This document shows, piece after piece, positions 1 through 64,000 of a DNA stretch of 64,000 bases. The number at the start of each line of letters is the position of its first letter. Position 1 is the stretch's first letter. The notes under the pieces were generated by a model. It saw nothing but the letters and a program-made list of their open reading frames with translations. It was not told the DNA's origin and made no database searches. Position numbers and translations under genes: made by a program. The stretch is from the IMG/VR virus record IMGVR_UViG_2563366974_000010, one strand, 5' to 3'. The DNA is from a virus (lineage: Duplodnaviria > Heunggongvirae > Uroviricota > Caudoviricetes).

Positions 1-134
1 GTGGACAGGTCCGGCACTTCGTTTACAGCCTGGCGGATTTGCTCAAGGTACGCGTCAAGGCCGCCCGCTACGTAAAGCACTGGGGCCTGTTCCGGCTTGA
101 TTTCGATGACAGTTAAGTCCGTTACTTCGCTCAT
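1..134 (-). CDS. Hypothetical early protein, N-terminal part only (gene continues past window start)
   Basis: ATG at 132-134 on minus strand preceded by AGGAGA; reverse translation MSEVTDLTVIEIKPEQ...; runs off window edge. Confidence 0.4.
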   Translation of the reverse strand, partial: MSEVTDLTVIEIKPEQAPVLYVAGGLDAYLEQIRQAVNEVPDLS

Positions 135-203
135 GGTTTCTCCTGAAATTTGGATGTGCAGATCCCGCCCGCAGAAGCCAGGCCGATCGGTTTAATAGGA
201 TGG

Positions 204-413
204 TTAGTGCTGGATAGGGTTGCCGTGACCGTCCAGAAGGACGTCAATCACGCAGTCACTGAGGCGGATAATTTCTGCATCGGTGTGCAGGTACACCCAT
301 TTGCGCTCCTGAATGACTGCTGAGACGCGATAGGTTCGGCCTTCATGCATTGCCATCATTCCGGGCGTGACGCACTGGCGAATGAGCGGGGTGGTACCGT
401 AGTGGTGCATCAT
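204..413 (-). CDS. Hypothetical small protein (69 aa)
   Basis: ORF track; start overlaps stop of upstream small ORF (ATGA coupling). Confidence 0.45.
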   Translation of the reverse strand: MMHHYGTTPLIRQCVTPGMMAMHEGRTYRVSAVIQERKWVYLHTDAEIIRLSDCVIDVLLDGHGNPIQH

Positions 414-568
414 ACCTTCACCTCAACCTGTTCCAGGAGGCCAGCCATATGCATCTGCCAGCGGTTAAGCGTCAGCTTTTCACGCGGTGCCGATACGGAC
501 GTCAGCTGCCACTCGTTATCGTTGAGCTTTTTGTCGGTGTACTGCTTGCCGTTGTGGGTGACTGTCAT
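410..568 (-). CDS. Hypothetical small protein (52 aa), translationally coupled to both neighbours
   Basis: Not in ORF track (<60 aa); ATG overlaps stop of 565..1074 gene and its stop overlaps ATG of 204..413 gene. Confidence 0.35.
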   Translation of the reverse strand: MTVTHNGKQYTDKKLNDNEWQLTSVSAPREKLTLNRWQMHMAGLLEQVEVKV

Positions 569-1074
569 GATGCCTCCCGAGCTTTGGCGTTTGCCGCATT
601 GATGGCGTCAATGTTCATCAGGCAGTAGATAGCGCATTCAGCGTCGTAATCACTCAACCCGCCGCTTGCCAGCTTATTAAGTGCGGTGCCAGTTAAACCG
701 ATCTTGAAGCAGATAGAGCCGTGTTTAGGGCCATATCCATAGCGATGGTCTTCACGCTGATCGCTCCATTGGGCGTAGTTTTTTGTGCCAAAATAACGCT
801 CGCTCAGACGGTTGAACCCCGACGCAATGTCGTTAATCGCGTCTTCAACACACCCGCGCCGTTCCGTGCTTTGTTTCGGGTCTCCGAAGTTAATGATCGT
901 CATGCCATGCCGAACCATCTCAACCGTTAGGCCTTTATTGGCATAGTTGATACCTTCAGCCACGGCAATCAACTCCTTGCCGATGCGTGAGGTGTCATCA
1001 ACAAACTTCGCCTTCAACTGAGCCAGCTCGGCTTCAATTGCCATTTTCTTCTTGGTCAATTCGATAAGAGTCAT
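565..1074 (-). CDS. Hypothetical protein (169 aa), leftward early operon
   Basis: ORF track; no family recognised by eye. Confidence 0.5.
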   Translation of the reverse strand: MTLIELTKKKMAIEAELAQLKAKFVDDTSRIGKELIAVAEGINYANKGLTVEMVRHGMTIINFGDPKQSTERRGCVEDAINDIASGFNRLSERYFGTKNYAQWSDQREDHRYGYGPKHGSICFKIGLTGTALNKLASGGLSDYDAECAIYCLMNIDAINAANAKAREAS

Positions 1075-1209
1075 AATTGTCTCCGCGCTTAAGGCCGCGC
1101 CGCCGAACGGTTAATACAAGACTTCAACGCATTTATTCAGTGTTTCAATGGGCGGTGGATGGCCGCCGGTTGTCATAACTTGAGCCACTCGTAAATGACC
1201 CCAGGTATG

Positions 1210-1232
1210 AAAAAAGCCGCTGGTTAGGCGGC
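1210..1232 (-). terminator. Hairpin GCCGC-N7-GCGGC followed by U-run on minus strand
   Basis: Seen in sequence; loop contains stop codon of the small ORF 1224..1391. Confidence 0.45.
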
Positions 1233-1391
1233 TCTGTTAATCCATTCTCGTGCGTTGCGTCGGCACATCCATGCCAGCTTTACCCAAAGGTCATGAAACC
1301 CATCACCACGCACTGATGCTCGACATTTTTTGCGGTACTGCCTGTAATCTTCACTGCACTCGGCAGCATATTTATCAGTTGTGCTTTGCAT
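1224..1391 (-). CDS. Hypothetical small protein (55 aa)
   Basis: Minus-strand ORF found by manual translation; weak support. Confidence 0.3.
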   Translation of the reverse strand: MQSTTDKYAAECSEDYRQYRKKCRASVRGDGFHDLWVKLAWMCRRNAREWINRAA

Positions 1392-1448
1392 GCTCTTACC
1401 CTCTGTCGTTACCCGCTGATGCGGGAGAAATTCTTTATCTATCAGCTG

Positions 1449-1661
1449 CTACAACTCATCACGAATCTGTGAGAGTGTGCTGATCGCCTGGTAATGACCG
1501 CGACGCTGCTCTTCTGTTTTGAACGCGCGCATATCGTCTTTTATCGATGCGATTGCCTTATTCAGAACTTCCACTTGCGCTTCTTTAATCGCCTGTTTGC
1601 GTGGCTTCTGACGCTTCTTAGGAAGGTCTCTTAAACACGCCGGAATGTATGTCTGAGTCAT
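1449..1661 (-). CDS. Small basic protein (70 aa), first gene downstream of putative pL; candidate N-like antiterminator
   Basis: Position immediately downstream of putative pL, Lys/Arg-rich N-terminal segment LPKKRQKPRKQ; identity as N not demonstrable by eye. Confidence 0.4.
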   Translation of the reverse strand: MTQTYIPACLRDLPKKRQKPRKQAIKEAQVEVLNKAIASIKDDMRAFKTEEQRRGHYQAISTLSQIRDEL

Positions 1662-1868
1662 AAAAAATCCTCTTGTGATTCAGCACAGCCCACTCAGCTT
1701 CGAATGGACTGGAATAAATCTTTTTTTCGCTTTGCCATAATTGCCGCTCTCCCTGAGCCCGCCTATGGTCCGACGCATGGTTTACTGTCGCGCCGTTCGA
1801 CTGACCGAATCTCCACTTCGCCGCTGGCTAACTTCGCTCAGCTGTCGATGTTTCGTTTCGATGGGCTA

Positions 1869-1901
1869 ACAATAGCTAAAGCGATTATTTCAGTCAATCG
1901 C
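1869..1901 (-). promoter_or_regulatory. Putative pL with operator half-sites
   Basis: On minus strand: -35 TTGACT (1892-1897), 17 bp spacer, -10 TATTGT (1869-1874); GCGAT (1881-1885) and ATCGC (1897-1901) half-sites matching the OR operators. Confidence 0.4.
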
Positions 1902-2034
1902 CAAAACGATATTTATCATCGATAAAGTGATAATTCATTGAATGTTAAAGCGATATTTTTTTTAAATGAAGTGGAAAAAAGTGATGTTGAAGGCGGTTTG
2001 ATGGGAGCGAATTGGAGGTAGTAGATGGAGGTAT

Positions 2035-2057
2035 AAAAAAACCGGCTTTCGCCGGTT
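2035..2057 (-). terminator. Intrinsic terminator after lipoprotein gene
   Basis: Hairpin CCGGC-TTTC-GCCGG with 7-nt U-run on minus strand, 7 nt downstream of stop at 2064. Confidence 0.6.
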
Positions 2058-2063
2058 GGTTAA

Positions 2064-2540
2064 TCAGTTGCAGTTAACTTTCCTGCCTACGAAGATCAAG
2101 TCTCCGTACTCGTCATTGGTATTCTTAAACCTAAGAACCTGTCCATTACGGATAAAGGCCCAGTAGAGTTGCTTACCTGTGTATCCGCCATAAGAATTTT
2201 TTGCGTTCACGAAAACACACGTTGAGTAACCGTAAACAAAGTTCCTGTTCTCAACCATAACCTCTTTGCGGAGTGGAGAGAAGTCGCTGAATTTCGCGGA
2301 ATCAGGATCCTTTAAGGCATCCTTGATTGTTTCCTGAACCAGCTCTTTATAGTTCTTTGGCTTTTCACCGACATCGGCTGTTTCAAGATTGATATTTCTA
2401 ACCTTCTCGGCAAACTCGGCATCATGTTTTTTAGCCTCAGCCATCTTCTGATCGTAATCAGAAGCAATACGGGCATAAGGTGGTTGCGCACACGCGCTGA
2501 GCAATGCAGAGGCGATAACTACAGCTGCTAATTTTTTCAT
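2064..2540 (-). CDS. Lipoprotein (158 aa) encoded immediately downstream of the repressor gene
   Basis: N-terminus MKKLAAVVIASALLSAC = signal peptide with LSAC lipobox; same strand as the CI-like repressor, 36 bp downstream of it; locally AT-rich. Confidence 0.7.
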   Translation of the reverse strand: MKKLAAVVIASALLSACAQPPYARIASDYDQKMAEAKKHDAEFAEKVRNINLETADVGEKPKNYKELVQETIKDALKDPDSAKFSDFSPLRKEVMVENRNFVYGYSTCVFVNAKNSYGGYTGKQLYWAFIRNGQVLRFKNTNDEYGDLIFVGRKVNCN

Positions 2541-2575
2541 CTTCCCATCCCAGAGTAATTACTGTGTAAATTTTG

Positions 2576-3268
2576 TTATGCGAATCTTTTATAATCGACT
2601 GACTGTCTCAGCAGTACTTTAGCCATGACGTAGAACGCGTCCTCATCTTCAGGCTCGACGTACCATTTTTCGTAAATCGGGTTATCGGATATTACTGCCA
2701 GCCTGTCTCGCTGCATCTGCAGGCGCTTAACGTGCAGTGTCTTCCCAAATACAAAGACGTATACACCGTCACCATCAAAGTGCGTAACACCGGTATCAAC
2801 GAAGATCTGATCACCTGGTGAAATAGTGCCGTCCATGCTGTCACCATTAACTGTGATCACTTTGACATGCGCAGCTGGACGATTGCCGAACAAGGCTCGC
2901 GCCTGCTCAGTCGTGTATTCAATGGCTCGGATAGTTTCAATGAAATCGCTGGTGACAATGCTGCCCGGCCCAGCGCTGGCTTTAACGTCGAGTACATCCA
3001 CGCGGTAAATCCCATTCAGTGACGGCTTAACCTGGTATAGCGCAGACGGTTCTCTTGCGCTACTTGAAGCCATTTCCCCTTCACCAGTAGACAGCCACTC
3101 CGGCCGCACACCCAGAACAGAGGCAATCTCAACAGTTTTACGGGAGCCGTTCGCTTCCTTGAGTAGCTTATTGACGCTGGACTGAGCCATGCCGACATCT
3201 TTGGCTAACCGGCCCTGTGTATATCCAGCATATTTCATTGCCTGCGCCAGGCGCTCCGAGAATCCCAT
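2576..3268 (-). CDS. cI: CI-like prophage repressor (N-terminal HTH, C-terminal LexA/S24-type autopeptidase domain)
   Basis: HTH motif QGRLAKDVGMAQSSVNKL; GDSM and VKRL motifs consistent with Ser-Lys dyad; start set at ATG 3268 (GAGGTG RBS) rather than GTG 3274. Confidence 0.85.
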   Translation of the reverse strand: MGFSERLAQAMKYAGYTQGRLAKDVGMAQSSVNKLLKEANGSRKTVEIASVLGVRPEWLSTGEGEMASSSAREPSALYQVKPSLNGIYRVDVLDVKASAGPGSIVTSDFIETIRAIEYTTEQARALFGNRPAAHVKVITVNGDSMDGTISPGDQIFVDTGVTHFDGDGVYVFVFGKTLHVKRLQMQRDRLAVISDNPIYEKWYVEPEDEDAFYVMAKVLLRQSVDYKRFA

Positions 3269-3299
3269 ATTCACCTCTGTTAATGACTCCTTTAACTCT

Positions 3300-3368
3300 A
3301 TCGCTCAAGCGATTATTTAGCAAAAAATCGCCTATGCGATTGACATTCGCTAAAGTGATAACCATAAT
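3300..3368 (+). promoter_or_regulatory. OR/PR region with palindromic operators
   Basis: Palindromes ATCGCTCAAGCGAT (3300-3313) and AATCGCCTATGCGATT (3326-3341); PR -35 TTGACA (3340-3345), 17 bp, -10 CATAAT (3363-3368). Confidence 0.55.
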
Positions 3369-3395
3369 CGCTTTAAACTGATAGCTGAGGTGATT

Positions 3396-3647
3396 ATGAA
3401 GACCCCAACAGTAGAGAAGAACTCCGCAGTAGAGAAAGCGATTGCCATCGCTGGCAGCCAGAAAGAACTGGCAAAACGTTGCGGTAAAGCCCAGTCCACT
3501 ATCTGCGACTGGCTTAACGGAAAGAAACGCATCTCCCCAGTTCACGTTCCTGAGCTGGTGAAAGCGGTTGGTGGTGAAATCCAGGCTCATGAATTCCGCC
3601 CGGACCTGCCTTCCATCTTTCCACACCCTGACAACCATGCCGCTTAA
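3396..3647 (+). CDS. cro: Cro-like HTH regulator
   Basis: Small HTH protein divergent from repressor; GAGG RBS 6 nt upstream of ATG 3396. Confidence 0.7.
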   Translation: MKTPTVEKNSAVEKAIAIAGSQKELAKRCGKAQSTICDWLNGKKRISPVHVPELVKAVGGEIQAHEFRPDLPSIFPHPDNHAA

Positions 3648-3676
3648 CGGCGGCCCTAACCACGAAAGGGAAAGCA

Positions 3677-4243
3677 ATGCATTCACTTGCGTATCAACAG
3701 AGTACCGGACTTGAACAACGTCCGTTGATTTCGATTTATCAAAGTGTTCCGCGTAATAACCGTAAGCTAACTCGAATACGGGAGGCAGTTAAGGCCTGGC
3801 AAAAAGCTACGCCGGGCCAGTCTCAGGTTCACATTTCTCAGCTGGTTGCGAAAGAGTGGCTGGCGCGCGGCGGGAAGGGGTTGTTACTGGCAGGTTCTGA
3901 ACACAACACGAAGCAGAACTTCTTCCGGATGATTAACGATCCGGGCCCGAAGAACGACAAGGGGTTGATGCTACTGATCCCCGTCATTATCGACGTGATG
4001 GCGCGGGATAACGAGAAAGTGGCGAGAGAGTTCGGTCTGGTCGCAAAGACTGAGGCCGAACTGATAGCCGAGGCCATGAAAGAGTGCACTGAAGCGCATC
4101 AGGCGAAGTTACTTGGTCAGCCGATACAACGCCTTGAGAAAGAGGTGAGAGAAGCTGCTGAAGCACTTCTGCGCTTTCTGCCCACTGAATCAATCGCCGC
4201 GGTGGTGACAAGTCTGGCCGCTATGGCGCCGGGAGTTATGTGA
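3677..4243 (+). CDS. YdaT-like protein (family described as functional analogue of CII)
   Basis: Position after cro; shares motif pattern (NTKQNFFRMI..., LLIPVIIDVM) with the YdaT-like protein at 49406..49831. Confidence 0.5.
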   Translation: MHSLAYQQSTGLEQRPLISIYQSVPRNNRKLTRIREAVKAWQKATPGQSQVHISQLVAKEWLARGGKGLLLAGSEHNTKQNFFRMINDPGPKNDKGLMLLIPVIIDVMARDNEKVAREFGLVAKTEAELIAEAMKECTEAHQAKLLGQPIQRLEKEVREAAEALLRFLPTESIAAVVTSLAAMAPGVM

Positions 4244-4332
4244 TGGGAAGTATCAAAAACGGCGAAAGCCAGTCTGCTCGAACAGAACTGGCCTTCAGAT
4301 GCAAATCGTGTGCACTCATTGCAGGAGGAATA

Positions 4333-4479
4333 ATGGCAAAAAATCCACGCTATTACCATACCGCTGTACATAAAAACATAACCCGCGACCGCTTCATCCG
4401 CTCGGTTAACCCGATTGTGGCAGAGAAGATGCGCGCCATCCTGGAAGAACTGAAACGTAAGGAGAGTGGCCGTGGGTAA
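4333..4479 (+). CDS. Hypothetical small protein (48 aa)
   Basis: AGGAGG RBS 5 nt upstream of ATG 4333; overlaps start of O-like gene. Confidence 0.3.
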   Translation: MAKNPRYYHTAVHKNITRDRFIRSVNPIVAEKMRAILEELKRKESGRG

Positions 4480-5371
4480 CGTATCCAATTTAGCCGAAGC
4501 CAGAGAGGCCAGAAGGCTCCAGAAACCGCGCACGAATGACGGTAAGGGGTTTGCCTTGCTGCACCGTAAAATTATGGATGTGCCGTTCTACAAGGACGCT
4601 GAGGCGGCTCATTTATGGGTTCACCTGCTCCTGCGCGCTAATCATGAACAGACACTGGTATCGACTGATGTCGGCGATGTGATCTGCGAGCGCGGAGAGT
4701 TCATTACCGGGCGAAACACGCTGGCAATGGAAACGGGTTTGACCGCTGATCGCGTTAAATCACTGCTCCGTAAATTCCAGAACCTGGGCATGATCACCAC
4801 CAAATCGAACAACCGTTTTACTGTTCTAAAAGTGGTCAAATATGACGAATATCAGTCAAATTTTTGTCCAGCCGATGTCCAGCCAGTGTCCAGCGCAAAC
4901 GCAGCTATATCAATGCCTGCGGAGGCGGAGTGTCCAGCCGATGTCCAGCCAGTGTCCACAGATAACAATATATTAAATAACTTACTACCTAACGGTAGTA
5001 AGTATGTCGCAAATGACCAGAAACCCGCTGAAGAGAAAAAGTCCCGTTTGTCATGCGATGAAGTATGGCAATGCCTGAAAGACGAACTGCCTGAAGCCCG
5101 GGGATGGAGATGCCTCACTGATGAGCGACGCAATCTGATCCGCACCTTCTGGGGTAAGGCTAACAAAATTGCCCGCAACCTGGACGGCAAGCCGATGGAT
5201 ATGGACGGTTTCAGAAGCTATCTGCGCTACATCGCTCAGAACTGCCGCTGGATGCTTGAAGACCGACCAGACCAGAAATCCGGGAAGACCTGGCGCCGCA
5301 TGAAATTCGATAAGTTCCTGACCGAAAAGCTCTACATCGAAGTGCGCGAAGGGGATCGTGATGACCGCTGA
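4466..5371 (+). CDS. Replication initiator, lambda O-like architecture (iterons inside gene)
   Basis: Immediately upstream of DnaB-family helicase; in-gene iterons plus AT-rich tract; true start may be GTG 4472. Confidence 0.65.
   Translation: MAVGNVSNLAEAREARRLQKPRTNDGKGFALLHRKIMDVPFYKDAEAAHLWVHLLLRANHEQTLVSTDVGDVICERGEFITGRNTLAMETGLTADRVKSLLRKFQNLGMITTKSNNRFTVLKVVKYDEYQSNFCPADVQPVSSANAAISMPAEAECPADVQPVSTDNNILNNLLPNGSKYVANDQKPAEEKKSRLSCDEVWQCLKDELPEARGWRCLTDERRNLIRTFWGKANKIARNLDGKPMDMDGFRSYLRYIAQNCRWMLEDRPDQKSGKTWRRMKFDKFLTEKLYIEVREGDRDDR
4865..4993 (+). repeat. Origin-like iterons: six TGTCCAGC(C) copies in two triplets at 11-bp spacing, then AT-rich tract
   Basis: Copies at 4865, 4876, 4887 and 4931, 4942, 4953; AT-rich GATAACAATATATTAAATAAC follows. 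Confidence 0.55.
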
Positions 5372-6794
5372 TTTCATGGCTGTACCACAAAACCTCGAAG
5401 CAGAGCAGAGCGTTATCGGTGGCCTGCTGCTGGATGATGACAACAGCGAGCGAGTCCAGAAGGTTCTGGCGATGCTCAAGCCTGAATCGTTCTACAGCCG
5501 ACCTCACCAGCTGATCTTTGCCGAGATGCGCCAGATGTTCCGCGACAACAAGCCAGTCGATGGTCTGACATTGTTCGACGCGCTCGAAGGCAAAGGGCTC
5601 GCGGAGCAGGTAGGTGGCTTTGCTTACCTGGCGGAGATCGCCAAGAACACTCCCAGCGCTGCAAACATCGTGGCATACGCTGCGTCAGTCCGGGAAGCCG
5701 CAATGGAGCGCTACGGTATCAGCCGCCTGACCGAAGCTACTGAGCTGCTGTATTCCCGCAATGGCATGAGCGCCACGCAGAAGTACGAGGCCATTCAGGG
5801 TATTTTCACCCAGCTCGCAGACCATTCAAAAACCGGTAGTCGCCGTGGGTTGCGGTCGTTCGGCGAGGTTATGGATGACTGGGTAGCAGATCTGGAGAAA
5901 CGCTTTGACCCTTCAGGCGAACAGCGCGGCATGAGCACCGGCATCCCGTCACTCGACCGGCTGCTGGCGCCGAAAGGTCTGGTTAAAGGCTCTCTGTTCG
6001 TGATTGGCGCAAGGCCAAAGATGGGCAAGACAACCCTGTACGGTCAGATGGCGATCAACTGCGCGGTTCGTGAGAAAAAGCCAGCGCTGATGTTCAGCCT
6101 CGAAATGCCGGGCGACCAGATCCTCGAAAAACTGGTTGGTCAGAGGTCTGGAGTTAACCCGAGCATTTTTTACATGCCAGCCACGGATGACGCCGATGAC
6201 CAGTACCAGGGCGATTACGACGGCGACTTTAAGAAGGCGATCGCCACCGCCGGGCGATTGAGTGAAATCGACATGCTGTACATCGACGATACTCCTGGCC
6301 TGTCACTGGCGCACATCGTTAGCGAAAGCCGCCGAATCAAGCGCGAGAAGGGCTGCGTAGGAATGATTCTGGTTGACTACCTGACTCTAATGACCGCCGA
6401 AAAAGCCGACCGTAATGACCTGGCCTACGGGATGATCACCAAAGGTCTGAAGAATCTCGCCAAAGAGCTTGGCTGCGTCGTCGTGCTGCTGACCCAGCTC
6501 AACCGCGAACTGGAGAAGCGAGTGAATAAACGCCCGTTGCCGAGCGATTCCCGCGACACAGGGCAGATTGAGCAGGACTGCGACTACTGGGTTGGTATCC
6601 ACCGGGAAGGTGCTTTCGATGACAGCGTGCCGCCGGGAGAAACCGAGTTAATCCTGAGACTCAACCGCCACGGCAGCACCGGAACGGTTTATTGCAATCA
6701 GATCAACGGGGCAATTTACGACACAGACCAGCAGGCCGCCGCCGCAGAACGCCGCGGGCGCGAGCAGCAGCCGAAAAAGAAAGGGGGCTTCTGA
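5361..6794 (+). CDS. Replicative DNA helicase, DnaB family
   Basis: N-terminal DnaB-like region (QNLEAEQSVIGGLLLD) and Walker A GARPKMGKTT. Confidence 0.85.
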   Translation: MTADFMAVPQNLEAEQSVIGGLLLDDDNSERVQKVLAMLKPESFYSRPHQLIFAEMRQMFRDNKPVDGLTLFDALEGKGLAEQVGGFAYLAEIAKNTPSAANIVAYAASVREAAMERYGISRLTEATELLYSRNGMSATQKYEAIQGIFTQLADHSKTGSRRGLRSFGEVMDDWVADLEKRFDPSGEQRGMSTGIPSLDRLLAPKGLVKGSLFVIGARPKMGKTTLYGQMAINCAVREKKPALMFSLEMPGDQILEKLVGQRSGVNPSIFYMPATDDADDQYQGDYDGDFKKAIATAGRLSEIDMLYIDDTPGLSLAHIVSESRRIKREKGCVGMILVDYLTLMTAEKADRNDLAYGMITKGLKNLAKELGCVVVLLTQLNRELEKRVNKRPLPSDSRDTGQIEQDCDYWVGIHREGAFDDSVPPGETELILRLNRHGSTGTVYCNQINGAIYDTDQQAAAAERRGREQQPKKKGGF

Positions 6795-7093
6795 TGAAAG
6801 GCAAACAGGCAATTCTTCGTTATCTCGAAACGCACCGGACCTTCACTGCGAAGGATGTGGCCACAGAGTGTGGCATGACCATCAACTGCATCACGAAGAA
6901 CGCTATCGATCTGGAGCGGGCCCGGAAGATTGTGCGCGTGAGCAAGGTCTGGCGAACGGTGACTTATCGCCAGGCGACGCCGGAAGAGCAGGACGGCACC
7001 GCGCGCAGCTGCACCAACGGAATATTTCAGGGGTGCCGGAACAGTCCTGCGATGAAGCGAGTATTGATGGTTTGGGGGAGGGAAGGGGTATGA
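6794..7093 (+). CDS. Hypothetical protein (99 aa)
   Basis: ATG overlaps helicase stop (TGATG). Confidence 0.45.
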   Translation: MKGKQAILRYLETHRTFTAKDVATECGMTINCITKNAIDLERARKIVRVSKVWRTVTYRQATPEEQDGTARSCTNGIFQGCRNSPAMKRVLMVWGREGV

Positions 7094-7287
7094 AAATCGA
7101 AGATATCAAAAACGTTGCGGTGTTCTTCAATTTTAACGGTAAAACGGTGGCTTTGCGCATGGATCCTGAGCAGAAGCGAATCGTCGCATTAATGGCGCTT
7201 AACACGGCTGATGCCCGGGCAGAACTGATTGAGGTGCCGCACATGACTTTACCAGCAGACCCAGCCATGCAGGAGGCCGCCCAATGA
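7090..7287 (+). CDS. Hypothetical protein (65 aa)
   Basis: ATGA overlap with upstream gene. Confidence 0.4.
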   Translation: MKIEDIKNVAVFFNFNGKTVALRMDPEQKRIVALMALNTADARAELIEVPHMTLPADPAMQEAAQ

Positions 7288-7889
7288 GCAACATCAACAA
7301 ACAGGAGCTGCGTGAAGCGGCGGAGAGAGCAGAATCCGATAGTTGGGGTTATGATCGCGATGAATTCAATGAGGCTCTAACCCCGTCCACCGTGCTGGCA
7401 CTGCTAGATGAGTTGGAAGCCAAAGATTCCATGATAGCAGCACAACAACATGAGATCCGTACGTTACTGAATGCGCTTGAGGGCAGACCATGCCCTAAAT
7501 GCAACGACACAGGCATGGCTGATAGTGGCGGTACGCAACCCTGGGGCGAGCCAATAAGCGTTCCATGTGATTGCGCCGCCCCGCCATCGCCGGTAGCTGT
7601 GCCTGAAGGATACAGGTTGCAGCCAATTTCTGAATATGACGCAATGTGCGCCGCCATGCTTCAGGGTGCCGAAAACGCCGAGTCGCGCTGCACCATCAAG
7701 ACCGCGCCAGCACTGGATTCTTTGACAAAAAATGCCGAGTCGCGCTGCGGCAACTCTCCGGTGATTCAGGATGGTTGGGTGCTGGTGCCAGAAGAACCCA
7801 CCCATGAAATGCTTGAGGCTGGTGATGAACAATTCGGAACTTACGATGTGTATCGCCGGATGATAGCAGCATCACCGCAGCAGAAGTGA
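7284..7889 (+). CDS. Hypothetical nin-region protein with internal duplication and Cys cluster
   Basis: AGGAGG RBS; duplicated ENAESRC segment and CPKCNDTG / CDC cysteines. Confidence 0.5.
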   Translation: MSNINKQELREAAERAESDSWGYDRDEFNEALTPSTVLALLDELEAKDSMIAAQQHEIRTLLNALEGRPCPKCNDTGMADSGGTQPWGEPISVPCDCAAPPSPVAVPEGYRLQPISEYDAMCAAMLQGAENAESRCTIKTAPALDSLTKNAESRCGNSPVIQDGWVLVPEEPTHEMLEAGDEQFGTYDVYRRMIAASPQQK

Positions 7890-7922
7890 TCTATAATCCC
7901 CTCAAATAACCGAGGGGGTTTT

Positions 7923-8105
7923 ATGTCTAACGAAGAAATGACTCCAGCAGAAAAATATAAAGCTTCAATGAAAAGACATAAAAAGTTCTGGAGTAAATCA
8001 CAAATTGCAAATGCGAAACGGTTTGATGCTGGAGAGGTTGAATCTGTTGATGGTTTTAGATCTCCTTATGAGACCAGAAAGAAGAGAGGGAGGACTGCTG
8101 ACTAA
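7923..8105 (+). CDS. Hypothetical small protein (60 aa)
   Basis: ORF track; GAGGGGG RBS. Confidence 0.4.
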
Positions 8106-8359
8106 TGTCTGACTGGAACATTGCAGCAAAGCCGCAGGAAGAACGCGACAAGGTTAATGTTGACCTGGCAGCCTCCGGCGTGGCCTACAAAGAGCGCCTG
8201 AATATGCCGGTTATCGCCGAGCAGGTAGCTCGTGAGCAACCAGAGCATCTACGAGAGTATTTCATGGATCGCGTGCGGCACTATCGCGAGCAGAGCGTTG
8301 CATTGCCTAAGGCATCTGATCCTCGCTACATTGAAATGACTGAGCAAAATGCAAAATAA
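8105..8359 (+). CDS. Hypothetical protein (84 aa)
   Basis: ORF track; start overlaps upstream stop. Confidence 0.45.
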
Positions 8360-8375
8360 ATTTTAGGAGATTCAA

Positions 8376-8636
8376 ATGGAAAATAGCATGAGCATCACAA
8401 CGATTCTTGAAAGAGAAAGGGAGCTTGATGATCTTGTTAAGGTGTGCCTCGATGAGCTTGAGGTGATTGACATCCATGGACAGGTTTACTCAATTCCTCT
8501 TTCCCACCTAACGAACGCAGAGCAGGTGGTACATTGGGTCTGGAAGATTGCTGAGAGAGGTGATTTCGCCATGGATGTTGTTCGTAAATTTACTGAAGTT
8601 GCGTCCCATCATGTGGGGTTTGACGCTAAAAAATAA
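8376..8636 (+). CDS. Hypothetical protein (86 aa)
   Basis: ORF track; AGGAGA RBS. Confidence 0.45.
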   Translation: MENSMSITTILERERELDDLVKVCLDELEVIDIHGQVYSIPLSHLTNAEQVVHWVWKIAERGDFAMDVVRKFTEVASHHVGFDAKK

Positions 8637-8706
8637 ATCGCCAAGGACCGATTTAATAGCTATACACATGTTTTACATTCCGCTCGCATCTTAACCAAAT
8701 CTTTCT

Positions 8707-8715
8707 TGGTATAAT
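8707..8715 (+). promoter_or_regulatory. Extended -10 element TGGTATAAT
   Basis: TGnTATAAT motif about 40 nt upstream of ORF 8755; no clear -35. Confidence 0.35.
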
Positions 8716-8754
8716 GATTTTTTACAGGCGAATGACGTGTGAGGTCCGGGATTT

Positions 8755-8952
8755 ATGACTTGTGAAGTATGTAACAAACAACCCCTTGGACGAAGGGACC
8801 CGCCTCTTCCATGCATGGTCTTGCAAGGCGATAAATCCGTTAACTTCAGCCATCACGGACGCGAAGCAAACGAGCGTTATTACAAATGCTCGGAATGCGG
8901 TCATGAGTGGATGAGAGAGACAGGAAATTGCGGCGAAGGCTGGATTCCTTAA
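8755..8952 (+). CDS. Small Cys-rich protein, zinc-ribbon-like (65 aa)
   Basis: CxxC ... CxxC pattern (CEVCN, CSECG). Confidence 0.4.
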   Translation: MTCEVCNKQPLGRRDPPLPCMVLQGDKSVNFSHHGREANERYYKCSECGHEWMRETGNCGEGWIP

Positions 8953-9031
8953 CTATATATTGTCGCTATTCGCAAATTGATTTTCTCAAATCATCCCGCC
9001 ATAATTAAGTCGCAGTCGGCCTGAACACCCG

Positions 9032-9076
9032 ATTGTGACTTCTGCGCATTTAAGGGGACTTAAATGCGACCACAAT
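9032..9076. repeat. 45-bp imperfect palindrome upstream of ninB
   Basis: ATTGTGACTTCTGCGCATTTAAG-GGGA-CTTAAATGCGACCACAAT. Confidence 0.45.
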
Positions 9077-9155
9077 CTGAAATCCTCACCTTGTCACAGA
9101 TGCAGAAATGCACCTGCGATTTTCTGCATTCTGCGGTTTCCGTTAAGGAGGCCGT

Positions 9156-9611
9156 ATGACTCTTCCAGTAGACGGCATCAAGCTCCATCGCGGCAACTTC
9201 GCAGCCATCGGTCAGCAGATTCAGCCCTTGCTTGATGCCGGGCAATGCTTTCGCCTTCAGGTTAAGCCGTGGCGCGAGAAGCGCAGCCTGTCGCAGAACG
9301 CTCTCAGCCACATGTGGTACACGGAAATCAGCGAATGCCTCATCACCCGCGGCAAGACCTTCGCTACGCCTGAATGGGTCAAAGACGCGATGAAGCACAC
9401 CTATCTCGGCTACGAAAGCAAGGACAGGGTAGACGTCGTGTCCGGAGAGGTAACCACGGTCCAATCCCTCCGCCATACGTCAGAGCTGGAAACCGGCGAG
9501 ATGTACATCTTCCTGTGCAAAGTCGAAGCCTGGGCGATGAATATTGGATGCCACCTGACCATTCCGCAGAGCTGCGAGTACCAGCAGCTGCGCGATAAGC
9601 AGGAGGCCTGA
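9156..9611 (+). CDS. ninB: NinB-like recombination protein
   Basis: Motif RSLSQNALSHMWYTEIS; position in nin region; AAGGAGG RBS. Confidence 0.65.
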   Translation: MTLPVDGIKLHRGNFAAIGQQIQPLLDAGQCFRLQVKPWREKRSLSQNALSHMWYTEISECLITRGKTFATPEWVKDAMKHTYLGYESKDRVDVVSGEVTTVQSLRHTSELETGEMYIFLCKVEAWAMNIGCHLTIPQSCEYQQLRDKQEA

Positions 9612-9781
9612 TGTCTACTCCACTTTCCCGCGTCATCACCAACGAAATCTTCCGCGTTCCGGCGCGCCGCAAGCGTAAGCCAGCGGTTAAGCCGTCCGAC
9701 ATCCCGACTTTCAAGGACTACACCGCCCGCCTGGTCGATCAGAAATGGCTGCGTCTCGCGGCGAGGAGAGCGCATGGCTAA
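9611..9781 (+). CDS. ninE: NinE-like small protein (56 aa)
   Basis: C-terminus KPSDIPTFKDYTARLVDQKWLRLAARR resembles lambda NinE; between ninB and YbcO-like gene. Confidence 0.5.
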   Translation: MSTPLSRVITNEIFRVPARRKRKPAVKPSDIPTFKDYTARLVDQKWLRLAARRAHG

Positions 9782-10064
9782 TTTATGCAAAGCCGCACGC
9801 GGCCGCGAATGTCAGGTGCGGATCCCCGGCGTCTGTAATGGAAATCCTGAAACAACTGTACTGGCGCATATTCGGCTTGCTGGTCTGTGTGGTACGGGAA
9901 TCAAGCCGCCTGACCTGATCGCCACAATCGCATGCAGCAGCTGCCACGACGAGATTGATCGACGCACCCGTCTGGTCGATGCGGAATATGCAAAGGAGTG
10001 CGCGCTGGAGGGCATGGCCCGCACGCAGGTTATCTGGCTGAAAGAGGGGCTCGTGAAATCATGA
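9774..10064 (+). CDS. YbcO-like (DUF1364) protein
   Basis: Cys-rich pattern [11 protein letters not shown]...[11 protein letters not shown]; precedes rusA as in DLP12-type nin regions. Confidence 0.65.
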
Positions 10065-10423
10065 ACCAATACCGTATCTCATTGCCATGGCCGCCGAGCA
10101 ACAACCGCTACTACCGGCATAACCGCGGGCGCACGCATATCAGCGTAGAAGGGCAGGCGTACCGCGACAGTGTCGCCAGAATCATCAAAGACTCAATGCT
10201 GGATATCGGCCTGTCCACGCCGGTGAAAATTCGCATCGAGTGCCACATGCCGGATCGCCGCCGCCGTGACCTGGACAACCTGCAAAAGGCAGCGTTCGAC
10301 GCGCTGACTAAATCAGGGTTCTGGCTCGATGACCAGCAGGTTGATTACTACAGCGTGAAGAGAATGCCTGTCGTCAAAGGCGGAAAGCTTGAACTGACAA
10401 TCACTGAACTGGAGGCAGCATGA
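10061..10423 (+). CDS. rusA: Holliday junction resolvase RusA
   Basis: [10 protein letters not shown] and [11 protein letters not shown] motifs. Confidence 0.85.
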
Positions 10424-10560
10424 AGCCAGAAGCGCTCGAGATAATCCGCACTCGTTGGCAGCGACTCCGTATTTACCGCCGCCCTGGATCCGTGCTGGTT
10501 GACTACCGAATCCTTCGAAACTTCGTCCGCATTTATCATCAAGCAGGAGCCACACAATGA
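10420..10560 (+). CDS. Hypothetical small protein (46 aa), YlcG-like position
   Basis: ATGA overlap with rusA stop and with downstream start. Confidence 0.35.
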
Positions 10561-11246
10561 ACAGTCAGCAACTGGAATACGTACGTCAGCAGCTCATTGT
10601 GGCGACCGCCGATCTGAGCGGGGCGACGAAAGGCCAACTGGTAGCTTTCGCCGAGAACGCGCAATTCACCGCTACAGCGCGTAGCCGGGGCCGGAAGAAA
10701 GTTTATGATGTGCAGAAAAAGCGCATGGTTAACCCTGATAGTCCGCCGATGAGCGGCAGCCAGTCCCGCGCCAAGGGATCGTCAATCGCTCTGGTGTGCC
10801 CGGTAGAGTTCATGACAGCATCATGGCGCCGCGCTGTCTTGTCTCTTGACGACCATCAGAAAGCGTGGCTGCTGTGGAACTACAGTGAGAACATCCGCTT
10901 CGAGTACCAGGTGGCGATCACCCATTGGGCGTGGTCAGAATTCCGGGAGCAACTTGGCGCGAAGAAGGTGGCTGGCAAGACGATGGAGCGCCTGAAGAAG
11001 CTTATATGGCTGGCGGCGCAGGACGTTAAAGCGGAGCTGGCGGGGCGCGAGACGTACGAATATCAGGCGCTGGCGGAACTAGCGGGTGTTGCAAAATCAA
11101 CCTGGACAGAGACGTATCTGCCTCACTGGCTGGCAATGCGTAACAGCTTTAAGCGACTCGATAGCGGTGCGCTTATCTCAGTAACGCGATCACGTTCACA
11201 ACAAAAGGCGACAAATTTGGATGTAAGTCTTGCAAAACCGAACTGA
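10557..11246 (+). CDS. Putative late-gene antiterminator (Q-like) by position
   Basis: Follows rusA; followed by short promoter-proximal terminator (tR'-like) and lysis cassette; no family motif verified. Confidence 0.45.
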   Translation: MNSQQLEYVRQQLIVATADLSGATKGQLVAFAENAQFTATARSRGRKKVYDVQKKRMVNPDSPPMSGSQSRAKGSSIALVCPVEFMTASWRRAVLSLDDHQKAWLLWNYSENIRFEYQVAITHWAWSEFREQLGAKKVAGKTMERLKKLIWLAAQDVKAELAGRETYEYQALAELAGVAKSTWTETYLPHWLAMRNSFKRLDSGALISVTRSRSQQKATNLDVSLAKPN

Positions 11247-11312
11247 AACGCATATATTTCATGTAAATATGATATCGTCGCCATAGCTTTGATTGTCGAC
11301 TGAATATAAAAA

Positions 11313-11334
11313 CCTCGCCACCGTGCGGGGTTTT
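11313..11334 (+). terminator. Intrinsic terminator (tR'-like) downstream of Q-like gene
   Basis: CCTCGC-caccgt-GCGGGG hairpin (one G-U) followed by TTTT. Confidence 0.5.
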
Positions 11335-11352
11335 GTCGTTTCTGGAGCCAAC

Positions 11353-11679
11353 ATGTCCGAGAAAATCACAGAGCAATTGGTCTTTCGCCCTGCCAGTGAA
11401 AAACTGACAAAGGATCTGGATGGTGAGTGGGTGATTCTGCTCAATCCATGCGATGGCTGGCATATTGCCCATGTGGTGGCGCTGGAAGAGGATGGCGAGG
11501 TCTACCATGTCGGAGCATATCAATTTGCAGGCGGCGAGTTCGAGCCGCACGAATTTTATGTTGCCTGGGCTTTGCTTCCAGACTCAATAAAACTGTCTGA
11601 TCGCTTTGAAGATCAGAGGATGAGTCAAGAAATTAGAGACGCTCGCTGGCGTGAATGGACAGCCAGCATCAATAAGTGA
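11353..11679 (+). CDS. Hypothetical protein (108 aa) in late-promoter-proximal moron slot
   Basis: GGAG RBS 6 nt upstream of ATG 11353; located between tR'-like terminator and tRNA. Confidence 0.45.
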   Translation: MSEKITEQLVFRPASEKLTKDLDGEWVILLNPCDGWHIAHVVALEEDGEVYHVGAYQFAGGEFEPHEFYVAWALLPDSIKLSDRFEDQRMSQEIRDARWREWTASINK

Positions 11680-11694
11680 TTTCAAACCAAATTC

Positions 11695-11769
11695 GCCGGT
11701 CTAGTTCAGTGGCAGAACGGCAGCCTTGTAAGCTGCGCGTCAGAGGTTCGATTCCTTTGCCCGGCACCA
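11695..11769 (+). tRNA. tRNA-Thr (anticodon TGT)
   Basis: Manual cloverleaf: acceptor GCCGGTC/GCCCGGC (1 mismatch), D arm GTTC-AGTGGCA-GAAC, anticodon arm GCAGC-CTTGTAA-GCTGC, T arm AGAGG-TTCGATT-CCTTT, CCA end. Confidence 0.7.
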
Positions 11770-11933
11770 GAACCCACTGCCTGGGACCCTTCGGCCATAG
11801 AGCCGGCATTGCCTTACCCTCACATTGCCAGCCTGTCGCTGGCTTTTTTATTTTCAGGCTCCGGGAACCATCATCGACACGCCTACTTGTTAAATCGTCC
11901 CGAGGGCCTGAACCAACTACACACGGAATAAAT

Positions 11934-12335
11934 ATGTCTGAGACCTTCACTATCGTAGGCGTTGGTCTTACATCGTCATCAGTCGGTGTAACCTTTGCCA
12001 CGCTGTTTCCGGAGGCGACTCCAGCAGTGATGCTCGGATCACTCGCCGGAACTGCGCTATACGTTCTGACCTCAGATCCCCATCAACTCTGGAAGCAGGC
12101 TATCTTTGCGCTGATATCGTTTATCAGTGGCGTGTTCTTCTCCGTACCCATGGCGAAAATCATGGCCGGAATCATCAACACGCCGTTAAGCCTGATGAAG
12201 CCACCAGCCAGCATTGAGGTATCGCCAGCTGTCGGTGCAATTGTCACTGCTTCCATTTCCGTGGCAGTCCTGCTGCGTATTCTCCGCAAATCCAAAAGCG
12301 GGAAGATGCCGGGGCTGGGGGAGGAAGATAAATGA
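11934..12335 (+). CDS. Holin-like membrane protein (133 aa)
   Basis: Multiple hydrophobic segments; first gene of lysis cassette. Confidence 0.5.
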   Translation: MSETFTIVGVGLTSSSVGVTFATLFPEATPAVMLGSLAGTALYVLTSDPHQLWKQAIFALISFISGVFFSVPMAKIMAGIINTPLSLMKPPASIEVSPAVGAIVTASISVAVLLRILRKSKSGKMPGLGEEDK

Positions 12336-12607
12336 CATGGCAGCTTCTTCTGATGGATGCAAACGCCATAGTTTGCCTGTTAATCATGGTCAGGCTGATG
12401 TTTTTCCGGAAAGAGGGAAAGCGTCATCGCCTGAGTGTCGCGGTGCTGGCCTACCTGGTCATACTTGCCGCCGGATTCAACGCCTTCAACATTCTGCTCG
12501 GCCACTACGTTCAGGTTAACCTTGGCGACCTGCTGCTGAACTCCGTCATATGCATGGCGGTGTGGCTGGCGCGTGGGAACCTGGCGAAGGTCGTTATAAC
12601 GGAGTAG
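12332..12607 (+). CDS. Small membrane protein (91 aa), holin/antiholin-like
   Basis: Hydrophobic helices; immediately upstream of endolysin. Confidence 0.5.
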   Translation: MTWQLLLMDANAIVCLLIMVRLMFFRKEGKRHRLSVAVLAYLVILAAGFNAFNILLGHYVQVNLGDLLLNSVICMAVWLARGNLAKVVITE

Positions 12608-12610
12608 TCC

Positions 12611-13051
12611 ATGCAAACCAGCGAAAAGGGCATTGCCCTAATCAAAGAATTCGAAGGCTGTAGACTCACTGCTTACCAGGACAGCGTGGGCGTATGGACG
12701 ATCGGCTATGGCTGGACTCAACCTGTGGATGGAAAACCAATCCGCGCCGGGATGACTATCAAGCAGGAAACAGCAGAACGTCTGCTGAAGACCGGGCTGG
12801 TCAGCTATGAAAACGACGTGTCCCGCCTGGTTAAAGTCGGCTTGACTCAGGGGCAATTCGACGCCCTGGTGTCGTTCACGTATAACCTCGGCGCTCGGTC
12901 ATTGTCGACATCGACACTCCTGCGAAAACTCAATGCCGGTGATTACGCTGGTGCTGCTGATGAGTTCCCGCGCTGGAACAAAGCAGGTGGCAAAGTCCTG
13001 AACGGGCTAACCCGTCGGCGTGAGGCGGAGCGCGCTCTGTTTCTGTCGTGA
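12611..13051 (+). CDS. Endolysin, GH24 (T4-lysozyme-like) family
   Basis: Catalytic block EFEGCRLTAYQD...GVWTIGYG; ends with RREAERALF. Confidence 0.85.
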   Translation: MQTSEKGIALIKEFEGCRLTAYQDSVGVWTIGYGWTQPVDGKPIRAGMTIKQETAERLLKTGLVSYENDVSRLVKVGLTQGQFDALVSFTYNLGARSLSTSTLLRKLNAGDYAGAADEFPRWNKAGGKVLNGLTRRREAERALFLS

Positions 13052-13434
13052 TTAGCGCACTGGTTAAGCGTTACTGGCTGCAACTGATTGTGGTGGCGGT
13101 AATCGGCGTGCTGGCGTTCTTCGTGAACCACTACCGCGACAACGCCATTACCTACAAAGACCAGCGCGACAAGGCGACGGTCAGGGCAGATACATCGGAG
13201 GCGATCACCAGCAACGTGATCACCACGATGAACCTCATCCGTGACATTTCACAGGCTACCCAGAATGCAAAGAACGAACTGGCCCATAAAGGCGAAACGC
13301 GCATTGTCTACATCAGGCAGGCGCTTGAAGGCGATCCGTGCGCTAACCAGCTTGTTCCTTCTGCCGCTGCTGACAGCCTGCGGGAATACGCAGACAGTTT
13401 ACGTTCCGGCCCCGGTGGTTCCGATAAGCGCTGA
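13048..13434 (+). CDS. Rz-like i-spanin
   Basis: N-terminal TM helix, coiled-coil-like remainder; after endolysin. Confidence 0.65.
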   Translation: MISALVKRYWLQLIVVAVIGVLAFFVNHYRDNAITYKDQRDKATVRADTSEAITSNVITTMNLIRDISQATQNAKNELAHKGETRIVYIRQALEGDPCANQLVPSAAADSLREYADSLRSGPGGSDKR

Positions 13435-13585
13435 CCTGACAGCTGACACGCCGATCCCCGGAATTACGGTTCCGTTCACGTGGCAGGCAAGTCTGGAGTT
13501 AAACGCTCAGCTCTACACGGCGCTGGGGCAGTGCAATCTGGATAAGGCTGCGATCAGGAAAATTGAAGAAGCGAGAAAAAAATAA
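13325..13585 (+). CDS. Rz1-like o-spanin lipoprotein (overlapped arrangement)
   Basis: +1 frame within and beyond Rz; signal peptide with lipobox LLTAC; start codon (TTG 13325) uncertain. Confidence 0.45.
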   Translation: MKAIRALTSLFLLPLLTACGNTQTVYVPAPVVPISADLTADTPIPGITVPFTWQASLELNAQLYTALGQCNLDKAAIRKIEEARKK

Positions 13586-13678
13586 ATTGAATTCGAGAAA
13601 TGAAAGTAGTAAAAGTCAGTCATGCTGTGAGCAGACCAGCTGAAGAGAAATCACCAAGTATCAAAAACAAAATTCTGA

Positions 13679-13704
13679 GCCTCGGCAATCGCCGGGGCTT
13701 TTTT
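13679..13704 (+). terminator. Intrinsic terminator after lysis cassette
   Basis: GCCTCGGC-aatc-GCCGGGGC hairpin then TTTTTT. Confidence 0.6.
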
Positions 13705-13857
13705 GTATCCGCATTTCACCGCGCACCGCAGCGCATTCAACCCACGTCGAACCATACCCTTTGAAATGAGCCTTTGAGGAAGTCAGTTAGTGCTGGCGAG
13801 CCTCGACGGGCTGATTTCCTATGCGGCAAAGGTTCATCTCAAAGAAAGGTACACGCT

Positions 13858-14403
13858 ATGACATATCCAACTGTGATCGTGAATGGTGTCTCTGTCCGAG
13901 TGGACGAGAAGGGGCGCTATAGCCTGAATGATCTTCATGCCGCCGCTGTCCTGAAAGGTGAGGCTACTGAGTCACAAAAGCCGGGCAAGTTTATTCGTAG
14001 TGCATCAGTAAAGCGTTTCGTTCAGGCGCTGGCAGGCAAAGGACAAAAATGTCCTTTGGAAGATAACCAGGCACTTAGAGTAATTCGCGGTGGTGACGAG
14101 CCCGGCGTATGGGCTGCAGAGCTACTCGCTATTAGATATGCCGCCTGGATTAAGCCGGAGTTTGAAATCCGCGTTTATGAAACCTTCCGCGAGGCTGTGC
14201 TCAACGGTCTTAGCAATATGAACCGACTCAACCGACTTGACCTGCTGATCGCCAATGAGACCAAAGAGGTCAGCGCATGTGCCCGGGCAATGAATAAGTG
14301 GGGCGTCGGTGGTCGCAAGAAGCTTCTCAATTGCGCTCGTGAGCGGATCGTCAGCCAGATGGACCCTGACATGGTCACGCTTATGGAAGCGAAAGCAGGG
14401 TAG
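13858..14403 (+). CDS. KilA-N domain protein
   Basis: N-terminal region VIVNGVSVRVDEKGRYSLNDLHAAAV ... VWAAELLAIRYAAWIKPEF typical of KilA-N/APSES DNA-binding domains. Confidence 0.6.
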   Translation: MTYPTVIVNGVSVRVDEKGRYSLNDLHAAAVLKGEATESQKPGKFIRSASVKRFVQALAGKGQKCPLEDNQALRVIRGGDEPGVWAAELLAIRYAAWIKPEFEIRVYETFREAVLNGLSNMNRLNRLDLLIANETKEVSACARAMNKWGVGGRKKLLNCARERIVSQMDPDMVTLMEAKAG

Positions 14404-14487
14404 CCAACGCAGAATTGCGTCGGCAAATAGCGGCATTACAGAAGCTCTTCACTGAGGGGCTTCGATAATGACAAGCAGAGGTAAATT

Positions 14488-14640
14488 ATGATTGGCACCC
14501 TAACCTATAAAATGACACTTCGCCCATACATGAAGCCCTTGCTGTTTGTCGCGGCAATGACTAACTGGCACTGGTTAACCGATATCTGCTTCAAGAAAGA
14601 GATTGTCGCAGAAGGCGCGAAGGTGGAGCTAAATGGCTGA
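14488..14640 (+). CDS. Hypothetical small protein (50 aa)
   Basis: GAGG RBS; manual translation. Confidence 0.3.
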   Translation: MIGTLTYKMTLRPYMKPLLFVAAMTNWHWLTDICFKKEIVAEGAKVELNG

Positions 14641-14851
14641 CATCTACCAAATCACGCTAACCACCCAAACAGGCGAAACCTTCACGGGCAAGATGTCACG
14701 ACGTCAGCCTGAGCTGGTTAACGGCTTTGTGCCGCTGGCGACCGAAACGGGGCAGTGGCTGTACTTCGCTCCTGCTGATGTAAAGCGTGTGGAGTTCACG
14801 CCAGTACCTGAAGAGCAGACCGAACAGCCAGAAGAACAAACAACGGAGTAA
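14633..14851 (+). CDS. Hypothetical protein (72 aa)
   Basis: ORF track. Confidence 0.4.
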   Translation: MADIYQITLTTQTGETFTGKMSRRQPELVNGFVPLATETGQWLYFAPADVKRVEFTPVPEEQTEQPEEQTTE

Positions 14852-14854
14852 CTC

Positions 14855-15487
14855 ATGGCAAGCGACGAAGAGAAAAGGCCACTGCCGAGTTCAGCATTCG
14901 TCGAAGAGTTCGCGCCATACACAAGACTGATTCCAGCTGATGGCGTGTGGCAGTGGGTACAAGCGAACATCATTGCCGAATCAGGCCACCTGCATAACCC
15001 CGACCATATTCATCTGGCAGATGCTGATATCGGCTTCCTTTGGGCTGCTAATGCTTTCTCAAAGAAAGGGCGCACTGTTCTCGGGCAGGCCGAAGAAGTT
15101 ATGTTTCGCGCTGGCGGGTGGCAAAAAGCCCGCATGGAGCAGCAGATGTATGAATGGTTCGGGCATAAGCCGGATTACATCATTACCCTTGCTGGCGACT
15201 TCTGCCTTAAGTGCTCTGATCTGGAATTCTGCGCCCTGATTGAACATGAGCTTTACCACATCGCCCAAGAGGTTGATGAGTTCAGCGCTCCCAAGTTCTA
15301 CAGAGACAGTGGTTTGCCAAAACTTTGCATGCGTGGTCATGACGTCGAAGAGTTTATCGGCGTGGTTCGCAGATACGGCGCAAGCTCTGATGTGCAGGAA
15401 TTGGTAGACGCTGCAAACAACCCCGCCGAAGTGGCGAAAATTAACATAGCCAGAGCATGCGGAACGTGCATGCTGAAGCTGGCTTAA
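14855..15487 (+). CDS. Putative zinc metallopeptidase (HExxH)
   Basis: Motif IEHELYHIAQ = HExxH. Confidence 0.5.
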   Translation: MASDEEKRPLPSSAFVEEFAPYTRLIPADGVWQWVQANIIAESGHLHNPDHIHLADADIGFLWAANAFSKKGRTVLGQAEEVMFRAGGWQKARMEQQMYEWFGHKPDYIITLAGDFCLKCSDLEFCALIEHELYHIAQEVDEFSAPKFYRDSGLPKLCMRGHDVEEFIGVVRRYGASSDVQELVDAANNPAEVAKINIARACGTCMLKLA

Positions 15488-15517
15488 ATTTGTAATGCTT
15501 TGGAAGGATGGTGATTC

Positions 15518-15973
15518 ATGGCTGCACTAAAACCAGAGGTGAAAGCCGCCATCGTTCAAATGCTTGCGTGCTATGACACCCTGTCGATTGTGGTCGACTC
15601 CGTCCAAAAAGATTACGGGATAAAAGTCACCCCGCAGCAAGTCGAATCGCACGACCCGACTAAGGCCAGCGGGAAAGGGCTGGCGCAGAAATGGGTAGAA
15701 CTATTCAACGAAACCCGCAAGCGCTTCCAGACAGAAATCAGCGACATCCCGATCGCTAACAAAGCCTATCGTCTGCGCGCGCTCGACCGGATGATGACCA
15801 ACGCCGAGAAGATGCGAAACATGGCTCTTGCCGCATCGCTAATGGAGCAGGCGGCGAAAGAGGTTGGCGATGCGTACAGCAACAAACAGAAGGTCGAGCA
15901 CACCAGTCCGGACGGAAGCATGACGCCGAAGCCGACCATTATCCAGTTACTACCCGTTGAGCCTAAAGCATGA
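15518..15973 (+). CDS. Putative terminase small subunit
   Basis: Small gene immediately upstream of and overlapping terminase large subunit; by position only. Confidence 0.45.
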   Translation: MAALKPEVKAAIVQMLACYDTLSIVVDSVQKDYGIKVTPQQVESHDPTKASGKGLAQKWVELFNETRKRFQTEISDIPIANKAYRLRALDRMMTNAEKMRNMALAASLMEQAAKEVGDAYSNKQKVEHTSPDGSMTPKPTIIQLLPVEPKA

Positions 15974-17217
15974 GTGAAGCCGTTCAACTGCCGATCCCAG
16001 CGAAGCTTGCACCGCTGTTCACTGCTGTGAATAAGCGCTACCGGTGCTCGCACGGAGGACGTGGTAGCGCCAAGACGAGAACATTCGCCTTGATGACTGC
16101 CGTAAAGGCGTATCAGGCGATGATGAACGGTGAAAGCGGTGTGGTGCTCTGCGCTCGCGAATTTATGAACTCGCTGGAAGAGTCGAGTATGCAGGAGGTG
16201 AAACAGGCGATCCTGTCTGTTCCGTGGCTGGCTTCCAACTTTGATATCGGCGAGAAGTACATCCGCACCATCGACAAGAGCGTTAACTACGTGTTCTGCG
16301 GTCTGCGGCATAACCTCGACAGCATCAAGTCGAAAGCGCGCATCCTGCTGTGCTGGGTTGATGAAGCGGAATCAGTCAGCGAAATTGCCTGGCAGAAGCT
16401 GAGCCCGACCGTTCGTGAAGAGGGGTCAGAGATTTGGGTGACGTGGAACCCGGAGCGAGACGGTAGCGCCACGGATAAGCGTTTCCGCAAAGAGGCAGGC
16501 GACGACTGCATCACCGTTGAAATGAACTATACGGATAACCCGTGGTTCCCTGATGTGCTGGAAGGCGAGCGACAGAACGATCAGCGCCGCCTCGACCCGG
16601 CAACATACGCATGGGTGTGGGAAGGGGCTTATCTCGAAAACTCCGATAAGCAGGTACTGGCCGGGAAATACCGGATTGCTGAGTTCTCGGACCAACTATG
16701 GAAAGAGGCCGAACGTCTGTTCTTCGGTGCTGACTTCGGTTTCGCCAAAGACCCTAACACGTTGGTGCGTTCGTTCATCCTGCATAACCGGCTGTACATC
16801 GAATACGAGGCATACGGTCAGCAAACTGAGCTCGACCACATGCCAAAGCTGTACGACACGATTCCAGGTGCGCGTGACTGGCCCATTAAAGCCGACTCCG
16901 CTCGACCCGAGACGATCAGCTATCTAAAGCGGCAGGGCTTCAACATCTCAGCCGCTGAGAAATGGCAAGGAAGCGTTGAGGACGGGATCGCACACCTTCG
17001 CGGATTCGACGAAATCATTATCCATCCGCGCTGCAAGAATGTGGCGCGAGAGGCCCGCATGTGGTCGTACAAAACAGACCGCATTACTGGCGAGGTGCTG
17101 CCGAAACTGGCCGACGGCTATGAACACTGCTGGGACGGTATCCGCTACAGCCTAGACGGGCACATTAAGCGTAAAGGCCAGATGGCCGGGATGATGATCC
17201 CAAAACGGCTGCGATAA
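15970..17217 (+). CDS. Terminase large subunit
   Basis: Walker A-like CSHGGRGSAKT near N-terminus; size and position. Confidence 0.8.
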   Translation: MSEAVQLPIPAKLAPLFTAVNKRYRCSHGGRGSAKTRTFALMTAVKAYQAMMNGESGVVLCAREFMNSLEESSMQEVKQAILSVPWLASNFDIGEKYIRTIDKSVNYVFCGLRHNLDSIKSKARILLCWVDEAESVSEIAWQKLSPTVREEGSEIWVTWNPERDGSATDKRFRKEAGDDCITVEMNYTDNPWFPDVLEGERQNDQRRLDPATYAWVWEGAYLENSDKQVLAGKYRIAEFSDQLWKEAERLFFGADFGFAKDPNTLVRSFILHNRLYIEYEAYGQQTELDHMPKLYDTIPGARDWPIKADSARPETISYLKRQGFNISAAEKWQGSVEDGIAHLRGFDEIIIHPRCKNVAREARMWSYKTDRITGEVLPKLADGYEHCWDGIRYSLDGHIKRKGQMAGMMIPKRLR

Positions 17218-17276
17218 TTTGTACGAATACCAAGCGAAGTCATAATTAAACTCCCGCCATATGATTCGGAGGTTTT

Positions 17277-17510
17277 ATGCATAGCTTTGAGCACTTGGTT
17301 GCAGAAATAAGAGAAGAGTTAAGGCTTAGAGGGCTTGAGCATTCATCGCTAATTTTTACTAAGCTTGCTCAGCAATACGCCCCTTACTATCAATCATTCG
17401 AACCTGAAAGAAAAGAGGCGTTACTGCTAAAGCTTAAGGCGCTTGAGAGAAGCGTGGGGCTACAGAAACCATTTGATTGGGAATCAGCCCTCTCAACGAA
17501 AAAAGAATAG
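17277..17510 (+). CDS. Hypothetical protein (77 aa)
   Basis: ORF track; GGAGG RBS. Confidence 0.4.
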   Translation: MHSFEHLVAEIREELRLRGLEHSSLIFTKLAQQYAPYYQSFEPERKEALLLKLKALERSVGLQKPFDWESALSTKKE

Positions 17511-17560
17511 GTCGCTCAGGCGGCCTTTTTTATTGCCATAAATCCACCACCGGACAATCC

Positions 17561-18910
17561 ATGAATGACAAATTAACTCTCGCCGTCAACCATGCGTTGA
17601 ACGATGCGCGGATGGCTCGCGCCCGTATGGGGCTGATGGCGCCTACAATGGGGCTGGACAACAAGCGCCACTCTGCATGGTGCGAGTATGGATTCCCTGA
17701 GCAGGTAACCTACGAAAACCTTTATGCCCTGTACCGACGCGGTGGTATTGCCCACGGCGCAGTAGAGAAACTGGTGGGCAAGTGCTGGCAGACTAACCCG
17801 GAAATCATCGAGGGTGATCAGGCAGACAAAAAGCGCAAAGAAACCGCCTGGGAGAAAAAGGCCAAACAGGTATTCACCAACCGATTCTGGCGCTCATTCT
17901 CTGAGGCCGATCGCCGTCGTCTGGTGGGCCGTTATGCTGGCATCCTTCTGCACGTCCGCGATGAAAAAGACTGGAACCTTCCGGTAACCAAAGGGCGAGG
18001 TCTTCAGAAAATATCGGTGGCGTGGGCAGGATCGCTTACGGTGAGCGAGTGGGACACTGGCCTGAACTCGAAGACGTACGGCCAGCCTCAGATGTGGCAG
18101 TACGCCGAACGCTTGCCGAATGGTTCAAGTCGCCGCGTCAATATCCACCCCGATCGCGTTTTCATCCTTGGTGATTACTCAGACGATGCTATTGGCTTCC
18201 TTGAGCCAGCTTATAACGCCTTTGTAAGCCTGGAGAAGGTAGAGGGTGGATCCGGCGAGTCATTCCTGAAGAACGCCGCGCGCCAGCTTAATGTCAACTT
18301 TGAGAAGGAAATCGACTTCAACAATCTTGCGTCACTTTATGGCGTGAGCATTGACGAGTTGCAGGATAAGTTTAACGAAGTTGCCGGGGAAATGAACCGT
18401 GGCAACGATGTTTTGATGACAACCCAAGGGGCCACGGTCACACCGCTGGTGACTGCTGTAGCTGATCCTTCAGCGACCTATAACGTCAACCTGCAAACGG
18501 CTGCCGCCGGTGTTGATATCCCGACGCGCATTCTGGTTGGTAATCAGCAGGCCGAGCGCTCCAGCACCGAAGACCAGAAATACTTTAATGCTCGTTGTCA
18601 GTCGCGACGCGTAGACCTCTCTTTCGAAATAGAGGACTTCTGCGACAAGCTTATCGATCTACAAATCGTAGACTCAGTCAGTCAGAAGGCTGTTATCTGG
18701 GATGACCTTAACGAACAGACCGGTACTGAGAAGCTCACTAACGCCAAGACCATGGGCGAAATTAACCAGACCATGCAGGGCAGCGGCGAAGAGCCAGCGT
18801 TCAGCCGTGAAGAGATTCGTACAGCTGCGGGTTATGACAATGACGACGAAGAGCCGTTAGGAGAAGAGGATGGCGACGAACAAGACGAAGCCACCAATTC
18901 TACCGCGTAA
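17561..18910 (+). CDS. Putative portal protein
   Basis: About 450 aa, acidic C-terminus, follows terminase; by position and size. Confidence 0.55.
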   Translation: MNDKLTLAVNHALNDARMARARMGLMAPTMGLDNKRHSAWCEYGFPEQVTYENLYALYRRGGIAHGAVEKLVGKCWQTNPEIIEGDQADKKRKETAWEKKAKQVFTNRFWRSFSEADRRRLVGRYAGILLHVRDEKDWNLPVTKGRGLQKISVAWAGSLTVSEWDTGLNSKTYGQPQMWQYAERLPNGSSRRVNIHPDRVFILGDYSDDAIGFLEPAYNAFVSLEKVEGGSGESFLKNAARQLNVNFEKEIDFNNLASLYGVSIDELQDKFNEVAGEMNRGNDVLMTTQGATVTPLVTAVADPSATYNVNLQTAAAGVDIPTRILVGNQQAERSSTEDQKYFNARCQSRRVDLSFEIEDFCDKLIDLQIVDSVSQKAVIWDDLNEQTGTEKLTNAKTMGEINQTMQGSGEEPAFSREEIRTAAGYDNDDEEPLGEEDGDEQDEATNSTA

Positions 18911-19796
18911 CTATCAGGATCCTACCGGAGCCGATGCGCTGGAACGACGGACAATGAAAGACTTCGCCAGGCGGATGAAAAAGATTGGCAAGGCGTACAA
19001 ATCAGCACTCGACAAAATACCTTCCTCCCTCGCAGTAAACGCCAGATACGAATACCAGTTAAACCCAACGCTACTCTCCATCATCCTGAACGATGCCAGT
19101 TACCTGGTGGATCAGGTGCTGCTTGAAGGTGGCGATTATGACCTGTGGTTTTACGAGTACATCGATCTGGCTTCGGAGAAGGGGACCGGGCAGTCATTCT
19201 ACAACCTCAGCCAGCAGTCGCCGGTGTACGCCGCCGGTCGTGAGTCGCTGGCCTCCATCCTCGCAAGCGACCCTTACCAGCAACGCATGGCGCTGGTGCA
19301 TGCCCGTGTGTTTGAGGAAATGAAGGGGCTGACGGCTGACGTTAAGCGCGACATGGCGCGCGTGCTGACTGATGGTGTGGGGCGCGGTCTCAATCCGCTG
19401 GACATTGCCCGCAACCTCACAGAACAGACCGGCATCGAGAAGCGCCGGGCGAACCGGATAGCGCGCACTGAAGTGACTACCGCGCTGCGCCGGGCCAAGT
19501 GGGATGAAGACCAGGAGGCGAATGACCTCTTCGGCCTGAAAACTCTGCTGGTTCACATCTCGGCTCTGTCGCCGACAACGCGACATACCCACGCAGTGCG
19601 CCATGCCCACCTCTACACCAACGAAGAGGTGCGTGACTGGTACAGCAAAGATGGCAACTCCATCAACTGCAAATGCAGCCAGCAGTCGGTGCTGGTGGAT
19701 GCGGACGGCAAGCCGGAATACCCGGACACCATCACGAAACTCAAACAGGAATATAAATCGATGCAGGCGAGCGGTTACGCCTGGGCGGAGAAATAA
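18870..19796 (+). CDS. Head morphogenesis protein (Mu F / SPP1 gp7-like)
   Basis: Position after portal; family assignment from overall sequence character, not verified. Confidence 0.55.
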   Translation: MATNKTKPPILPRNYQDPTGADALERRTMKDFARRMKKIGKAYKSALDKIPSSLAVNARYEYQLNPTLLSIILNDASYLVDQVLLEGGDYDLWFYEYIDLASEKGTGQSFYNLSQQSPVYAAGRESLASILASDPYQQRMALVHARVFEEMKGLTADVKRDMARVLTDGVGRGLNPLDIARNLTEQTGIEKRRANRIARTEVTTALRRAKWDEDQEANDLFGLKTLLVHISALSPTTRHTHAVRHAHLYTNEEVRDWYSKDGNSINCKCSQQSVLVDADGKPEYPDTITKLKQEYKSMQASGYAWAEK

Positions 19797-19799
19797 CTC

Positions 19800-21122
19800 A
19801 TGAAATTCCAGGTAAACCACGAAGCACAGCGTCCAATCCAGGCACCGAAACATGGTGAGCATATTCAGGTCAACATCACCACAAAGGTGAACAGCCAGTC
19901 TATCCGGCGCGAAACATACAACGGGCGTGAGCACCTGGTGCTGCCGAGCTACACACTTCCAGCTAACGTCGTCATGAATGGCGGCTTGTACACGCAAGAG
20001 CAAATCGACGCCCACTATAAGGGGCTGGAAGGTACCCTGGCGCCGCTGGGTCACCCTCAGGTTAACGGTCAGTTCGTGTCTGCTTTCTCTCCTGAGGGGA
20101 TTAACGCAGGCCATATCGGCGCGTGGAACCGCAACGTTAAGAAGTCCGGTAATCGTATCTACCTCGAAAAGTGGGTTGATGTGGCCCGTGCCAGCGAGTC
20201 GGAAGGTGGCAGGGAACTGCTTGAGCGTGTCGCTGCCATTGAGCGCGGTGAAAACGTTCCGCCGATTCACACCAGCGTCGCTGCTTTCCTCGACCAGCTT
20301 GAACCAAACGAACAGCAACGGGCCACTGGCGCTGAGTGGGTTGCGAAGATTTACAGCATGGATCACGACGCGATCCTGCTGCACGAAGTCGGAGCCGCCA
20401 CCCCTGAGCAGGGCGTTGGCCTGATGGTAAACGCCGATCTGGCGCAGCCGCTTAAAGCGAACTCCGGCGCGCTGGTGGGTGAATCCTACCGGGAGCGCGA
20501 ACAGCGTCTTGATCGCGCAGCCAAAGCGAAGTTTGCGGCGGGCGCGGATGAATATGCCTGGGTTGCTGACTTCACTGATTCGCAGGTAGTTATCGTGCGA
20601 AATGGCGGCGATGCGCAGGTTTACGGCTATTCCGCTGATGGCGGGAAGATCGCTATCGACGATACCGGCACCGCAGTAGCGCGCCAGGAGTCGTGGGTGG
20701 CAGTCGTCGCTAACAAATTCAAAGCTCTATTCACACCGCAGGAACAGCCTGCACCAAACCACAAAACGGAGGGCGACATGCCTTTAACCAAAGAAGAACT
20801 GGAACAAATCGGCAGCATGATCGGCCAGGCTGTTGCGACCAATACTGAAGCGGCTATTAAGCCTCTCGCGGAAAAGGTTGATGCGCTGCAGGCCAATCAG
20901 AAGCAACTCGCGGAAACCCTGACCGCGAACTCCCGTGCCGAAGAGAAAGCAAAGCGCGAAGCGGTTGCGAAGGCCCATGGCGATATCGTCGCGAACGCTC
21001 TGTCAGGCGAAGCTCTGGACGCGATGTTCAAGTCGCTGGGCGAAGCTGCGCCGCTGGGCACCAACAATGCTCAGCAGCACAAAGAAACCGGCGCACCAGC
21101 CGCAGACGAACACTTCAAGTAA
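19800..21122 (+). CDS. Putative scaffold/prohead structural protein
   Basis: Position between head morphogenesis and capsid genes; Ala/Glu-rich helical C-terminal half. Confidence 0.4.
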   Translation: MKFQVNHEAQRPIQAPKHGEHIQVNITTKVNSQSIRRETYNGREHLVLPSYTLPANVVMNGGLYTQEQIDAHYKGLEGTLAPLGHPQVNGQFVSAFSPEGINAGHIGAWNRNVKKSGNRIYLEKWVDVARASESEGGRELLERVAAIERGENVPPIHTSVAAFLDQLEPNEQQRATGAEWVAKIYSMDHDAILLHEVGAATPEQGVGLMVNADLAQPLKANSGALVGESYREREQRLDRAAKAKFAAGADEYAWVADFTDSQVVIVRNGGDAQVYGYSADGGKIAIDDTGTAVARQESWVAVVANKFKALFTPQEQPAPNHKTEGDMPLTKEELEQIGSMIGQAVATNTEAAIKPLAEKVDALQANQKQLAETLTANSRAEEKAKREAVAKAHGDIVANALSGEALDAMFKSLGEAAPLGTNNAQQHKETGAPAADEHFK

Positions 21123-21134
21123 GGAGCCGGAATA

Positions 21135-21584
21135 ATGCCACGTTATCGTCGCGTTAATATCGACGGTCAGTCTCTGTACAAGACCGAAACCCGCACTACG
21201 GCCGCCGCGCTGCTTCCCGGTACTGCGGCAACTATCAACTCATCCGATAAATTCGCTCAGGCCACCGCGCTAACCGGTCGCCTGTACATCATCGATGTTG
21301 GTTACCACCAGGGCCTGACCATCACTGAATCAATCCCTGCCGGTGATTCTGCTGTCGGCAACTACGTCGAAGAAGGTCGTGAGCTGGCGCTGCGCTGCCT
21401 GCCTGGTGCGTATAAGAAAGACAGTCCGATCAAGCTGGGTACTGCCGGTCAGTTTACCCTGGCAACCGATGATACTGATTCAGTGATCGGCTACAGCCAG
21501 GATGAATACACCATCGCGGCCAGCACCACTGACTTCATTCGCGTGCGTATGCGCGTTGGCACTGTCGCCGCAGCTGGCGCGTAA
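21135..21584 (+). CDS. Hypothetical head protein (decoration-like)
   Basis: Position directly upstream of major capsid gene. Confidence 0.35.
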   Translation: MPRYRRVNIDGQSLYKTETRTTAAALLPGTAATINSSDKFAQATALTGRLYIIDVGYHQGLTITESIPAGDSAVGNYVEEGRELALRCLPGAYKKDSPIKLGTAGQFTLATDDTDSVIGYSQDEYTIAASTTDFIRVRMRVGTVAAAGA

Positions 21585-21601
21585 CAAAAGGACAAACACA
21601 T

Positions 21602-22678
21602 ATGTACTTCTCTAAAGAGACGCTGGCGACTAACTCCCGCCTCGGCGGGCACTGGAGCGAACTGTGGGCAAACCGCAACATGTGGAACCTTCAGAACGAT
21701 TCCATCATCGCGGCTAACCGCGCAATCATGACGCCTGACATGCTGGCATGTAACGCCGTTGGCGGTTTCTCCCGTGACTTCTGGGCTGAGATTGACAATC
21801 AGGTGCTGCAACTGCGCGATCAGGAAGTTGGCATGGAAATCGTGAACGACCTGATCGGCGTTCAGACCGTGCTGCCGGTCGGTAAAACCGCCAAGCTGTA
21901 TAACGTCGTTGGCGACATCGCTGACGACGTGTCAGTAAGCATCGATGGTCAGGCGCCGTTCTCCTTCGATCACACCGACTACGCGAGCGACGGTGACCCG
22001 ATTCCGGTGTTCACTGCTGGTTACGGTGTTAACTGGCGTCATGCTGCTGGTCTGAACTCTGTTGGCATTGACTTGGTGCTGGACTCGCAGATGGCGAAGA
22101 TGCGCAAGTTCAACCAGAAGCGCGTTAACTACTACCTGAACGGCGATTCAAAAATTCAGGTTCAGTCCTACCCGGCGCAGGGCATCAAGAACCACCGCAA
22201 CACCAAGAAGATTAACCTCGGTTCTGGTGCTGGTGGTGCGAACATCGACCTGACAACCGCTGACATGACCGCGATCTTTGCATTCTTCGGTAAAGGCGCA
22301 TTCGGCACCACCGCACGCACGAACAAAGTCGCCGCCTACGATGTGATGTGGGTTTCCCCGGAAATCTGGGCAAACCTGGCGCAGCCGTACGTGGTGAATG
22401 GCGTCGTAAGCGGCACTGTGTTGCAGGCTGTTCTGCCTTTCGCGCCGGTGAAAGAAATCCGCATGAGCTTCGCACTGAGTGGTAACGAGTTTATCGCGTA
22501 CGTTCGTCGTCGTGACGTGATCTCCCCACTGGTTGGTATGGCTGTCGGCGTTGTTCCGCTGCCGCGCCCACTGCCTAACGTTAACTACAACTTCCAGATT
22601 ATGTCTGCTGAAGGTCTGCAAATAACCGCAGACGATCAGGGCCTGTCTGGCGTTGTCTACGGCGCTAACCTGGCGTAA
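21602..22678 (+). CDS. Major capsid protein
   Basis: 358 aa, position and composition. Confidence 0.6.
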   Translation: MYFSKETLATNSRLGGHWSELWANRNMWNLQNDSIIAANRAIMTPDMLACNAVGGFSRDFWAEIDNQVLQLRDQEVGMEIVNDLIGVQTVLPVGKTAKLYNVVGDIADDVSVSIDGQAPFSFDHTDYASDGDPIPVFTAGYGVNWRHAAGLNSVGIDLVLDSQMAKMRKFNQKRVNYYLNGDSKIQVQSYPAQGIKNHRNTKKINLGSGAGGANIDLTTADMTAIFAFFGKGAFGTTARTNKVAAYDVMWVSPEIWANLAQPYVVNGVVSGTVLQAVLPFAPVKEIRMSFALSGNEFIAYVRRRDVISPLVGMAVGVVPLPRPLPNVNYNFQIMSAEGLQITADDQGLSGVVYGANLA

Positions 22679-22687
22679 GGAAACAGC

Positions 22688-22981
22688 ATGGCTAAATACG
22701 AAGTTGTGCGCCCATGGTTCGGCGTGAAGATTGGCGACGTGGTGGAGTTGAAAGAGCTTCACCCGGCGCTGAAGTCTAACGTCCGGCTGATGAAAGGCGA
22801 GGCTGGTGGCGAGCTGAAACCTGCAACACCTGATGCCGGTACCGGTGAGAAATCACGCAAAGAGGCTATCCAGGCTCGTTTGACTGAGCTGGGCATCGAG
22901 TTCAAAGGCAATCTGGGCGAAGAAAAGCTCAGTGAGCTGTTGCCTGACGGTGAGCTCGAAAAGCTTTTCCCTGCTGAATAA
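22688..22981 (+). CDS. Hypothetical protein (97 aa)
   Basis: ORF track. Confidence 0.45.
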   Translation: MAKYEVVRPWFGVKIGDVVELKELHPALKSNVRLMKGEAGGELKPATPDAGTGEKSRKEAIQARLTELGIEFKGNLGEEKLSELLPDGELEKLFPAE

Positions 22982-22984
22982 CAG

Positions 22985-23006
22985 CCGCCGCTAAGGCGGT
23001 TTTTTT
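22985..23006 (+). terminator. Intrinsic terminator after capsid operon
   Basis: CCGCC-gctaa-GGCGG then T7. Confidence 0.6.
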
Positions 23007-23043
23007 ATGCCCCGCTCCGGCGGGGTATTTCACGGAGTCGATA

Positions 23044-23445
23044 ATGGTAACTCTCGAACAGGCGAAGGAGTATCTGGAGAGCCAGGGAATTACCATTCCC
23101 GATTTTGTTCTTCAGGCTCTCGTCGACCAGGCCAACAGCATTCAGGAGTGTCTCGATGCGCATTATCCGGCATCGACCTCGCTGTTGATTCAGCTCTATC
23201 TGCTGGCGCTTATGGGGCTCGGGCAGGGGGACAAATACATCTCCAGCCAGACGGCTCCAAGCGGGGCGTCCCGCTCTTTCCGGTACCAGTCGTTCACCGA
23301 CCGCTGGAAAGCATCAGTGAACCTGTTGCGGGGGCTGGATAAGTACGGTTGTGCAACCTCCCTTATTCCTGCCGACCCTACCGCCACCCCGGCATTCGCT
23401 GGTATCTGGATCGGTAAGGGCGGCTGCATGTGCGGGGATAAGTGA
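23044..23445 (+). CDS. Head-tail connector-like protein
   Basis: Position; 133 aa. Confidence 0.4.
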   Translation: MVTLEQAKEYLESQGITIPDFVLQALVDQANSIQECLDAHYPASTSLLIQLYLLALMGLGQGDKYISSQTAPSGASRSFRYQSFTDRWKASVNLLRGLDKYGCATSLIPADPTATPAFAGIWIGKGGCMCGDK

Positions 23446-23618
23446 TGACGTATAAATCAGTGACGGAAGGCAAGCCGAAGCCGCTCACTCGCGTATGGGT
23501 TGAAACCGACACCCGGCGGGAGACTACCGCCTACGTGAAATCGGACGGCGAGTGGCATATAAACTGCCCGCGCATACGGGCTACTGGCGCGAAGGTGTTG
23601 AGGTGGAAAGATGGCTGA
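23445..23618 (+). CDS. Hypothetical small protein (57 aa)
   Basis: TGATG overlap with upstream stop. Confidence 0.3.
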   Translation: MTYKSVTEGKPKPLTRVWVETDTRRETTAYVKSDGEWHINCPRIRATGAKVLRWKDG

Positions 23619-23844
23619 ACGATACGATGCGCATGCCTTTAAGTGCGAAGACAACTGGTCGCTGTTCATCTGGATGAACGACTCCGGAGTTAAGTTTATT
23701 GGCCGCCATGCTGAAACTTACGAGAAAGCCAAAGCTGACTTTCTGGAGCAGGCTGATGCTAAGCGCCTCGCCAGTCAATCAGGCTCGATGCGGCCTCTTG
23801 ATGATTTCAGAATCGTTGAGAAGGTGGAGGTATTCACTCTATGA
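23611..23844 (+). CDS. Hypothetical protein (77 aa)
   Basis: ORF track. Confidence 0.4.
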   Translation: MAERYDAHAFKCEDNWSLFIWMNDSGVKFIGRHAETYEKAKADFLEQADAKRLASQSGSMRPLDDFRIVEKVEVFTL

Positions 23845-24191
23845 GCAGCGTGGCCAACTGGTCTTACACCGCCACGGCGACAATCTGGCGAAAGCTGGAA
23901 GGCAATGACGAATACGGCGATCCGCTGGGTTATGCCGAACCTGAGCAAATCCTCTGTGATTACGAGGGCGGGCTCAGCAAGAAGTTAGCCAGCCTGGGCG
24001 CTGAAATCGTCGTGAAAAATACCGTCTGGACGGAGTTCGCGCTGGCGGCCGCGGGGGATTACCTGCTGATTGGTGTATCGACTGAAGAAGACCCGGTTGT
24101 GGCCGGTGCCGACGAGGTGAGGCAAGTTATTCGCTATGCCGACACGTTCGAGCGCCTGGCGGATGATTACGCCATCCTGACGGGAGTGTAG
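23841..24191 (+). CDS. Head-tail joining protein (putative)
   Basis: Position. Confidence 0.4.
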   Translation: MSSVANWSYTATATIWRKLEGNDEYGDPLGYAEPEQILCDYEGGLSKKLASLGAEIVVKNTVWTEFALAAAGDYLLIGVSTEEDPVVAGADEVRQVIRYADTFERLADDYAILTGV

Positions 24192-24193
24192 CC

Positions 24194-24658
24194 ATGGGCA
24201 TAAAAGTGAAGGGCATCAGCCAGGCGAAGAAGCACCTGAACGATGTCATCAACGACGTTAAGGGCCGTAAGGTAATTCGCGCGTTGCAGTCAGCGATGAT
24301 GCTTATCGGTACCCGGGCGGCATATTACACCCCGATCGACACCTCTACCTTGGTTAACAGCCAGTTCCGTGAAATCGACGCTGGCGGGGTGCTCATCACC
24401 GGGCGCATCGGTTACTCAGCCAACTATGCCGCGTACGTGCACGAGGCGTCAGGCAAGCTGAAAGGCCAGCCGCGCGCGCATTTTGGTGTGACCAGTAACC
24501 GGTCTGAGTTCGGCCCGCAGAAACCGAAAGAATTCGGTGGCGGGACAGGAAAGGGCAACTACTGGGATCCGCATGGTGAGCCGCAATTCCTGACCAAAGG
24601 CGCAAATGACGAGCGCGATAACGTTGACGCGGTGATGCGCAAGGAGCTTTCGCTATGA
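24194..24658 (+). CDS. Tail completion-like protein
   Basis: Position. Confidence 0.4.
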   Translation: MGIKVKGISQAKKHLNDVINDVKGRKVIRALQSAMMLIGTRAAYYTPIDTSTLVNSQFREIDAGGVLITGRIGYSANYAAYVHEASGKLKGQPRAHFGVTSNRSEFGPQKPKEFGGGTGKGNYWDPHGEPQFLTKGANDERDNVDAVMRKELSL

Positions 24659-25038
24659 CACCCATGATGCACGAGCGGGTGCGCAACATGTTCGGCGACG
24701 CCGGGCTAACGACCGGCTTCACGGTGCAGCAGTTGATGTACGACGACCCGGGCGACCAGTCGAAGGCGATCATGGTGTTCAGGCCAAACGGTGGTTCGAA
24801 TATCCGCACTGATCTTGGCTCTGAGTACCACGTCTTGGTCGACGTTGTCGGCGCGAAAGATAAGCGCAGAGACGCGCTCAATGCAGTGCAGCGTATCGTC
24901 GATTATGTCCAGGCTAACCCAATGGCTGACGAATGCGTCGGCTACATCCAGAACATGGGCGCAATTCCCGCGCCGGTGCTCACAGAAGAAGGGCGAATAG
25001 TCTTCCGACTCCAGTTCGCCTGCACTTACGGCGAATAG
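24655..25038 (+). CDS. Tail component (putative)
   Basis: Position. Confidence 0.4.
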   Translation: MTPMMHERVRNMFGDAGLTTGFTVQQLMYDDPGDQSKAIMVFRPNGGSNIRTDLGSEYHVLVDVVGAKDKRRDALNAVQRIVDYVQANPMADECVGYIQNMGAIPAPVLTEEGRIVFRLQFACTYGE

Positions 25039-25100
25039 CCATCCCAACCAAATAACCCGCTCCGGCGGGTTTTCTTTTATACGTCAAAGAGGAGTTTCAC

Positions 25101-25844
25101 ATGGCTAATTGCCAGAACTCGAACGAGCGCCTGTTCGGCGGTGCGGTCGTGCTGGAAGTCGCCGATGGCTGCCCTGACGTCAAGCCACTTGAATCTGAGT
25201 GGATGGCGCTGGCGGCTGGTACGTCGAAGGGCTTCGACTTCAACCCGAACTCGGTTACCTCTGATGCAGATGACGGCGGCGGCTATGTCGAGACCATCAT
25301 CACCAACAGTGACTTCACCCTGAGCTTTGAAGGCGAAGTGCGCAAGAAGGACAAGCTGGATCAGTACGGTGTCGGTAAGTTCATCAAGTATTTTGCTGAT
25401 GAACTGAAGGCCAAGCGCCAGCCCGGTATCTGGGTGCGCATGGACTACGGCCCGGTCGAATTCATCGGCTACATGAATATCACGGCGCTGAGCTCTGACG
25501 GTGGCACGAACGATATCGTCACGTTCTCCACTGAGTTCAAAGTCGGCGACGCTAGCACCATCGAAGTGAACGAAATCACTGCGGTAGCGGTGACTGGCGT
25601 GACGGTAACACCGGCAACCAGCACTGGCGCGGCGGGTGGTACCAGCACCTTCACGGTGAATATCGCACCAACCGGCGCAACAAACACAGGCTTCACCGTT
25701 GCATCAACTGATCCAGCCAAAGCCACTGCCACAGCATCCGGTACCACCGTCACGGTGAACCGCGTCGCCACCGGCAGCGCGCAGATCATCATCAATACCG
25801 AAGACGGCAACTTTGTGGCCGTGCATACGGTTACCGTTACCTAA
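25101..25844 (+). CDS. Major tail protein with C-terminal Ig-like domain
   Basis: Thr/Val/Ala-rich beta-rich C-terminus (AVTGVTVTPATSTGAAGGTSTFTVN). Confidence 0.6.
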   Translation: MANCQNSNERLFGGAVVLEVADGCPDVKPLESEWMALAAGTSKGFDFNPNSVTSDADDGGGYVETIITNSDFTLSFEGEVRKKDKLDQYGVGKFIKYFADELKAKRQPGIWVRMDYGPVEFIGYMNITALSSDGGTNDIVTFSTEFKVGDASTIEVNEITAVAVTGVTVTPATSTGAAGGTSTFTVNIAPTGATNTGFTVASTDPAKATATASGTTVTVNRVATGSAQIIINTEDGNFVAVHTVTVT

Positions 25845-25901
25845 CGGACATTCCAAAGGGCGGCGTGCTGCCCTTGATAATGACCGTTTACTGGAAGGCA
25901 T

Positions 25902-26570
25902 ATGACCGCTTTAACCGATATTGGCGAACTCTCTATCAGCGACAGCCGCGCAGGCGGTAAAGACTACCTGCTCAGGCCCTCATTCGAGGCTATGACGAGG
26001 ATCGGCGCTCCAGAGGAGATTGTGCAGGCGTATGCCACCATCCACGGCAAAGACGTCGCACAGCTGGTTGAGGTGTGCGCTGGCATGCTGGGGCGCTTTC
26101 CTGAATGGCTATCACCTTCATTCAACCGTGCAGCCGAGAAGCTGTTATCGACGTGCATGCTTGTGCTACAGGCGTGCTGTGAGGACGACCTGACGCCAAT
26201 GATCGGCGAATGGAAAGGATGGCGGCATTGTGTCGTCTACCGCCCGGGCCAGATGCCTAAGAACGACATTATCGTACTGGCGCAGCACCTCATGCAGCAC
26301 GGCATCGTCGGAAAGGCAAAGGTTCGCCAGTTGCAGCGCCACGAGACTGGCGAGCGCACTACGGAGTTCAAAGCCTTCGACTACATCAGCGCAGCACGTA
26401 GTCACTTTGGAATGAACCGCGCCGAAGCCTCTCAGTTAACGATGACCGAATTTCAGATGCTGCTGGCGGCGAAATACCCCGATCAGAAAGGTTTCACTCG
26501 CGATGAGTATGACAGCATCGCCGACGAATACCTGGCTAAACAGGCTGCACGTAGAAAGAAAGCCCAATAA
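25902..26570 (+). CDS. Putative tail assembly chaperone
   Basis: Position between tail tube and tape measure genes. Confidence 0.4.
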   Translation: MTALTDIGELSISDSRAGGKDYLLRPSFEAMTRIGAPEEIVQAYATIHGKDVAQLVEVCAGMLGRFPEWLSPSFNRAAEKLLSTCMLVLQACCEDDLTPMIGEWKGWRHCVVYRPGQMPKNDIIVLAQHLMQHGIVGKAKVRQLQRHETGERTTEFKAFDYISAARSHFGMNRAEASQLTMTEFQMLLAAKYPDQKGFTRDEYDSIADEYLAKQAARRKKAQ

Positions 26571-26583
26571 ATTGGGCTCTATT

Positions 26584-26796
26584 TTAGAAAACCAACGTCA
26601 AATGCTCTCTACCAATCCGGGCTAAATCACTGACGTTCATTGGTACTCGGCCCCTAACGTCGATTTTAATGTGACCACCGGCATTAGCTACGGTTCTTAT
26701 TAAGTCAGAAATATTCATTGGAATTGCACAATCGGCAGTAATTTCTATATGAACTCCAGTTCTGGCTATATCACTAATATTCATTGGTAACGGCAT
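26584..26796 (-). CDS. Small protein (70 aa) with three tandem PMN(I/V)SD repeats, antisense to tail module
   Basis: GGAGGA RBS; repeats PMNISDIAR / PMNISDLIR / PMNVSDLAR; AT-rich. Confidence 0.4.
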   Translation of the reverse strand: MPLPMNISDIARTGVHIEITADCAIPMNISDLIRTVANAGGHIKIDVRGRVPMNVSDLARIGREHLTLVF

Positions 26797-26898
26797 AAAT
26801 CCTCCATTGTTTTAAAAACAGCAATCATTTCAGCACGTTCATTACTTTTCTATTGTGATGAGCCTTAAGATTCAGCGAAATACCATCGTCAGTACTAT

Positions 26899-29841
26899 TT
26901 GGAGAATGACATGGCTGGTGAGAAGAACGCCGGTAGCATCGTTTATGAAATCAGCGCTGACGTTGAGCCGCTGCTGCAGGGCGGGAAGCAGGCCATTGAT
27001 GCTCTGGATAAATTGGATGCGGCAGCTCAGCAGTCCGGCAAGGGAATGGATAACCTCGATCAAAGCACGTCTCAAACCGGATCCGCGTTTACTGAACTGG
27101 CTGGTTATGCCAACTCGATGGATAACCAACTGCGCAAGCTTAACACCAATGTGAGCGGGATCGCCCGCGCAATGGAAGAGGCCCGCAGCGGGACCGGTGG
27201 CGCCAACAGTGAGTTCAATCGCGCTGAATCCATCATCGAGGCGCTGGGTAACCAACTCGCTGTGCTGGACGAAGCACAGGAGAATGGCGCTCGCAGTGCT
27301 GCCGTTCTGGCTGCCCAGTTGCGCGCCGGGTCAAAAGCGACCGATGAAGAGAAGCAGAAGATCGGCGAATTGACCGGCCGACTGTATGACATGAAAACAG
27401 GCGTGGAAACCGGAGCGAAAGGAACTGGAGCCTGGAAAAACAGCATGCAACAGGCTGGGTACCAGGTTCAGGACTTTATCATTCAGGTTCAGGGCGGCCA
27501 GTCCGCGCTGGTAGCGTTTGCACAGCAGGGCTCTCAACTTGCCGGTGCATTCGGGCCGGGTGGTGCGGTAATTGGTTCTGTTATCGCACTGAGTTCTGTC
27601 CTGGCCGGTGTGCTCATCACTTCTCTGAATGGCGGCAAGAACGCCATGGATGCGCTGAAAGACGCAGCCGAGGCGATGGACAAGGTCATTACCATTTCCC
27701 AAAATGGCGTGGCCGCTCTGTCTGATAAATACGCATTGCTCGCGAAAACGAATACCGAAGTAGCAACGCTGATGCGTAACCAGGCACTGCTGGAATACAA
27801 CGAGGCTATCAACAAGATACCGAAGGCGATTAGCGATGCTTCGAGCTCGTTACTTTCCTTCGGCGATAAGGCACTTTCTGCATTTTCCGGTGGTTATGCG
27901 TCAGTCGATGGCTTTAACGATCGTCTGGCTACTCTTGAAATCACCACGGATAACTATTCCGAGGCGATGAAGCAGGCATACGGTGCCGGGCAGGCATTCC
28001 AGGCGACCGCAAACAGCATTGGCAACACCGTCGGAGCCGTTGCCGACAAGTTCGGGATATCAGAGCAGAAAGCCTTCGAGTTCAGCAAGCAACTTTCCGA
28101 TATTGCCAAAAACCCAACACCGGAAGCCCTGCAGCGACTTGCTACTGAACTGCAGAACACTCAGAGCTCAACCGAGAAAGGGCAGACTGCGCTCACGGCA
28201 TTTGTTGGGAAACTGGTTGAGTTATCACGTGAAGCCGTCATTGCTAAAGGTAATGTTGCTGCTCTGAAGCAGGAAACGGATAACCTTACCGCCGGGCAGA
28301 AGAACCTTATCAAGCAGTCAGAGCGTAACCTTGCGCTGTCAAAACTGCAGGGTGAGGCTCGCGCCCGACTTCAGGCGCAATATGCCGCTGAAGATGCGGG
28401 GTTTGCAAAAGATGATCCGCACGCCAAACAAATGGAAAATGACGCTGCCGCTACGTACAAAAATACGCAGGCGCAGAAGACACTTCAGTCCGAGCAGAAG
28501 AAAGGTGCTTCCCAGGCTGATTCTATTGCTCAGAAACTGGCGAACCTGAAACAGCAATCAGAGCTCGCTGCCGACTCAACAAGCAAGCTGAGCCGGGAAC
28601 AAGCGATCCTGAATGCTCAGCAGTCACTTGGTAAAGGCGCAACGAAGGAGCAGATCGCGCTGGCTGGGCAGTACGCCGCAACAAAATGGGACACTGCTAA
28701 CGCCATTAAAGCGCAAGCGGCAGCTGAGAAGCTTCTCCCTGAGGCGCGTGAGAATGCCAGTTACAAGCAGGATGTAGAGGATCTGAACACCGCTCTGGCT
28801 GCGAAGAAAATCAGTCAGGAGCAGTTCAATCAGACTTCCGAGCGACTGGAGGCAACTCACCAGGCAAACCTCGCCAAAATCCGCGCCCAGCAGGCTGTGA
28901 CGCCACAGCAGGATGCAGTCGGTGGAGTTGACCCTGTTCAGCAACTTGCTAACGAGAACGCTCGCAAGCTAGCGCTCATTCAGGCATTCGAACAGCAGGG
29001 GCTTATCACTCACCAGAATGCGCTCATGCTGCGCGCTACAGCTGACAAGGAGTATGAGCAGGCTCGCATCGCTGCCCAATGGGAGATCTTCCGCAATCAG
29101 AGCGCAGGTAATGAAGCACTGGCGGCGTCCTTCGATGCACTGGCCGGTAATGCGTCCAACGCCTTAACCGGCATCATTACCGGGAGCATGTCAGCGTCTG
29201 ATGCCCTGCGCTCGATCGGGAATACCGTACTGAACAGCCTCATCAACACCTTCGTTCAGATGGGCGTTGAGTGGGTGAAGTCAGCCATCATGGGGCAGAC
29301 GGCCACCACTGCTGCAGTTGCAGCATCGACCACTGCTCAGGCGGCAGGCATTGCCACTACCACGGCGACGTCTACCGCGGCGGCGGCGGCTACGACAGCG
29401 GCCTGGACTCCGGCAGCCATTATGTCATCCATCGCCTCATTCGGTGGTGCGGTGGCGATCGGCATCGGAGCTATGGCTGGCATCCTGGCGCTGTCTGGCA
29501 AGCGAAAGAACGGCGGGCCCGTTTCGGCTGGCGGAATGTACCAGGTCGGCGAAGGCGGGATGCCTGAGATTTACCAGGCCAGCACCGGAAAGCAGTACAT
29601 GATACCGGGCGACAACGGTCGAGTGATCAGCAATAAGGACATGGCTTCAGGAGGTGGTGGCGGGGTGGTAATCAACATCCAGAACTACACGTCATCCTCG
29701 GTCGATGCGCAAGCTGGCACGGATGCCAATGGGGGCGTGACCGTCGATGTCATCGTCGCTGACCTGAATAATGGCGGGCCGATTAGCAGCGGTATAACCA
29801 GCAACTTCAATGTCAAACGCAAGCCAAGGGGGCAGGGCTGA
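26899..29841 (+). CDS. Tail tape measure protein
   Basis: 980 aa, Ala/Gln-rich helical, Gly/Ala-rich TM-like segments near C-terminus. Confidence 0.85.
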   Translation: MENDMAGEKNAGSIVYEISADVEPLLQGGKQAIDALDKLDAAAQQSGKGMDNLDQSTSQTGSAFTELAGYANSMDNQLRKLNTNVSGIARAMEEARSGTGGANSEFNRAESIIEALGNQLAVLDEAQENGARSAAVLAAQLRAGSKATDEEKQKIGELTGRLYDMKTGVETGAKGTGAWKNSMQQAGYQVQDFIIQVQGGQSALVAFAQQGSQLAGAFGPGGAVIGSVIALSSVLAGVLITSLNGGKNAMDALKDAAEAMDKVITISQNGVAALSDKYALLAKTNTEVATLMRNQALLEYNEAINKIPKAISDASSSLLSFGDKALSAFSGGYASVDGFNDRLATLEITTDNYSEAMKQAYGAGQAFQATANSIGNTVGAVADKFGISEQKAFEFSKQLSDIAKNPTPEALQRLATELQNTQSSTEKGQTALTAFVGKLVELSREAVIAKGNVAALKQETDNLTAGQKNLIKQSERNLALSKLQGEARARLQAQYAAEDAGFAKDDPHAKQMENDAAATYKNTQAQKTLQSEQKKGASQADSIAQKLANLKQQSELAADSTSKLSREQAILNAQQSLGKGATKEQIALAGQYAATKWDTANAIKAQAAAEKLLPEARENASYKQDVEDLNTALAAKKISQEQFNQTSERLEATHQANLAKIRAQQAVTPQQDAVGGVDPVQQLANENARKLALIQAFEQQGLITHQNALMLRATADKEYEQARIAAQWEIFRNQSAGNEALAASFDALAGNASNALTGIITGSMSASDALRSIGNTVLNSLINTFVQMGVEWVKSAIMGQTATTAAVAASTTAQAAGIATTTATSTAAAAATTAAWTPAAIMSSIASFGGAVAIGIGAMAGILALSGKRKNGGPVSAGGMYQVGEGGMPEIYQASTGKQYMIPGDNGRVISNKDMASGGGGGVVINIQNYTSSSVDAQAGTDANGGVTVDVIVADLNNGGPISSGITSNFNVKRKPRGQG

Positions 29842-30338
29842 TGCCAATTATAGACTATCCCGACTGGCTGCCGCTGGCGCAGAAGGCCAGCAAAAACATG
29901 ACTCTCGATACCGGGTTCCAGGCCGATCAGCCAGCGGTCGGCCCGGCCATCTTCGAGAATCAAACCGACGACCTGAAAGTGACCTGGTCGCTGACGTGGA
30001 TATTCACCCTGGCGCAGGAGCGCGCTTTCCAGCAGTGGCTGCGCAGCCCGAACTATCTCAACCGGGGCCTGAACTGGTTCCGGATGAATATCAACCTGGG
30101 CGGCAGTGGCCTCCAGCTGCAGGAGCTTCATTTCACGCAGATGCCGGTGCAAACCAGTATCGACGGCGGGGTGGTGACCTGGACGGGAACCGTTATTGCG
30201 AACCACCTCTACAATGCCGACGACGAATTTGACGACATCATTGTTGAACTGCCGCCGCCGTGGGATTCCTGGCTGGATATCGTTGTCACTGGCTATCCGG
30301 ACGGACGCGATCCTGAATCACTACCGAGGGTGCCGTAA
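29841..30338 (+). CDS. Minor tail protein
   Basis: Position after tape measure. Confidence 0.5.
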   Translation: MPIIDYPDWLPLAQKASKNMTLDTGFQADQPAVGPAIFENQTDDLKVTWSLTWIFTLAQERAFQQWLRSPNYLNRGLNWFRMNINLGGSGLQLQELHFTQMPVQTSIDGGVVTWTGTVIANHLYNADDEFDDIIVELPPPWDSWLDIVVTGYPDGRDPESLPRVP

Positions 30339-30808
30339 TGCCGAGCTTCAGGGAGTATAAGCAGCAGCGGCCGACGCGCGGGCTGTACGACACCATCACG
30401 TTCTACCATCCATCCTTTGGCTACGTCCGCCTGGTCGACAAGCAGTTCTTTCCGAAGACGCTCGGCGGCCAGACGTATATGCCAGCGCGCTTTGAAATCG
30501 AAGAGAGCCAGCAGAGCGGCACGCCGGTGATCGACGCGACGGTGAAGTTAGGGCGGCTTTCGTCGGACATCAAAGCGCTGATGAAGCAGTGGAAGGGCGC
30601 GGCCCGGCTGACGGCCATCACGGCCACAAGGCAGATCTTCGATAGCGGGGACGTGTCTGTGCCGATTAAGTCCTGGCAGTTATACGTCAAGACAGTGGAC
30701 ATCGATGCTGACTCCGCGTCGGTCACTCTGTCCGTCACCAACCCGCTGAACAACAACATCGGAAGGCTCTATGACCCAACGGAATATACCGGCCTGCAGT
30801 ACCTCTGA
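30338..30808 (+). CDS. Minor tail protein
   Basis: Position. Confidence 0.5.
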   Translation: MPSFREYKQQRPTRGLYDTITFYHPSFGYVRLVDKQFFPKTLGGQTYMPARFEIEESQQSGTPVIDATVKLGRLSSDIKALMKQWKGAARLTAITATRQIFDSGDVSVPIKSWQLYVKTVDIDADSASVTLSVTNPLNNNIGRLYDPTEYTGLQYL

Positions 30809-31187
30809 TTTTGCTCGGAAGGTGATCGGCGTGCCGTGGGCTAACCGGGCCTGCTCGTTCGATAGGGTCGACTGCTGGGGCTTGTGCGTGCTGTATTACC
30901 GGCACGTTCTCGGCATTGAACTGCACCAGACGCCGGACTACGAAGCCGGTGAGGACTTCTTCACCTGCTATCAAAGTGATGTCGTTTTCTGGCACCCGGT
31001 GGATAAGCCGGTCGAGGGCGGGATATTCGTCGGGTACCGCGGCGCGCAACCGGCGCATGTTGGCCTGGTACTGAACCGGCAGGCGCTGCACTCGCGCGGC
31101 GAGAACGGAAGCGTACGCATGGACTCGTTGCTGGTCATTCAGCGGGCATTCACCAAAGTGGAGTTTTTCGAATATGGCGCTGGTTGA
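30771..31187 (+). CDS. Tail-associated NlpC/P60-type peptidase
   Basis: Candidate catalytic Cys in DCWGLC and His in AHVGL. Confidence 0.55.
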   Translation: MTQRNIPACSTSDFARKVIGVPWANRACSFDRVDCWGLCVLYYRHVLGIELHQTPDYEAGEDFFTCYQSDVVFWHPVDKPVEGGIFVGYRGAQPAHVGLVLNRQALHSRGENGSVRMDSLLVIQRAFTKVEFFEYGAG

Positions 31188-33651
31188 GATATCGAATTTT
31201 CCAGGAACGCCTAAGCTGCGTTGCAGGGTGCCAAACGGCACCCTTTTTTATGACTGGCTGGCGGCCAATGATGGTAACTTTCACCGCGATCTGCTGATCG
31301 TCCGCAACGGCGTAAAGTTGGGCGAAGATGATGAGCTGGCGTTTGAGCTATGCGAACTGGACACCGTCCAGATATTCGACCAGCCGAAGGGCATCATTGG
31401 CGACATTCTCAGCCCGATCTTCAAAGTTGTCGGCGCGGTATTCTCTTTCCTTGCGCCAAAGCCGGCGATCGCCAATACAGGCGGCAACACGATTGACTCG
31501 CCAAACAATAGCCTGACCGGCCAGACGAATACGGCGCGCGTCTACAAAGCAAAACCGGACATCTACGGACAAATCCGTTCGTTCCCGGACCTGATTCAGG
31601 AGTCGCTTTTCGAATACGTGCGCCAGAGCGACACGGATGGCGGCCTGAAGTACGTTACTGAGTGGATGTGCATCGGGATCGGCAAATATGATTACGAGTC
31701 TGTGCGTTATTCAGAGTCCAGCCTAGGAAGTATGGCCGGTGCAGAGTTCCAGTTTTACCAGCCGGGTGAAGTGATCCCTACCATCAACGAAGGCTACGGG
31801 TTCGACGACGTGGATGGCCAGGAAGTGCCCGGGCAAAACGAATCGGATAATTTCCCGATCGAGACTGCTACGGCTACTACGGTTGTGAGCGGAACTTACT
31901 CCGGCGGGCAGATTGCGGTAAAAATTATCAAGCAGGCTGAGTTTGATTACTTCATGGGCCTGGTCCTGCCGCACGCCGTTACTTTTACGATTAACGTCAC
32001 CTACAGCACGCCAACCGGCAACGTAACGCAGGATGTCGATTTCTCCGGCACGCTGATATCGGCTGTCGAAACAAACGACGGCGCGGTGGTTAACCCGGTC
32101 CGGTGGTACACATTCACGATGAGGGATCTAATTGGCCCTCCTGACGTGCCGGCAACGGCGACTATTAACACGACGAAGTTCATCCTTAACGATAACGAAG
32201 CGCTAGTGGTAGGCCCGTTCTTCTCGCCGGTCGAATCTGCCCAGTTATGGCTGCACACTCAGGTGCAGCTGGGCGGCAAAAAGTCCGCTGACTGGAAGGT
32301 CACGATCTGGAAAATTGACGATTACTACAACCAGGTGCCGGGTACTCAGCAGACGTTCACGTATCATCAGGGGACGCCGCACAAATCATCGAGCGAAGTA
32401 TTTTACCGTACCGATAAGCTGACGCCGACCGGCGGTTTCGGCAAGTACGCTATTAACTTCCAGCGCACAGATAACTCGAGTGATGCCTCTATCCTGAAGG
32501 TTGAGGAGATCCACTCGGTCAACGTCAGAACCAACGTCGTGCATCCAACCGATACGCTGGTGCGCGTGAAGGTAAGGGCGACGGAGAACGCCCTGGGCAG
32601 CCGTGACCGCAAGTACAACGCACTGGTGACGCGTCAGACCATCAGTTACAACCTGACGACGCAATCGGTGGATTACACCCTGCGGGCCTCGCGCTCGTTC
32701 GCTGATGCAGTGGCGCATACCTGGCTGATTATGGGCGAGCAGCCGGTAAGTAGCATTGACCTGTACGGGCTGTACTCGATTGCCGAAAGTCTGCCGGATG
32801 AGCGCCTGGGTTACTTCGACTACACGTTTGACGACGAGAACGATTCGTTGGGCGACAGGGTGCAGGCTATCTGCAATGCGGCCTCTGTCATTGCGTACTG
32901 GGACGATGGCGTGCTGACGTTTACTCGCGATCAGAAGGTTGAGTACCCGGCGGCCGTATTCAACCGGGCCAACATGAAGACGGACGAGTACAAAATGACG
33001 TACGAGGCCACTCTTCCTGGCGGTTACGACGGCGTGCAGGTGTCCTATGTTCACCCGACCACGAACAACAAGACGTACATCAACTATCGCGTGCTGAACG
33101 GCGCCATTGTCGAACAGGAAGCGCAGAACCCGAACAAGCTCGAGATTGTCGGCTTCCGTAACGAGTATCAGGCGCGTGAGCGCGCGCTGCGAGAAACCAA
33201 ACGCCTGATTTACTCACGCGTGAATATGAACGCAAAAGTGTTCGAGGACGGCATTATCCAGGTCGGTAGCGTCATTCAGATGCCCGACATCTACGACAGC
33301 AACCAGCAACAGGGTTACATCACCGGGCGCGCCGGTAATAACTTTGATACCAGCGAGCCGATCACGTTTACCGGTTCGATGTATGTGCTGGTGACAGACA
33401 GCCTGGGTAACCCGACGCTGCGCTATCCAGCGGCGGCGCGTGGCGACACGAAGTACGGATTCACCGCGGCTATCCCAAACATTCAGCTCAATATCTGGAA
33501 CGGAGACACTGTGCAGCTCCCGTCGCGCTATCTCATTGCGACAGAGGAGGAACTGGACAGCCAGCTATGGACGGTCAACAGCATCAAACCGAACACAGAT
33601 AACACGGTATCTCTGACAGTCGCGGAATACAGCGACGCCATCTACGAATAA
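31174..33651 (+). CDS. Tail tip / host-specificity protein (J-like)
   Basis: 825 aa, position after tail peptidase. Confidence 0.55.
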   Translation: MALVEISNFPGTPKLRCRVPNGTLFYDWLAANDGNFHRDLLIVRNGVKLGEDDELAFELCELDTVQIFDQPKGIIGDILSPIFKVVGAVFSFLAPKPAIANTGGNTIDSPNNSLTGQTNTARVYKAKPDIYGQIRSFPDLIQESLFEYVRQSDTDGGLKYVTEWMCIGIGKYDYESVRYSESSLGSMAGAEFQFYQPGEVIPTINEGYGFDDVDGQEVPGQNESDNFPIETATATTVVSGTYSGGQIAVKIIKQAEFDYFMGLVLPHAVTFTINVTYSTPTGNVTQDVDFSGTLISAVETNDGAVVNPVRWYTFTMRDLIGPPDVPATATINTTKFILNDNEALVVGPFFSPVESAQLWLHTQVQLGGKKSADWKVTIWKIDDYYNQVPGTQQTFTYHQGTPHKSSSEVFYRTDKLTPTGGFGKYAINFQRTDNSSDASILKVEEIHSVNVRTNVVHPTDTLVRVKVRATENALGSRDRKYNALVTRQTISYNLTTQSVDYTLRASRSFADAVAHTWLIMGEQPVSSIDLYGLYSIAESLPDERLGYFDYTFDDENDSLGDRVQAICNAASVIAYWDDGVLTFTRDQKVEYPAAVFNRANMKTDEYKMTYEATLPGGYDGVQVSYVHPTTNNKTYINYRVLNGAIVEQEAQNPNKLEIVGFRNEYQARERALRETKRLIYSRVNMNAKVFEDGIIQVGSVIQMPDIYDSNQQQGYITGRAGNNFDTSEPITFTGSMYVLVTDSLGNPTLRYPAAARGDTKYGFTAAIPNIQLNIWNGDTVQLPSRYLIATEEELDSQLWTVNSIKPNTDNTVSLTVAEYSDAIYE

Positions 33652-33673
33652 GAACCGTCCCCGACAAACCTAA

Positions 33674-33698
33674 CCCGGCCATCGCGCCGGGTTTTTTT
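33674..33698 (+). terminator. Intrinsic terminator
   Basis: CCCGGC-catcgc-GCCGGG then T7. Confidence 0.65.
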
Positions 33699-33709
33699 AT
33701 GGAATAAAT

Positions 33710-36292
33710 ATGGCCACTACACCTACTAATCTGCCAGTACCTAGCGAATCCCCGCGCGACCTGAAATTTAACGCAGGGAAAATTGATGAGTTCGTGACTT
33801 CATTCGCTCTTAGTTATATTGACCGCTTTGGAGATGAACACTACACGATTGAAGGATTAAGATGGCTTGCACAGCGGGCTATAGCTGAATTTGGATGGAT
33901 ACCTATCGGGACATTTCAGAGCGGCGCTGTTATAACTCTACCAAATCAAATATTAAAAGATGAAAATGATGGAGAATACTATAGATGGGATGGGCCGCTT
34001 CCTAAAATCGTTTCTCCTAATTCAACACCTGATAGTGCCGGGGGAATAGGTAAAGGCAAATGGATAGGTGTAGGCGATGCCAGCTTACGTAGTGCTATTA
34101 CTGAGACAACGAAAAAATACACTACATTTACAGACGCCATCAATTCTACTATTGATCTAGTTATCGGGTGCGTTATTACTGGTGGAAGAGTTTCCATCAA
34201 TGACGGAGGTGGCGGCATATACGTCAGGAACGGAACTGGCACGGCAGGAGATACAGATGGAGGAAGTTACTTTGTTACCCCTGATGGGTCAAGGTTTGAC
34301 TTAGTATCACCTGCAAATATTTCAACTTTTGGCGGCGTTCCTGGGCATGACTACCGTGCTGCTCTTGACGGTATAAAATCGTATGTTTCAACAAGAGATA
34401 AGGTAATTAGAATTAATTCTAAAACTATTGTTAGTATGGTATTTACACCAGAGATTCCTGCTGGATACTGGAATGGATTCATACTTGACGTAGATGATAG
34501 CGTGACAATTAATACCGCAAGCGATGAAGCTGTCAAATCACCATTGGTAAAACTTGTCAGACCTGTAAAATTCTTTTTTACTGGTAATAGCACCAGTTAT
34601 TTATTACGTTCAAGTGTTGGAATTACAAAAGGTGAATATACACCACTTGTTCCAGGTACATTACCAACTCCGCCGATCATAAAAAATGCAAACTACACAG
34701 ATAATAAAACGTTATTTTGTGATATTCAGGATAAAGAAACTCCGGTCTTGACGGTTTTTACCTCTGGATGGTCTTTTCTGTCAGGTGTATGGCCTATGGG
34801 TGTTGTTGCGGATACACCTGCAGCGTCACTGGCTGGGGATGCAGTATCAATTCCAGCCCCTACAGGGAATCTTGTTTTTGCTGCATACAGCAGAGTGAAG
34901 CCGTGCTCTGAATATTTCTTGTCGATGTATGAGGGTGACAACACCGGTGGTCTGCCATGCGTTGTGGTTGAAGCTGAAAGTATGCGTTGGATCTATTACG
35001 AGGATCATTTTGGACATGGTAATTTAATTGAGGGAACAATTGGCGGAGCATACTCTACAAAAAGCATTGCATATGCTGGATCTGATACTCATGCTTCACA
35101 ATGGCTAAAAAACAGTATTGCATCCGTTCGTGTTGATACGCTTAAGTCATTCACTATCCTGGTTAACGGGATAGAGCGAGTTACAATTCGTCAAACCGGG
35201 AGAATCATTGGTCGTGTAGGATTTGGATCACTTGGCGATGGCGGTAAGTATATGTCTGTCTTCTATCCATACATTATCGAAAATCGACAATACCGCTCTG
35301 CAAAACCGATAAATATCGCTGTTGTAGGCGATTCAATCACTGATGCCTCTATGGGAAATGGATGGGTACAGTTCGCGCAACAAGCACTAGAAGGAACTCA
35401 CGGCATTCGCGTTGGACGTATGCAGACAATTGCAATAAATGGGTATGCATCAGGAGATATCGCTAATATATTTAATGTCACATCGTTGGATGATATCGAT
35501 GTAGTGCTTTTCCAAATCGGAGTGAATGATATTCAAAGGCAATCCGGACGAGAGGCATTACGAAATAACGTTAAGCAGATGATGCTGACTGCAAATAACC
35601 TTGGGATTCCCTGCATTGTATCTTTGCCTACACAGTTCTATACCAGAGATCAGAGTGTTACGTTAACCGGGGTTGCTGGTTATGGACAGCCTTCGGCAAA
35701 TTACGAGCTTGGGGCGCTTTACAGGGCGATACTTGCCAGCACAGTAGCTGTTCGTAATACAGAGGTTAATCAGCCGCTTAATGCCCTGAATACTGGTTCT
35801 CTTGACGATCTCGGACCAATCGTAGCCGAATATCTCCTGACAAATCAGGACCCTGTTGTTATGGACAACATTCACCCGACCACATACGGAAGAATTCTTC
35901 TCGGCTTGTCAAATGCCAGAGCTATTGCATCACATATGTTCGGTAGACGTAATGATCCTATAATTAACCACTGGATGCCAGGTGCGTGGGGGGCAAATAA
36001 CTGGTCAGTAACTTCACTGGTTCGTGCTGCTGTAACATCATATCCCGATGGTAAAATTGCATTAACTGGCACTATCGCTAACATCGGAACAGGTATAACC
36101 GCCGACGGTACGACAGTATGCAACCTTCCGTTGAGCATCTCGCCAGTTAGGAAAATGGCATTTTCTGTTACAAAACTTGATGCAAGTGGCCTCCCTATTG
36201 GACAGGGTAATATTGTTATTGATACAAATGGAACTGTTAAAATATACGGATTTCAAACGGGGAATGTGTCACTAGACGGGGTGTTATATTGA
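33710..36292 (+). CDS. Tail fibre / tailspike with SGNH (GDSL) esterase domain
   Basis: Internal blocks VVGDSITDAS (GDS block), FQIGVNDI (GxND), DNIHPT (DxxH); N-terminal fibre-anchor-like region. Confidence 0.65.
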   Translation: MATTPTNLPVPSESPRDLKFNAGKIDEFVTSFALSYIDRFGDEHYTIEGLRWLAQRAIAEFGWIPIGTFQSGAVITLPNQILKDENDGEYYRWDGPLPKIVSPNSTPDSAGGIGKGKWIGVGDASLRSAITETTKKYTTFTDAINSTIDLVIGCVITGGRVSINDGGGGIYVRNGTGTAGDTDGGSYFVTPDGSRFDLVSPANISTFGGVPGHDYRAALDGIKSYVSTRDKVIRINSKTIVSMVFTPEIPAGYWNGFILDVDDSVTINTASDEAVKSPLVKLVRPVKFFFTGNSTSYLLRSSVGITKGEYTPLVPGTLPTPPIIKNANYTDNKTLFCDIQDKETPVLTVFTSGWSFLSGVWPMGVVADTPAASLAGDAVSIPAPTGNLVFAAYSRVKPCSEYFLSMYEGDNTGGLPCVVVEAESMRWIYYEDHFGHGNLIEGTIGGAYSTKSIAYAGSDTHASQWLKNSIASVRVDTLKSFTILVNGIERVTIRQTGRIIGRVGFGSLGDGGKYMSVFYPYIIENRQYRSAKPINIAVVGDSITDASMGNGWVQFAQQALEGTHGIRVGRMQTIAINGYASGDIANIFNVTSLDDIDVVLFQIGVNDIQRQSGREALRNNVKQMMLTANNLGIPCIVSLPTQFYTRDQSVTLTGVAGYGQPSANYELGALYRAILASTVAVRNTEVNQPLNALNTGSLDDLGPIVAEYLLTNQDPVVMDNIHPTTYGRILLGLSNARAIASHMFGRRNDPIINHWMPGAWGANNWSVTSLVRAAVTSYPDGKIALTGTIANIGTGITADGTTVCNLPLSISPVRKMAFSVTKLDASGLPIGQGNIVIDTNGTVKIYGFQTGNVSLDGVLY

Positions 36293-36298
36293 AGGTAA

Positions 36299-36322
36299 GG
36301 GGTGATAAAACACCCCTATTTT
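36299..36322 (+). terminator. Intrinsic terminator after tail fibre gene
   Basis: GGGGTG-ataaaa-CACCCC then TATTTTATT. Confidence 0.55.
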
Positions 36323-36328
36323 ATTGCA

Positions 36329-37414
36329 CTAAATAAAACGCCTTGTAAATTTTGCTATTTTTTTCTCAATCAACGAGTGAACTAAGCACCCTGTAATAAT
36401 GCTAAATAACACATAAAAAGCAAGGTACATAAATACACTGGTATGCAGATGTAGTTCCAGTCGCTCCCACCAGTGCGCAAGCAATGATGTAAATAAGCCA
36501 TGTATGAGGTATATGCAGTACGAAGCATTACCTAAGTAAACTAATATATTCGGAGTCTTTACTTTACCCTCAAGGCTAATTGTTGCCCATACGATGTAAA
36601 AAGAAAACGCTCCCCATATAAGAGGTCTGTGCCATAAGTTCCCTACATACGTAGTTATTAAATATTTTTCAAGGATATAAAATAAAGGCAACGAACAAAT
36701 CAATATAGCAGTAGCAAGTTTGGCGTTAAGAAATATTTTTGATATGTACAGTCTGTACATAAACATACCCAAAGCAAACTCAATCATTACTGGCTGAGAG
36801 ATTACCTCAATTGGAGGGAAATACGCTTTAATAAAATTTGCGGCATGCTCGTTTTTAACTAAAATGTTACAAACGATAACTATTGTCACAAATGAAATTT
36901 CTATTTTCTCTATTTTTGAAACGCCAATTGCAATAAAAATAGCGAAGATAGCATAAAAGAAAAATTCAAACTGAAGAGTCCACCCAACACCTAGTATTGG
37001 TCCCTTATCCCAATGGGTGAACGTTATGCTCCTAAAAAAATACACTAAATCTATTTTATCAGATGGAAACCAAAAAAGTAACGGTCTTGCTGGGGAGGTG
37101 ATTTGGTATGAAACCAAATAAGAGACATAAACAGCACATGCCGTAAGGATAATATATAAAGGAAGTATCCTAACCAATCTTCTTAAAAAGAACTTTGCCG
37201 CTGAAATATTAAATGGCCCATCAGCTTTTTTACCTCCATAAGCAATAAAAGGCATTATAAACCCACTAATTATAAAAAATATATCAACACCTATACCACC
37301 AAGGCCTGACATCCTTATTCCATACATTACAATCTCAGAATGTGCAATGACGACAATCAATGCGGCAAAGAAGCGCAATACCTGTATGTTATAAATTGTT
37401 TGTTTGTTATCCAT
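36329..37414 (-). CDS. Membrane acyltransferase (acyltransferase-3 / OafA-Oac-like)
   Basis: N-terminal VLRFFAALIVVIAHS motif, about 10 TM helices, AT-rich gene. Confidence 0.75.
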   Translation of the reverse strand: MDNKQTIYNIQVLRFFAALIVVIAHSEIVMYGIRMSGLGGIGVDIFFIISGFIMPFIAYGGKKADGPFNISAAKFFLRRLVRILPLYIILTACAVYVSYLVSYQITSPARPLLFWFPSDKIDLVYFFRSITFTHWDKGPILGVGWTLQFEFFFYAIFAIFIAIGVSKIEKIEISFVTIVIVCNILVKNEHAANFIKAYFPPIEVISQPVMIEFALGMFMYRLYISKIFLNAKLATAILICSLPLFYILEKYLITTYVGNLWHRPLIWGAFSFYIVWATISLEGKVKTPNILVYLGNASYCIYLIHGLFTSLLAHWWERLELHLHTSVFMYLAFYVLFSIITGCLVHSLIEKKIAKFTRRFI

Positions 37415-37728
37415 TTTTTAATAATTGGTAATTACGTGCTTAAGGTTCCAAAAGATTCCAGTTATTCACTGGGGCTGTAAGATTTTAACATCAATGCTTG
37501 ATGGTTGACACACTGAATGCAGTTTAATATTTAATAACAACAAAATAATAACCAACTGTAATTAGCATGCTATAAATAACGTTGAAGATTACATCTCATG
37601 CTTCTATATCGCAGTAAAGTCAACATAGATTAACTTCTGCTTTTCCATCCACAACTTTATCTCAAGCTACAACAACAAGTTGCATGCTAACTATTTCACG
37701 GTACTTGATGTGCGCTCTGTAAGAGTAG

Positions 37729-37748
37729 TACTGTATGTATAAACAGTA
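37729..37748 (+). promoter_or_regulatory. LexA (SOS) box TACTGTATGTATAAACAGTA
   Basis: CTGT-N8-ACAG palindrome 19 nt upstream of the UmuD-prime-like start. Confidence 0.75.
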
Positions 37749-37766
37749 TTTATGGGAGTGCAAATC

Positions 37767-38138
37767 ATGGAGTCCCAATTCCCCGCAGCAGATTATGCAG
37801 TAGAGCGTATCTCACTGGACGGCAGGATCATTACAAGCCCAGCGTCGACATATTTGATGCTGGCAGCAGAGACTATCTGGCGCGCAGGCATTATGAAAGA
37901 TGCAATGCTTGTCGTGGACAGCGCTGTACATCCCATTGATGGTTCTATTATCGTATGCCAGTTCAACGGTGAACTTCGTCTTAAGCGCTTGAGGTTAGCT
38001 CCTGCTCGATGCCTTGAAGATCTTAACTATCCAGACCGGCATCAGATGCTGACGTCTGAAACTCTCATTATGGGAGTTGTGACATATATCATCAACGATG
38101 CCCGTAGTGGTGAGTTTGACGACAGCCCGGTGATCTGA
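37767..38138 (+). CDS. UmuD-prime-like protein (truncated UmuD homologue lacking cleavage site)
   Basis: S24-fold C-terminal region with LKRL Lys motif; PAADY motif; no N-terminal extension with Cys-Gly cleavage site; canonical GDSM appears replaced (ETIW). Confidence 0.65.
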
Positions 38139-39406
38139 TGTTTGCCCTGGTTGATGTAAATTCATTTTATGCGAGTTGTGAGACGGTATTCAGGCCTGAC
38201 CTGAAAGGAAAACCGGTTGTTGTGCTGTCGAATAACGATGGCTGCGTGATTGCGCGCTCTGCTGAAGCGAAACTGCTCGGCGTCAAAATGGGTGACCCGT
38301 ACTTCAAACAGAAAGACCTGTTCACGCGGTGCGGAGTTGTCTGCTTCAGCAGCAATTACGAGCTCTATGCGGACATGTCCAACCGGGTGATGACAACGCT
38401 CGAAGAGATGTCGCCGCGCTGCGAAATATACTCAATAGACGAGGCTTTCTGTGACCTTACCGGGGTTCGTAATTGCAGAGTTCTGGAAGACTTTGGACAG
38501 GAACTAAAGGACGCTGTATACCGTAACACGCGGCTTGCTGTCGGCGTTGGGATAGGGCAGACAAAGACACTGGCGAAACTGGCAAATCATGCTGCAAAAC
38601 GATGGCAGCACAAGACAGGTGGAGTTGTTGACCTGTCTAACGTCGAGCGTCAGCGCAAACTGATGGCAGCACTTCCTGTTGATGAGACATGGGGAGTGGG
38701 CCGGCGCATTACCAAAAAGCTCGAGGCTATGGGGATCAAGACGGTTCTCGACCTGGCTGATACTGACATACGATTTATTCGTAAACATTTTAATGTGGTT
38801 TTGGAAAGGACTGTGCGTGAGCTGCGAGGAGAGCAGTGTCTAGAACTGGAAGAGTTTGCACCCGTAAAACAAGAGATTGTATGTAGCCGCTCATTCGGCG
38901 AACGAGTCACTGAATACGATGCAATGCGGCAGGCTATCTGTAGCTACGCGTCGCGAGCAGCGGAGAAGTTGCGTGGAGAGCATCAGTATTGCCGGTTTAT
39001 CTCTGCGTTCGTCAAAACGTCACCATTCGCGCTTAATGAGCCATATTACGGTAACAGCGCATCGGTGAAGTTGCTGACACCGACGCAAGATAGCCGGGAC
39101 ATCATTGCGGCGGCCACTAAGTGCCTTGATGCTATATGGAAAGATGGTCACCGATACCAGAAAGCGGGCGTGATGCTCGGAGACTTCTTCAGTCAGGGCG
39201 TCGCACAACTTAACCTGTTTGATGACAATGCACCTCGCGTCGGAAGTGAGAAGCTGATGGAAGTTCTGGATCAACTCAACACTAAAGGCGGGAGAGGTAC
39301 GCTGTATTTTGCAGGGCAGGGCATCCAGCAGCAGTGGGCGATGAAACGAGAAATGCTTTCGCCGCGGTACACAACAAGATTTTCCGATCTGCTGCGCGTT
39401 AAGTAA
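38138..39406 (+). CDS. umuC: Y-family DNA polymerase UmuC (Pol V catalytic subunit)
   Basis: N-terminus [15 protein letters not shown] and overall UmuC-like sequence. Confidence 0.9.
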
Positions 39407-40070
39407 CGAGTTCAATCAACTCCGGCCCCTGATTTTTCACATTACCAACGGAGCGCGTCACGGCGTGCCAGATAAACTTGTCGGCGGAAACCGCTCCGTC
39501 GGCTGCTATCTCTTCCGCTTCTTTCCCGCCTATATCCTGGCGCATCCACTCACGGGCCGCTTCAGGTGACAGAACAAGCGGCCGTCTGTCGTGAATGTCG
39601 ACCAGTCCTTTATCAGCTGCAGATGTCACTATCAGAAAGCCCTCAGCGTCATCACCGCGCTCAAATGGCGTGCTGCCTATAGCTGCCATAAAGATTGGCT
39701 GACCGTCGGCACGGTGAATGAAGTAGGGCTGTTTCTTGTCGCCTTCCTTTTTCCATTCGAACCAGCCATCAGCAAAGCAGATCGCCCGGCCATGTTGCCA
39801 GAGAGGTTTGAACATTCGGCTGGTGGCTGCGGTTTCGACGCGTGAGTTAATCAGCGGCGGTTTATCCCACCACCCGGGAGCGTATCCCCAGAACACTGGA
39901 TCGAGATGCAGCTGCTCGTCGCGTTCGCTCAGCAGCAGAACTTTGGTGCCTGGCGCAACGTTGTAGCGTCCAATCGGCTCCGGGTCGTACGCGATGTCGC
40001 GATCGGCTTCATCCGCCAGGTAAGCCAGGTATTCTTCACGCGTTTGAGCTTGTGCAAAACGTCCACACAT
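39399..40070 (-). CDS. yedK: SOS-response-associated peptidase (SRAP / YedK-like)
   Basis: Starts MCGRF (catalytic Cys2 hallmark of SRAP/HMCES proteins); about 223 aa. Confidence 0.85.
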
Positions 40071-40233
40071 AGGAACCTCCAGCCAGATGTCAGACTGAAA
40101 GTATAGGGTAGGGAGAAAAAACTGGTGCGCACCGAAACTCTATGATTTTGAAACAGGGGCATGATGATGGAAGTCATCGAGGCGGTAAAGCGGGGTTTTG
40201 CGAAACTGGAAGGAGCTACGCAAAACGCAGCTG

Positions 40234-40276
40234 AAAAAAAAGCACGCTTCGTACAAAGTGTACATTAAAGCGTGCT
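40234..40276 (-). terminator. Intrinsic terminator downstream of yciB
   Basis: AGCACGCTT / AAGCGTGCT stem with 8-nt U-run on minus strand. Confidence 0.6.
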
Positions 40277-40344
40277 TTTAATCATAATTTCATGTCAATA
40301 TCATAACTAACTAATTGAAATTGATGTGTTTTAAGTGTTATTTA

Positions 40345-40881
40345 TTACTTCTCTTCCTGCGGCATGTGGCGGTAGATATAGATACCGCTTAACAATGTGA
40401 AGATTAAGGTAAGGGCGGTCAGGCCAAAGACTTTAAAGTTGACCCAAATATTTTGCGGCAGCCAGAATGCGATGTAGATGTTTGCCAGACCGCAAAGGAT
40501 AAAGAAAACAGCCCAGGCCAGATTCAGCTTCGACCATACCGATTGCGGCAGGGTGAGTTCTTTACCCAGCATCCGCTGAATTAGCGGCTTTTTCATCACC
40601 CATTGGCTGACTAACAGGGCACCCGCAAACAGGGCATAAATGACAGTAACCTTCCATTTAATAAACTCATCATTGTGGAAGAACAGCGTCAAGCCACCGA
40701 AGACGACCACCAGAACAAAAGTGATCAGGGCCATCTTCTCAACCTTACGAAAGCGAACCCAGCTATATATAAGCACAATCGCCGTGGCGACGATGAGCGC
40801 CGCAGTAGCCGCATAGATGTCATAAATCTTGTAAAACGCGAAAAAGACAACCAGCGGTAAAAAATCAAGAAACTGCTTCAT
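40345..40881 (-). CDS. yciB: Inner membrane protein YciB (intracellular septation protein A)
   Basis: [27 protein letters not shown]... multi-TM protein recognised as YciB. Confidence 0.85.
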
Positions 40882-40910
40882 TTTACGATTCCGTAATCAA
40901 ATGCTTAAGG

Positions 40911-41654
40911 TTATTGGCGAATCAACATATACAGGCGGAACAGATAGATGAGCAATACGGCTGAAATCAGGTTGCTCAAGGTGTTCGCCAGTACGGCACC
41001 AATTTCCGGGGTTAATGCGGCAAAAGAAGAGGCAAAAAGCAGCAACAGTGTTTTTGCCAGCAACCAGCTCAGTACTGCGGGTGCCACCAGACGCATATTC
41101 GCCCATGTCAGCCGCATACTGCTACGCATCGAGGCAAAAACGCCCATTTTGTCCTGTACCAGCATCACCGGTGCCAGAGCCAGTAAAATGGCCATGATAA
41201 TTCCCGGAACGACCACCAGCATGATGCCAATCTGTACTAAAAGGGTAGTCAGAAAAATCAGAATAAATAACTTTGGTAATATCGGCGCACTGGCACCAAT
41301 AGCTCGCAGCGCACTGACTCTCTGACCCGCAGACACCAGCTGGATAATTAATATTACGCCCCCGGCGAGAATGGCGTTACCGATTAATCCTGAAAAAGTG
41401 GACGCCGCTGAAGCCTGCAGCAAAATTTGTTGCTGTTCCGGTGACATATTCTGAACCAGGTCGAACAACCCACTACTGCCGCTAACGGGTACGCCGTCAT
41501 TGAGCTGCGCAAGCTGTGCATCACTGGGTGAGAAAACATGCCCTAACACCACTGTGATAAACGCACATAGCAACGATACCAACAGAATGGTCATAAATTG
41601 ATTACGGAAAAAATTTCCGGTGTCACGGTATACGGACTGCGCCGTGATAGACAT
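40911..41654 (-). CDS. yciC: Membrane protein YciC (UPF0259)
   Basis: 247-aa multi-TM protein adjacent to yciB and ompW. Confidence 0.8.
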
Positions 41655-42009
41655 GCACTCTCCTTGAGTTTTATGCAGGTGTTAATTAGCGGGCAATTGT
41701 ACCCTGGTTAAGCCCCGGGTGGCAGCATCAGGTCTTGTATGGAAAAGCATATCTTTGTAAAGCGGAGGTAATTGCTGGCCTTCAGGCGTGGGCAAACCGC
41801 TGAAAGTGGCGAGCGAGTTAATATTTGCGTAGCGAAATATATAAAAATTGATTTAAATCACATTAACCAGGATTTTCAATGCAACTTCTAAATTAATCCA
41901 GATCAATAAAGGGTGAATTACCATATGTAATGTGATCTGTGTAGGATCATTTGTTACCCCAATGTGGGTATATTCGTCACGTTTTTATAACCATAACGAC
42001 GGAGCGGAT

Positions 42010-42648
42010 ATGAAAAAGTTAACAGTGGCGGCTTTGGCAGTAGCAACTCTTCTCTCTGGCAGTGCCTTTGCACATGAAGCCGGCGAATTTTTTATGCGTG
42101 CAGGTTCTGCAACCGTACGTCCAACAGAAGGTGCTGGTGGTACGTTAGGAAGTTTGGGTGGATTCAGCGTGACCAATAACACTCAACTGGGCCTGACGTT
42201 TACTTATATGGCGACCGACAACATTGGTGTGGAATTACTGGCAGCAACGCCGTTCCGCCATAAAATCGGCACCCGGGCGACCGGCGATATTGCAACCGTT
42301 CATCATCTGCCGCCAACACTGATGGCGCAGTGGTATTTTGGTGATGCCAGCAGCAAATTCCGTCCTTACGTTGGTGCAGGTATTAACTACACCACCTTCT
42401 TTGATAATGGATTTAACGATCATGGCAAAGAGGCGGGGCTTTCCGATCTCAGTCTGAAAGACTCTTGGGGAGCTGCCGGGCAGGTGGGGGTTGATTATCT
42501 GATTAACCGTGACTGGTTGGTTAACATGTCAGTGTGGTACATGGATATCGATACCACGGCTAAGTACAAATCTGGTGTTACTACCGTAAAAGACTCGGTA
42601 CGACTGGATCCGTGGGTGTTTATGTTCTCCGCAGGATATCGTTTTTAA
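42010..42648 (+). CDS. ompW: Outer membrane protein OmpW
   Basis: Signal peptide MKKLTVAALAVATLLSGSAFA; C-terminal AGYRF beta-barrel signature. Confidence 0.85.
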   Translation: MKKLTVAALAVATLLSGSAFAHEAGEFFMRAGSATVRPTEGAGGTLGSLGGFSVTNNTQLGLTFTYMATDNIGVELLAATPFRHKIGTRATGDIATVHHLPPTLMAQWYFGDASSKFRPYVGAGINYTTFFDNGFNDHGKEAGLSDLSLKDSWGAAGQVGVDYLINRDWLVNMSVWYMDIDTTAKYKSGVTTVKDSVRLDPWVFMFSAGYRF

Positions 42649-42654
42649 TTTTCT

Positions 42655-42687
42655 CTGCAAAACCTCTGCAAAACCCCTCTGCAAAAC
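42655..42687 (+). repeat. Three direct copies of CTGCAAAAC between ompW stop and terminator hairpin
   Basis: Copies at 42655, 42666, 42679. Confidence 0.5.
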
Positions 42688-42711
42688 TGGTCATCAAATG
42701 ACCAGTTTTTT
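42687..42711 (+). terminator. ompW intrinsic terminator (also encodes last codons of integrase on opposite strand)
   Basis: CTGGTCAT-caa-ATGACCAG then T6. Confidence 0.6.
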
Positions 42712-43824
42712 CCATTCCTTACCGCGTGCGTCGTTGTAAATATCGGTCATTTTTTGATTCGAATGGCCCAGCAAAATTTTGGTATCAACCCCCTGCTCTC
42801 TGAACAATCGCTCTGATAAAGATCTCTGCTCATGGAAAGAGGGTGGGGTGCCATTAGCACGCCAGTTGTAATCCACAGAATCCCGGGCTTTTTTAAATGC
42901 AACGGTTAATGTTGCTGGCTTAACCATCCCGCCGCGCTTAGCTGTCCCTTTCGCGTGATGGTGGTGCAATAGCCACGGACTAAGAACGCAATCGCGGCAG
43001 GATGACACCACATCATCTAGGGTGAGATTTAATTTATCGCAACGCAGAGCCAGAGGGATGGCAATCCGGGTTCCTGTTTTTTGCTGTTCGACATGAAGAT
43101 AACCATCCCGGATATCCGAAAATTGCATTTTGCAAATATCTGAAAGGCGCTGGCCTGTCATCAGTGCCAGCAGCATACCGCGCTGTAAAAAGTAACCATC
43201 CTTTTCCGCTGCGTTATAAATCATCATCCACTCATCAAAAGTCAGTCGCTGTCTTGATATCCGCACCTGCGGTTTTTTTGCCGATTCTGCAGGGTTAAAG
43301 CCTGGCGGGACATCGCCCGTTTGCTGAGCTTCCCGGAAAACATCGATCAGTACTTTCCTGAAAATTTGTCCCATTCTGTTATGTCCTCTGGCCTTGTACT
43401 CTTCCAGTACTGATACCACATCTTTTACGGTTATGGCATCTAACGGTCTGGTGCCAAAACGTTCATCAAATACCCTGAGAGGGGCCGCTTTCTGTTTCAG
43501 CGTGTTGAGTTTGATCTCGCCGTTTTCATATCTTTCCTGTTGAATTTTTCTGTAATTATTCAGAAAAATGGTAACGGTTGATGAACCGCCGGTGTCACTA
43601 ATAATTTTCTCCTGCAGACTGAGCATTTGTTCCATTTGCTGCCGGGCAAGACGGCTGTTCGCTTCTGCTGCAATAGTTTCTGCCAGTTTCTGGTCAATAC
43701 TGCCGAGACCGTGATTTTTGCCTGTTATGGGATGCCTGTAACGCCAGTAAACTTTGTTATTTCTTTTGTCAAAATACGGAGATAATCCCGGAACATCGGT
43801 TTTATATTTTCGCGGGCGCGCCAT
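42694..43824 (-). CDS. int: Tyrosine recombinase / phage integrase
   Basis: 376 aa; C-terminal catalytic-domain character (HELRHT-like region, LLGHSNQKMTDIY); adjacent to att-like junction. Confidence 0.85.
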   Translation of the reverse strand: MARPRKYKTDVPGLSPYFDKRNNKVYWRYRHPITGKNHGLGSIDQKLAETIAAEANSRLARQQMEQMLSLQEKIISDTGGSSTVTIFLNNYRKIQQERYENGEIKLNTLKQKAAPLRVFDERFGTRPLDAITVKDVVSVLEEYKARGHNRMGQIFRKVLIDVFREAQQTGDVPPGFNPAESAKKPQVRISRQRLTFDEWMMIYNAAEKDGYFLQRGMLLALMTGQRLSDICKMQFSDIRDGYLHVEQQKTGTRIAIPLALRCDKLNLTLDDVVSSCRDCVLSPWLLHHHHAKGTAKRGGMVKPATLTVAFKKARDSVDYNWRANGTPPSFHEQRSLSERLFREQGVDTKILLGHSNQKMTDIYNDARGKEWKKLVI

Positions 43825-44050
43825 CTTCCAGTATCCTCTTCAAAGCAGGGTGATCTGTGGCGATCACCTCCGGCTTGTTTACCATTCCGACAAAGCGAGC
43901 TTGCGGATCCACTCGCCAGCGTCTTCCAACTTTTTTGGGGAGAGGAAATATCATTCCGGCTTTAGCGTATTTACTTAACGTACTCGGAGTAGGGACCGGT
44001 TCACTGAATTCCTCCTTTGCCCACTCAGTGAGCAGAATAAGTCTTGCCAT
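43802..44050 (-). CDS. xis: Excisionase-like protein
   Basis: 82-aa protein overlapping integrase start. Confidence 0.55.
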   Translation of the reverse strand: MARLILLTEWAKEEFSEPVPTPSTLSKYAKAGMIFPLPKKVGRRWRVDPQARFVGMVNKPEVIATDHPALKRILEDGAPAKI

Positions 44051-44114
44051 GAGCGTCGTTCGCTAATCATGGTCGCCGCCACTATAGCTGGTGGGCAACG
44101 ACCGGGGTTGAACA

Positions 44115-46586
44115 TTAAAAATCAGCCTGATTTGGGATCAGTTTTTGCCAGATAGCTGAAACGTATTTTGCCTGGTAACGGGCGTCATCAAGTGCATTAT
44201 GGCGCTCACCTTCGAATGGAATAGCCGTTCTGGCATCGAAGTCTATGGCTTTCCCCAGCTCAACGATTGTGCGTACATCGCGATCGTTGTAGTAACGCCA
44301 CGGGCAGGGGATCCCCTGCCGTTCGTATGAACGGCGCAAAATCGTGTTGTCGAAGTTGGCTCCATTTCCCCAAACCTGAACAAAAAATTCACCGGAGTTT
44401 TCGTCGATAAATTCCCGCAATTGTAACAGTGCATCATCTAACGGGATTTCATCGGTCATAATGGCAGATTGCGCTTCGCGTGATTGCTTAAGCCACCATT
44501 TAATGGTGTCCCGATCAATGACTCCGCCAGCAGTTTCCAGATCGATAGTCTTACTAAATTCCGGTCCCATATCTCCGGTTTGCGGATCGAAAAATATTGC
44601 ACCTATTGAGATGATCGGGGCATCAGGATTTTTTCCCATGGTTTCAAGGTCGATCATTAGATGGTCACACGTCCTGCTGGTGGATGTGATTTCGTGATGA
44701 CCGTTCACCTTAATTGGGTGATCTGCCGTCTCGCCAGTTTCATTATCGCTATTGTGATGCTGATTGCCGCCAGTGTTCTCCTTGTGTGGATGTTCAGCGC
44801 CTTCCATTTCCTCCGGATCATCTTCCTGAACTTCAACCTGATACTCTTCATCGAATGTTTCTTGGTATGTTGCGTCGCCCATCACCGCGCCACAATCAGG
44901 ACAGTTGCCGCCGCCGGTCTGACCGCAGGCGGTGCAGGCTTTTTCCACTTCCTGGTGCGCCACTGGTTCAGGCTGTTTCGTTTCTGGCTCGTTTTGTAAC
45001 GCATTTGGACTGTTTTGTTCCGCTTTTTGGTAGTTCCGTTCCGATTCATGCTGGTTCTGGCTCACAGAATCGCGGGTCTGGATCCCCTTAAGCCATTTCG
45101 GATCATTCGGGTCACTAATCCCTTCAACAAATTCACCACGTGATGCAGCAAGCAACTTATCGGCGTCAGGCTGGCTGATATTGGCTGCCTGCATAATTTT
45201 GTTTACTTCGTCAGCGGTAACTTTTATCGGCTCTGGTTGTTCTGAATCTTCAGCGGTATCTACATTTTGCGGTAAGCCCGTGTATGTGCCATTTTTTCGG
45301 GCAAAATATTCTTCTTTTGTGATTTCAGTGGCGCCAGCAGCCAGTGCCTTATCCAGACCAGAAAGTTTGTTTGCGCGACCGTATTTTTCTCCGTCCTTAT
45401 CTGCGAAGAGGAAATAGAACGGCCCCTCACGCTCTACAGATGGTTCAGCTTCCGGCGCGGTTTCATTTTTTGGGATATCAGATACCTCAGTTTCCACTGC
45501 ATCAGTTTGTGTTTCTGATGACTGGAGAACATCAACAGTGCCCAGGTCTGTTTCTTCATTCTCAAACACGCCCTTTGTCGTCAGGTATTCGCAGATATAT
45601 TTGTTCAGTGCTACGGGATCTTTGTGAATGTCGATCGGACGCTCACGGACAAGGCCAAAAATAGTTTGGCGGTCGTAGCGAAGGGCATCAGGCTGTTTGC
45701 GCATTGATGCCGAGATACGCTTCCAGTCTTCGCGGTCGTTGTCGATAACTTCTTTTTTTGCCCAGCGATGGATGCTGCCGTCAATGTTTCCGGCATCCAC
45801 ATCACCAGGCCAGAGAGCGTAGGCCAGTTCGTCATCCAGTGTTTTCCATGTCTGCTTGTATTCGCGATGAATGGCAGCAATGACCGGGCTGATTTTTCCT
45901 GTTGAATTTTCAGTGTACTGTTGATTGGCTCTGGCGCGGGCGAGATCAACAACAGACGTGTATTTTCCGGTTTCCTTGCGTTCACCTTCGCGACGTTTTT
46001 TCCAGATGCGCATCTCTGCCTGAATTTCGGGCCATTTAGCACCAGGAATACATTTATGCTTAACCCACCCAATGGCGTGCAACTTAAGCTCCGGATACAT
46101 GGCGTTAACTTCTGGCATTTTCATCAACGCTTCAACGATATGTCCGTCGAATGTTGCCATGTCTTCCTGCAACAATTCCTGTGCGCTAATAACCATATCA
46201 ACGGTGATGTTTTCACATGTGTCGAACTTAACCATGACAGCGTTCTGTACTTCAGGGGCCAGCTTGTCAAAAGTGACGTTCATCGGATCGGATTCAGTCT
46301 CGACCGGAACAAAGGAAGCAGACGCCTCATCCCAGCGGTTTTCCTGCATATATTCAGCATCCCAGGAATCGAGGGCAGGGCGGGGTATACCGGGTTTATC
46401 CTCGCAAACAAGAAATTTATAAGCGCAGTCCTGAGCAGCCGGATAATGTTCCAGGAATTGCCAGTGAAATTTTGCGCGGGCGCGACGTTCATCACCGGCT
46501 TCAATGGCAGTGGCTACAGCGACGGCACCTTCTTCCTTTATTGCCTGTTCGTCCGGAATGGCGGCGCAAATAAAGACTTTACTCAT
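44115..46586 (-). CDS. Large protein (823 aa) with C-terminal DEDDh-type 3'-5' exonuclease domain and internal zinc ribbon
   Basis: Motifs MIDLETMG, VWGNGANFD, HNALDDARY; CxxC...CxxC (CTACGQTGGGNCPDCG). Confidence 0.6.
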   Translation of the reverse strand: MSKVFICAAIPDEQAIKEEGAVAVATAIEAGDERRARAKFHWQFLEHYPAAQDCAYKFLVCEDKPGIPRPALDSWDAEYMQENRWDEASASFVPVETESDPMNVTFDKLAPEVQNAVMVKFDTCENITVDMVISAQELLQEDMATFDGHIVEALMKMPEVNAMYPELKLHAIGWVKHKCIPGAKWPEIQAEMRIWKKRREGERKETGKYTSVVDLARARANQQYTENSTGKISPVIAAIHREYKQTWKTLDDELAYALWPGDVDAGNIDGSIHRWAKKEVIDNDREDWKRISASMRKQPDALRYDRQTIFGLVRERPIDIHKDPVALNKYICEYLTTKGVFENEETDLGTVDVLQSSETQTDAVETEVSDIPKNETAPEAEPSVEREGPFYFLFADKDGEKYGRANKLSGLDKALAAGATEITKEEYFARKNGTYTGLPQNVDTAEDSEQPEPIKVTADEVNKIMQAANISQPDADKLLAASRGEFVEGISDPNDPKWLKGIQTRDSVSQNQHESERNYQKAEQNSPNALQNEPETKQPEPVAHQEVEKACTACGQTGGGNCPDCGAVMGDATYQETFDEEYQVEVQEDDPEEMEGAEHPHKENTGGNQHHNSDNETGETADHPIKVNGHHEITSTSRTCDHLMIDLETMGKNPDAPIISIGAIFFDPQTGDMGPEFSKTIDLETAGGVIDRDTIKWWLKQSREAQSAIMTDEIPLDDALLQLREFIDENSGEFFVQVWGNGANFDNTILRRSYERQGIPCPWRYYNDRDVRTIVELGKAIDFDARTAIPFEGERHNALDDARYQAKYVSAIWQKLIPNQADF

Positions 46587-46678
46587 TTTGTTTTACCTCA
46601 TTACAGATTTAAGGGTGAACAAATCCCTGCCATTGCTGGCATATAAGAATGAAATCGGATGTTTATTACGGAACTGTT

Positions 46679-46870
46679 TTAAAGACCTGCCGGGATTTCG
46701 TTATTATCCTGGTGAATAACTTTATCGACCGGATAACAGTTGCCTGGAATTTTCTGTTCGGTTGCTGCAGTCACACACTCCTGCATTGTCCTGTGAACAC
46801 TGACTGCAGTATCAACTGGCTCTCCGGAAACAAGAAAAACTGTCAGAACAAGTGCAAATGCTGTATTCAT
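46679..46870 (-). CDS. Small secreted protein (63 aa)
   Basis: Signal peptide MNTAFALVLTVFLVSG; two Cys in mature part; start overlaps upstream stop. Confidence 0.4.
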   Translation of the reverse strand: MNTAFALVLTVFLVSGEPVDTAVSVHRTMQECVTAATEQKIPGNCYPVDKVIHQDNNEIPAGL

Positions 46871-47055
46871 TGCCAGCATCCTTTTTGTATCGGACGTAAA
46901 CGGGCCAACATTGAAAGAATGCATATTTTATTTAATAGCTCCCGTTCGTGTTTTCTCTTGTTAATGGCATCTTCAGTAAATACAGGGTTACTGATAGTGA
47001 CACCAATTTCAAAACAACCTTCAGACGTATTAACGTTTGGTAATAACGTTTCCAT
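46867..47055 (-). CDS. Hypothetical small protein (62 aa)
   Basis: GAGG RBS; coupled to downstream secreted protein gene. Confidence 0.35.
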   Translation of the reverse strand: METLLPNVNTSEGCFEIGVTISNPVFTEDAINKRKHERELLNKICILSMLARLRPIQKGCWQ

Positions 47056-47620
47056 TATCGCGTCCTCAACAATGAATTTTGTGATGCGGTGCCTGGTGCT
47101 TCCAGGTGACGTTAACCAGTTAACAATTAACGCCGGATACAGAGAATCCACCCATAACACTGTTTTTGGTTTTAACTGTTCCGCGTGCGCTTAGCCGCAT
47201 TCACCGCATCACAAAATTCACTTTAAAAAGGGCGGCAGAGCAGTCACGGAGTAAAACTGATACCGCCAAACGTCACCAGAAAATTGATAACAGAGGGCGT
47301 TGCAGCGGGGTTGTCACTTAAGCGTATGGTCAACCTGACAACCCGGTGTCCTCAACGGTGGAAGGAATAACCCCGCCATACTTACCGCCGCGCCATTTCG
47401 CGGATTGCCACAACCGGAAGCGCACGGTCGACGAAAATTTAACGACAGGCTATCTATGAACCAGCTACCTCGCCGTGCGCTTTCGCGTTATGGTCTGACT
47501 TTTCAGGGAAATATCCTTTCAGTAAACTGTCAGTGCCGGATGCTCACCCGTGTCCGGCGCACGCACTCCACCTCACCCGTGGAGAACTCCTTAATTACCA
47601 ACCTTAGCTTCGTTGGTTAG

Positions 47621-47842
47621 CTATTCACGCGGGTATGTAATCATTCTGGCAATGCTTAATGCCGCTGCTTTTTCCAGATTGGTGATATCCTGCTCCAGAG
47701 CGGACAGATTTTCAGCCTGCTTAGCCCTGGCTTCATTGGCCCATTTCAAATCCTGCGCTGCATTAATTTTCTGGCGCATCCACTCATAAAGTTCATCATC
47801 GGTATAGTCTGGCGCGATGATGACGGGTTCTCGTTTCTGCAT
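47621..47842 (-). CDS. Hypothetical protein (73 aa)
   Basis: ORF track; early-left region. Confidence 0.45.
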   Translation of the reverse strand: MQKREPVIIAPDYTDDELYEWMRQKINAAQDLKWANEARAKQAENLSALEQDITNLEKAAALSIARMITYPRE

Positions 47843-47871
47843 ACTGATTCCTCGCGGTGCTGCTTCGCTTA

Positions 47872-48000
47872 TCAGCCGTTAGATTTTGCCGAGCTGGAAA
47901 GCGCCTGTTTAAACTCACTGAAGCTGAGAGCTTCTTCGCCTTCGGCAAGGCCTTCGAAGTATTCTTCGTAAGCCTTTTCCATGATTGTGTCGAAATCCAT
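47872..48000 (-). CDS. Hypothetical acidic small protein (42 aa)
   Basis: AGGTGA RBS; manual translation MDFDTIMEKAYEEYFEGL... Confidence 0.3.
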   Translation of the reverse strand: MDFDTIMEKAYEEYFEGLAEGEEALSFSEFKQALSSSAKSNG

Positions 48001-48001
48001 A

Positions 48002-48238
48002 TCACTCACCTGAGTTTCTTTCCAGCCAGCGACGGGCACCATTTTCGGTTTTAAACGTTTTGCTTTTGGTATACGTCATCGCGGTGAACGTACCGTCCTG
48101 GTTGGGGAACACGCCACATACCAGAGATTCGCTGTTGCCAAGATCGATAGTATCCATGCTGACCTCATTTCCCCTTAACGCCGGGGTAGCGGAACAAAAA
48201 CCTGCTGCATAGTTATTAAAGTTGAACCCTGCCGTCAT
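48002..48238 (-). CDS. Hypothetical protein (78 aa)
   Basis: ORF track. Confidence 0.4.
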   Translation of the reverse strand: MTAGFNFNNYAAGFCSATPALRGNEVSMDTIDLGNSESLVCGVFPNQDGTFTAMTYTKSKTFKTENGARRWLERNSGE

Positions 48239-48449
48239 GTTCTTACGCCTCGGGCTGGCTACTTAACCCCTGACCACTGCCTGGTAACTAGAAGTATTGC
48301 CCTGCATTCTGTGGGGTGGGGAGAGGGAATGAATTAAGTTTAGAAAAATGAACTTTTCAGGTCAATGTTTTTTTATCAAAACATTTTAAGCAGGCAGCTG
48401 TTAAGCCATCACCACGATGGCATACAGTTAATCAAATAGATGAGGTCGG

Positions 48450-49088
48450 TTAAATATTTTGTTGAATTTTAAAGCATACGCCCAATATGCAAGATAGATC
48501 ATCCAGCATAATTGAAGGGTAGCGAGGATTCGTGGGGACTAAAAGAATATCCGGCCCTTCTATCTCCAGTTTACGAATGACAGGTGTTGTGGTCCCTTTG
48601 GGTAAGGCAAGGACAATATTTCCTGGTTGTACGGTTCGATCGGGATCAACAAAAACTGTTGAACCATTTGGGATGGAAACTCCCCCACCAGATGTTGACA
48701 TACTGTCACTCTCTAGAACAACTGCAAAGGTATTGGCCGGGATTTCTCCGACAAGCTGCACACAAGAGGTTATTGAGGAATTTTTCATATAATCACTCCA
48801 GCTTGCTGCCTGCTGAAGTGATAGTAGCGGAACCGTTTTTATCGGCGGTAAAGATAGATCAAGCGAATCACCTGTATTTAACTCTCCTCCATTAAGAAGC
48901 CAATTTTCGTTTACTTTCAATATTTTTGCCAGTGAACTTATGTAACGCGAGGACGGCGCTCCTCCACCGTTCATCCATTGACTTACGGAGCCTTTTGATG
49001 CGCCAGTGGCATTGACAAGGTCTTTGCCTTTCAGGTTTAGCGCATGCATACGTTGGGTTATGCGTTCAGATATTGTTTGCTTGTTCAT
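48450..49088 (-). CDS. CI-like prophage repressor (HTH + S24 peptidase domain)
   Basis: HTH LKGKDLVNATGASKGSVSQWMNG; ESDSM and VIRKL motifs. Confidence 0.8.
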   Translation of the reverse strand: MNKQTISERITQRMHALNLKGKDLVNATGASKGSVSQWMNGGGAPSSRYISSLAKILKVNENWLLNGGELNTGDSLDLSLPPIKTVPLLSLQQAASWSDYMKNSSITSCVQLVGEIPANTFAVVLESDSMSTSGGGVSIPNGSTVFVDPDRTVQPGNIVLALPKGTTTPVIRKLEIEGPDILLVPTNPRYPSIMLDDLSCILGVCFKIQQNI

Positions 49089-49121
49089 GTTTTGATTTTA
49101 AAACACAGATGGTTTTGTTTC

Positions 49122-49150
49122 TTGACTTTCTTTGGTTTTGATTATTAAAC
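49122..49150 (+). promoter_or_regulatory. PR-like promoter with GTTTTG(A/T)TT direct repeats
   Basis: -35 TTGACT (49122-49127); -10 candidates around 49143-49150; three GTTTTGxTT repeats in the divergent intergenic region. Confidence 0.4.
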
Positions 49151-49179
49151 TTTTGGCGTTCAGTTTTATGGAGCGACTC

Positions 49180-49422
49180 ATGAAAAAATCAGAAGTATTA
49201 GGCTATTTTGGCGGAGTTGTTAAAACAGCCGCAGCTCTAGGAACGTCAAAAACCACAGTCAGCATGTGGGGGGAAGAGGTTCCGTGGAAATGGGCGTTGC
49301 TAATTCAGGCAGTCACTGCCGGGGCGCTCAAATATGAGTTACACATACCGACGGTTGTCATTCCCGGTTCTGATCATAATCCGCCTTCTAACCAAGGGGG
49401 GATTCATGAAAATCAAGCATGA
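49180..49422 (+). CDS. Cro/YdaS-like HTH protein
   Basis: Small HTH-like protein divergent from repressor. Confidence 0.6.
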   Translation: MKKSEVLGYFGGVVKTAAALGTSKTTVSMWGEEVPWKWALLIQAVTAGALKYELHIPTVVIPGSDHNPPSNQGGIHENQA

Positions 49423-49831
49423 ACACATCCGCATGGCGATGAATGCCTGGGCGCGTCCTGATGGCGAAAAAGTTCCGGCAGCTGGAATAACCCAGGCTTA
49501 TTTTGAGTTGGGTATGACGTTTCCTGAACTGTACGACGACAGCCATCCGGAAGCCCTGGCTCGCAATACCCAGAAAATTTTCCGCTGGATAGAGAAAGAC
49601 ACCCCTGATGCAGTTGAAAAAATTCAGGCGTTGTTACCAGCGATCGAAAAGGCAATGCCACCTTTGCTGGTGGCCAGAATGCGCAGCCACAGTTCAGCTT
49701 ATTTTCGGGAGCTGGTGGAGACGCGGGAGCGACTGGTGAGAGACGCTGATGATTTTGTCGCAGTGGCAATCGCCGGTTTCAATCAGATGAACCGTGGTGG
49801 CCCGGCAGGAAATGCTGTGGCAGTACATTGA
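49406..49831 (+). CDS. YdaT-like protein
   Basis: N-terminus MKIKHEHI... recognised as YdaT-type; GGGG RBS; overlaps upstream gene. Confidence 0.65.
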   Translation: MKIKHEHIRMAMNAWARPDGEKVPAAGITQAYFELGMTFPELYDDSHPEALARNTQKIFRWIEKDTPDAVEKIQALLPAIEKAMPPLLVARMRSHSSAYFRELVETRERLVRDADDFVAVAIAGFNQMNRGGPAGNAVAVH

Positions 49832-49896
49832 CTGACAATAGCCATATCGAATCGCTTCCGGCAACTCGTGAGTAAAAAGATTCGGTATCAGAAGAG

Positions 49897-50973
49897 GTGA
49901 GTATGGCTAACGCCTGGCTCAGATTATGGCATGACATGCCAAATGACCCTAAGTGGCGAACAATTGCCAGGGTGTCAGGGCAGCCAATTGCAACAGTGAT
50001 GGCAGTGTATATCCACCTCCTGGTGAGCGCGTCACGAAATGTCACGCGAGGTCACATTGATGTCACGACAGAAGATTTGGCAAGTGCGCTCGACGTGACA
50101 GAAGAGGTAATTGATTCAATTTTGCAGACGATGCAGGGGCGGGTACTTGATGGTGATTTAATCACTGGATGGGAAAAACGCCAGGTGCTTAAAGAGGACA
50201 ACGGCAATATTTCGCAAACCGCAAAATCTCCTGCAGAGCGCAAGAGGGCGCAGCGAGAGAGGGAAAGAAAGCGGGAACAAAATGGCGATTGTCACGGCGC
50301 GTCACGAAATGTCACGCACATGTCACGACGAGTCACGACAGATAAAGATACAGATAAAGATACAGATCAAGAAGATCAAAACACTATGGTCCATGGCGTA
50401 AAAAACGCCACGAACCAGGCAGGGGATGTTCAGACCGTCAATCTTGGTCAGCCAGCAGGCACGACACCGGAAGCCGATTCAGCGTATGCGCTGAAAGCCG
50501 ATTCGGGCGCTGTGCAGCAGGTGATGACCGCAAGGCCGGAGCAATCACACCAACTGCAGCAGCCCGAAGCCGATTCCGCCATTCAGCGGGAAGCCGATCG
50601 GGTAGTCCCGGAAAACACCGGGCAGTCTGTGGGACGAGTGGATTATCCGGATGTGTTCGAACAGGTCTGGCGGGAGTACCCGTTGCGTGCCGGAGCAAAC
50701 CCGAAGAAATCCGCTTTCAGTGCCTGGAAGGCCAGATTACGCGAGGGGGTGCCACCAGAGGCCATGCTGGATGGCGTGAGGCGTTACGCAAGATACTTGG
50801 CGGCTACCGGGAAAACGGGAACGGAATTTGTTCAGCGAGCGACGACGTTTTTTGGACCGGACCGGAATTTTGAGAACCCCTGGTTGCTCCCGGTAAGCGG
50901 CACGAACAACCAGCGTTGTGTGAATCATATTTCTGAACCGGATAACGAAATTCCGCCGGGCTTCAGGGGGTAA
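49897..50973 (+). CDS. Replication initiator, YdaU-like (DUF1376), with in-gene iterons
   Basis: Position after ydaS/ydaT-like genes; phased iterons inside gene. Confidence 0.55.
   Translation: MSMANAWLRLWHDMPNDPKWRTIARVSGQPIATVMAVYIHLLVSASRNVTRGHIDVTTEDLASALDVTEEVIDSILQTMQGRVLDGDLITGWEKRQVLKEDNGNISQTAKSPAERKRAQRERERKREQNGDCHGASRNVTHMSRRVTTDKDTDKDTDQEDQNTMVHGVKNATNQAGDVQTVNLGQPAGTTPEADSAYALKADSGAVQQVMTARPEQSHQLQQPEADSAIQREADRVVPENTGQSVGRVDYPDVFEQVWREYPLRAGANPKKSAFSAWKARLREGVPPEAMLDGVRRYARYLAATGKTGTEFVQRATTFFGPDRNFENPWLLPVSGTNNQRCVNHISEPDNEIPPGFRG
50031..50385 (+). repeat. Origin-like iterons: GTCACG copies at 10-11 bp spacing in two clusters plus tandem GATAAAGATACAGAT AT-rich tract
   Basis: Copies at 50031, 50041, 50051, 50062 and 50291, 50301, 50311, 50322, 50332; AT-rich repeat 50341-50385. 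Confidence 0.55.
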
Positions 50974-51013
50974 GTGTTAATTTCTGGTCATGAGGTAATT
51001 TTCAGGAGGGCTT

Positions 51014-51436
51014 GTGGCAAAAGTTTTTACACAAGAAGAGCGGGAAAAAATTAAAGGACAGGTTGTTGAACTCGTACGCCAGAGTGGGCGTGAGACGTTA
51101 CGGCAACTGGAAGTCAAGACAGGTGCGACAAGATATCTGATGAGCGTTCTCGCAAGAGAGCTGGTTGCCAGCGGCGATGTATGCAACTCTGGTTACGGGT
51201 TATTCCCGTCTGAACAGGCGCGTAAGGACTGGCAAAATGCCAGTAAAAAGCTCTCAAGGGCAAAGCTGAAGAAACCATCTGCGGTTGATCCGGACCTTAT
51301 CTGGTCATTACCTGACGGAGAAATACGTCGCTACGACAGGCGTCAGAACATAATCTGTCGCGAGTGCCGGAAGAGTGAAGTTATGCAGCGCATATTGTCG
51401 TTTTATCAGGGTGATGTTCGGTATTTATTGAAGTGA
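51014..51436 (+). CDS. Hypothetical protein (140 aa)
   Basis: AGGAGGG RBS, GTG start. Confidence 0.45.
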   Translation: MAKVFTQEEREKIKGQVVELVRQSGRETLRQLEVKTGATRYLMSVLARELVASGDVCNSGYGLFPSEQARKDWQNASKKLSRAKLKKPSAVDPDLIWSLPDGEIRRYDRRQNIICRECRKSEVMQRILSFYQGDVRYLLK

Positions 51437-51503
51437 CGAGATTAAAGTGCATTAGTTCAGATGCAAATTGACATTTTGTGGCACAGGGTAGAGCTAGCGT
51501 GGT

Positions 51504-51529
51504 TGTCCGCTTTGTGCCAATAGCGGACA
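51504..51529. promoter_or_regulatory. Perfect inverted repeat TGTCCGCT-N10-AGCGGACA upstream of AT-rich cassette
   Basis: 8-bp arms, 10-bp spacer, about 40 nt upstream of gene 1 start. Confidence 0.4.
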
Positions 51530-51567
51530 TTGCTGGCTCATGGTATGTTAGTTTAAGGAGGCAGGTT

Positions 51568-52590
51568 ATGCCCTGTATTTCGCTGTGGTATAATAGTTGC
51601 GCAATTGATACAAGGGAGCGTTACATCGTGAAAATTGTTTTCGAGGTTAATGGAAAGAAAGTTCCACTAAAATCTTTAAAATACATAAGCAAAAAAGATC
51701 AACTCGAAGTAATGAAAAACTGGTTCTTTGAAAACTTTGAAGATCCGGCAAATGCTTGTCCGTATGAAAGTAGAGAAGGTGGCTATGCTTACATATATGG
51801 CGGGCCGTATGATGCGAGCGAAGAACTACAATCCATCTTCGGTCAATATGTTAAATCTGAGTATATTGAGGAATTAGTAGATGAATTACAAACACAATGT
51901 TTTGACTGGTCTGGAAACTCAAATAATATAGATGATTGGTACGATGATGATATCTACGACGCTGTAACGTCTTCCGGTAATCCGTATTTAAAATTCATTG
52001 ATAATATCGATAAAATAAAAAAACTTGCAAAAGATAAAACTGAACAACAGCAAAAAAACCACTTGCTTAGTTTGCTCTACACGAATGTTATTACAGCTTT
52101 GGAAACGCTTTATGTTGAGCTATTCATTAATTCTATAGAGAAAGATGATGTCTACATAGCCAATTGTATAGAAAAAGGTAAGACTGAATTTAAAGTAAGC
52201 AAAGATATTGCTGCGTTGCCTTTCAAGGGTGAACCCATCGAGAAAATTAGGGGAGAGCTAATCAGGTCAATCAAGGAACAGTTGATCAGTGCAAGCTGGC
52301 ATAGCACTAAAAAGGTAATCGACCGCTATGAAGCTACATTCGATATAAAAGTACAAAAAGACTGTCCGATAGAAGCTATTGAATTGGCAACCCTCAATCG
52401 AAATCACTTAGTGCATCGTGGTGGAAAGGATAAAGAAGGGAACCTCGTAGTGATTACAGACCAGGATCTTGAAACGCTGATTGAAAATGCATCGAACCTG
52501 GCAATTATGCTCTACAACAGTTTAAATGTAGCAACGAATAAAACCACCATTTTGCAACCAGATGACAAACCGTTCATTCATGAATTTTAA
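51568..52590 (+). CDS. Hypothetical protein (340 aa), AT-rich cassette gene 1; possible HEPN-like RNxxxH motif
   Basis: AAGGAGG RBS 7 nt upstream of ATG 51568; much lower GC than flanking prophage; C-terminal LNRNHLVHRGG fits Rx4H. Confidence 0.55.
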   Translation: MPCISLWYNSCAIDTRERYIVKIVFEVNGKKVPLKSLKYISKKDQLEVMKNWFFENFEDPANACPYESREGGYAYIYGGPYDASEELQSIFGQYVKSEYIEELVDELQTQCFDWSGNSNNIDDWYDDDIYDAVTSSGNPYLKFIDNIDKIKKLAKDKTEQQQKNHLLSLLYTNVITALETLYVELFINSIEKDDVYIANCIEKGKTEFKVSKDIAALPFKGEPIEKIRGELIRSIKEQLISASWHSTKKVIDRYEATFDIKVQKDCPIEAIELATLNRNHLVHRGGKDKEGNLVVITDQDLETLIENASNLAIMLYNSLNVATNKTTILQPDDKPFIHEF

Positions 52591-52605
52591 TAGCGCAGGT
52601 CATAC

Positions 52606-53607
52606 ATGGATATTCGCACACGAAAGACAAAATTTTTAGAGTCGTTAGATTCAACTGAAGTGATACGCAAAGCAGTAAGTCTCGCTATAGATTGCATTAT
52701 TGATAATCATAATAGTAATGAAGATACCCCCTTAGTTATTACCAGCTATGATGATCTCTGTAGAATCCAGGTGCTAAATTATGTACAGGAGTTTTGCGAA
52801 GCTGCATTCCCTGATATGGATGAATATTACTTTAGTCCTAACATACTTCGCATCAACGGCAAGACTAGTGAAGAAGCTTGTATTAACTTAATTAAACTCT
52901 TAAGAAGTACAAAAGGCATGCTATTCTGGTCCGATGCCCCATCGTGGTTCGCTAGCCTCCCCGACGGATTATTCCATGTTGTTAACATTGATCAAAAAAT
53001 CGTTACTCGCGGCCTTAATAAGAAAAACTCTAAGCCGACAATAATCAATAAAGATTACAGTGTAGATACACTACTATCAGAGCTATTTTTGAATGGCGCA
53101 CACATGGAGCAACCCAACGTACACAACGTTTCTGAGGGAAACATGAAGTTCTATGATGAATGCCATGCTGGATTAATCAGACCAATACCCGCTCCAATAG
53201 GCGCGTCATACGATGAAGAGATCACAATTAATTCTCCAGATTGGCAAAAGCTCGCGTGTGTAGCTTTACGCCGCTATCAGTCGAAGGAATGTCATGACGG
53301 AATGCAATGGGATACAACCGATCATGGTTGGACTGATGTAATCGCGTATCCATTCGTCGAAGAAATACAATCAATGGATAATAGTGGTTATCGACAATGT
53401 TTAGTTGGGCTGGTCACAATAAACAATTCAAATGCAAATTCTCCGTACCTATCTACCGTTTGGATACATCCATTTTATCGCAGGAGAGGGTTATTAAGTA
53501 AGTTATGGCCAAAATTACAAGAGTTATATGGAAGTAACTTCGAAATTGAGCGACCTAATGAAAATATGAAAGCATTTCTGAAAAGTGCGAAACACGCAGA
53601 TTACTAA
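52606..53607 (+). CDS. Hypothetical protein (333 aa), AT-rich cassette gene 2; C-terminal GNAT-like segment
   Basis: C-terminal VWIHPFYRRRGLLSKLWPKL resembles acetyltransferase motif A; N-terminal 230 aa unassigned. Confidence 0.55.
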   Translation: MDIRTRKTKFLESLDSTEVIRKAVSLAIDCIIDNHNSNEDTPLVITSYDDLCRIQVLNYVQEFCEAAFPDMDEYYFSPNILRINGKTSEEACINLIKLLRSTKGMLFWSDAPSWFASLPDGLFHVVNIDQKIVTRGLNKKNSKPTIINKDYSVDTLLSELFLNGAHMEQPNVHNVSEGNMKFYDECHAGLIRPIPAPIGASYDEEITINSPDWQKLACVALRRYQSKECHDGMQWDTTDHGWTDVIAYPFVEEIQSMDNSGYRQCLVGLVTINNSNANSPYLSTVWIHPFYRRRGLLSKLWPKLQELYGSNFEIERPNENMKAFLKSAKHADY

Positions 53608-53923
53608 TTTATGAATCAGTCTGTGGAGTTAGGGTTGGTGTCAACAAGTAGGGTAAGAGCCTCAACGTGATGCTATGCCGACCTGCTCCCTGAGAATTCA
53701 CACAGAAGGCTGCTAGCAATGTCTGCAGATCGCTCAAAGCGGACTAGAAGGTTAGCTTGCGTCGGACTTGGCGTATTTAAAGAAGTGCTGGTGGTGACTG
53801 GTTGTTGTGTTCCATTTCTACAGAACAAAATCACAGAAACTATACCCAATAGTTATATTGAATCAATGATGAGACAGCCTCATATTTATCAGAACTGGTG
53901 TACGTCCAATACAGGAGGTTGTC

Positions 53924-54013
53924 GTGCTGGTTCTCAAATGTGCGCTAGCTATTGCGGCTGTAATGGCAATTTATTGTCTTGCTGTTGTTCTTATGGATCG
54001 CCTTTCTGATTGA
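53924..54013 (+). CDS. Candidate small hydrophobic peptide (29 aa)
   Basis: AGGAGG 5 nt upstream of GTG; peptide MLVLKCALAIAAVMAIYCLAVVLMDRLSD; not in ORF track. Confidence 0.2.
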   Translation: MLVLKCALAIAAVMAIYCLAVVLMDRLSD

Positions 54014-54224
54014 TTTTATATTGGCGAGGTGACGGGAGTTAAGTAGAATTGCTGCGGGTGCTTGAGGCTATCTGCCTCAGGCATGAACACCAAAGGCAGA
54101 TAGAGAAAAGCCCCAGTTAATATTACGCGTCCTGCAAGACGCTTAACATTAATCTGAGGCTCAATCTATGAACGGCAAATCTAGGTTAGCCTCTTACGTG
54201 CCGAAAGGCAAGGAGAAGCAGGCT

Positions 54225-54380
54225 ATGAAGCAGCAAAAGGCGATGTTAATCGCCCTGATCGTCATCTGTTTAACCGTCATAGTGACGGCACTGGTAACGA
54301 GGAAAGACCTCTGCGAGGTACGAATCCGAACCGGCCAGACGGAGGTCGCTGTCTTCACAGTTTACGAACCTGAGGAGTAA
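54225..54380 (+). CDS. hok: Hok/Gef-family type I toxin
   Basis: MKQQKAMLIALIVICLTVIVTALVTRKDLCEVRIRTGQTEVAVFTVYEPEE matches Hok family; in-frame upstream extension from 54168. Confidence 0.8.
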   Translation: MKQQKAMLIALIVICLTVIVTALVTRKDLCEVRIRTGQTEVAVFTVYEPEE

Positions 54381-54450
54381 GAGACCCGGCGAGGGAGAAA
54401 TCCCTCGCCACCTCTGATGTGTCAGGCATCCTCAACGCACCCGCACGTAA

Positions 54451-54475
54451 CCCGCTTCGGCGGGTTTTGTTTTTT
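54451..54475 (+). terminator. Intrinsic terminator after hok
   Basis: CCCGC-ttcg-GCGGG then TTTTGTTTTTT. Confidence 0.55.
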
Positions 54476-54547
54476 CCTGGCATTCTGGTTTACAATTCGC
54501 ACGCCAGCCTGAACAACTGGCACCTGCTGCGCCAGCAGAGACAACCG

Positions 54548-54826
54548 ATGGCGCACGATACCAAATTACACAATTCTGATGATTCTGCCGTCTTTGCCAG
54601 CAGGCACGGGCGGCGTTCCCGCACTTTCAAATCTGACTGGTTCCAGCATCCCCCATGCACTGAAGAACAGGCCGAGTGGCTAATTCAGTGCTACCGCAGA
54701 CACGGATACGAGATTAAGAAAGCCCTCAGCCTCGATTATCGTCACTGGATAATCTCCGTCAGGCTTCCTTACTCCGAACGATCACCGCGTCCGTCCCGCA
54801 CATTCCAGCAACGCATCTGGAGGTAA
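54548..54826 (+). CDS. Hypothetical protein (92 aa)
   Basis: Internal ATG of ORF 54419..54826; between hok and DUF968 gene. Confidence 0.4.
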   Translation: MAHDTKLHNSDDSAVFASRHGRRSRTFKSDWFQHPPCTEEQAEWLIQCYRRHGYEIKKALSLDYRHWIISVRLPYSERSPRPSRTFQQRIWR

Positions 54827-54827
54827 C

Positions 54828-55874
54828 GTGCGAGTATTACTTCGACCTGTTCTGGTACCGGAACTCGGGCTGGTGATCGTTAAGCCGGGCCGTGAATCCA
54901 TGCCGGTATTCCACAATACCCGGGTACTGGTGGAGCCGGAACCGAAAAGCATGCGTAATCTGCCGTCCGGGGTTGTTCCTGCCGTTCGCCAGCCGCTAGT
55001 GGAAGACAAAACATTGCTGCCGTTTTTCAGTAACGCACGGGTGATTCGTGCTGCTGGTGGTGCTGGTGCATTGTCTGACTGGCTGTTGCGCCATATTAAA
55101 TCCTGCCAGTGGCCACACGGCGATTATCATCACAGCGAAACCGTCATTCACCGTTATGGTACCGGCGCAATGGTGTTGTGCTGGCACTGCGACAACCAGC
55201 TGCGTGACCAGACATCCGAATCACTCGAGCAACTTGCTCATCAAAACCTGTCAGCATGGATGATTGACGTCATACTCCATGCAATGAATGGCTCGCAGGA
55301 ACGGGAATTATCGCTGGCTGAATTATCCTGGTGGGCGGTCCGCAATCAGGTGGCGGACGCGCTACCGGAAGCGGTATTACGTCGTTCGCTGGGGTTGCGT
55401 GCGGAAAAAATCCGCTCAATGTACCGTGAAAGCGACATCGTACCGGGAGAGCAGACCGCCACCAGCATACTGAAGCAGCGCACAAAAAATCTTGCGCCGC
55501 TGCCTCACGCCCACCAGCAAAACCCGCCACAGGAAGAGACGGTGGTCAGCATTGCCGTTGATCCTGAGTCTCCGGAATCTTTCATGAAACGACCTAAACG
55601 TCGCCGCTGGGTTAACGAGAAATACACACGCTGGGTGAAGACACAGCCGTGTGCGTGTTGTGGTAAGCCAGCCGACGATCCCCATCACCTGATTGGTCAT
55701 GGTCAGGGCGGAATGGGGACAAAATCTCACGATATTTTCACGCTACCGCTGTGTCGGGAGCATCACAACGAGCTTCATGCGGATCCTCTGGCGTTCGAAG
55801 AAAAGCATGGTTCTCAGGTTGATTTAATTTTTCGTTTTCTTGATCACGCCTTTGCAACTGGCGTGCTTGGGTAA
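54828..55874 (+). CDS. DUF968 (YdfU-like) prophage protein
   Basis: C-terminal CACCGKPADDPHHLIGHG...LCREHHNELH Cys/His cluster. Confidence 0.65.
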   Translation: MRVLLRPVLVPELGLVIVKPGRESMPVFHNTRVLVEPEPKSMRNLPSGVVPAVRQPLVEDKTLLPFFSNARVIRAAGGAGALSDWLLRHIKSCQWPHGDYHHSETVIHRYGTGAMVLCWHCDNQLRDQTSESLEQLAHQNLSAWMIDVILHAMNGSQERELSLAELSWWAVRNQVADALPEAVLRRSLGLRAEKIRSMYRESDIVPGEQTATSILKQRTKNLAPLPHAHQQNPPQEETVVSIAVDPESPESFMKRPKRRRWVNEKYTRWVKTQPCACCGKPADDPHHLIGHGQGGMGTKSHDIFTLPLCREHHNELHADPLAFEEKHGSQVDLIFRFLDHAFATGVLG

Positions 55875-55886
55875 AAGAGGTGACTG

Positions 55887-56261
55887 ATGCTCATAGATTT
55901 GGTTTTACCTTACCCGCCGACGGTGAACACTTACTGGCGACGCCGTGGCAGCACATATTTTATCTCGGAGGAGGGAAAGCGTTATCGCCGGGCTGTGGCG
56001 CTTATTGTTCGCCAGCAGCGGCTGAAATTAAGCCTGTCCGGAAGGCTGGCGATAAAGGTGATTGCAGAGCCACCGGATAAGCGTCGTCGCGACCTGGACA
56101 ATATCCTGAAAGCACCGCTGGATGCGCTGACGCATGCGGGAGTGTTAATGGACGATGAGCAGTTTGATGAAATCAATATCGTTCGTGGTCAGCCAGTATC
56201 TGGTGGACGTATGGGGGTGAAGATTTACCCCATAATGCATGAAGAGCAGGTCAAAAAATGA
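55887..56261 (+). CDS. rusA: Holliday junction resolvase RusA
   Basis: PYPPTVNTYW and RRRDLDNILKA motifs. Confidence 0.85.
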   Translation: MLIDLVLPYPPTVNTYWRRRGSTYFISEEGKRYRRAVALIVRQQRLKLSLSGRLAIKVIAEPPDKRRRDLDNILKAPLDALTHAGVLMDDEQFDEINIVRGQPVSGGRMGVKIYPIMHEEQVKK

Positions 56262-57079
56262 AACTGGAAGATTTACCGAAATACTACTCCCCAAAATCCC
56301 CTGGCCTGACCGATGCATCGGCCTCAACGTCAAAAGATGCGCTGAGTATCACTGATGTGATGGCCGCGCAGGGCATGACACAGAATCGGGCTGAGATGGG
56401 GTTTTCTGCGTTCCTGGGGAAAATGGGCATCAGTATGAATGACAGGGCGCGGGCAACAGAATTACTGGCAGATTATGCACTCAGTCGGTGCGATCGTGTG
56501 GCGGCGTTGAGAAAACTTCCGGCAGAAATAAAACCGGTAGTGATGCGCATTATGGCTTCGTATGCGTTTGAAGATTATGCCCGTAGCGCGGCGAGCAAAA
56601 AACAGTGCCCTTGCTGTCACGGAAAAAAATTTATTGAAAGCGAGGTTTTTACAAACAAGATCCAGTATCCGGATGGTAAGCCACCAGTGTGGGCAAAGTG
56701 CACAAAAGGCGTGTATCCGTCTTACTGGGAAGAATGGAAAAAAGTCAGGGAGGTGGTAAAAGTTGCCTGTCCGGAGTGTGGCGGAAAGGGTGAGGTTTCC
56801 ACCGCCTGTAAGGATTGCCGTGGGCGTGGTGTCGCCATTCATCGTGAAGAGTCGGTAAAACGTGGTATGCCTGTTATCAGAGATTGCCAGCGTTGTGGTG
56901 GTCGTGGCTGTGAAAGGCTGCCATCAACGGAGGCATTTAATGCCATATGCAAAGTGACGAGTGCTATCACGCTTGATACGTGGAAAAAATCAGTGAAACG
57001 CTTTTACGATACGTTGGTGGTTCGGTTTGACATTGAAGAGGCATGGGCGGAGCGGCAGTTAAAGAGGGTAACGCGATAG
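56258..57079 (+). CDS. Putative late antiterminator (Q-like) with four CxxCxGxG zinc-finger repeats
   Basis: Repeats CPCCHGKK, CPECGGKG, CKDCRGRG, CQRCGGRG; immediately followed by pR'-like promoter and tR'. Confidence 0.5.
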   Translation: MKLEDLPKYYSPKSPGLTDASASTSKDALSITDVMAAQGMTQNRAEMGFSAFLGKMGISMNDRARATELLADYALSRCDRVAALRKLPAEIKPVVMRIMASYAFEDYARSAASKKQCPCCHGKKFIESEVFTNKIQYPDGKPPVWAKCTKGVYPSYWEEWKKVREVVKVACPECGGKGEVSTACKDCRGRGVAIHREESVKRGMPVIRDCQRCGGRGCERLPSTEAFNAICKVTSAITLDTWKKSVKRFYDTLVVRFDIEEAWAERQLKRVTR

Positions 57080-57084
57080 TGTTG

Positions 57085-57112
57085 TTGATTTTTCCCGAAT
57101 CTGTGGTAAATT
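57085..57112 (+). promoter_or_regulatory. pR'-like late promoter
   Basis: -35 TTGATT (57085-57090), 16 bp, -10 TAAATT (57107-57112). Confidence 0.45.
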
Positions 57113-57161
57113 TGCTCTAACGATGGGCGTTTTATGCCTGACGTTAGAAGATTTTTTACAC

Positions 57162-57183
57162 CCCGCCGCCTGGCGGGTTTTTT
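57162..57183 (+). terminator. tR'-like intrinsic terminator
   Basis: CCCGCC-gcct-GGCGGG then T6; about 65 nt downstream of putative pR'. Confidence 0.6.
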
Positions 57184-57303
57184 ATGACTGAAATCGCGTC
57201 AGTACAGTAAACGCGCTGGTGGCGGTGAATACCTGTCTTTCAGCTTGCTGGCTTTTTCGACAAGAGTTATTGGTGTGTCACGTTAACCGGAAAAGGAAAA
57301 GAC

Positions 57304-64000: not shown

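Follow-up and report, generated by a model that had tools for sequence, protein, structure and literature searches.

An antisense small gene for a three-repeat protein is carried as a moron between the DUF6246 and tape measure genes of a lambdoid prophage

Introduction

Why should a gene of only 70 codons lie on the minus strand inside the tail module of a tailed phage, against the direction of both of its neighbours? We met this question in IMG/VR record IMGVR_UViG_2563366974_000010 (Caudoviricetes), of which a stretch of 64,000 nucleotides is here called the window. In this stretch the late operon runs on the plus strand from a gene of the Q-family antiterminators (12170..12670) through the tail genes, and among the annotated late genes from Q to the tail there are two minus-strand exceptions, both small: the open reading frame (ORF) studied here and another at 15308..15481. 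Such a gene could be an artefact of annotation, a displaced part of the tail module, or cargo, and each of these makes different demands on the flanking DNA, on the protein and on its relatives in other genomes. In this study we ask which of them describes the locus, and what the encoded protein might do for the element that carries it.

Results

A genuine small gene on the minus strand

The ORF and the signals in front of it are as follows.

26584..26796, minus strand: moron ORF, ATG start, 70 codons and a stop; the product is MPLPMNISDIARTGVHIEITADCAIPMNISDLIRTVANAGGHIKIDVRGRVPMNVSDLARIGREHLTLVF
26800..26805, minus strand: Shine-Dalgarno sequence GGAGGA, 3-4 nt before the ATG, read from the sequence
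26808..26820, minus strand: palindrome TGTTTT-T-AAAACA between the candidate -10 and the Shine-Dalgarno sequence, read from the sequence
26824..26852, minus strand: candidate promoter with -35 TAGAAA (26847..26852), a 17-nt spacer and an extended -10 TGaAATGAT (26824..26832)

The first-pass annotation of this DNA had described a minus-strand, AT-rich ORF preceded by a GGAGGA ribosome-binding site, and both are present as claimed, the ORF and its upstream region having a G+C content of 34-40%. The same ORF has a RefSeq entry as hypothetical protein WP_001514209.1 from E. coli 20A24. Positions 26400..27000 of the window are 100% identical to a lambdoid prophage in that strain (NZ_CP147044.1), where the annotated gene coordinates agree with those of the window. 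The antisense small gene inside the tail module is a genuine gene.

Its signals are partly conserved. Homologous cassettes at two other loci (L028 and L005) keep both the GGAGGA sequence and the palindrome, which could be an operator or an element of the 5'-untranslated region. A strict sigma-70 scan returned zero promoters for the small gene. The candidate given above, which ends 27 nt 5' of the ATG, scored 8/12 in a relaxed scan and is weak; its -10 block, GTGCTGAAATGAT, is kept in three diverged cassettes, and its -35 is variable.

The product has a mass of 7.6 kDa and a pI of 6.8. Neither a signal peptide nor a transmembrane segment was found in the 70-aa protein (the maximal 19-residue Kyte-Doolittle mean is 0.96), and no DNA-binding, secretion or membrane features were seen in it.

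The gene is an inserted cassette

The small gene had been placed between a putative tail chaperone gene and the tape measure gene, and the flanks bear this out in that a DUF6246 gene and a tape measure gene border it. Since the DUF6246 gene lies directly 3' of the tail tube gene, it stands in the position of a tail assembly chaperone. The features of the slot are:

25902..26570, plus strand: DUF6246 gene, left flank (Pfam PF19759, E=3e-72), directly after the tail tube gene
26552..26580, strand not assigned: terminator-like hairpin that spans the DUF6246 stop codon, with T-rich tails on both strands
26557..26900, strand not assigned: moron cassette of ~340 bp, in place of a ~21-bp link between the DUF6246 and tape measure genes of relatives
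26911..29841, plus strand: tail tape measure gene, right flank (PHROG 1538, E=1e-224; ATG at 26911, ribosome-binding site GGAGAA at 26901)

The boundaries of the cassette (about 26557 and 26900) were set by alignment with E. coli XJ55, where the slot is empty, and with Enterobacter phage ENT1, where it holds a different insert. The two flanking genes are separated by 12 bp in XJ55 and in Enterobacter phage CobraSix, whose DUF6246 and tail tube proteins are 94-96% identical to those of the window. The cassette differs from its surroundings in composition as well, its G+C content of 34-40% standing against 55-60% in the flanks. It is carried by 1 of 5426 complete E. coli genomes.

The hairpin belongs to the cassette, and the empty slot of XJ55 has none. 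As minus-strand RNA, positions 26559..26580 form a 9-bp stem (GAGCCCAAU/AUUGGGCUU) followed by UCUUUCU, with a folding energy of -11.5 kcal/mol and z = -2.8 (z = -3.0 on the plus strand); the terminator scan flagged the hairpin as a plus-strand site only. Three of the features by which morons are recognised (Juhala/Hendrix; PMC3594210) are accordingly found here: extra DNA between genes that are adjacent in relatives, a deviant G+C content and a terminator of its own. For a fourth, a promoter of its own, there is the weak candidate described above. Thus the cassette is a horizontally acquired phage moron, an insertion relative to close relatives and foreign in composition.

Other occupants have been received at the same junction. 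ENT1 carries an unrelated 98-aa ORF there, antisense as well, E. coli A14 an NYN-domain gene, E. coli 23CRST004 two hypothetical genes, and Serratia prophages an island of ~3.5 kb. As close relatives have 12 bp at this junction and other genomes fill it with different cargo, we regard the cassette as a textbook moron. With at least six states of occupancy, the DUF6246-tape measure junction is a genuine cargo hotspot in this lineage.

The plus strand holds no chaperone extension

The first-pass annotation had further taken this interval to be the place where a G-T frameshift extension of the tail chaperone is normally encoded, and had called for a search for a programmed frameshift signal on the plus strand. 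The expectation does not hold, the slot being 12 bp long in the close relatives XJ55 and CobraSix, and the search gave no such signal. From 26571 to 26898 the plus strand has stops in all three frames, so that it contains no open chaperone extension, and across the 3' half of the DUF6246 gene the -1 frame is interrupted at 26399, 26504, 26510, 26537 and 26552. The sole heptamer of the form X_XXY_YYZ, CCCGGGC at 26243, runs into a stop at 26258, five codons on. A G-T extension on the plus strand was therefore ruled out by stops in every frame. An RNA element in the interval was rejected as well, as no Rfam family reached threshold there and one sub-threshold match fell on the terminator hairpin. 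Because the DUF6246 and tape measure genes of the relatives lie 12 bp apart, nothing has been displaced by the cassette; where the slot is empty, a chaperone extension would not fit either. The small gene is an added cassette and not a substitute for such an extension.

A sparse family of small proteins

The protein matches the profile of PHROG 23044 (label 'unknown function') over its whole length (E=6.2e-52, 174.7 bits, residues 1-70 on profile positions 1-70 of 70), and on this match we assign it to that family. Comparison with homologues whose proteins are 97%, 90% and 54% identical gave dN/dS values of 0.11, 0.21 and 0.29, which indicates purifying selection on the 70-aa protein and points to a real gene. 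Taken together, the HMMER and profile searches yielded about 30 clusters of homologues, 66-75 aa long and alike in architecture. In the exhaustive HMMER search of 1.8 billion representatives there were 13 proteins of 66-73 aa with this architecture, and the profile search gave 25 clusters, from E. coli relatives, Serratia, Vibrio, Burkholderia, Herbaspirillum and metagenomes; every name given in the sources is 'hypothetical' or 'uncharacterised'. Full-length three-repeat homologues of 23-54% identity occur in Enterobacterales, Vibrio, Burkholderia and Herbaspirillum. In IMG/VR there are three identical copies and a diverged one. The top matches of the HMMER search also included long proteins (P0002, P0004, P0014 and P0016; 396-1749 aa, with many short matching stretches), which we set aside as a probable accumulation of score over unrelated beta-rich repeats.

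That the repeat family was not recognised at first is borne out by the databases, in which PHROG 23044 gives the only match. Pfam and NCBIfam returned zero matches to the 70-aa protein, PADLOC-DB 2.0 had no family at E<=0.1 for the window protein or for two of its homologues, and a profile search of the PDB sequences gave only noise (E>=0.18). When 50,697 deposited phage genomes were searched by tblastn with four members of the family, no match was obtained, at 70 aa such a search being blind below roughly 50% identity. A separate search of the GTDB species representatives with the single window protein gave no match. A full-text literature search for the accession, the PHROG identifier and the motif returned no paper. 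The family is sparse and uncharacterised, and it is cargo of prophages and other mobile elements.

Genomic contexts of the family

We examined 16 distinct contexts, of which 8 lie in virion modules of tailed phages and 8 are cargo positions. In the virion modules the small gene is antisense to the surrounding structural genes in 8 of 8 members. Five of these occupy the DUF6246-tape measure slot: the window, a truncated prophage (L005), the Serratia prophages (L007-L010), an IMG/VR contig (L044) and a locus with a 33% identical protein (L035). Elsewhere the gene lies between lambda-like K and I genes (L017), in a P22-like cluster of ejection-protein genes (L019), and in a module with a sheath-like gene, where it adjoins a weak tape measure match (L045). 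Compared with the window, L035 and Serratia show 44-65% identity in the flanking structural proteins and 33-40% in the small protein, which suggests long residence in the slot with faster divergence of the small gene; replacement by transfer may instead have occurred.

The cargo positions are more varied. Three Vibrio members stand at the end of filamentous (Zot/Rep_trans) prophages, and in V. alginolyticus a member lies 3' of an integrase gene and is followed by a weak HEPN match. The Burkholderia member is found beside a resolvase and a DUF6338 gene. On three Herbaspirillum contigs the gene is flanked by those for a TIR protein and for a protein of 260 aa, and ThsB_TIR and SLATT genes are close by. 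A metagenome contig (L031) has a Schlafen-like gene near the member, and in L033 the member is part of an integrase island with an ankyrin protein. Across these contexts no conserved neighbour or partner gene was found. Downstream genes for proteins of ~250-273 aa recur in Herbaspirillum, V. alginolyticus, V. cholerae and a metagenome contig; as a common partner they were rejected, being mutually dissimilar. Since no neighbour is conserved, the protein seems to work alone, and because members also sit on tail-less filamentous prophages, dependence on the carrier's tail is excluded.

Three repeats, a predicted fold and concerted change

The 70-aa product with three PMN(I/V)SD repeats had been read correctly, the periods being 22 and 26 aa: PMNISD, PMNISD and PMNVSD begin at residues 4, 26 and 52. 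The units, which are 40-50% identical pairwise, are given here with their predicted secondary structure.

26725..26790, minus strand: repeat 1 (residues 3-24), LPMNISDIARTG-VHIEITADCA; short helix 7-11, then strand 16-19
26647..26724, minus strand: repeat 2 (residues 25-50), IPMNISDLIRTVANAGGHIKIDVRGR; helix 29-39, strand 42-46, nearly invariant H42
26587..26646, minus strand: repeat 3 (residues 51-70), VPMNVSDLARIGREHLTLVF; helix 55-65, strand 66-69, invariant T67 and nearly invariant G62

In 2000 shuffles of the protein no 6-mer occurred three times with one mismatch allowed (0/2000). Within the family the consensus of the unit is h-P-x-(T/N/D)-h-x-x-L-A-R-h-G-x-(H/N)-h-(T/D/E)-I, and family-wide G14 and T67 are invariant and H42, G62 and A11 nearly so.

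AlphaFold2 was run on two alignments, of 15 and 31 sequences. Both runs gave the topology H-E-H-E-H-E, at moderate confidence (pLDDT 77 and 80, pTM 0.61 and 0.64). The product is thus predicted to be a soluble, cytoplasmic mini alpha/beta repeat protein, (helix-strand)x3, of generic fold. In this model the PMN(I/V)SD motif would be a helix N-cap, made of a proline, a variable residue, an asparagine or threonine as the cap itself, a hydrophobic residue and then polar or acidic ones; the glycine would close each helix and the histidine or asparagine would open each strand. Foldseek returned only generic parallel alpha/beta fragments (best E=0.04 in the PDB and best E=0.04 in BFVD), and no ligand-binding fold was recognised in the structure searches.

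The repeats of one protein resemble each other more than they resemble their counterparts in other proteins. The comparison covered 17 members with pairwise identities below 60%. Over the 12-residue motif, two repeats from a single protein share 53% identity, versus 38% when a repeat is compared with its counterpart in another protein; at the two positions that follow the proline the values are 65% versus 16%. The observed likeness within proteins was reached in 0 of 5000 permutations. At least eight states of the motif occur (PMN, PIN, PID/PFD, PQT, PDT, PET, APT and HPxx), each in two or three repeats per protein. The serine codons of the motif in the window gene are AGT, TCT and AGT, and because of this we take the likeness of the repeats to be held by selection at the level of the protein, not by gene conversion alone. 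This could mean that the three loops pack against each other, or that together they make up a single surface which has to remain self-similar, for example because it faces a periodic or multimeric partner. A compact three-unit alpha/beta repeat with concerted units is of interest both for the evolution of repeat proteins and as a minimal binding scaffold.

Discussion

In this study we show that the minus-strand gene in the tail module is a moron, genuine as a gene and foreign to the operon in which it lies. What it does has to be argued from its position, its predicted structure and the company it keeps. As the protein has no catalytic signature, it probably acts by binding another macromolecule, and the binding surface might be made up of the three like-sequenced loops that lead from strand to helix, which are diverse between homologues and alike within one protein. 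Its expression could be tied to the state of the phage. In a repressed prophage the small gene would be transcribed from its own weak candidate promoter. During lytic growth, polymerase antiterminated by Q would come from the late promoter, read through the hairpin and meet the small gene head-on, and this collision, together with antisense RNA from late transcription, would switch the small gene off. A 'noncontiguous operon' logic of this kind has been shown for tai of phi80 (PMC11364771), and the gene layout of Tab in JBD26 matches that of the antisense small gene in a late operon proposed here (PMC10884400). The likeliest benefit would be that the lysogen is protected from other phages, either by exclusion or by interference with assembly, as with HK97 gp15, Tab and Tai.

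The reading we favour is put forward tentatively, and we would rate it as plausible though short of an even chance: the horizontally acquired antisense moron would be expressed in the lysogen and silenced by late transcription, and its product would be a binding protein that protects the lysogen from other phages. Since the family is absent from PADLOC and not homologous to Tab, Tai, Ati or gp15, the case for a defence role is one of position and analogy only. Defence-type neighbours (TIR, ThsB_TIR, SLATT, a weak HEPN match and Schlafen) occur around members of the family elsewhere. A wider proposal for the family as a whole is more speculative, although possible. According to it, this unstudied family of mini alpha/beta repeat proteins of ~70 aa, on tailed and filamentous prophages and on genomic islands, would comprise stand-alone binders that act in conflicts between phages or between phage and host, either as a new defence of a single gene, by exclusion or assembly interference, or as new anti-defence proteins. 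Their specificity would be set by the three co-evolving loops, and they would be switched by head-on late transcription.

Some of the same neighbours could be read the other way. The protein might be a counter-defence factor, a small inhibitor or a signal sponge with which the mobile element neutralises host immunity. It is small, soluble and fast-diverging and travels on several kinds of phage and island; the Herbaspirillum member is set among immune-type genes on all three contigs, between those for the TIR and 260-aa proteins and near ThsB_TIR and SLATT; and the conserved His/Asn and Thr/Asp ladders on the predicted strands could line a ligand site. However, known anti-defence genes usually act early in infection, whereas the orientation of the gene against the late operon in every virion-module case (8/8) favours expression in the lysogen. 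The structure searches yielded no ligand-binding fold, and the gene is not consistently paired with any single defence family. On balance we consider a counter-defence role unlikely.

A function in lysogenic conversion or regulation, in which the mini-protein would alter host physiology, for instance by binding a host enzyme or regulator, with no direct role between phages, seems doubtful too. Moron architecture is compatible with it, as morons are known for many diverse host-directed functions (PMC3594210), and it would suit the members on filamentous prophages and on integrase or resolvase islands. Yet the protein lacks DNA-binding, secretion and membrane features, and its sparse carriage (the one E. 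coli genome in 5426) and fast divergence fit conflict better than housekeeping.

It is very improbable that the gene has a part in building the tail of the phage itself, for instance by standing in for the T part of a G-T chaperone or by assisting the tape measure protein as a cofactor. It does adjoin the tape measure gene, and five diverged members (33-97% identity) share the slot, with structural proteins that are 44-65% identical or closer. But relatives whose flanking proteins are 94-96% identical do without it, the isolated phage CobraSix among them, it is antisense to the late operon, and further members live in tail-less filamentous prophages and in islands that are not phages at all. 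Lastly, a spurious ORF, with the real feature on the plus strand (a frameshift extension or a small RNA) or with a mere intergenic spacer, is scarcely credible, for although the brevity and high A+T content of the ORF and the failure to find a strong promoter speak for it, the plus strand is stopped in all frames and has no Rfam family at threshold, dN/dS stays below 0.3, and diverse bacteria hold full-length three-repeat homologues at 23-54% identity.

The reading of the gene as a lysogen-protecting moron also draws on comparison with systems that have been worked out. The kind of element is well known, being a moron in the archetypal moron slot, and the repeat protein family is uncharacterised. 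Indeed, the term moron was coined for gene 15 of HK97, which has the tail chaperone genes on one side and the tape measure gene on the other (PMC3594210), and according to the summary given there (of Cumby et al. 2012) its product gp15 is a superinfection exclusion moron. The HK97 gene resembles that of the window in being a small moron in the same chaperone-tape measure slot, with its own terminator and absent from relatives. It differs in lying on the sense strand and in encoding a 62-aa inner-membrane protein of the YebO type, whereas the window protein is encoded antisense, soluble and alpha/beta. Tab (JBD26 gp31) of a Pseudomonas phage is a moron product of 83 aa, expressed by the prophage, that blocks assembly of the tail (tape measure) of another phage (PMC10884400). 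Like the window protein it is small and has no known domain, and its gene, too, is embedded in a late operon, on the opposite strand according to the GenBank record. The tab gene is read from a promoter of its own, for which the window gene has a weak candidate. Unlike the window gene, tab lies between terminase genes, not in the tail module, and is paired with an anti-Tab gene, a partner that is not evident here. In the Tai/Ati system of phi80 (orf63/orf64) the defence gene is antisense in a Q-dependent late operon, on in the lysogen and countered in the lytic cycle (PMC11364771). It shares with the window family its presence at moron loci of several kinds of mobile element; TaiEcA differs in its length of 204 aa and its site upstream of the packaging genes.

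These are likenesses of design and not of descent. In hhalign the probability of homology was 0.2% for HK97 gp15, 0.1% for Tab, 0.3% for TaiEcA and 0.04% for AtiEcA, and membership in the Tab, Tai, Ati or gp15 families was rejected on these values. Leucine-rich repeat (LRR) proteins were considered as well. The window protein is without their LxxLxLxxN motif and without a Pfam LRR match and has three units only, so that this identity does not apply to it, and its structural matches to alpha/beta solenoids (LRR) and to fragments of (beta-alpha) barrels are weak and generic. By analogy, the window family may nevertheless work like gp15, Tab, Tai and Ati.

Small antisense morons of late operons such as Tab and Tai have recently been proved to be anti-phage systems, and they are missed by the standard defence finders. 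In the DUF6246-tape measure slot one occupant family has persisted, invariably antisense, while the host phages diverged deeply. The orientation rule, this persistence and the concerted repeats, together with the recent record of such genes as hidden anti-phage systems, make the family a reasonable target for experiment. The window family is a cheap and testable candidate of the Tab/Tai sort; it does not overturn current understanding.

The tape measure junction as a cargo site

In relatives of this prophage the junction between the DUF6246 gene and the tape measure gene, which in the window holds the small antisense three-repeat gene, is a hotspot for cargo with at least six states.

States of the junction between the DUF6246 and tape measure genes
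Empty: XJ55 (L002) and CobraSix (L042)
Member of the small-gene family: the window
98-aa antisense ORF that matches no protein family: ENT1 (L003 1687-1983)
NYN-domain gene: A14 (L040 3426-3986)
Two hypothetical genes: 23CRST004 (L041 3240-3976)
3.5-kb island: Serratia (L008 4242-8084)

Among the genes of the Serratia island are those for lipoproteins, for a small membrane protein and for proteins of 160 aa and 301 aa; the 301-aa protein weakly matches Peptidase_C13 (caspase-like).

At the same junction in E. coli 30EVA1 (L039 3172-3954), the RefSeq annotation leaves a gap of 783 bp between DUF6246 and a tape measure CDS that starts late. An out-of-frame ORF begins immediately past DUF6246, and this start suggests that it is the 5' end of the tape measure gene in another frame. 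The interval would then hold part of a frameshifted or mis-annotated tape measure gene rather than cargo.

In a truncated metagenomic relative (L005 5145-5876 and L006 4202-4933) the N-terminus of the tape measure protein, its first ~30 residues, is fused to a T1RH-like_C domain, the C-terminal domain of type I restriction R subunits, and two genes of the UvrD-helicase type lie downstream of the fusion. The prophage is therefore truncated just past the small gene, and the sequence that cuts it off resembles a cassette of defence or helicase genes.

In the window, one further feature separates the candidate -10 of the small gene from its Shine-Dalgarno sequence:

26808..26820 (-), perfect palindrome TGTTTT-T-AAAACA

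The palindrome is kept in the diverged cassettes of L005 and of another locus, L028, and may serve as an operator or as part of the 5'-UTR.

Family members in Herbaspirillum and Vibrio

In Herbaspirillum (L020 4890-7368, L021 and L022) three genes recur in one order on three separate contigs: they encode a TIR-domain protein, then the family member of 72 aa, then a 260-aa protein that has hydrophobic segments at its N-terminal end. In L020 these genes adjoin ThsB_TIR and SLATT genes as well as a prophage terminase and portal. The set could be a multi-gene system that employs the small protein. In Vibrio (L014-L016, L037-L038 and L047) the family member sits in the variable region that terminates filamentous (Rep_trans/Zot) prophages and adjoins matP, and its companions vary by strain, being either a 73-aa protein or a 138-aa and a 254-aa protein.

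The exhaustive HMMER search also returned four long repeat proteins of 396-1749 aa (P0002, P0004, P0014 and P0016), each of which scores by matching the 70-aa query in numerous short segments. These scores probably reflect an accumulation over unrelated beta-rich repeats and not homology.

Other genes of the prophage

The right end of the prophage (36329..40070) holds more cargo ahead of yciB:

Within 36329..40070, antisense, acyltransferase gene
Within 36329..40070, S24 peptidase and Y-family polymerase, an umuDC-like pair
Within 36329..40070, SOS-response-associated peptidase

Two genes of the late region also deserve mention:

17561..18910 (+), 449-aa gene in the portal position, named 'anti-CBASS protein Acb1 family protein' in RefSeq
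15308..15481 (-), second small antisense gene, hypothetical, 57 aa (WP_155404554.1)

The Acb1 family name of the former may be a naming artefact or reflect a real fusion. The latter, with the lysis genes to one side and the terminase genes to the other, shares the position of the antisense anti-phage morons tai in phi80 and tab in JBD26.

Follow-up and report, generated by a model that had tools for sequence, protein, structure and literature searches.

A LexA-boxed operon pairing a HumD-family, UmuD'-sized subunit with its own UmuC near the attR end of a lambdoid prophage in yciB

In the SOS response, mutagenic Pol V is held back by a classical late checkpoint, the cleavage of UmuD. Two kinds of phage-associated genes that bear on this step are already known, namely umuDC carried by prophages and HumD of phages. 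HumD of phage P1 was reportedly described (by McLenigan et al., in 1999) as a stand-alone gene without a cognate umuC. In the P1 record it is annotated with the words 'functionally complements E. coli UmuD'', and a LexA site is annotated upstream. P1 HumD, N15 gp26 and the corresponding proteins of phiKO2, HK639 and HK140 fall into family NF051876. The gene described here resembles them in the UmuD'-sized S24 fold, in the start at the position of Cys24 of UmuD, in the LexA box closely upstream, in the invariant C-terminal tail, in the Thr that usually occupies the position of Ser60, and in being a moron of a temperate phage. The known HumD genes, however, are solo and must use the UmuC of the host, whereas the gene described here is coupled to a umuC of its own.

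The second kind of system is the LexA-boxed operon in which the D gene precedes the C gene with overlapping stop and start codons, as in umuDC of E. coli and in the phages PHB10, Oslo, ENT39118 and Klebsiella phi9.2. The present operon shares this layout, and the UmuC proteins of these operons are 76–88% identical to the one described here. The umuDC operons of temperate phages likewise have the tail-fibre genes on one side and the integrase or att site on the other. Their D subunits, in contrast, are full-length and carry both a Cys/Ala-Gly cleavage site and the GDSM block, while the D subunit described here has neither. In the published model of Pol V, an arm of UmuD' is inserted into UmuC, and the N-terminus of UmuD' lies near the UmuC active site. 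Finally, the adjacency of a SRAP gene to a UmuC-UmuD dyad is a published association (Aravind et al. 2013).

The operon was analyzed in a 64,000-nt stretch of viral DNA (IMGVR_UViG_2563366974_000010), which as a whole is referred to as the window. The limits that the original prediction had set for the block, 37729 and 40070, were exact. On its left side lies a predicted LexA (SOS) box, TACTGTATGTATAAACAGTA (37729–37748), placed 19 nt before the start codon of the humD-like gene. The box contains a CTGT-N8-ACAG palindrome, differs from the consensus TACTG(TA)5CAGTA at two positions (18/20 identical), and was the sole match within three mismatches in the whole 64-kb window, with 0 matches expected from 100 shuffles. 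Thus, the near-consensus LexA box that had been claimed was confirmed. It agrees at 18/20 positions with the box of E. coli umuDC and at 19/20 with the HK639 humD box, and equivalent boxes were found before humD or umuD in all relatives examined. A Shine-Dalgarno-like GGGAG, read from the sequence, is located at 37755–37759 (plus strand), 7 nt before the ATG at 37767. A simple consensus promoter scan returned no sigma-70 −35/−10 pair at the LexA box, and no Rfam family matched positions 36000–41500 of the window. The module and other loci were homologous exactly from the LexA box onward. Towards the right, blastn homology to one related locus (L029) extended to 40134 and that to two others (L009 and L035) to 40106, giving the HumD-UmuC(-SRAP) module a conserved extent of 37729–40134.

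The small open reading frame extends from 37752 or 37767 to 38138 on the plus strand. The ATG at 37767 is favored by PGAP, which places the start at this window position in strains 20A24 and XJ5.2, and by the alignment of homologues. The resulting gene (37767–38138, plus strand) encodes 123 aa and, according to the HumD family model and alignment, a UmuD'-type Pol V accessory subunit. An N-terminal extension of the frame is impossible because an in-frame TAA (37740–37742) inside the LexA box closes it upstream, and a UmuD-like N-terminus or leader was absent from all three upstream frames. In the alignment to E. coli UmuD and UmuD', M1 stands opposite Cys24 of UmuD. Since the protein starts at the residue aligned with Cys24, it has no cleavage site, and the claimed lack of the N-terminal cleavage region was borne out. 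No alternative upstream start that would restore a cleavage site and a Ser is encoded.

The original prediction had further stated that the Ser-containing GDSM block was replaced by ETIW and that the LKRL motif was kept. The block is indeed replaced, and Lys73 (codon 37983–37985) occupies the position of Lys97. The Ser, however, is not simply lost, but is represented by Thr: ASGDSMI of UmuD is aligned with AA-ETIW through a one-residue deletion, exchange of D59 for E and exchange of S60 for T36 (codon 37872–37874). The alignment with UmuD and phage HumD proteins agreed with the prediction in that both the Cys-Gly site and the catalytic Ser are absent. Among 115 database homologues, the Ser60 column contained Thr in 98 and the Lys97 column Lys in 88. 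Since Thr is found at the Ser60 column in 98/115, the missing Ser of the protein is the norm of its family.

Family models led to the same assignment. The humD-like protein scored 151.4 bits with the HumD equivalog NF051876 (cutoff of 120), but only 65.7 bits with the UmuD model NF007621 (cutoff of 110). The full-length prophage UmuD of strain D9 showed the opposite pattern, passing the UmuD model and failing the HumD model. As compared to UmuD, the protein thus has no Cys/Ala-Gly cleavage site, has Thr36 for Ser, and scores below the cutoff. It matched Pfam Peptidase_S24 and the UmuD' structures in the PDB (best E = 3e-12). In an AF2 model, the core was predicted with a pLDDT above 90, with a flexible N-terminal arm and C-terminal tail, and the top Foldseek matches of this model were 1umu, 1ay9 and 8gmt, i.e., the UmuD' fold. 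By homology, the protein is a bona fide member of the HumD family, and not a one-off degenerate UmuD. Its closest characterized relative is P1 HumD, the sole characterized HumD, with about 50% identity, and it is on this homology that a function as 'ready-made UmuD-prime', as originally proposed, would be expected.

The N-terminal arm deserves separate mention. The PAADY..ERI.L motif is conserved in the humD-like protein. The first residues are ESQF, as compared to GFPS in UmuD' and in solo HumDs including that of P1, and the N-terminal arms are in general more variable in the UmuC-linked HumD clade. The divergent start calls for caution, as it falls where the Pol V model puts the N-terminus of UmuD', near the UmuC active site.

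The humD-like gene is translationally coupled to umuC, its stop codon overlapping the umuC start codon in TGATG. The umuC gene (38138–39406, plus strand) encodes a full-length Y-family polymerase of 422 aa, which scored 854.7 bits with NF002955 (cutoff of 431) and contains the Pfam domains IMS, IMS_C and DUF4113. The catalytic motif SIDEAF and the clamp motif QLNLF (position 357) are the same as in native UmuC, and the protein shares 85.8% identity with the native UmuC of strain 20A24. Thus, a full UmuC, complete and with intact motifs, is encoded as claimed. UmuC residues peculiar to HumD-paired enzymes were also sought; ten positions with a loose cluster at 123–128 emerged, but they were discarded since the independent lineages are too few for them to be meaningful. 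Comparison of E. coli and Citrobacter copies gave dN/dS values of 0.03–0.05 for umuC and 0.13–0.2 for the humD-like gene. Both genes are under purifying selection, with the humD-like gene evolving faster.

These values bear on the view that the humD-like gene is a decayed, non-functional remnant of umuD and that the prophage UmuC, if active, uses UmuD' of the host. The faster evolution of the gene would fit decay, as would the loss of the catalytic Ser and of the N-terminus, a Citrobacter allele lacking the last four residues, and the split HumD-like genes of P22-like phages. A dN/dS of 0.13–0.2 across the E. coli and Citrobacter copies, however, argues against it. The frame is intact, and the coupling to umuC is kept in the window and in most related UmuC-linked loci examined; in the 119-aa Citrobacter allele, a short gap to umuC is found instead of the overlap. 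Moreover, the score of the protein exceeds the HumD equivalog cutoff, the invariant tail is kept, and loss of the Ser is normal in the HumD family, for whose founding member function has been reported. Decay is thus regarded as highly improbable.

The C-terminal tail comprises aa 109–123 (38091–38135) and is absent from UmuD. No other part of the family is as well conserved as the tail: across 73 HumD sequences, each tail position is either invariant or conserved to at least 90%, and the protein encoded in the window conforms to this pattern. This tail, which is predicted to be flexible, would suit a modulator instead of an activator, i.e., a HumD-like protein that titrates UmuC, RecA* or host UmuD as a restraint or checkpoint, or whose acidic tail binds another partner. 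Uncleaved UmuD2C acts as a DNA-damage checkpoint, and dinI encodes a RecA modulator. In line with such a role, some Citrobacter versions adjoin a divergent dinI, and the N-terminal arm has diverged in the clade to which the protein belongs. A search of the window for a dinI homologue like that beside the Citrobacter modules found none. The strict operon coupling to an intact and strongly constrained UmuC, the annotation of HumD in the P1 record as restoring UmuD' function, and the presence of the PAADY..ERI.L arm, which in UmuD' is modelled to insert into UmuC, speak against modulation, which is considered unlikely.

Convergent to umuC, a SRAP/YedK-type gene (39399–40070, minus strand) encodes a protein of 223 aa starting with MCGRF. 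The 3' ends of the two genes overlap by 8 nt, and the convergent SRAP gene that had been proposed was thereby verified. The protein scored 171 bits with PF02586 and 473.7 bits with NF007413 (cutoff of 349), and it matched the structures of E. coli YedK (E = 4e-136, about 87% identity) with C2, N75, E105 and H160 aligned. It is thus a predicted orthologue of E. coli YedK with the catalytic residues, and crosslinking to abasic sites in ssDNA would be expected from its identity of about 87% to crystallized YedK. The gene resembles the YedK/HMCES SRAP group in this identity, in Cys2, N75, E105 and H160, and in its UmuC-UmuD neighbor. It differs from the SRAP-UmuCD associations of Aravind et al. 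2013 in being phage-borne at the attR end. No LexA box was present before the SRAP gene when CTG-N10-CAG was sought upstream. The upstream region of the gene (40071–40134, minus strand) is part of the travelling module and ends at the right limit of blastn homology to other prophages. A SRAP gene is also present at the corresponding end of a related prophage without Pol V genes.

In order to place the block in its genomic context, strain 20A24 of E. coli served as a proxy for the sequence beyond the window. The two are collinear and near-identical (99.8–99.99%) save for a replaced 6-kb segment, in which 20A24 differs (9770–15910), and the 2.8-kb block is 100% identical in 20A24. In this strain, a lambdoid prophage of about 47 kb is bordered by yciA at its integrase end and by yciB at the other. 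In the window, the block is flanked by the tailspike and acyltransferase genes on one side and by yciB on the other. The position between a tail-fibre end and yciB was thus predicted correctly, and yciA is found at the opposite end of the prophage in 20A24. A base-by-base comparison showed that the K-12 sequence agrees with 20A24 at the yciA-side junction as far as the 8-mer TCTTCCTG, and with the window from TCTTCCTG on. This attR core (40352–40359) lies in the last codons, at the 3' end of yciB, and marks the right end of the prophage. Because the core is at 40352–40359, the SRAP gene and 280 bp beyond it are prophage DNA. The block therefore does not lie at the junction, as had been supposed, but inside the prophage, with the att core beyond the SRAP gene. 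A 10-bp repeat, CTATGATTTT, was also considered as att core and rejected, as the composite 'empty site' derived from it covered just 64% of the K-12 locus. A terminator-like hairpin downstream of yciB (40242–40254, minus strand) lies inside prophage-derived sequence and is thus supplied by the prophage.

The same comparison addresses the view that the block is the ancestral, native umuDC of the strain. Such an origin might be read from the identity of its UmuC (86%) to E. coli UmuC and of its SRAP protein (about 87%) to YedK. In 20A24, however, which carries the block with 100% identity, an intact native umuDC is located between hlyE and dsbB, 70 kb from the prophage block. In K-12, the interval between yciA and yciB is only about 100 bp, and the att core is distal to the SRAP gene, within yciB. 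Moreover, the block is present in just 2/5426 E. coli genomes, and the module is located at the ends of different Citrobacter prophages. Thus, a native origin was refuted by synteny and has next to no probability left; the block is acquired cargo, as the original prediction had it.

The prophage encodes a CI-type repressor with a Peptidase_S24 domain (2576–3268, minus strand; PF00717, 66 bits), in agreement with the annotation of 20A24; Phage_CI_repr gave 21.7 bits, slightly below the cutoff of 22 bits. The S24 domain implies that prophage induction is dependent on RecA*, i.e., on the SOS response. Since the repressor has this domain, prophage and operon should answer the same RecA* signal.

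The HumD-UmuC(-SRAP) module was found in two of the 5426 complete E. coli genomes, in Citrobacter amalonaticus and other Citrobacter prophages or prophage remnants, and in a few metagenomic contigs. A genome-contig search with a single protein returned one species representative. HumD-type genes as such are common, with 62 phage records, 683 plasmids and at least 456 IMG/VR loci. Among the matches listed, the HumD plasmids were mostly non-mobilizable and about 80–120 kb in size, consistent with P1-like phage-plasmids; none was of the clade of the window. HumD genes are normally solo morons beside tail-fibre, gtr or integrase genes. Within the best 80 of the at least 456 IMG/VR HumD loci, 52 had at least 400 nt of sequence downstream; 48 of these 52 were without a UmuC match, and the four with such a match all belonged to the clade of the window. 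Conversely, five sequenced phages with UmuC were inspected; in four of them, UmuC was accompanied by a full-length cleavable UmuD, and the fifth, CobraSix, had a third kind of D protein. PHROGs contains families for the humD-like, UmuC and SRAP proteins, and no description of a HumD-UmuC operon was found in the searchable literature. The parts thus all belong to known families, and what is new is that a HumD-type subunit is encoded in cis with a UmuC partner. The module is a rare arrangement of well-known parts and no new system.

The prophages of E. coli strains D9 and D4 provided a direct comparison. They occupy the same yciA/yciB site and carry full-length UmuD, UmuC and SRAP, sharing with the prophage of the window the integration site, the order umuC-SRAP-yciB and the 8-nt convergent overlap. 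They differ in their UmuD, a 139-aa autoproteolytic protein. Nucleotide homology between D9 and the window sets in precisely with the start of umuC (38138); in megablast, the matches of D9 and D4 started from query base 653, i.e., at about window position 38152. Across HumD-paired and UmuD-paired operons, UmuC is 82–88% identical, as compared to 33–39% for the D subunits. The prophages of D9 and D4 on the one hand and of the window on the other are thus an apparent natural swap of the D subunit.

In a bootstrapped NJ tree built from a reduced sequence set, HumD was monophyletic in 100/100 replicates, and the close UmuC-linked group (the window sequence with P0002, P0003 and P0012) in 95/100. 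The solo HumDs formed a single clade in 0/100 replicates, which places the UmuC-linked group within their diversity. P0040, likewise UmuC-linked, was the sister of this group in the single tree. The simplest history would be the replacement of umuD, before a phage-borne enterobacterial umuC-yedK segment, by a humD of the solo type that brought along its LexA-boxed leader.

Taken together, the block is probably a moron cassette that an SOS-inducible lambdoid prophage, inserted into yciB at its 3' end, carries on the attR side; the cassette would encode a second Pol V-type translesion polymerase with a 'pre-cleaved' HumD-family subunit. This enzyme would be a Pol V gated by LexA and independent of RecA-mediated cleavage. 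In the lysogen, the operon would be repressed by LexA. Upon DNA damage, RecA* would bring about the joint cleavage of LexA and of the S24-type phage repressor, and HumD-like protein and UmuC would then be made stoichiometrically by co-translation. The HumD-like dimer could bind UmuC directly, skipping the slow RecA*-mediated conversion of UmuD to UmuD', although HumD2-UmuC would still depend on RecA-ATP for an active mutasome. The result would be immediate bypass of lesions on host and phage DNA, similar to Weigle reactivation, at the cost of mutagenesis. The adjacent YedK orthologue, which lacks a LexA box, may covalently shield abasic sites in ssDNA.

An operon that combines a truncated subunit with its own polymerase would bypass the cleavage checkpoint and retain the LexA gate. 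A bolder version, to which a rather low probability is given, is that the operon represents a natural 'pre-activated' Pol V in which UmuD has been displaced in cis by the HumD type, and that the tail EFDDxPV-COOH is a new docking motif, e.g., one resembling an SSB tip, which confers a property foreign to UmuD'. If this were true, the timer set by RecA* cleavage and the brake exerted by the UmuD/UmuD' heterodimer would be void, and in lysogens and induced phage, SOS translesion synthesis and mutagenesis would set in at once and be stronger.

Since the components have already been named by annotation pipelines, the known picture is refined and not overturned. On the practical side, the operon may matter for SOS-driven mutagenesis in lysogens, e.g., under quinolones. 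The sister prophages at yciA/yciB, with full-length UmuD in D9 and D4 and the HumD type in the window and in XJ5.2, form a near-isogenic natural pair. With this pair, it could be addressed how the cell benefits from the cleavage step and why temperate phages carry UmuD' analogues. The main value of the operon would thus be that of a natural tool to study the UmuD-cleavage checkpoint.

The prophage integration site (positions 40345-40359 of the window and 418-425 of the comparison locus L004) was located in the last codons of yciB, with the core TCTTCCTG, and the prophage provides yciB with a new C-terminus and a terminator. When compared with the near-identical E. coli strain 20A24, about 6.1 kb of the prophage (9770-15910) remained unmatched, and 5.2 kb stood in their place in 20A24. 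On the basis of this unmatched segment, the window is assigned to a sister lysogen of 20A24 and not to 20A24 itself. A further sister prophage, in E. coli XJ5.2 (positions 1-1972 of locus L002), harbours qnrS1 and has been cut short by an IS3 element. Between this prophage and the window, a single base differed in humD-umuC, and the divergence between the two rose sharply from SRAP to yciB, i.e., the region is mosaic.

The genes directly upstream of the SOS module encode a tailspike bearing an SGNH/GDSL esterase domain and, after it, a divergently oriented acyltransferase-3 (33710-37414); both are probably O-antigen-modifying morons. Elsewhere in the prophage, a homologue of the DNA polymerase III theta subunit was found at 8105-8359 (PF06440, 119 bits). 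Phage P1 likewise encodes a theta homologue of its own, hot, which in P1 adjoins humD. A gene of 449 aa at about 17561-18910 corresponds to 20A24 locus WAZ56_RS16100, annotated in RefSeq as 'anti-CBASS protein Acb1 family'. One small gene separates it from the large terminase gene on its upstream side, so that it occupies the expected position of a portal gene.

Within the module, the convergent umuC and SRAP genes overlap by 8 nt at their 3' ends (39399-39406), with no terminator between them. This overlap was kept in the same-site prophage of E. coli D9, in Citrobacter and in metagenomic copies. During the SOS response, transcripts of the operon could extend into SRAP in antisense orientation. 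Regarding the origin of the SRAP gene, a related prophage of E. coli 30EVA1 that lacks Pol V genes terminates in SRAP (L037:7338-8009), directly adjoining the native yedK. In locus L029, the SRAP gene of the module (6639-7310) occupies the place expected for the native yedK, adjoining yedF, yedE, yedD and amyA. These two positions hint at a capture of the phage SRAP gene from a yedK locus.

In the Citrobacter-type prophages L009 and L035, a dinI homologue (L009:5682-5921; L035:4682-4921) and the humD-like gene are transcribed divergently, with two LexA boxes between them in L009. Since DinI modulates RecA, this pairing may be functional. No dinI homologue was found in the 64 kb of the window.

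The C-terminal tail of the HumD family (aa 109-123 of the humD-like protein, encoded at 38091-38135) is almost invariant, with I or M at one position, and is absent from UmuD and UmuD'. In the AF2 model of the humD-like protein, the tail was predicted to be flexible; it bears a loose resemblance to the acidic tip at the C-terminus of SSB (DFDDDIPF). In the P22-like phages BTP1, MG40, ST-35 and vB_ST415_1NRH, a HumD-like gene is in two pieces (L006:3992-4351), apparently due to a frameshift; those of vB_ST415_1NRH bear the annotations 'UmuD' and 'DNA polymerase' fragment. In Enterobacter phage CobraSix, umuC is preceded by a D gene of a third type, 101 aa in length (NC_071003.1; L023:2196-2501). 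The product of this D gene lacks the FPSPAADY arm and has a HumD-like C-terminus (..FINGAAAFTDDNPVM), and the UmuC that follows shares 94% identity with that of D9. This third type suggests that the small subunit has been swapped repeatedly.

What the first reader, a model, noticed from the sequence alone, without database searches (positions are those of the whole stretch)
42649..42711. ompW-integrase junction: triple CTGCAAAAC repeat and integrase C-terminus encoded by the ompW terminator
Three direct copies of CTGCAAAAC lie between the ompW stop and its terminator hairpin, and the last six integrase codons are read from the terminator on the opposite strand. This is typical of integration into a gene 3' end with reconstitution of the terminator. 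The repeats could be att-core or arm-type sites, or scars of serial integration.
Basis: partly seen in the sequence, partly recalled or inferred. Interest (0 to 1): 0.45.

Follow-up and report, generated by a model that had tools for sequence, protein, structure and literature searches.

The report
Phage integrase arm sites beside ompW
The three CTGCAAAAC repeats are part of a lambda-like prophage's attachment site and are most likely where the integrase's N-terminal domain binds; this is an ordinary, well-conserved feature of a prophage family (PPompW) whose integration into ompW is already published.

Summary
CTCTGCAAAAC occurs three times (42653-63, 42664-74, 42677-87) between the ompW stop and a hairpin plus T6 (42687-42711). 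The hairpin region also encodes the last five int codons and the stop on the other strand.

The window is E. coli ATCC 11775 carrying a PPompW prophage (Nakamura 2021). The crossover is not at the repeats. It lies about 100 bp upstream, inside the ompW coding sequence (identity block 42530-42557). Everything 3' of that block is phage DNA: a surrogate ompW tail, the stop, the repeats and the hairpin. The native ompW tail, with a different terminator, sits at attR. Prophage-free strains lack the repeats, and an unintegrated phage record has them in an unbroken attP.

The repeats are best explained as the P'1-P'3 arm-type sites of a lambda-type integrase:
- A fourth box sits at -133 in 29 of 30 non-ompW left flanks examined (23 distinct sequences among the 29, median 47% identity), next to a conserved IHF consensus.
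- The same module (boxes 11 and 13 bp apart) accompanies related integrases that target icd, ushA-like and other genes.
- e14 has a TTATCAAAA version with the same spacing.
- The layout mirrors lambda.

The att-core, scar and native-DNA readings are rejected. Direct binding by Int has not been tested.

The parts
42010..42648 (+). Chimeric ompW CDS (212 aa). It is bacterial up to the crossover block and phage-encoded after it.
   Evidence: ORF. It is identical to PDB OmpW 2MHL/2F1T except for residues AKYKSGVTTVKD versus ANYKLGGAQQHD.
42530..42557 (+). Identity block shared by attB, attP, attL and attR (CAGTGTGGTACATGGATATCGATACCAC); it contains the crossover. The exchange is probably at its left edge (CAGTGTG, 42530-36; inferred).
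   Evidence: Three-way alignment of attL, attB and attR. Unbroken attP in CP025907.1. Secondary insertion in rlmC of E. albertii, with the junction at ...CCAGT|GTGGTAC.
42558..42648 (+). Phage-borne surrogate 3' end of ompW. It has a hypervariable loop-coding part (42558-42603), then the conserved last beta-strand and the stop.
   Evidence: The native equivalent lies at attR as a 126-bp ompW pseudogene next to yciE. GenBank LC567822 annotates 42530-42650 as the 121-bp duplication.
42655..42663 (+). Box 1 (CTGCAAAAC), proposed arm-type Int site P'1, at +120 from the first base of the 23-bp core.
   Evidence: Invariant in 8 diverged attL junctions and in 43 viral contigs.
42666..42674 (+). Box 2 (CTGCAAAAC), proposed P'2, at +131.
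   Evidence: Same calls as box 1. The only variant seen is CAGCAAAAC (L009, L024, L034).
42679..42687 (+). Box 3 (CTGCAAAAC), proposed P'3, at +144. It ends 6 nt before the int stop codon, and its last base starts the hairpin stem.
42687..42711 (+). Phage-supplied intrinsic terminator for the chimeric ompW (8-bp stem, 3-nt loop, T6), with an A-tract on the other side. It overlaps the last five int codons and the stop.
   Evidence: Fold energies. One compensatory C.G to T.A change, plus G.U wobbles that keep pairing only on the + strand. No such hairpin follows box 3 in the non-ompW groups.
42694..43824 (-). int: a lambda-type heterobivalent tyrosine integrase (376 aa).
   Evidence: PF09003 Arm-DNA-bind_1 at E = 7e-22 (residues 2-71) and PF00589. 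Aligns end to end with lambda Int 5J0N/1Z1B at E about 1e-55. 50% identical to e14 IntE.
43802..44050 (-). xis (excisionase). It overlaps the int start by 23 nt, the same overlap as in lambda.
   Evidence: PF07825 at E = 1e-7. Lambda coordinates.

Best explanation
The three CTGCAAAAC boxes are the P'-arm arm-type binding sites (equivalent to lambda P'1-P'3) of the attachment site of a lambda-like PPompW prophage.

Proposed mechanism. The integrase has two DNA-binding specificities. Its core-binding and catalytic domains act at the crossover block inside ompW (42530-57). Its N-terminal arm domain binds the three boxes on the int-proximal arm and a fourth box 133 bp to the other side of the core. 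An IHF bend next to that fourth box helps fold the roughly 290-bp attP into a recombination complex. After integration the three boxes are left at attL, which is this junction.

Why the boxes sit where they do. The phage crosses over inside the ompW reading frame, so its P' arm also carries a substitute ompW tail, a stop codon and its own terminator hairpin. That places the boxes in the ompW 3' untranslated region and makes the terminator overlap the end of int.

What is shown: the boxes are phage attP DNA, they are conserved, and they travel with this integrase family. What is inferred: Int binding and IHF bending.
For: (1) The boxes are phage DNA and not host DNA. K-12 and the other prophage-free genomes sampled end their match at 42650 and have a different sequence and terminator there. 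CP025907.1 has an unbroken P arm, core, ompW-like tail, three boxes, hairpin and int. Nakamura 2021 confirmed excision and attP of PPompW by PCR.

(2) Int carries the lambda arm-binding domain.

(3) There is a fourth exact box in the same orientation at -133 (twice at -132) from the core. It is present in 29 of the 30 left flanks of at least 220 nt that are not ompW. Those 29, plus the O145 arm that duplicates one of them, make 23 distinct sequences with median pairwise identity 47%. Nothing is conserved distal to the box. The only other invariant P-arm element is AAATCA-N5-TTAA, an exact IHF consensus at -106.

(4) The boxes are invariant while their 2-nt and 4-nt spacers and their flanks vary. 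This holds in Kluyvera, Raoultella, Enterobacter and E. coli variants with Int only 65-69% identical.

(5) When a 1.5-kb cargo is inserted (L007, L011), the boxes stay with the att site and not with int.

(6) The same module (boxes 11 and 13 bp apart) precedes related int genes whose upstream gene is icd, a ushA-like 5'-nucleotidase gene, or something else. Among these integrases the arm domain is the best conserved part: 72% mean identity against 50-58% for the other domains.

(7) e14 of K-12 has three TTATCAAAA boxes with the same 11/13 spacing after its icd surrogate, and one box in its P arm.

(8) The geometry matches lambda as measured here. Lambda P'1-3 are spaced 10 and 11 bp apart with P'3 overlapping the int stop, and P1 is in the same orientation at -141 from the core centre. 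Here the P-arm box is at about -144.
Against: No binding or mutational data exist for these boxes in any source I could search.

No inverted, P2-like box and no IHF consensus between the core and the P' boxes was found. The P' boxes sit at +120 to +152, about 55 bp further out than in lambda, so how that arm is bent is unexplained.

A strict match between box sequence and protein is not upheld. The icd-type attP L049 has CTGCAAAAC boxes on the P' arm but an e14-type TTATCAAAAC at the P1-equivalent position.

One contig (L056) has the core and P' arm joined to a left flank that is neither ompW nor a recognisable P arm, and it has no box.
Confidence: 0.82

Rival explanations
1. The repeats are the att core, meaning the place where phage and chromosome exchange strands.
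For: They lie at a prophage-chromosome boundary as it would be judged from gene annotation alone.
Against: attL, attR, attB and attP share only the block 42530-57 inside ompW. The repeats are absent from attB and from the bacterial side of attR, and they lie about 100 bp inside phage DNA. The loop-coding segment between the core and the repeats is phage-type at attL and native-type at attR, which puts the exchange upstream of it.
Confidence: 0.01
2. The repeats are scars of serial integration and excision, or native chromosomal sequence.
For: None beyond the fact that they are tandem repeats.
Against: The copy number (3) and the spacing (11, 13) are identical in unintegrated attP, in four genera, and next to integrases that use other target genes. 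They are absent from the prophage-free genomes sampled.
Confidence: 0.01
3. The boxes act mainly at the RNA level, either as part of the ompW 3' UTR (for example a 3'-UTR-derived small RNA or a stability element ending at the hairpin) or as a sib-like processing signal downstream of int.
For: In the ompW group the boxes are transcribed upstream of a functional-looking terminator. The - strand RNA can fold the boxes into a second hairpin.
Against: A fourth box lies 253 bp away, across the core, in the non-coding P arm and at a fixed distance from the core. In the icd and ushA groups the boxes lie downstream of the target gene's own terminator. There is no Rfam match. The box sequence is conserved, not the pairing.
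Confidence: 0.06
4. The boxes are DNA sites for another protein (Xis, a host nucleoid protein or a phage regulator) and not for Int.
For: Lambda Xis also binds three tandem direct repeats (from memory). No binding data exist here.
Against: In lambda the Xis sites are in the P arm near the core. Here the triple cluster is on the int-proximal P' arm and a single copy is at the far edge of the P arm, which is the lambda pattern for Int arm sites. The boxes always occur with one integrase family that has a conserved arm domain.
Confidence: 0.08

Closest known systems
Bacteriophage lambda attP, arm-type sites P1 and P'1-P'3
   Same: Int has a PF09003 arm domain and aligns end to end with lambda Int. 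There are three direct boxes about one helical turn apart on the int-proximal arm, abutting the int stop. There is one same-orientation box about 140 bp to the other side of the core, with an IHF consensus next to it. xis overlaps int by 23 nt.
   Different: The box sequence is CTGCAAAAC, against lambda's (C/A)AGTCACTAT. The P' boxes lie about 55 bp further from the core because the arm also encodes a gene tail. No P2-like inverted box and no H'-like IHF site were detected. The target is inside a protein-coding gene and not intergenic.
e14 / phage 21 integration into icd
   Same: Integration is inside the 3' part of a protein-coding gene, with a phage-borne surrogate 3' end and a remnant left at attR. 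IntE is 50% identical. e14 has three boxes with the same 11/13 spacing and a P-arm box. Some icd-targeting phages use the same CTGCAAAAC boxes.
   Different: The target gene and core differ. The e14 box is TTATCAAAA. In e14 and the icd group the surrogate gene's terminator precedes the boxes, whereas here it follows them and overlaps int. e14 also has cargo (lit, ymfD, ymfE) between att and int. I could not read the 1990s phage 21/e14 papers, so I do not know whether their arm sites were described.
PPompW prophages of STEC O145:H28 (Nakamura et al. 2021, PMC8112680; GenBank LC567818-41)
   Same: The region from the att block through int and into xis (42540-43900) is 99.7% identical. ompW integration is the same, with the same 121-bp duplication (window 42530-42650).
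   Different: The host strain (ATCC 11775) and the P-arm variant differ. The paper defines att as the 121-bp duplication and does not mention arm-type sites (0 occurrences). The boxes lie just outside its annotated repeat_region.
Lambda versus HK022: shared arm-type sites with different core specificity (from memory, not tested here)
   Same: One arm-box module serves integrases that have diverged in target gene (ompW, icd, ushA-like and others), with the arm domain more conserved than the core-binding domain.
   Different: Here at least four target contexts share the module. The comparison with HK022 itself was not run.

Membership tests
Lambda-type (heterobivalent) tyrosine integrase attP | The integrase has an N-terminal arm-DNA-binding domain in addition to the core-binding and catalytic domains. 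| tested here: met
   PF09003 at E = 7e-22 (residues 2-71), PF00589 at E = 1e-16, and PF22022 at E = 4e-5 (24.3 bits, just below Pfam's 27-bit cutoff). Full-length alignment to lambda Int structures at E about 1e-55.
Lambda-type (heterobivalent) tyrosine integrase attP | A repeated arm-type motif, unrelated to the core sequence, is present on both arms of attP. | tested here: met
   CTGCAAAAC is at -133 and at +120, +131 and +144. The P-arm box is invariant across 23 distinct sequences from 29 of 30 non-ompW left flanks.
Lambda-type (heterobivalent) tyrosine integrase attP | A cluster of three direct arm sites about one helical turn apart on the int-proximal (P') arm. | tested here: met
   Spacing is 11 and 13 bp here, against 10 and 11 bp in lambda. 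The cluster ends 6 nt before the int stop, whereas lambda P'3 overlaps the stop.
Lambda-type (heterobivalent) tyrosine integrase attP | Accessory bending-protein (IHF) sites between the arm sites and the core. | tested here: inconclusive
   There is one exact, conserved WATCARNNNNTTR at -106 in the P arm (0.06 expected by shuffling). None was found in the P' arm.
Lambda-type (heterobivalent) tyrosine integrase attP | The Int N-domain physically binds the boxes, and the boxes are required for recombination. | not testable with these tools
   This needs EMSA or footprinting and att-site mutagenesis.
Lambda-type (heterobivalent) tyrosine integrase attP | An adjacent excisionase (recombination directionality factor). 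| tested here: met
   PF07825 at E = 1e-7. The ORF overlaps the int start by 23 nt.
Integration into the 3' part of a protein gene with a phage-borne surrogate end (e14 / phage 21-icd type) | The crossover is inside the CDS, the phage copy of the 3' end completes the ORF at attL, and the displaced native end remains at attR. | tested here: met
   Alignment of attL, attB and attR. A 126-bp ompW remnant lies next to yciE. The 212-aa OmpW is intact. The surrogate is present in unbroken attP.
PPompW prophage group (Nakamura 2021) | int is more than 90% identical to the O145:H28 PPompW int, and the element is inserted in ompW. | tested here: met
   99.7% DNA identity over 42540-43900 to 11 PPompW records. 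The criteria are quoted.
Rho-independent terminator | A GC-containing stem-loop followed by a U-tract, with pairing maintained in evolution. | tested here: met
   -17 kcal/mol with z = -4.6 for the 70-nt stretch 42646-42715, in which the hairpin is the dominant element. One compensatory change and + strand-only wobble changes. A simple consensus scan missed it, probably because the stem extends into the A and T tracts. Termination itself was not tested.
att core / overlap region (as a reading of the repeats) | The sequence is shared by attB, attP, attL and attR. | tested here: not met
   The repeats are absent from attB (K-12) and from the bacterial side of attR.

The most novel reading that the evidence does not exclude
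Integration itself acts as a lysogenic conversion of a surface receptor. By crossing over inside ompW, the phage replaces only the last connection of the OmpW barrel, between beta-strands 7 and 8 (extracellular loop 4 by the usual 8-strand topology). The native ANYKLGGAQQHD becomes AKYKSGVTTVKD. Phage-borne tails are hypervariable exactly there, including a +5-residue version, while the rest of the tail is invariant. OmpW is the colicin S4 receptor and a phage receptor in Enterobacter, Serratia and Vibrio. The swap could therefore protect the roughly one third of complete E. coli genomes that carry this junction from OmpW-dependent colicins or phages, possibly including the phage's own relatives.
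Probability: 0.15. Interest if true: 0.6.

Novelty: new member of a known kind. Interest (0 to 1): 0.3.

Why it matters
The result gives a sequence-level map of a very common E. coli attachment site, present in 1715 of 5426 complete genomes. The map places the crossover block, the arm boxes, an IHF site and the outer limits of attP (-133 to +152). This goes beyond the '121-bp att' in the literature.

It also shows that one portable arm-site module (CTGCAAAAC three times, with a fourth box on the other arm) serves a family of integrases that have been retargeted to ompW, icd, ushA-like and other genes.

Practical uses are annotating prophage ends, designing attP/attB tools from this family, and predicting which integrases might cross-react at their arms. 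It does not change how lambda-type recombination is understood.

Tried and rejected
(a) Covariation test with L007 and L011. They first appeared to lack the boxes despite an arm domain identical to L008. The boxes were in fact 1.5 kb away, beyond a cargo insertion.

(b) A P2-like site. GTTAAAAAC at about -97 looked promising in E. coli arms but is not conserved in Enterobacter-type arms. Only its TTAA survives, as part of the IHF consensus.

(c) An H'-like IHF site in the P' arm: none found.

(d) Locating the crossover from SNPs in ATCC 11775 attL and attR (G/C at 42534, C/T at 42549). This was ambiguous, because the G/C difference is a synonymous polymorphism that is also seen in other attL junctions. 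The rlmC secondary site is the better clue.

(e) Literature search for the motif strings returned only unrelated primer sequences. The Wang et al. 1997 phage 21/e14 paper is not held. Papers on OmpW as a receptor say nothing about its loops.

(f) Rfam: no match.

(g) The simple terminator scan did not list the hairpin.

(h) Two coordinate slips of my own were corrected. The core is at 42535-57, not 42553-75, which invalidated the ompW-identity column (redone). The ompW start is 42010, not 42011 (one search failed, worked).

(i) The invariant 26-bp block at 42604-29 was considered as a phage-specific protein site. This was rejected because native ompW tails carry the same block.

Full report
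**1. The observation.** Between the ompW stop (TAA, 42646-48) and a hairpin there are three exact copies of CTGCAAAAC, starting at 42655, 42666 and 42679. The unit is really the 11-mer CTCTGCAAAAC (42653-63, 42664-74, 42677-87). Tandem Repeats Finder reports the array. By my arithmetic about 0.5 exact 9-mers are expected in the whole window, so three within 33 bp is not chance. The only other exact 11-mer (35296) is inside a chromosomal ORF.

The hairpin is CTGGTCAT-caa-ATGACCAG (42687-42705) followed by T6. The 70-nt stretch around it folds at -17 kcal/mol with z = -4.6. The int ORF (42694-43824, minus strand) ends at the stem-loop boundary of the hairpin. Its last five sense codons (KKLVI) are read from the 3' stem arm and the T-tract.

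**2. Where the window comes from and what is already known.** The window is a 100% match to E. coli ATCC 11775. The region from the att block through int and into xis is 99.7% identical to the 'PPompW' prophages of STEC O145:H28. Nakamura et al. [quoted passage not shown] GenBank annotates that duplication, which corresponds to window 42530-42650 and ends four bases before the first CTGCAAAAC box (two before the 11-mer). The paper never mentions arm-type sites. The junction is common: 1715 of 5426 complete E. coli genomes cover the phage side of my query.

**3. Where the crossover is.** In ATCC 11775 the other end of the ~47-kb prophage carries a 126-bp ompW remnant next to yciE. I aligned attL (the window), attR and the empty site of K-12. 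The three share only CAGTGTGGTACATGGATATCGATACCAC (42530-57), and that block is inside the ompW reading frame.

Downstream of the block, attL carries a diverged ompW-like tail, whereas attR and K-12 carry the native tail. After the stop codon K-12 has a different sequence and a different terminator (GACCCCGTAATATACGGGGTC). In the spread sample, 26 genomes with only ompW annotated under the match stop matching at 42650.

The record CP025907.1 (Escherichia phage 204576) contains the unbroken attP: P arm, core, ompW-like tail, three boxes, hairpin and int. So everything from about 42558 rightwards, including the repeats and 'the ompW terminator', is phage DNA.

A secondary insertion into rlmC in E. 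albertii has its junction at ...CCAGT|GTGGTAC. That points to strand exchange at the left edge of the block (CAGTGTG, 42530-36), which is flanked in attP by the inverted pair TACC/GGTA. This placement is inference.

**4. What the repeats are.** Int has the lambda arm-DNA-binding domain (PF09003, E = 7e-22) as well as the catalytic domain, and aligns end to end with lambda Int structures. xis overlaps int by 23 nt, as in lambda. Five lines of comparative evidence point to arm-type sites.

(i) *A fourth box on the other arm.* An exact CTGCAAAAC in the same orientation lies 133 bp left of the core in attP and attR. Of the 30 left flanks of at least 220 nt that are not ompW, 29 carry it at -133 (twice at -132), including one attP whose P' boxes are displaced by a 15-bp insertion. 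Together with an O145 arm that duplicates one of them, these give 23 distinct sequences with median pairwise identity 47%. Nothing is conserved distal to the box. The only other invariant P-arm element is AAATCA-N5-TTAA, an exact IHF consensus at -106 (0.06 expected by shuffling).

(ii) *Conservation across genera.* In Kluyvera, Raoultella and Enterobacter relatives with Int 65-69% identical, the three boxes and their 11/13 spacing are kept. The spacers, the last six ompW codons and the loop-coding segment all vary.

(iii) *The boxes stay with att.* In L007 and L011 a 1.5-kb two-gene cargo separates int from the att site, and the boxes remain next to the att site.

(iv) *A shared module.* A pattern scan of viral contigs found the same module in 43 contigs. 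A lambda-type int ends 6-24 nt after box 3 in nearly all contigs where enough downstream sequence is held; the exceptions are cargo insertions and interrupted int genes. The upstream context is ompW, icd, a ushA-like 5'-nucleotidase gene, or something else. Among these integrases the arm domain is the most conserved part (72% against 50-58%). That is what is expected if arm specificity is shared while core specificity has diverged.

(v) *e14.* e14 of K-12, whose IntE is 50% identical, has three TTATCAAAA boxes with the same 11/13 spacing after its icd surrogate, and one box in its P arm.

*Comparison with lambda, measured here.* Lambda P'1-P'3 are spaced 10 and 11 bp apart, and P'3 overlaps the int stop. 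P1 is in the same orientation at -141 from the core centre. The box here is at about -144 from the core centre.

**5. Weak points.**
- Nobody has shown binding.
- I found no P2-like inverted box and no IHF consensus on the long P' arm.
- The icd-type attP L049 mixes CTGCAAAAC (P' arm) with TTATCAAAAC (P arm). The constant part is therefore CAAAAC, and strict box-to-protein covariation does not hold.
- One contig (L056) joins the core to an unrecognised left flank with no box.

**6. The hairpin.** It is a phage-supplied terminator for the chimeric ompW. All ompW-group variants keep an 8-bp stem (7 bp by MFE in L011), a short loop of 3-5 nt and a T-run. L014 has a compensatory C.G to T.A change. 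Four variants have G.U wobbles that pair only on the ompW-sense strand. Integrases at other targets have no hairpin after box 3, because their surrogate gene carries its own terminator upstream of the boxes. The A-tract supplied by box 3 and the four Ts on the minus strand allow, but do not prove, a second role in terminating int. There is no Rfam match.

**7. Verdict.** The feature is the P' arm of a lambda-type attP belonging to a published prophage family. The specific arm boxes, the P-arm box with its IHF site, the limits of attP, and the sharing of the module across integrases with different targets do not appear in the literature I could search. All of these are nevertheless what the lambda paradigm predicts. 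I rate it a new member of a known kind, of modest interest.

The more unusual by-product is that integration rewrites only the beta7-beta8 connection of OmpW, a segment that is hypervariable among phage-borne tails. OmpW is a documented colicin and phage receptor.

Noticed in passing
window 42558-42603 (and L012, L014, L018, L031, L008, L009): Integration changes only one stretch of OmpW: AKYKSGVTTVKD in place of the native ANYKLGGAQQHD. This is the connection between the last two beta-strands (loop 4 by inference). Phage-borne tails are hypervariable exactly there, including a +5-residue version, while native E. coli tails are uniform. OmpW is a colicin S4 receptor and a phage receptor.
   Followed up: partly
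window 42604-42629: The 26-bp block CTGGATCCGTGGGTGTTTATGTTCTC is nearly invariant, synonymous positions included (native E. coli tails differ only at the first codon, CTC for CTG, and single substitutions occur in L018 and L031). This holds in both phage-borne and native ompW tails from E. coli and from Enterobacter-, Citrobacter- and Kluyvera-like hosts. The next six codons vary freely at synonymous sites. No explanation was found, and there is no IHF consensus in the block.
   Followed up: partly
L006 (E. albertii NBRC 107761, NZ_BBMY01000048.1), about 4290-4330: The same int, P' arm and core are joined on the left to rlmC instead of ompW, with the junction at ...CAACTGCCAGT|GTGGTACATGG. 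This is a secondary-site insertion that disrupts rlmC and fuses it in frame to the OmpW-like tail.
   Followed up: partly
L007 4126-5612 and L011 4125-5613: In Kluyvera georgiana and Enterobacter bugandensis a 1.5-kb cargo lies between the att-proximal hairpin and int. It has two ORFs (303 aa and 96 aa) with no Pfam match. In L011 the int 3' end is disrupted.
   Followed up: partly
L015 (K-12 e14), icd/e14 junction around 15700-15800 and attR region around 900-1000: e14 has three TTATCAAAA boxes spaced 11 and 13 bp apart after the icd-surrogate terminator, and GGTTATCAAAAC in its P arm. These are candidate e14 arm-type sites. I could not establish whether the older literature describes them.
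   Followed up: partly
L049 (IMGVR_UViG_2703719239_000003), -361 from P'1: This icd-type attP has CTGCAAAAC boxes on the P' arm but an e14-type TTATCAAAAC at the P1-equivalent position. Its Int has the most divergent arm domain of the set. It may be an arm mosaic, or its arm specificity may be relaxed.
   Followed up: no
L062, L063, L072 (attR junctions in viral contigs): The native ompW remnant is broken at ...GGATATCG|GGTAATGACTCC, a few bases before its stop. This suggests another element inserted at the extreme 3' end of ompW.
   Followed up: no
L056 (IMGVR_UViG_643886067_000001): The core and P' arm are joined to a left flank that is neither ompW nor a recognisable P arm, and it lacks the -133 box. 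This may be another secondary site or a rearrangement.
   Followed up: no
L010 and L038: The same triple-box module and int lie next to a 79-aa ORF (ending ...DALEIGE) that has its own terminator and no Pfam match. The target gene or attB for this subgroup is unidentified.
   Followed up: no

Follow-up and report, generated by a model that had tools for sequence, protein, structure and literature searches.

Replication origins placed inside the gene of their own initiator are a classic design. The proven origin of phage lambda, ori-lambda, is located centrally in gene O (PMC7466680), and oriL of phage SPP1, inside gene 38, consists of direct repeats together with an AT-rich DNA-unwinding element (DUE) bound by the phage's own initiator (PMC6316719). 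In the plasmid pSK41, the Rep boxes are located inside rep, and the origin encodes the linker of the protein (PMC5703833). We analysed a 64,000-nucleotide stretch of DNA from a Caudoviricetes record (hereafter, the window), which carries an initiator of a very common family. The repeats within this initiator gene are read here as the vegetative replication origin of a lambdoid E. coli prophage, embedded in its own initiator gene, a reading to which we assign a probability of roughly 80% from sequence comparisons. The locus would thus represent a new version of the lambda, SPP1 and pSK41 design. We found no paper on the initiator family or its origin, and the review by Weigel and Seitz (2006) could hold an earlier description.

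The initiator (Table 1) is a full-length match of PHROG 3729, 'replication initiation protein' (E = 5e-258); NCBI names the protein 'phage replisome organizer', and its RefSeq label is 'hypothetical protein'. Its start codon is the ATG at 49903, and GAGG lies 7 nt upstream of it; the mechanical ORF opens at GTG 49897, and the homologues of the initiator begin MANxWLRLWHDM. Deposited genomes of phages (Tritos, Evi, vB_Eco...) contain genes with 98-100% identity, and 2,699 of the 5,426 complete E. coli genomes, about half, contain a match to the gene, at least 80% of which was covered in 1,647. Rightward early transcription should run through the origin, and the gene directly 3' of the initiator encodes a DUF977 protein. 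We found neither a P-like nor a DnaC-like helicase-loader gene among the ORFs scanned from the initiator to Q, and among the 25 phage records that carry the initiator N-domain, none is a classical replication model. Furthermore, Tritos, a phage whose complete genome holds an initiator gene of 98.8% identity, has no further annotated replication gene and no obvious origin module.

Table 1. Features of the initiator gene and its surroundings in the window.
Feature	Coordinates	Strand	Basis or remark
cI-like repressor	48450-49088	-	Pfam and PHROG
Promoter-like site	49122-49151	+	consensus match only
Cro	49180-49422	+	Pfam and PHROG
YdaT/CII-like gene	49334-49831	+	Pfam and PHROG
Initiator gene, 'phage replisome organizer', 356 aa	49903-50973	+	ORF list, PHROG and homologue starts
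Iteron cluster 1: GTCACG at 50031, 50041 and 50062, GTCACA at 50051	50031-50067	+	spacing 10/10/11 bp
Inverted hexamer (CGTGAC on the + strand)	50094-50099	-	32 bp beyond cluster 1
Segment coding for the basic helix, aa 110-127 (PAERKRAQRERERKREQ)	50230-50283	+	predicted helix 110-126/127
Iteron cluster 2: GTCACG at 50291, 50301, 50311, 50322 and 50332	50291-50337	+	spacing 10/10/11/10 bp
Presumed DNA-unwinding element: (ACAGATAAAGAT)x2.9, then CAAGAAGATCAAAACAC	50338-50385	+	composition, position, homologues
Imperfect palindrome TGGTCCATGGCGT-AAAAA-ACGCCACGAACCA	50387-50417	.	directly after the AT tract
C-terminal helical domain and tail, aa 245-356	50635-50970	+	DnaT comparison

The earlier note had described nine GTCACG copies in two clusters. 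Eight of them are indeed direct and exact, but the ninth is inverted and lies outside both clusters. Since a one-mismatch GTCACA (50051-50056) occupies the gap in cluster 1, the gene holds 4 + 5 direct repeats with a regular 10-11 bp spacing, an iteron-type origin having at least three. The Poisson probability of nine exact copies within 307 bp is ~6.5e-13. On both strands of the 64-kb window, GTCACG occurs 39 times, versus 30 ± 5 in shuffled sequences, and elsewhere in the window there is no other cluster and no GTCACG pair with a 10-11 bp spacing. The hexamer falls in codon phases 3, 1 and 2 and yields different peptides (SR, VT and GH), and its occurrence in all three reading frames shows that the repeat belongs to the DNA and not to the peptide. 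Cluster 1 encodes aa 43-55 (ASRNVTRGHIDVT) and cluster 2 encodes aa 130-145, in a disordered linker. As the note had proposed, the repeats produce the recurring SRNVT motif: the peptide ASRNVT appears twice, at aa 43-48 and aa 133-138, encoded by an exact 19-nt DNA repeat (GCGTCACGAAATGTCACGC). DnaA boxes were matched four times in the 64 kb, at chance level, with none in or beside the origin element and the nearest at 51025, an absence that is neutral for a lambda-like origin.

Cluster 2 directly adjoins an AT-rich element, as in an iteron-type origin. The tandem AT-rich repeats reported previously are real and begin where this cluster ends, although the repeated unit, ACAGATAAAGAT, is 12 nt long and not 15 (2.9 copies, 50338-50372, 95% matches). 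Over 50338-50385, the coding strand is 71% A+T and 71% purine, as compared with 46% and 58% for the gene, the lowest GC content in the gene (25%) is reached in the 40 nt from 50342, and GATC occurs twice inside the tract (50365 and 50374). The tract encodes a simple, D/K/T-rich peptide, TDKDTDKDTD; given its short length (~48 bp) and this coding, low-complexity coding could contribute to it. The imperfect palindrome that follows has a predicted single-strand DNA fold of -8.7 kcal/mol (z = -2.9), and a hairpin is possible at the same place in relatives with the same C-terminal module (L003-L006 and L149-L152). This palindrome may be part of the origin, and coding could explain its conservation. 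In lambda, a palindrome also follows the AT tract.

We then compared 58 homologous genes from alpha-, beta- and gamma-proteobacteria. The two-cluster layout, with at least two copies of one core at nt ~130-160 and again at nt ~360-430, was present in 48 of them, with 2 to 6 copies per cluster and adjacent repeats spaced by 10 or 11 bp in 206 of 263 cases. The cores fall into three classes, GTCAC (26 genes), GAACG (14) and GTAAC (8), the repeat of a lineage being GTCACG, GAACGC or GTAACG, and the dominant core is identical in both clusters of each gene, with only rare stray copies of another class. In the remaining ten homologues, no two-cluster pattern can be recognised; three of the ten keep cluster 2 only, suggesting that cluster 1 is perhaps accessory. 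The hexamers of cluster 1 occupy gene nt 129/139/149/160 alike in species from Aquitalea to Pseudomonas, and the inverted hexamer at nt 192 is kept in many GTCAC-class homologues, where the Val65 codon has G as its synonymous third base in 18 of 18. In a sample of 21 GTCAC-class genes from different species, whose proteins are only ~60% identical, the entropy of four-fold-degenerate third positions was 0.14 bit in the hexamers versus 1.69 bit outside them (Mann-Whitney p = 8.6e-5), and the codon of R49, a spacer between two hexamers, was unconstrained (1.73 bit). An (E/T)RG peptide in the cluster-1 loop is conserved throughout, including in homologues without repeats, and part of the cluster-1 conservation could thus be at the protein level.

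Furthermore, a tract of the type AGATAAAGAT, AGATACAGAT or AGAGAAGAG is found after the last iteron in nearly every homologue, with medians of 0.69 for A+T (gene, 0.44) and 0.75 for purine (gene, 0.57). The close E. coli copies differ by substitutions mainly in the spacers and by the number of 12-nt units, four loci carrying an additional 12 nt; our protein-based scan of IMG/VR returned near-identical E. coli copies only and served for such copy-number variants, not for diversity. Many different C-terminal halves occur behind the same N-domain, iterons and tract, and the neighbouring genes vary as well (DnaC-like, lambda-P-like or DUF977). Taken together, the layout in 48 of the 58 genes, the concerted switch of the core, the use of three frames and the frozen synonymous sites provide strong, if solely computational, support for the proposal of the earlier note that an origin is embedded in the initiator coding sequence.

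As for the protein, the AlphaFold model of the N-domain alone gave clear winged-helix matches with Foldseek, while the full-length model had no significant match in the PDB (all E > 1), because it is too disordered, and the N-domain profile matched none of the PDB sequences. In the AlphaFold model, cluster 1 maps to the loop connecting H1 and H2 of the winged helix (pLDDT < 50 at aa 47-52) and cluster 2 to a disordered linker (aa 128-244, pLDDT < 50), and both clusters are thus placed, as far as the model indicates, where the protein tolerates them. The basic helix of aa 110-127 is a candidate second DNA-contact element. Its R113, R118 and R120 are invariant among the homologues, and residues 114/117 co-vary with the iteron class (K/Q with GTCAC, V/Y with GTAAC and A/W with GAACG; one exception, L111), a co-variation that may be confounded by phylogeny. 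The C-terminal domain is modelled with a pLDDT of ~81-86 over most of aa 250-300, and the tail ending in VNHISEPDNEIPPGFRG (50914-50970) matches the C-terminus of the primosomal protein DnaT: phmmer aligned it with the PDB DnaT chains 6aep, 2ru8 and 9zbt_D (E = 0.0028-0.068), and hhalign aligned alignment A2 with residues 107-179 of E. coli DnaT (probability 94%, 71 columns).

With the whole initiator protein as a query, Pfam and NCBIfam yielded nothing apart from this DnaT tail. The protein had been called 'YdaU-like', but it has no match to DUF1376 (PF07120), which detects YdaU itself at 2.7e-26, and its BLASTP overlap with YdaU comprises only the C-terminal tail and linker. Two other assignments were also rejected. 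The N-domain alone has no match to Phage_rep_O, the lambda O family, even at E <= 10, and the protein is not a DnaT orthologue (NCBIfam NF002770, 19.2 bits against a cutoff of 201, residues 333-356 only). The N-domain appears distantly replisome-organizer-like: PF09681 aligns residues 5-123 with positions 1-119 of 121, at 16.5 bits (E = 0.0085) and below the cutoff of 23.3, this model reached E < 0.01 in 2 of 31 homologues, and weak PHROG matches were obtained to the 'replisome organizer' families 4880 and 5968.

The locus resembles that of lambda and the Stx phages (O-some), where the initiator gene likewise holds the origin in its middle part, downstream of cro and cII, with transcription from the early-right promoter. 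In ori-lambda, the iteron block also stands directly beside an AT-rich tract and codes for the linker that joins the DNA-binding N-domain to the C-domain, which recruits the helicase, and the number of iterons differs between phages, altering the protein length. However, the N-domain has no detectable relation to lambda O, the cores are non-palindromic, 6-7 bp long and repeated at each helical turn instead of the 19-bp palindromic iterons of lambda, a second cluster lies 260 bp upstream in the N-domain coding region, no P gene is present among the ORFs scanned from the initiator to Q, and the C-terminus is DnaT-like. Another tail-bearing initiator (L173) carries a true lambda-like iteron set. 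The N-domain aligns end to end, though below the family cutoff, with the model of the Gram-positive replisome organizers (PF09681, Phage_rep_org_N), and SPP1 G38P is a functional analogue, whereas the present family has proteobacterial hosts and is associated with a DnaC-type, a lambda-P-type or no loader, not with G39P/G40P. No sequence relationship was detected with pSK41 Rep (RepA_N, PDB 4pta), whose CTD binds the DnaG primase and which is encoded by a Firmicutes plasmid carrying a single cluster of four Rep boxes. Rac YdaU-YdaV of E. coli K-12 occupies the same genome position, after cro-like and ydaT genes, and YdaU shares the C-terminal tail (PDSAIPPGFRG) and the AATAAAGATACAGATAAAGATC tract of the linker, with its own repeats (GTGTTCAA) before the tract; its N-domain is, however, DUF1376, and the next gene there is the DnaC-like YdaV, in contrast to DUF977 here. 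Finally, the last ~20 residues are near-identical to those of DnaT (..V.ISEPDxxIPPGFRG; PDB 6aep, 2ru8 and 9zbt), the difference being that the protein is phage-encoded and that a predicted sequence-specific winged-helix N-domain replaces the DnaT NTD.

From these comparisons, we infer that the initiator binds the repeats, that the tract melts and replication starts here, and by which route the helicase arrives. In the proposed mechanism, the winged-helix N-domain would recognise GTCACG, possibly assisted by the basic helix. With one site per helical turn, the bound proteins would form two arrays along a single DNA face, over 50031-50099 (4 copies and 1 inverted) and 50291-50337 (5 copies), which are ~230-260 bp apart and might be bridged by looping. 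The array beside the A/purine-rich tract would then strain and open it, and rightward early transcription, which passes over the origin, may for that reason aid the opening. The host DnaB-DnaC would be recruited by the DnaT-like C-terminal domain and tail; no loader of the phage's own is present among the ORFs examined.

We also considered that the repeats are control sites for the initiator, or repressor-like sites, with the true origin at another place in the prophage. They could form an autoregulatory roadblock in the gene, or serve for handcuffing or titration as incA does in P1, and plasmids with control iterons apart from the origin iterons are known (P1 incA/incC). The separation of the two clusters fits this explanation, as does cluster 1, which has no AT tract beside it and is absent in the three homologues keeping only cluster 2. 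Nevertheless, we regard it as unlikely, since cluster 2 abuts an AT/purine-rich tract in nearly all homologues, which is the defining arrangement of an origin, the 64-kb window offers no second GTCACG cluster, and Tritos provides neither another annotated replication gene nor an obvious origin module. A control role of cluster 1 is, moreover, compatible with the origin reading and not opposed to it. Very unlikely, in our judgement, is the explanation that the repeats, like the AGATAA tract, serve chiefly as recombination joints, short and conserved, between exchangeable N- and C-terminal modules, promoting lambdoid mosaicism. This would account for the same N-domain, iterons and tract preceding many different C-terminal halves, for the presence of this AT tract and this tail after unrelated N-domains, for instance that of YdaU, and for the variable copy number of the 12-nt unit, but it leaves unexplained the 10-11 bp phasing, the cluster 260 bp upstream in the N-domain, the concerted class switching, and the synonymous sites that are frozen in the hexamers and not between them. 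A joint function may follow secondarily from the conservation of an origin core.

Binding of the sites by another protein, such as a host factor or the YdaT/CII-like or DUF977 product, would be consistent with the frequent presence of YdaT-like and DUF977 genes alongside the module. The repeat class, however, follows the lineage of the initiator N-domain across three proteobacterial classes while the neighbours vary, and residues 114 and 117 of the initiator co-vary with it, making such a binder highly improbable. Since both clusters fall in poorly structured protein segments, and the tract codes for a simple peptide, the repeats could in principle have no DNA-level function and represent a coding repeat, or low complexity made by slippage, in a tolerant loop and linker. 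This is scarcely credible in view of the three-frame hexamer with its different peptides, its near-invariant synonymous sites across species with ~60% protein identity, and positions conserved from alpha- to gamma-proteobacteria.

A further, tentative proposal concerns helicase loading. The CTD of DnaT forms a filament on single-stranded DNA, and DnaT is thought to recruit DnaB/DnaC (PMC13377028), while the link from the PriA-PriB-DnaT preprimosome to DnaB-DnaC has not been demonstrated, according to a 2024 paper (PMC11087952). The DnaT papers state no function for the extreme C-terminal tail. It is possible, though we would not favour it at present, that the initiator is an origin-specific DnaT, in which a hexamer-reading winged helix is combined with a DnaT-like filament on the A/purine-rich strand and with a tail that docks DnaC-family loaders. 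Docking by this tail (..SEPDxxIPPGFRG) would allow the host DnaB-DnaC to be loaded without a phage loader. In the homologue set, PGF(R/T)G-type tails were accompanied by DnaC/IstB-type loaders in ten cases and by lambda-P-type loaders in none, whereas other tails were accompanied by DnaC-type loaders in two and lambda-P-type loaders in seven (Fisher p = 7e-4, uncorrected for relatedness). Furthermore, a P-type loader was found next door in none of 80 viral loci with the tail, and the same initiator occurs both with and without a DnaC-like gene. If the proposal is true, the DnaT tail would be the missing physical link from the PriA-PriB-DnaT preprimosome to DnaB-DnaC, and a two-component phage system would make this link directly testable. 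The DnaT-like C-terminus, strictly paired with a DnaC-type loader or none, may inform the question of how DnaB-DnaC is recruited by DnaT during replication restart in E. coli.

Pinning down the origin would supply a replicon open to testing in a prophage class that is very common, for use in induction and marker-frequency studies, in incompatibility and in vector building. With its three core classes, the family would also offer a clean case from nature in which an initiator and its sites have changed specificity in concert, the DNA signal being written into a loop of the very domain presumed to read that signal.

On computational evidence throughout, we take the two iteron clusters and the adjoining A-rich tract inside the initiator gene, with a probability of roughly 80%, to be the phage replication origin, the hexamers being the sites of its initiator. 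Nine of the 39 GTCACG hexamers in the 64-kb window (30 +/- 5 in shuffles) lie inside 307 bp (Poisson probability ~6.5e-13), and no other phased GTCACG pairs were found in the window. The earlier note had described the positions and phasing of the hexamers correctly overall, except that the tandem unit is 12 nt long and that the inverted copy makes up the ninth hexamer. On the coding strand the A-rich tract has 71% A+T and 71% purine, and the 40-nt segment with the least GC in the whole gene falls inside it.

Features of the initiator gene and its prophage surroundings (window coordinates)
Feature	Position	Strand	Remarks
Integrase	42694-43824		prophage start; adjoins ompW
cI-like repressor	48450-49088	-	
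Initiator ORF	49903-50973	+	ATG start; 356 aa; contains both clusters and A-rich tract
Cluster 1, GTCACG	50031, 50041, 50062	+	spacing with GTCACA copy 10/10/11 bp
Cluster 1, GTCACA	50051	+	one mismatch
Inverted GTCACG	50094-50099	-	
Basic helix, aa 110-127	50230-50283	+	precedes linker; three invariant arginines
Cluster 2, GTCACG	50291, 50301, 50311, 50322, 50332	+	spacing 10/10/11/10 bp
Tandem repeat (ACAGATAAAGAT)x2.9	50338-50372	+	continues cluster 2 without gap
A-rich tract	50338-50385		presumed unwinding element
GATC (Dam) sites	50365-50368, 50374-50377		within presumed unwinding element
Imperfect palindrome	50387-50417		TGGTCCATGGCGT AAAAA ACGCCACGAACCA; 13-bp stem; directly 3' of tract
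DnaT-like tail	50914-50970		VNHISEPDNEIPPGFRG
Cargo genes	51478-52590, 52606-53607		between replication module and DUF968/RusA/Q region

The initiator matches PHROG 3729 ('replication initiation protein') over its whole length and is named 'phage replisome organizer' at NCBI, and its N-domain aligns end to end with Pfam Phage_rep_org_N, with a score below threshold. The description of the gene as YdaU-like did not hold, since K-12 YdaU matches DUF1376 at 2.7e-26 whereas the window protein gives no match, and BLASTP between the two aligned nothing beyond the TDKDTDKD linker and the 19 C-terminal residues. The prophage is lambdoid and runs from integrase through an exonuclease gene, the cI-like repressor, cro, a YdaT/CII-like gene, the initiator and a DUF977 gene to two cargo genes, followed by DUF968, RusA and Q; no helicase, primase or helicase loader was found among the ORFs scanned in this integrase-to-Q stretch. 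The cargo genes gave weak Pfam hints only (HEPN/RES N-terminal domain 1; GNAT acetyltransferase), and their position seems to be a variable slot for cargo or defence genes, because strain CE0007a, with an otherwise identical module, carries an ATP-binding protein and a cytosine methyltransferase there. Initiator genes 98-100% identical are present in deposited phage genomes, being the sole annotated replication gene in phage Tritos, and 2,699 of 5,426 complete E. coli genomes have a match, labelled 'hypothetical protein' in RefSeq.

We then compared 58 homologues (4 metagenome loci and 54 loci from one-genome-per-species GTDB contigs) from Enterobacterales, Pseudomonas, Bordetella, Acidovorax, Chromobacterium, Sphingomonas and others, dereplicated by species and counted without phylogenetic correction, taking as the core of each the hexamer most often found at 10-11 bp spacing. 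The core occurred both at nt ~130-160 and at nt ~360-430 of the gene in 48/58, each cluster holding 2-6 copies (median 4) and the two clusters lying a median of 227 bp apart; of 263 adjacent spacings, 206 were 10 or 11 bp. The cores fell into GTCACG (26 genes), (C)GAACGC (14) and GTAACG(C) (8) classes, and both clusters of every gene shared an identical dominant core, stray copies of another class being rare. Directly 3' of the last iteron stands [C/T]AGATAAAGAT..., AGATACAGAT... or, in GC-rich hosts, AGAGAAGAGGAG..., with a median A+T of 0.69 (gene, 0.44) and a median purine content of 0.75 (gene, 0.57); many tracts end in AAAGATCTAAAA. The Erwinia homologue L111 has a GTAACG-type backbone and, compared with loci L004, L108 and L112, GTCACG at nearly all positions in both clusters, with one GTAACG retained in cluster 1, a pattern suggesting that its iteron class has recently changed in both clusters in concert. 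A CCCCC(C)-N4-6-CCCCC element encoding PPLxPP lies 3' of the tract in many homologues whose C-terminal module is another one, YdaU included (L091, L092, L094, L098, L100, L102, L108, L112 and L007:4630-4660).

The hexamer occurs in each of the three codon phases and is translated as (A)SR, VT and GH. Among 21 GTCAC-class genes of different species, four-fold-degenerate third positions showed 0.14 bit of entropy inside the hexamers, including the inverted copy, versus 1.69 bit in the rest of the N-domain (p = 8.6e-5), and the arginine codon between two hexamers was unconstrained. In near-identical E. coli copies substitutions lie mostly in the spacers, and an additional 12-nt unit occurs in four loci. 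From these comparisons, the DNA sequence itself is under selection, as are its phasing and its placement beside the A-rich tract. Cluster 1 encodes the loop connecting H1 and H2 (aa 43-55), which the full-length model predicts with low confidence and whose length varies among homologues; since the loop carries a conserved (E/T)RG peptide, part of the cluster-1 conservation may be at the protein level. A disordered linker (aa 128-244) begins in the part encoded by cluster 2 and the tract. Residues 114/117 of the basic helix follow iteron class (K/Q for GTCAC, V/Y for GTAAC, A/W for GAACG, with L111 the single exception), a correlation confounded by phylogeny, and are possible specificity determinants outside the winged helix. 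Protein P0019 (302 aa; 4 contigs, one of 5.1 Mb) is a natural variant without aa ~136-189 (~50314-50475), which removes most of cluster 2, the entire tract and the palindrome, and is probably an origin-dead prophage copy; length differences in other variants fall within the EADS-rich linker.

The frozen synonymous sites and the three-phase reading exclude a purely coding repeat. A recombination joint between modules would fit the mosaicism, but neither the phasing nor those synonymous sites fit it. For cluster 1, absent in three homologues, a pure control function as roadblock or in handcuffing is possible, but it does not explain why cluster 2 is always paired with the tract. It is unlikely that another protein binds the hexamers: the neighbours vary, whereas repeat class goes with initiator lineage.

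The palindrome (single-stranded fold z = -2.9) has a possible hairpin counterpart at the equivalent place in relatives that share this gene's C-terminal module, and at least one change between them (GTTC/GAAC versus GTCC/GGAC in L151) appears compensatory; tied to one module, the palindrome may be conserved for coding reasons.

Residues 245-332, in the C-terminal half, are modelled with confidence as a helical domain, a profile of the region aligned with DnaT 107-179 at 94% probability, and the last ~20 residues are nearly identical to the C-terminus of primosomal protein DnaT. Among the homologues, including L003-L006, L089, L092, L093, L111, L112, L115, L126, L141 and L149-L152, a PGF(R/T)G-type tail preceded a DnaC/IstB-type loader gene in 10 and a lambda-P-type in none, an acidic 'LDxxDW'-type tail preceded a lambda-P-type loader in 7, and two combined a DnaC-type loader with another tail (Fisher p = 7e-4, relatedness ignored). 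We also looked for the tail in IMG/VR; in the 80 loci examined (L154-L233) it was joined to at least nine unrelated N-domains, the next gene was DnaC-like or directly DUF977/YdaW, with no P-like neighbour in the 80, and the same initiator occurred both with and without a DnaC-like gene. Tail type predicts the neighbouring loader, DnaT-type tails being paired with DnaC/IstB/YdaV-like genes or none and acidic ones with lambda-P-like genes. Our inference from this pairing is that DnaC-family loaders are what the tail addresses and that the window phage relies on host DnaB-DnaC; the pairing suggests that the DnaT tail is a DnaC-family docking peptide. According to published work, DnaT probably recruits DnaB/DnaC, but a direct contact is stated not to have been demonstrated (PMC13377028; PMC11087952).

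Tail-bearing initiators with unrelated N-domains (L155, L172, L201/L225, L173 and L161, from IMG/VR) carry repeats of their own, in two clusters with 11-bp spacing ~230-280 bp apart, such as AAGGGGCTT at nt 296, 307 / 552, 563, 574, AAAGGGT at 284, 295 / 516, 527, and GTCCGCA at 55, 66 / 334, 345 followed by a purine tract; the L173 family has lambda-like palindromic iterons. The two-cluster design seems recurrent. E. coli K-12 Rac ydaU (L007:4505-4625) likewise has its own repeats, GATGTTCAA / GGTGTTCAA, then AATAAAGATACAGATAAAGATC, the A-rich tract known from the window; this is a candidate position for the Rac origin, which to our knowledge has never been sequenced.

If the site is the phage origin, the initiator would bind the hexamers through its winged helix, possibly with the basic helix contributing, and align on one DNA face in two arrays, which a ~230-260-bp loop may bridge. 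The array adjoining the tract would open it, early-right transcription would cross the site as at ori-lambda, and the DnaT-like domain and tail would then recruit DnaB-DnaC.

No classical replication model was found among the 25 phage records with the initiator's N-domain, and no paper dealing with the family turned up in the literature covered, a 2006 review of phage replication modules excepted. The design matches ori-lambda inside gene O (PMC7466680), SPP1 oriL inside gene 38 (PMC6316719), and the pSK41 Rep boxes inside rep, where the origin encodes the linker (PMC5703833). It differs in its short cores, one per helical turn; in having two clusters, one within the coding sequence of the DNA-binding domain itself; in a tract that is not just AT-rich but of a conserved AGATAA type; and in a DnaT-like C-terminus with no phage loader among the ORFs scanned.
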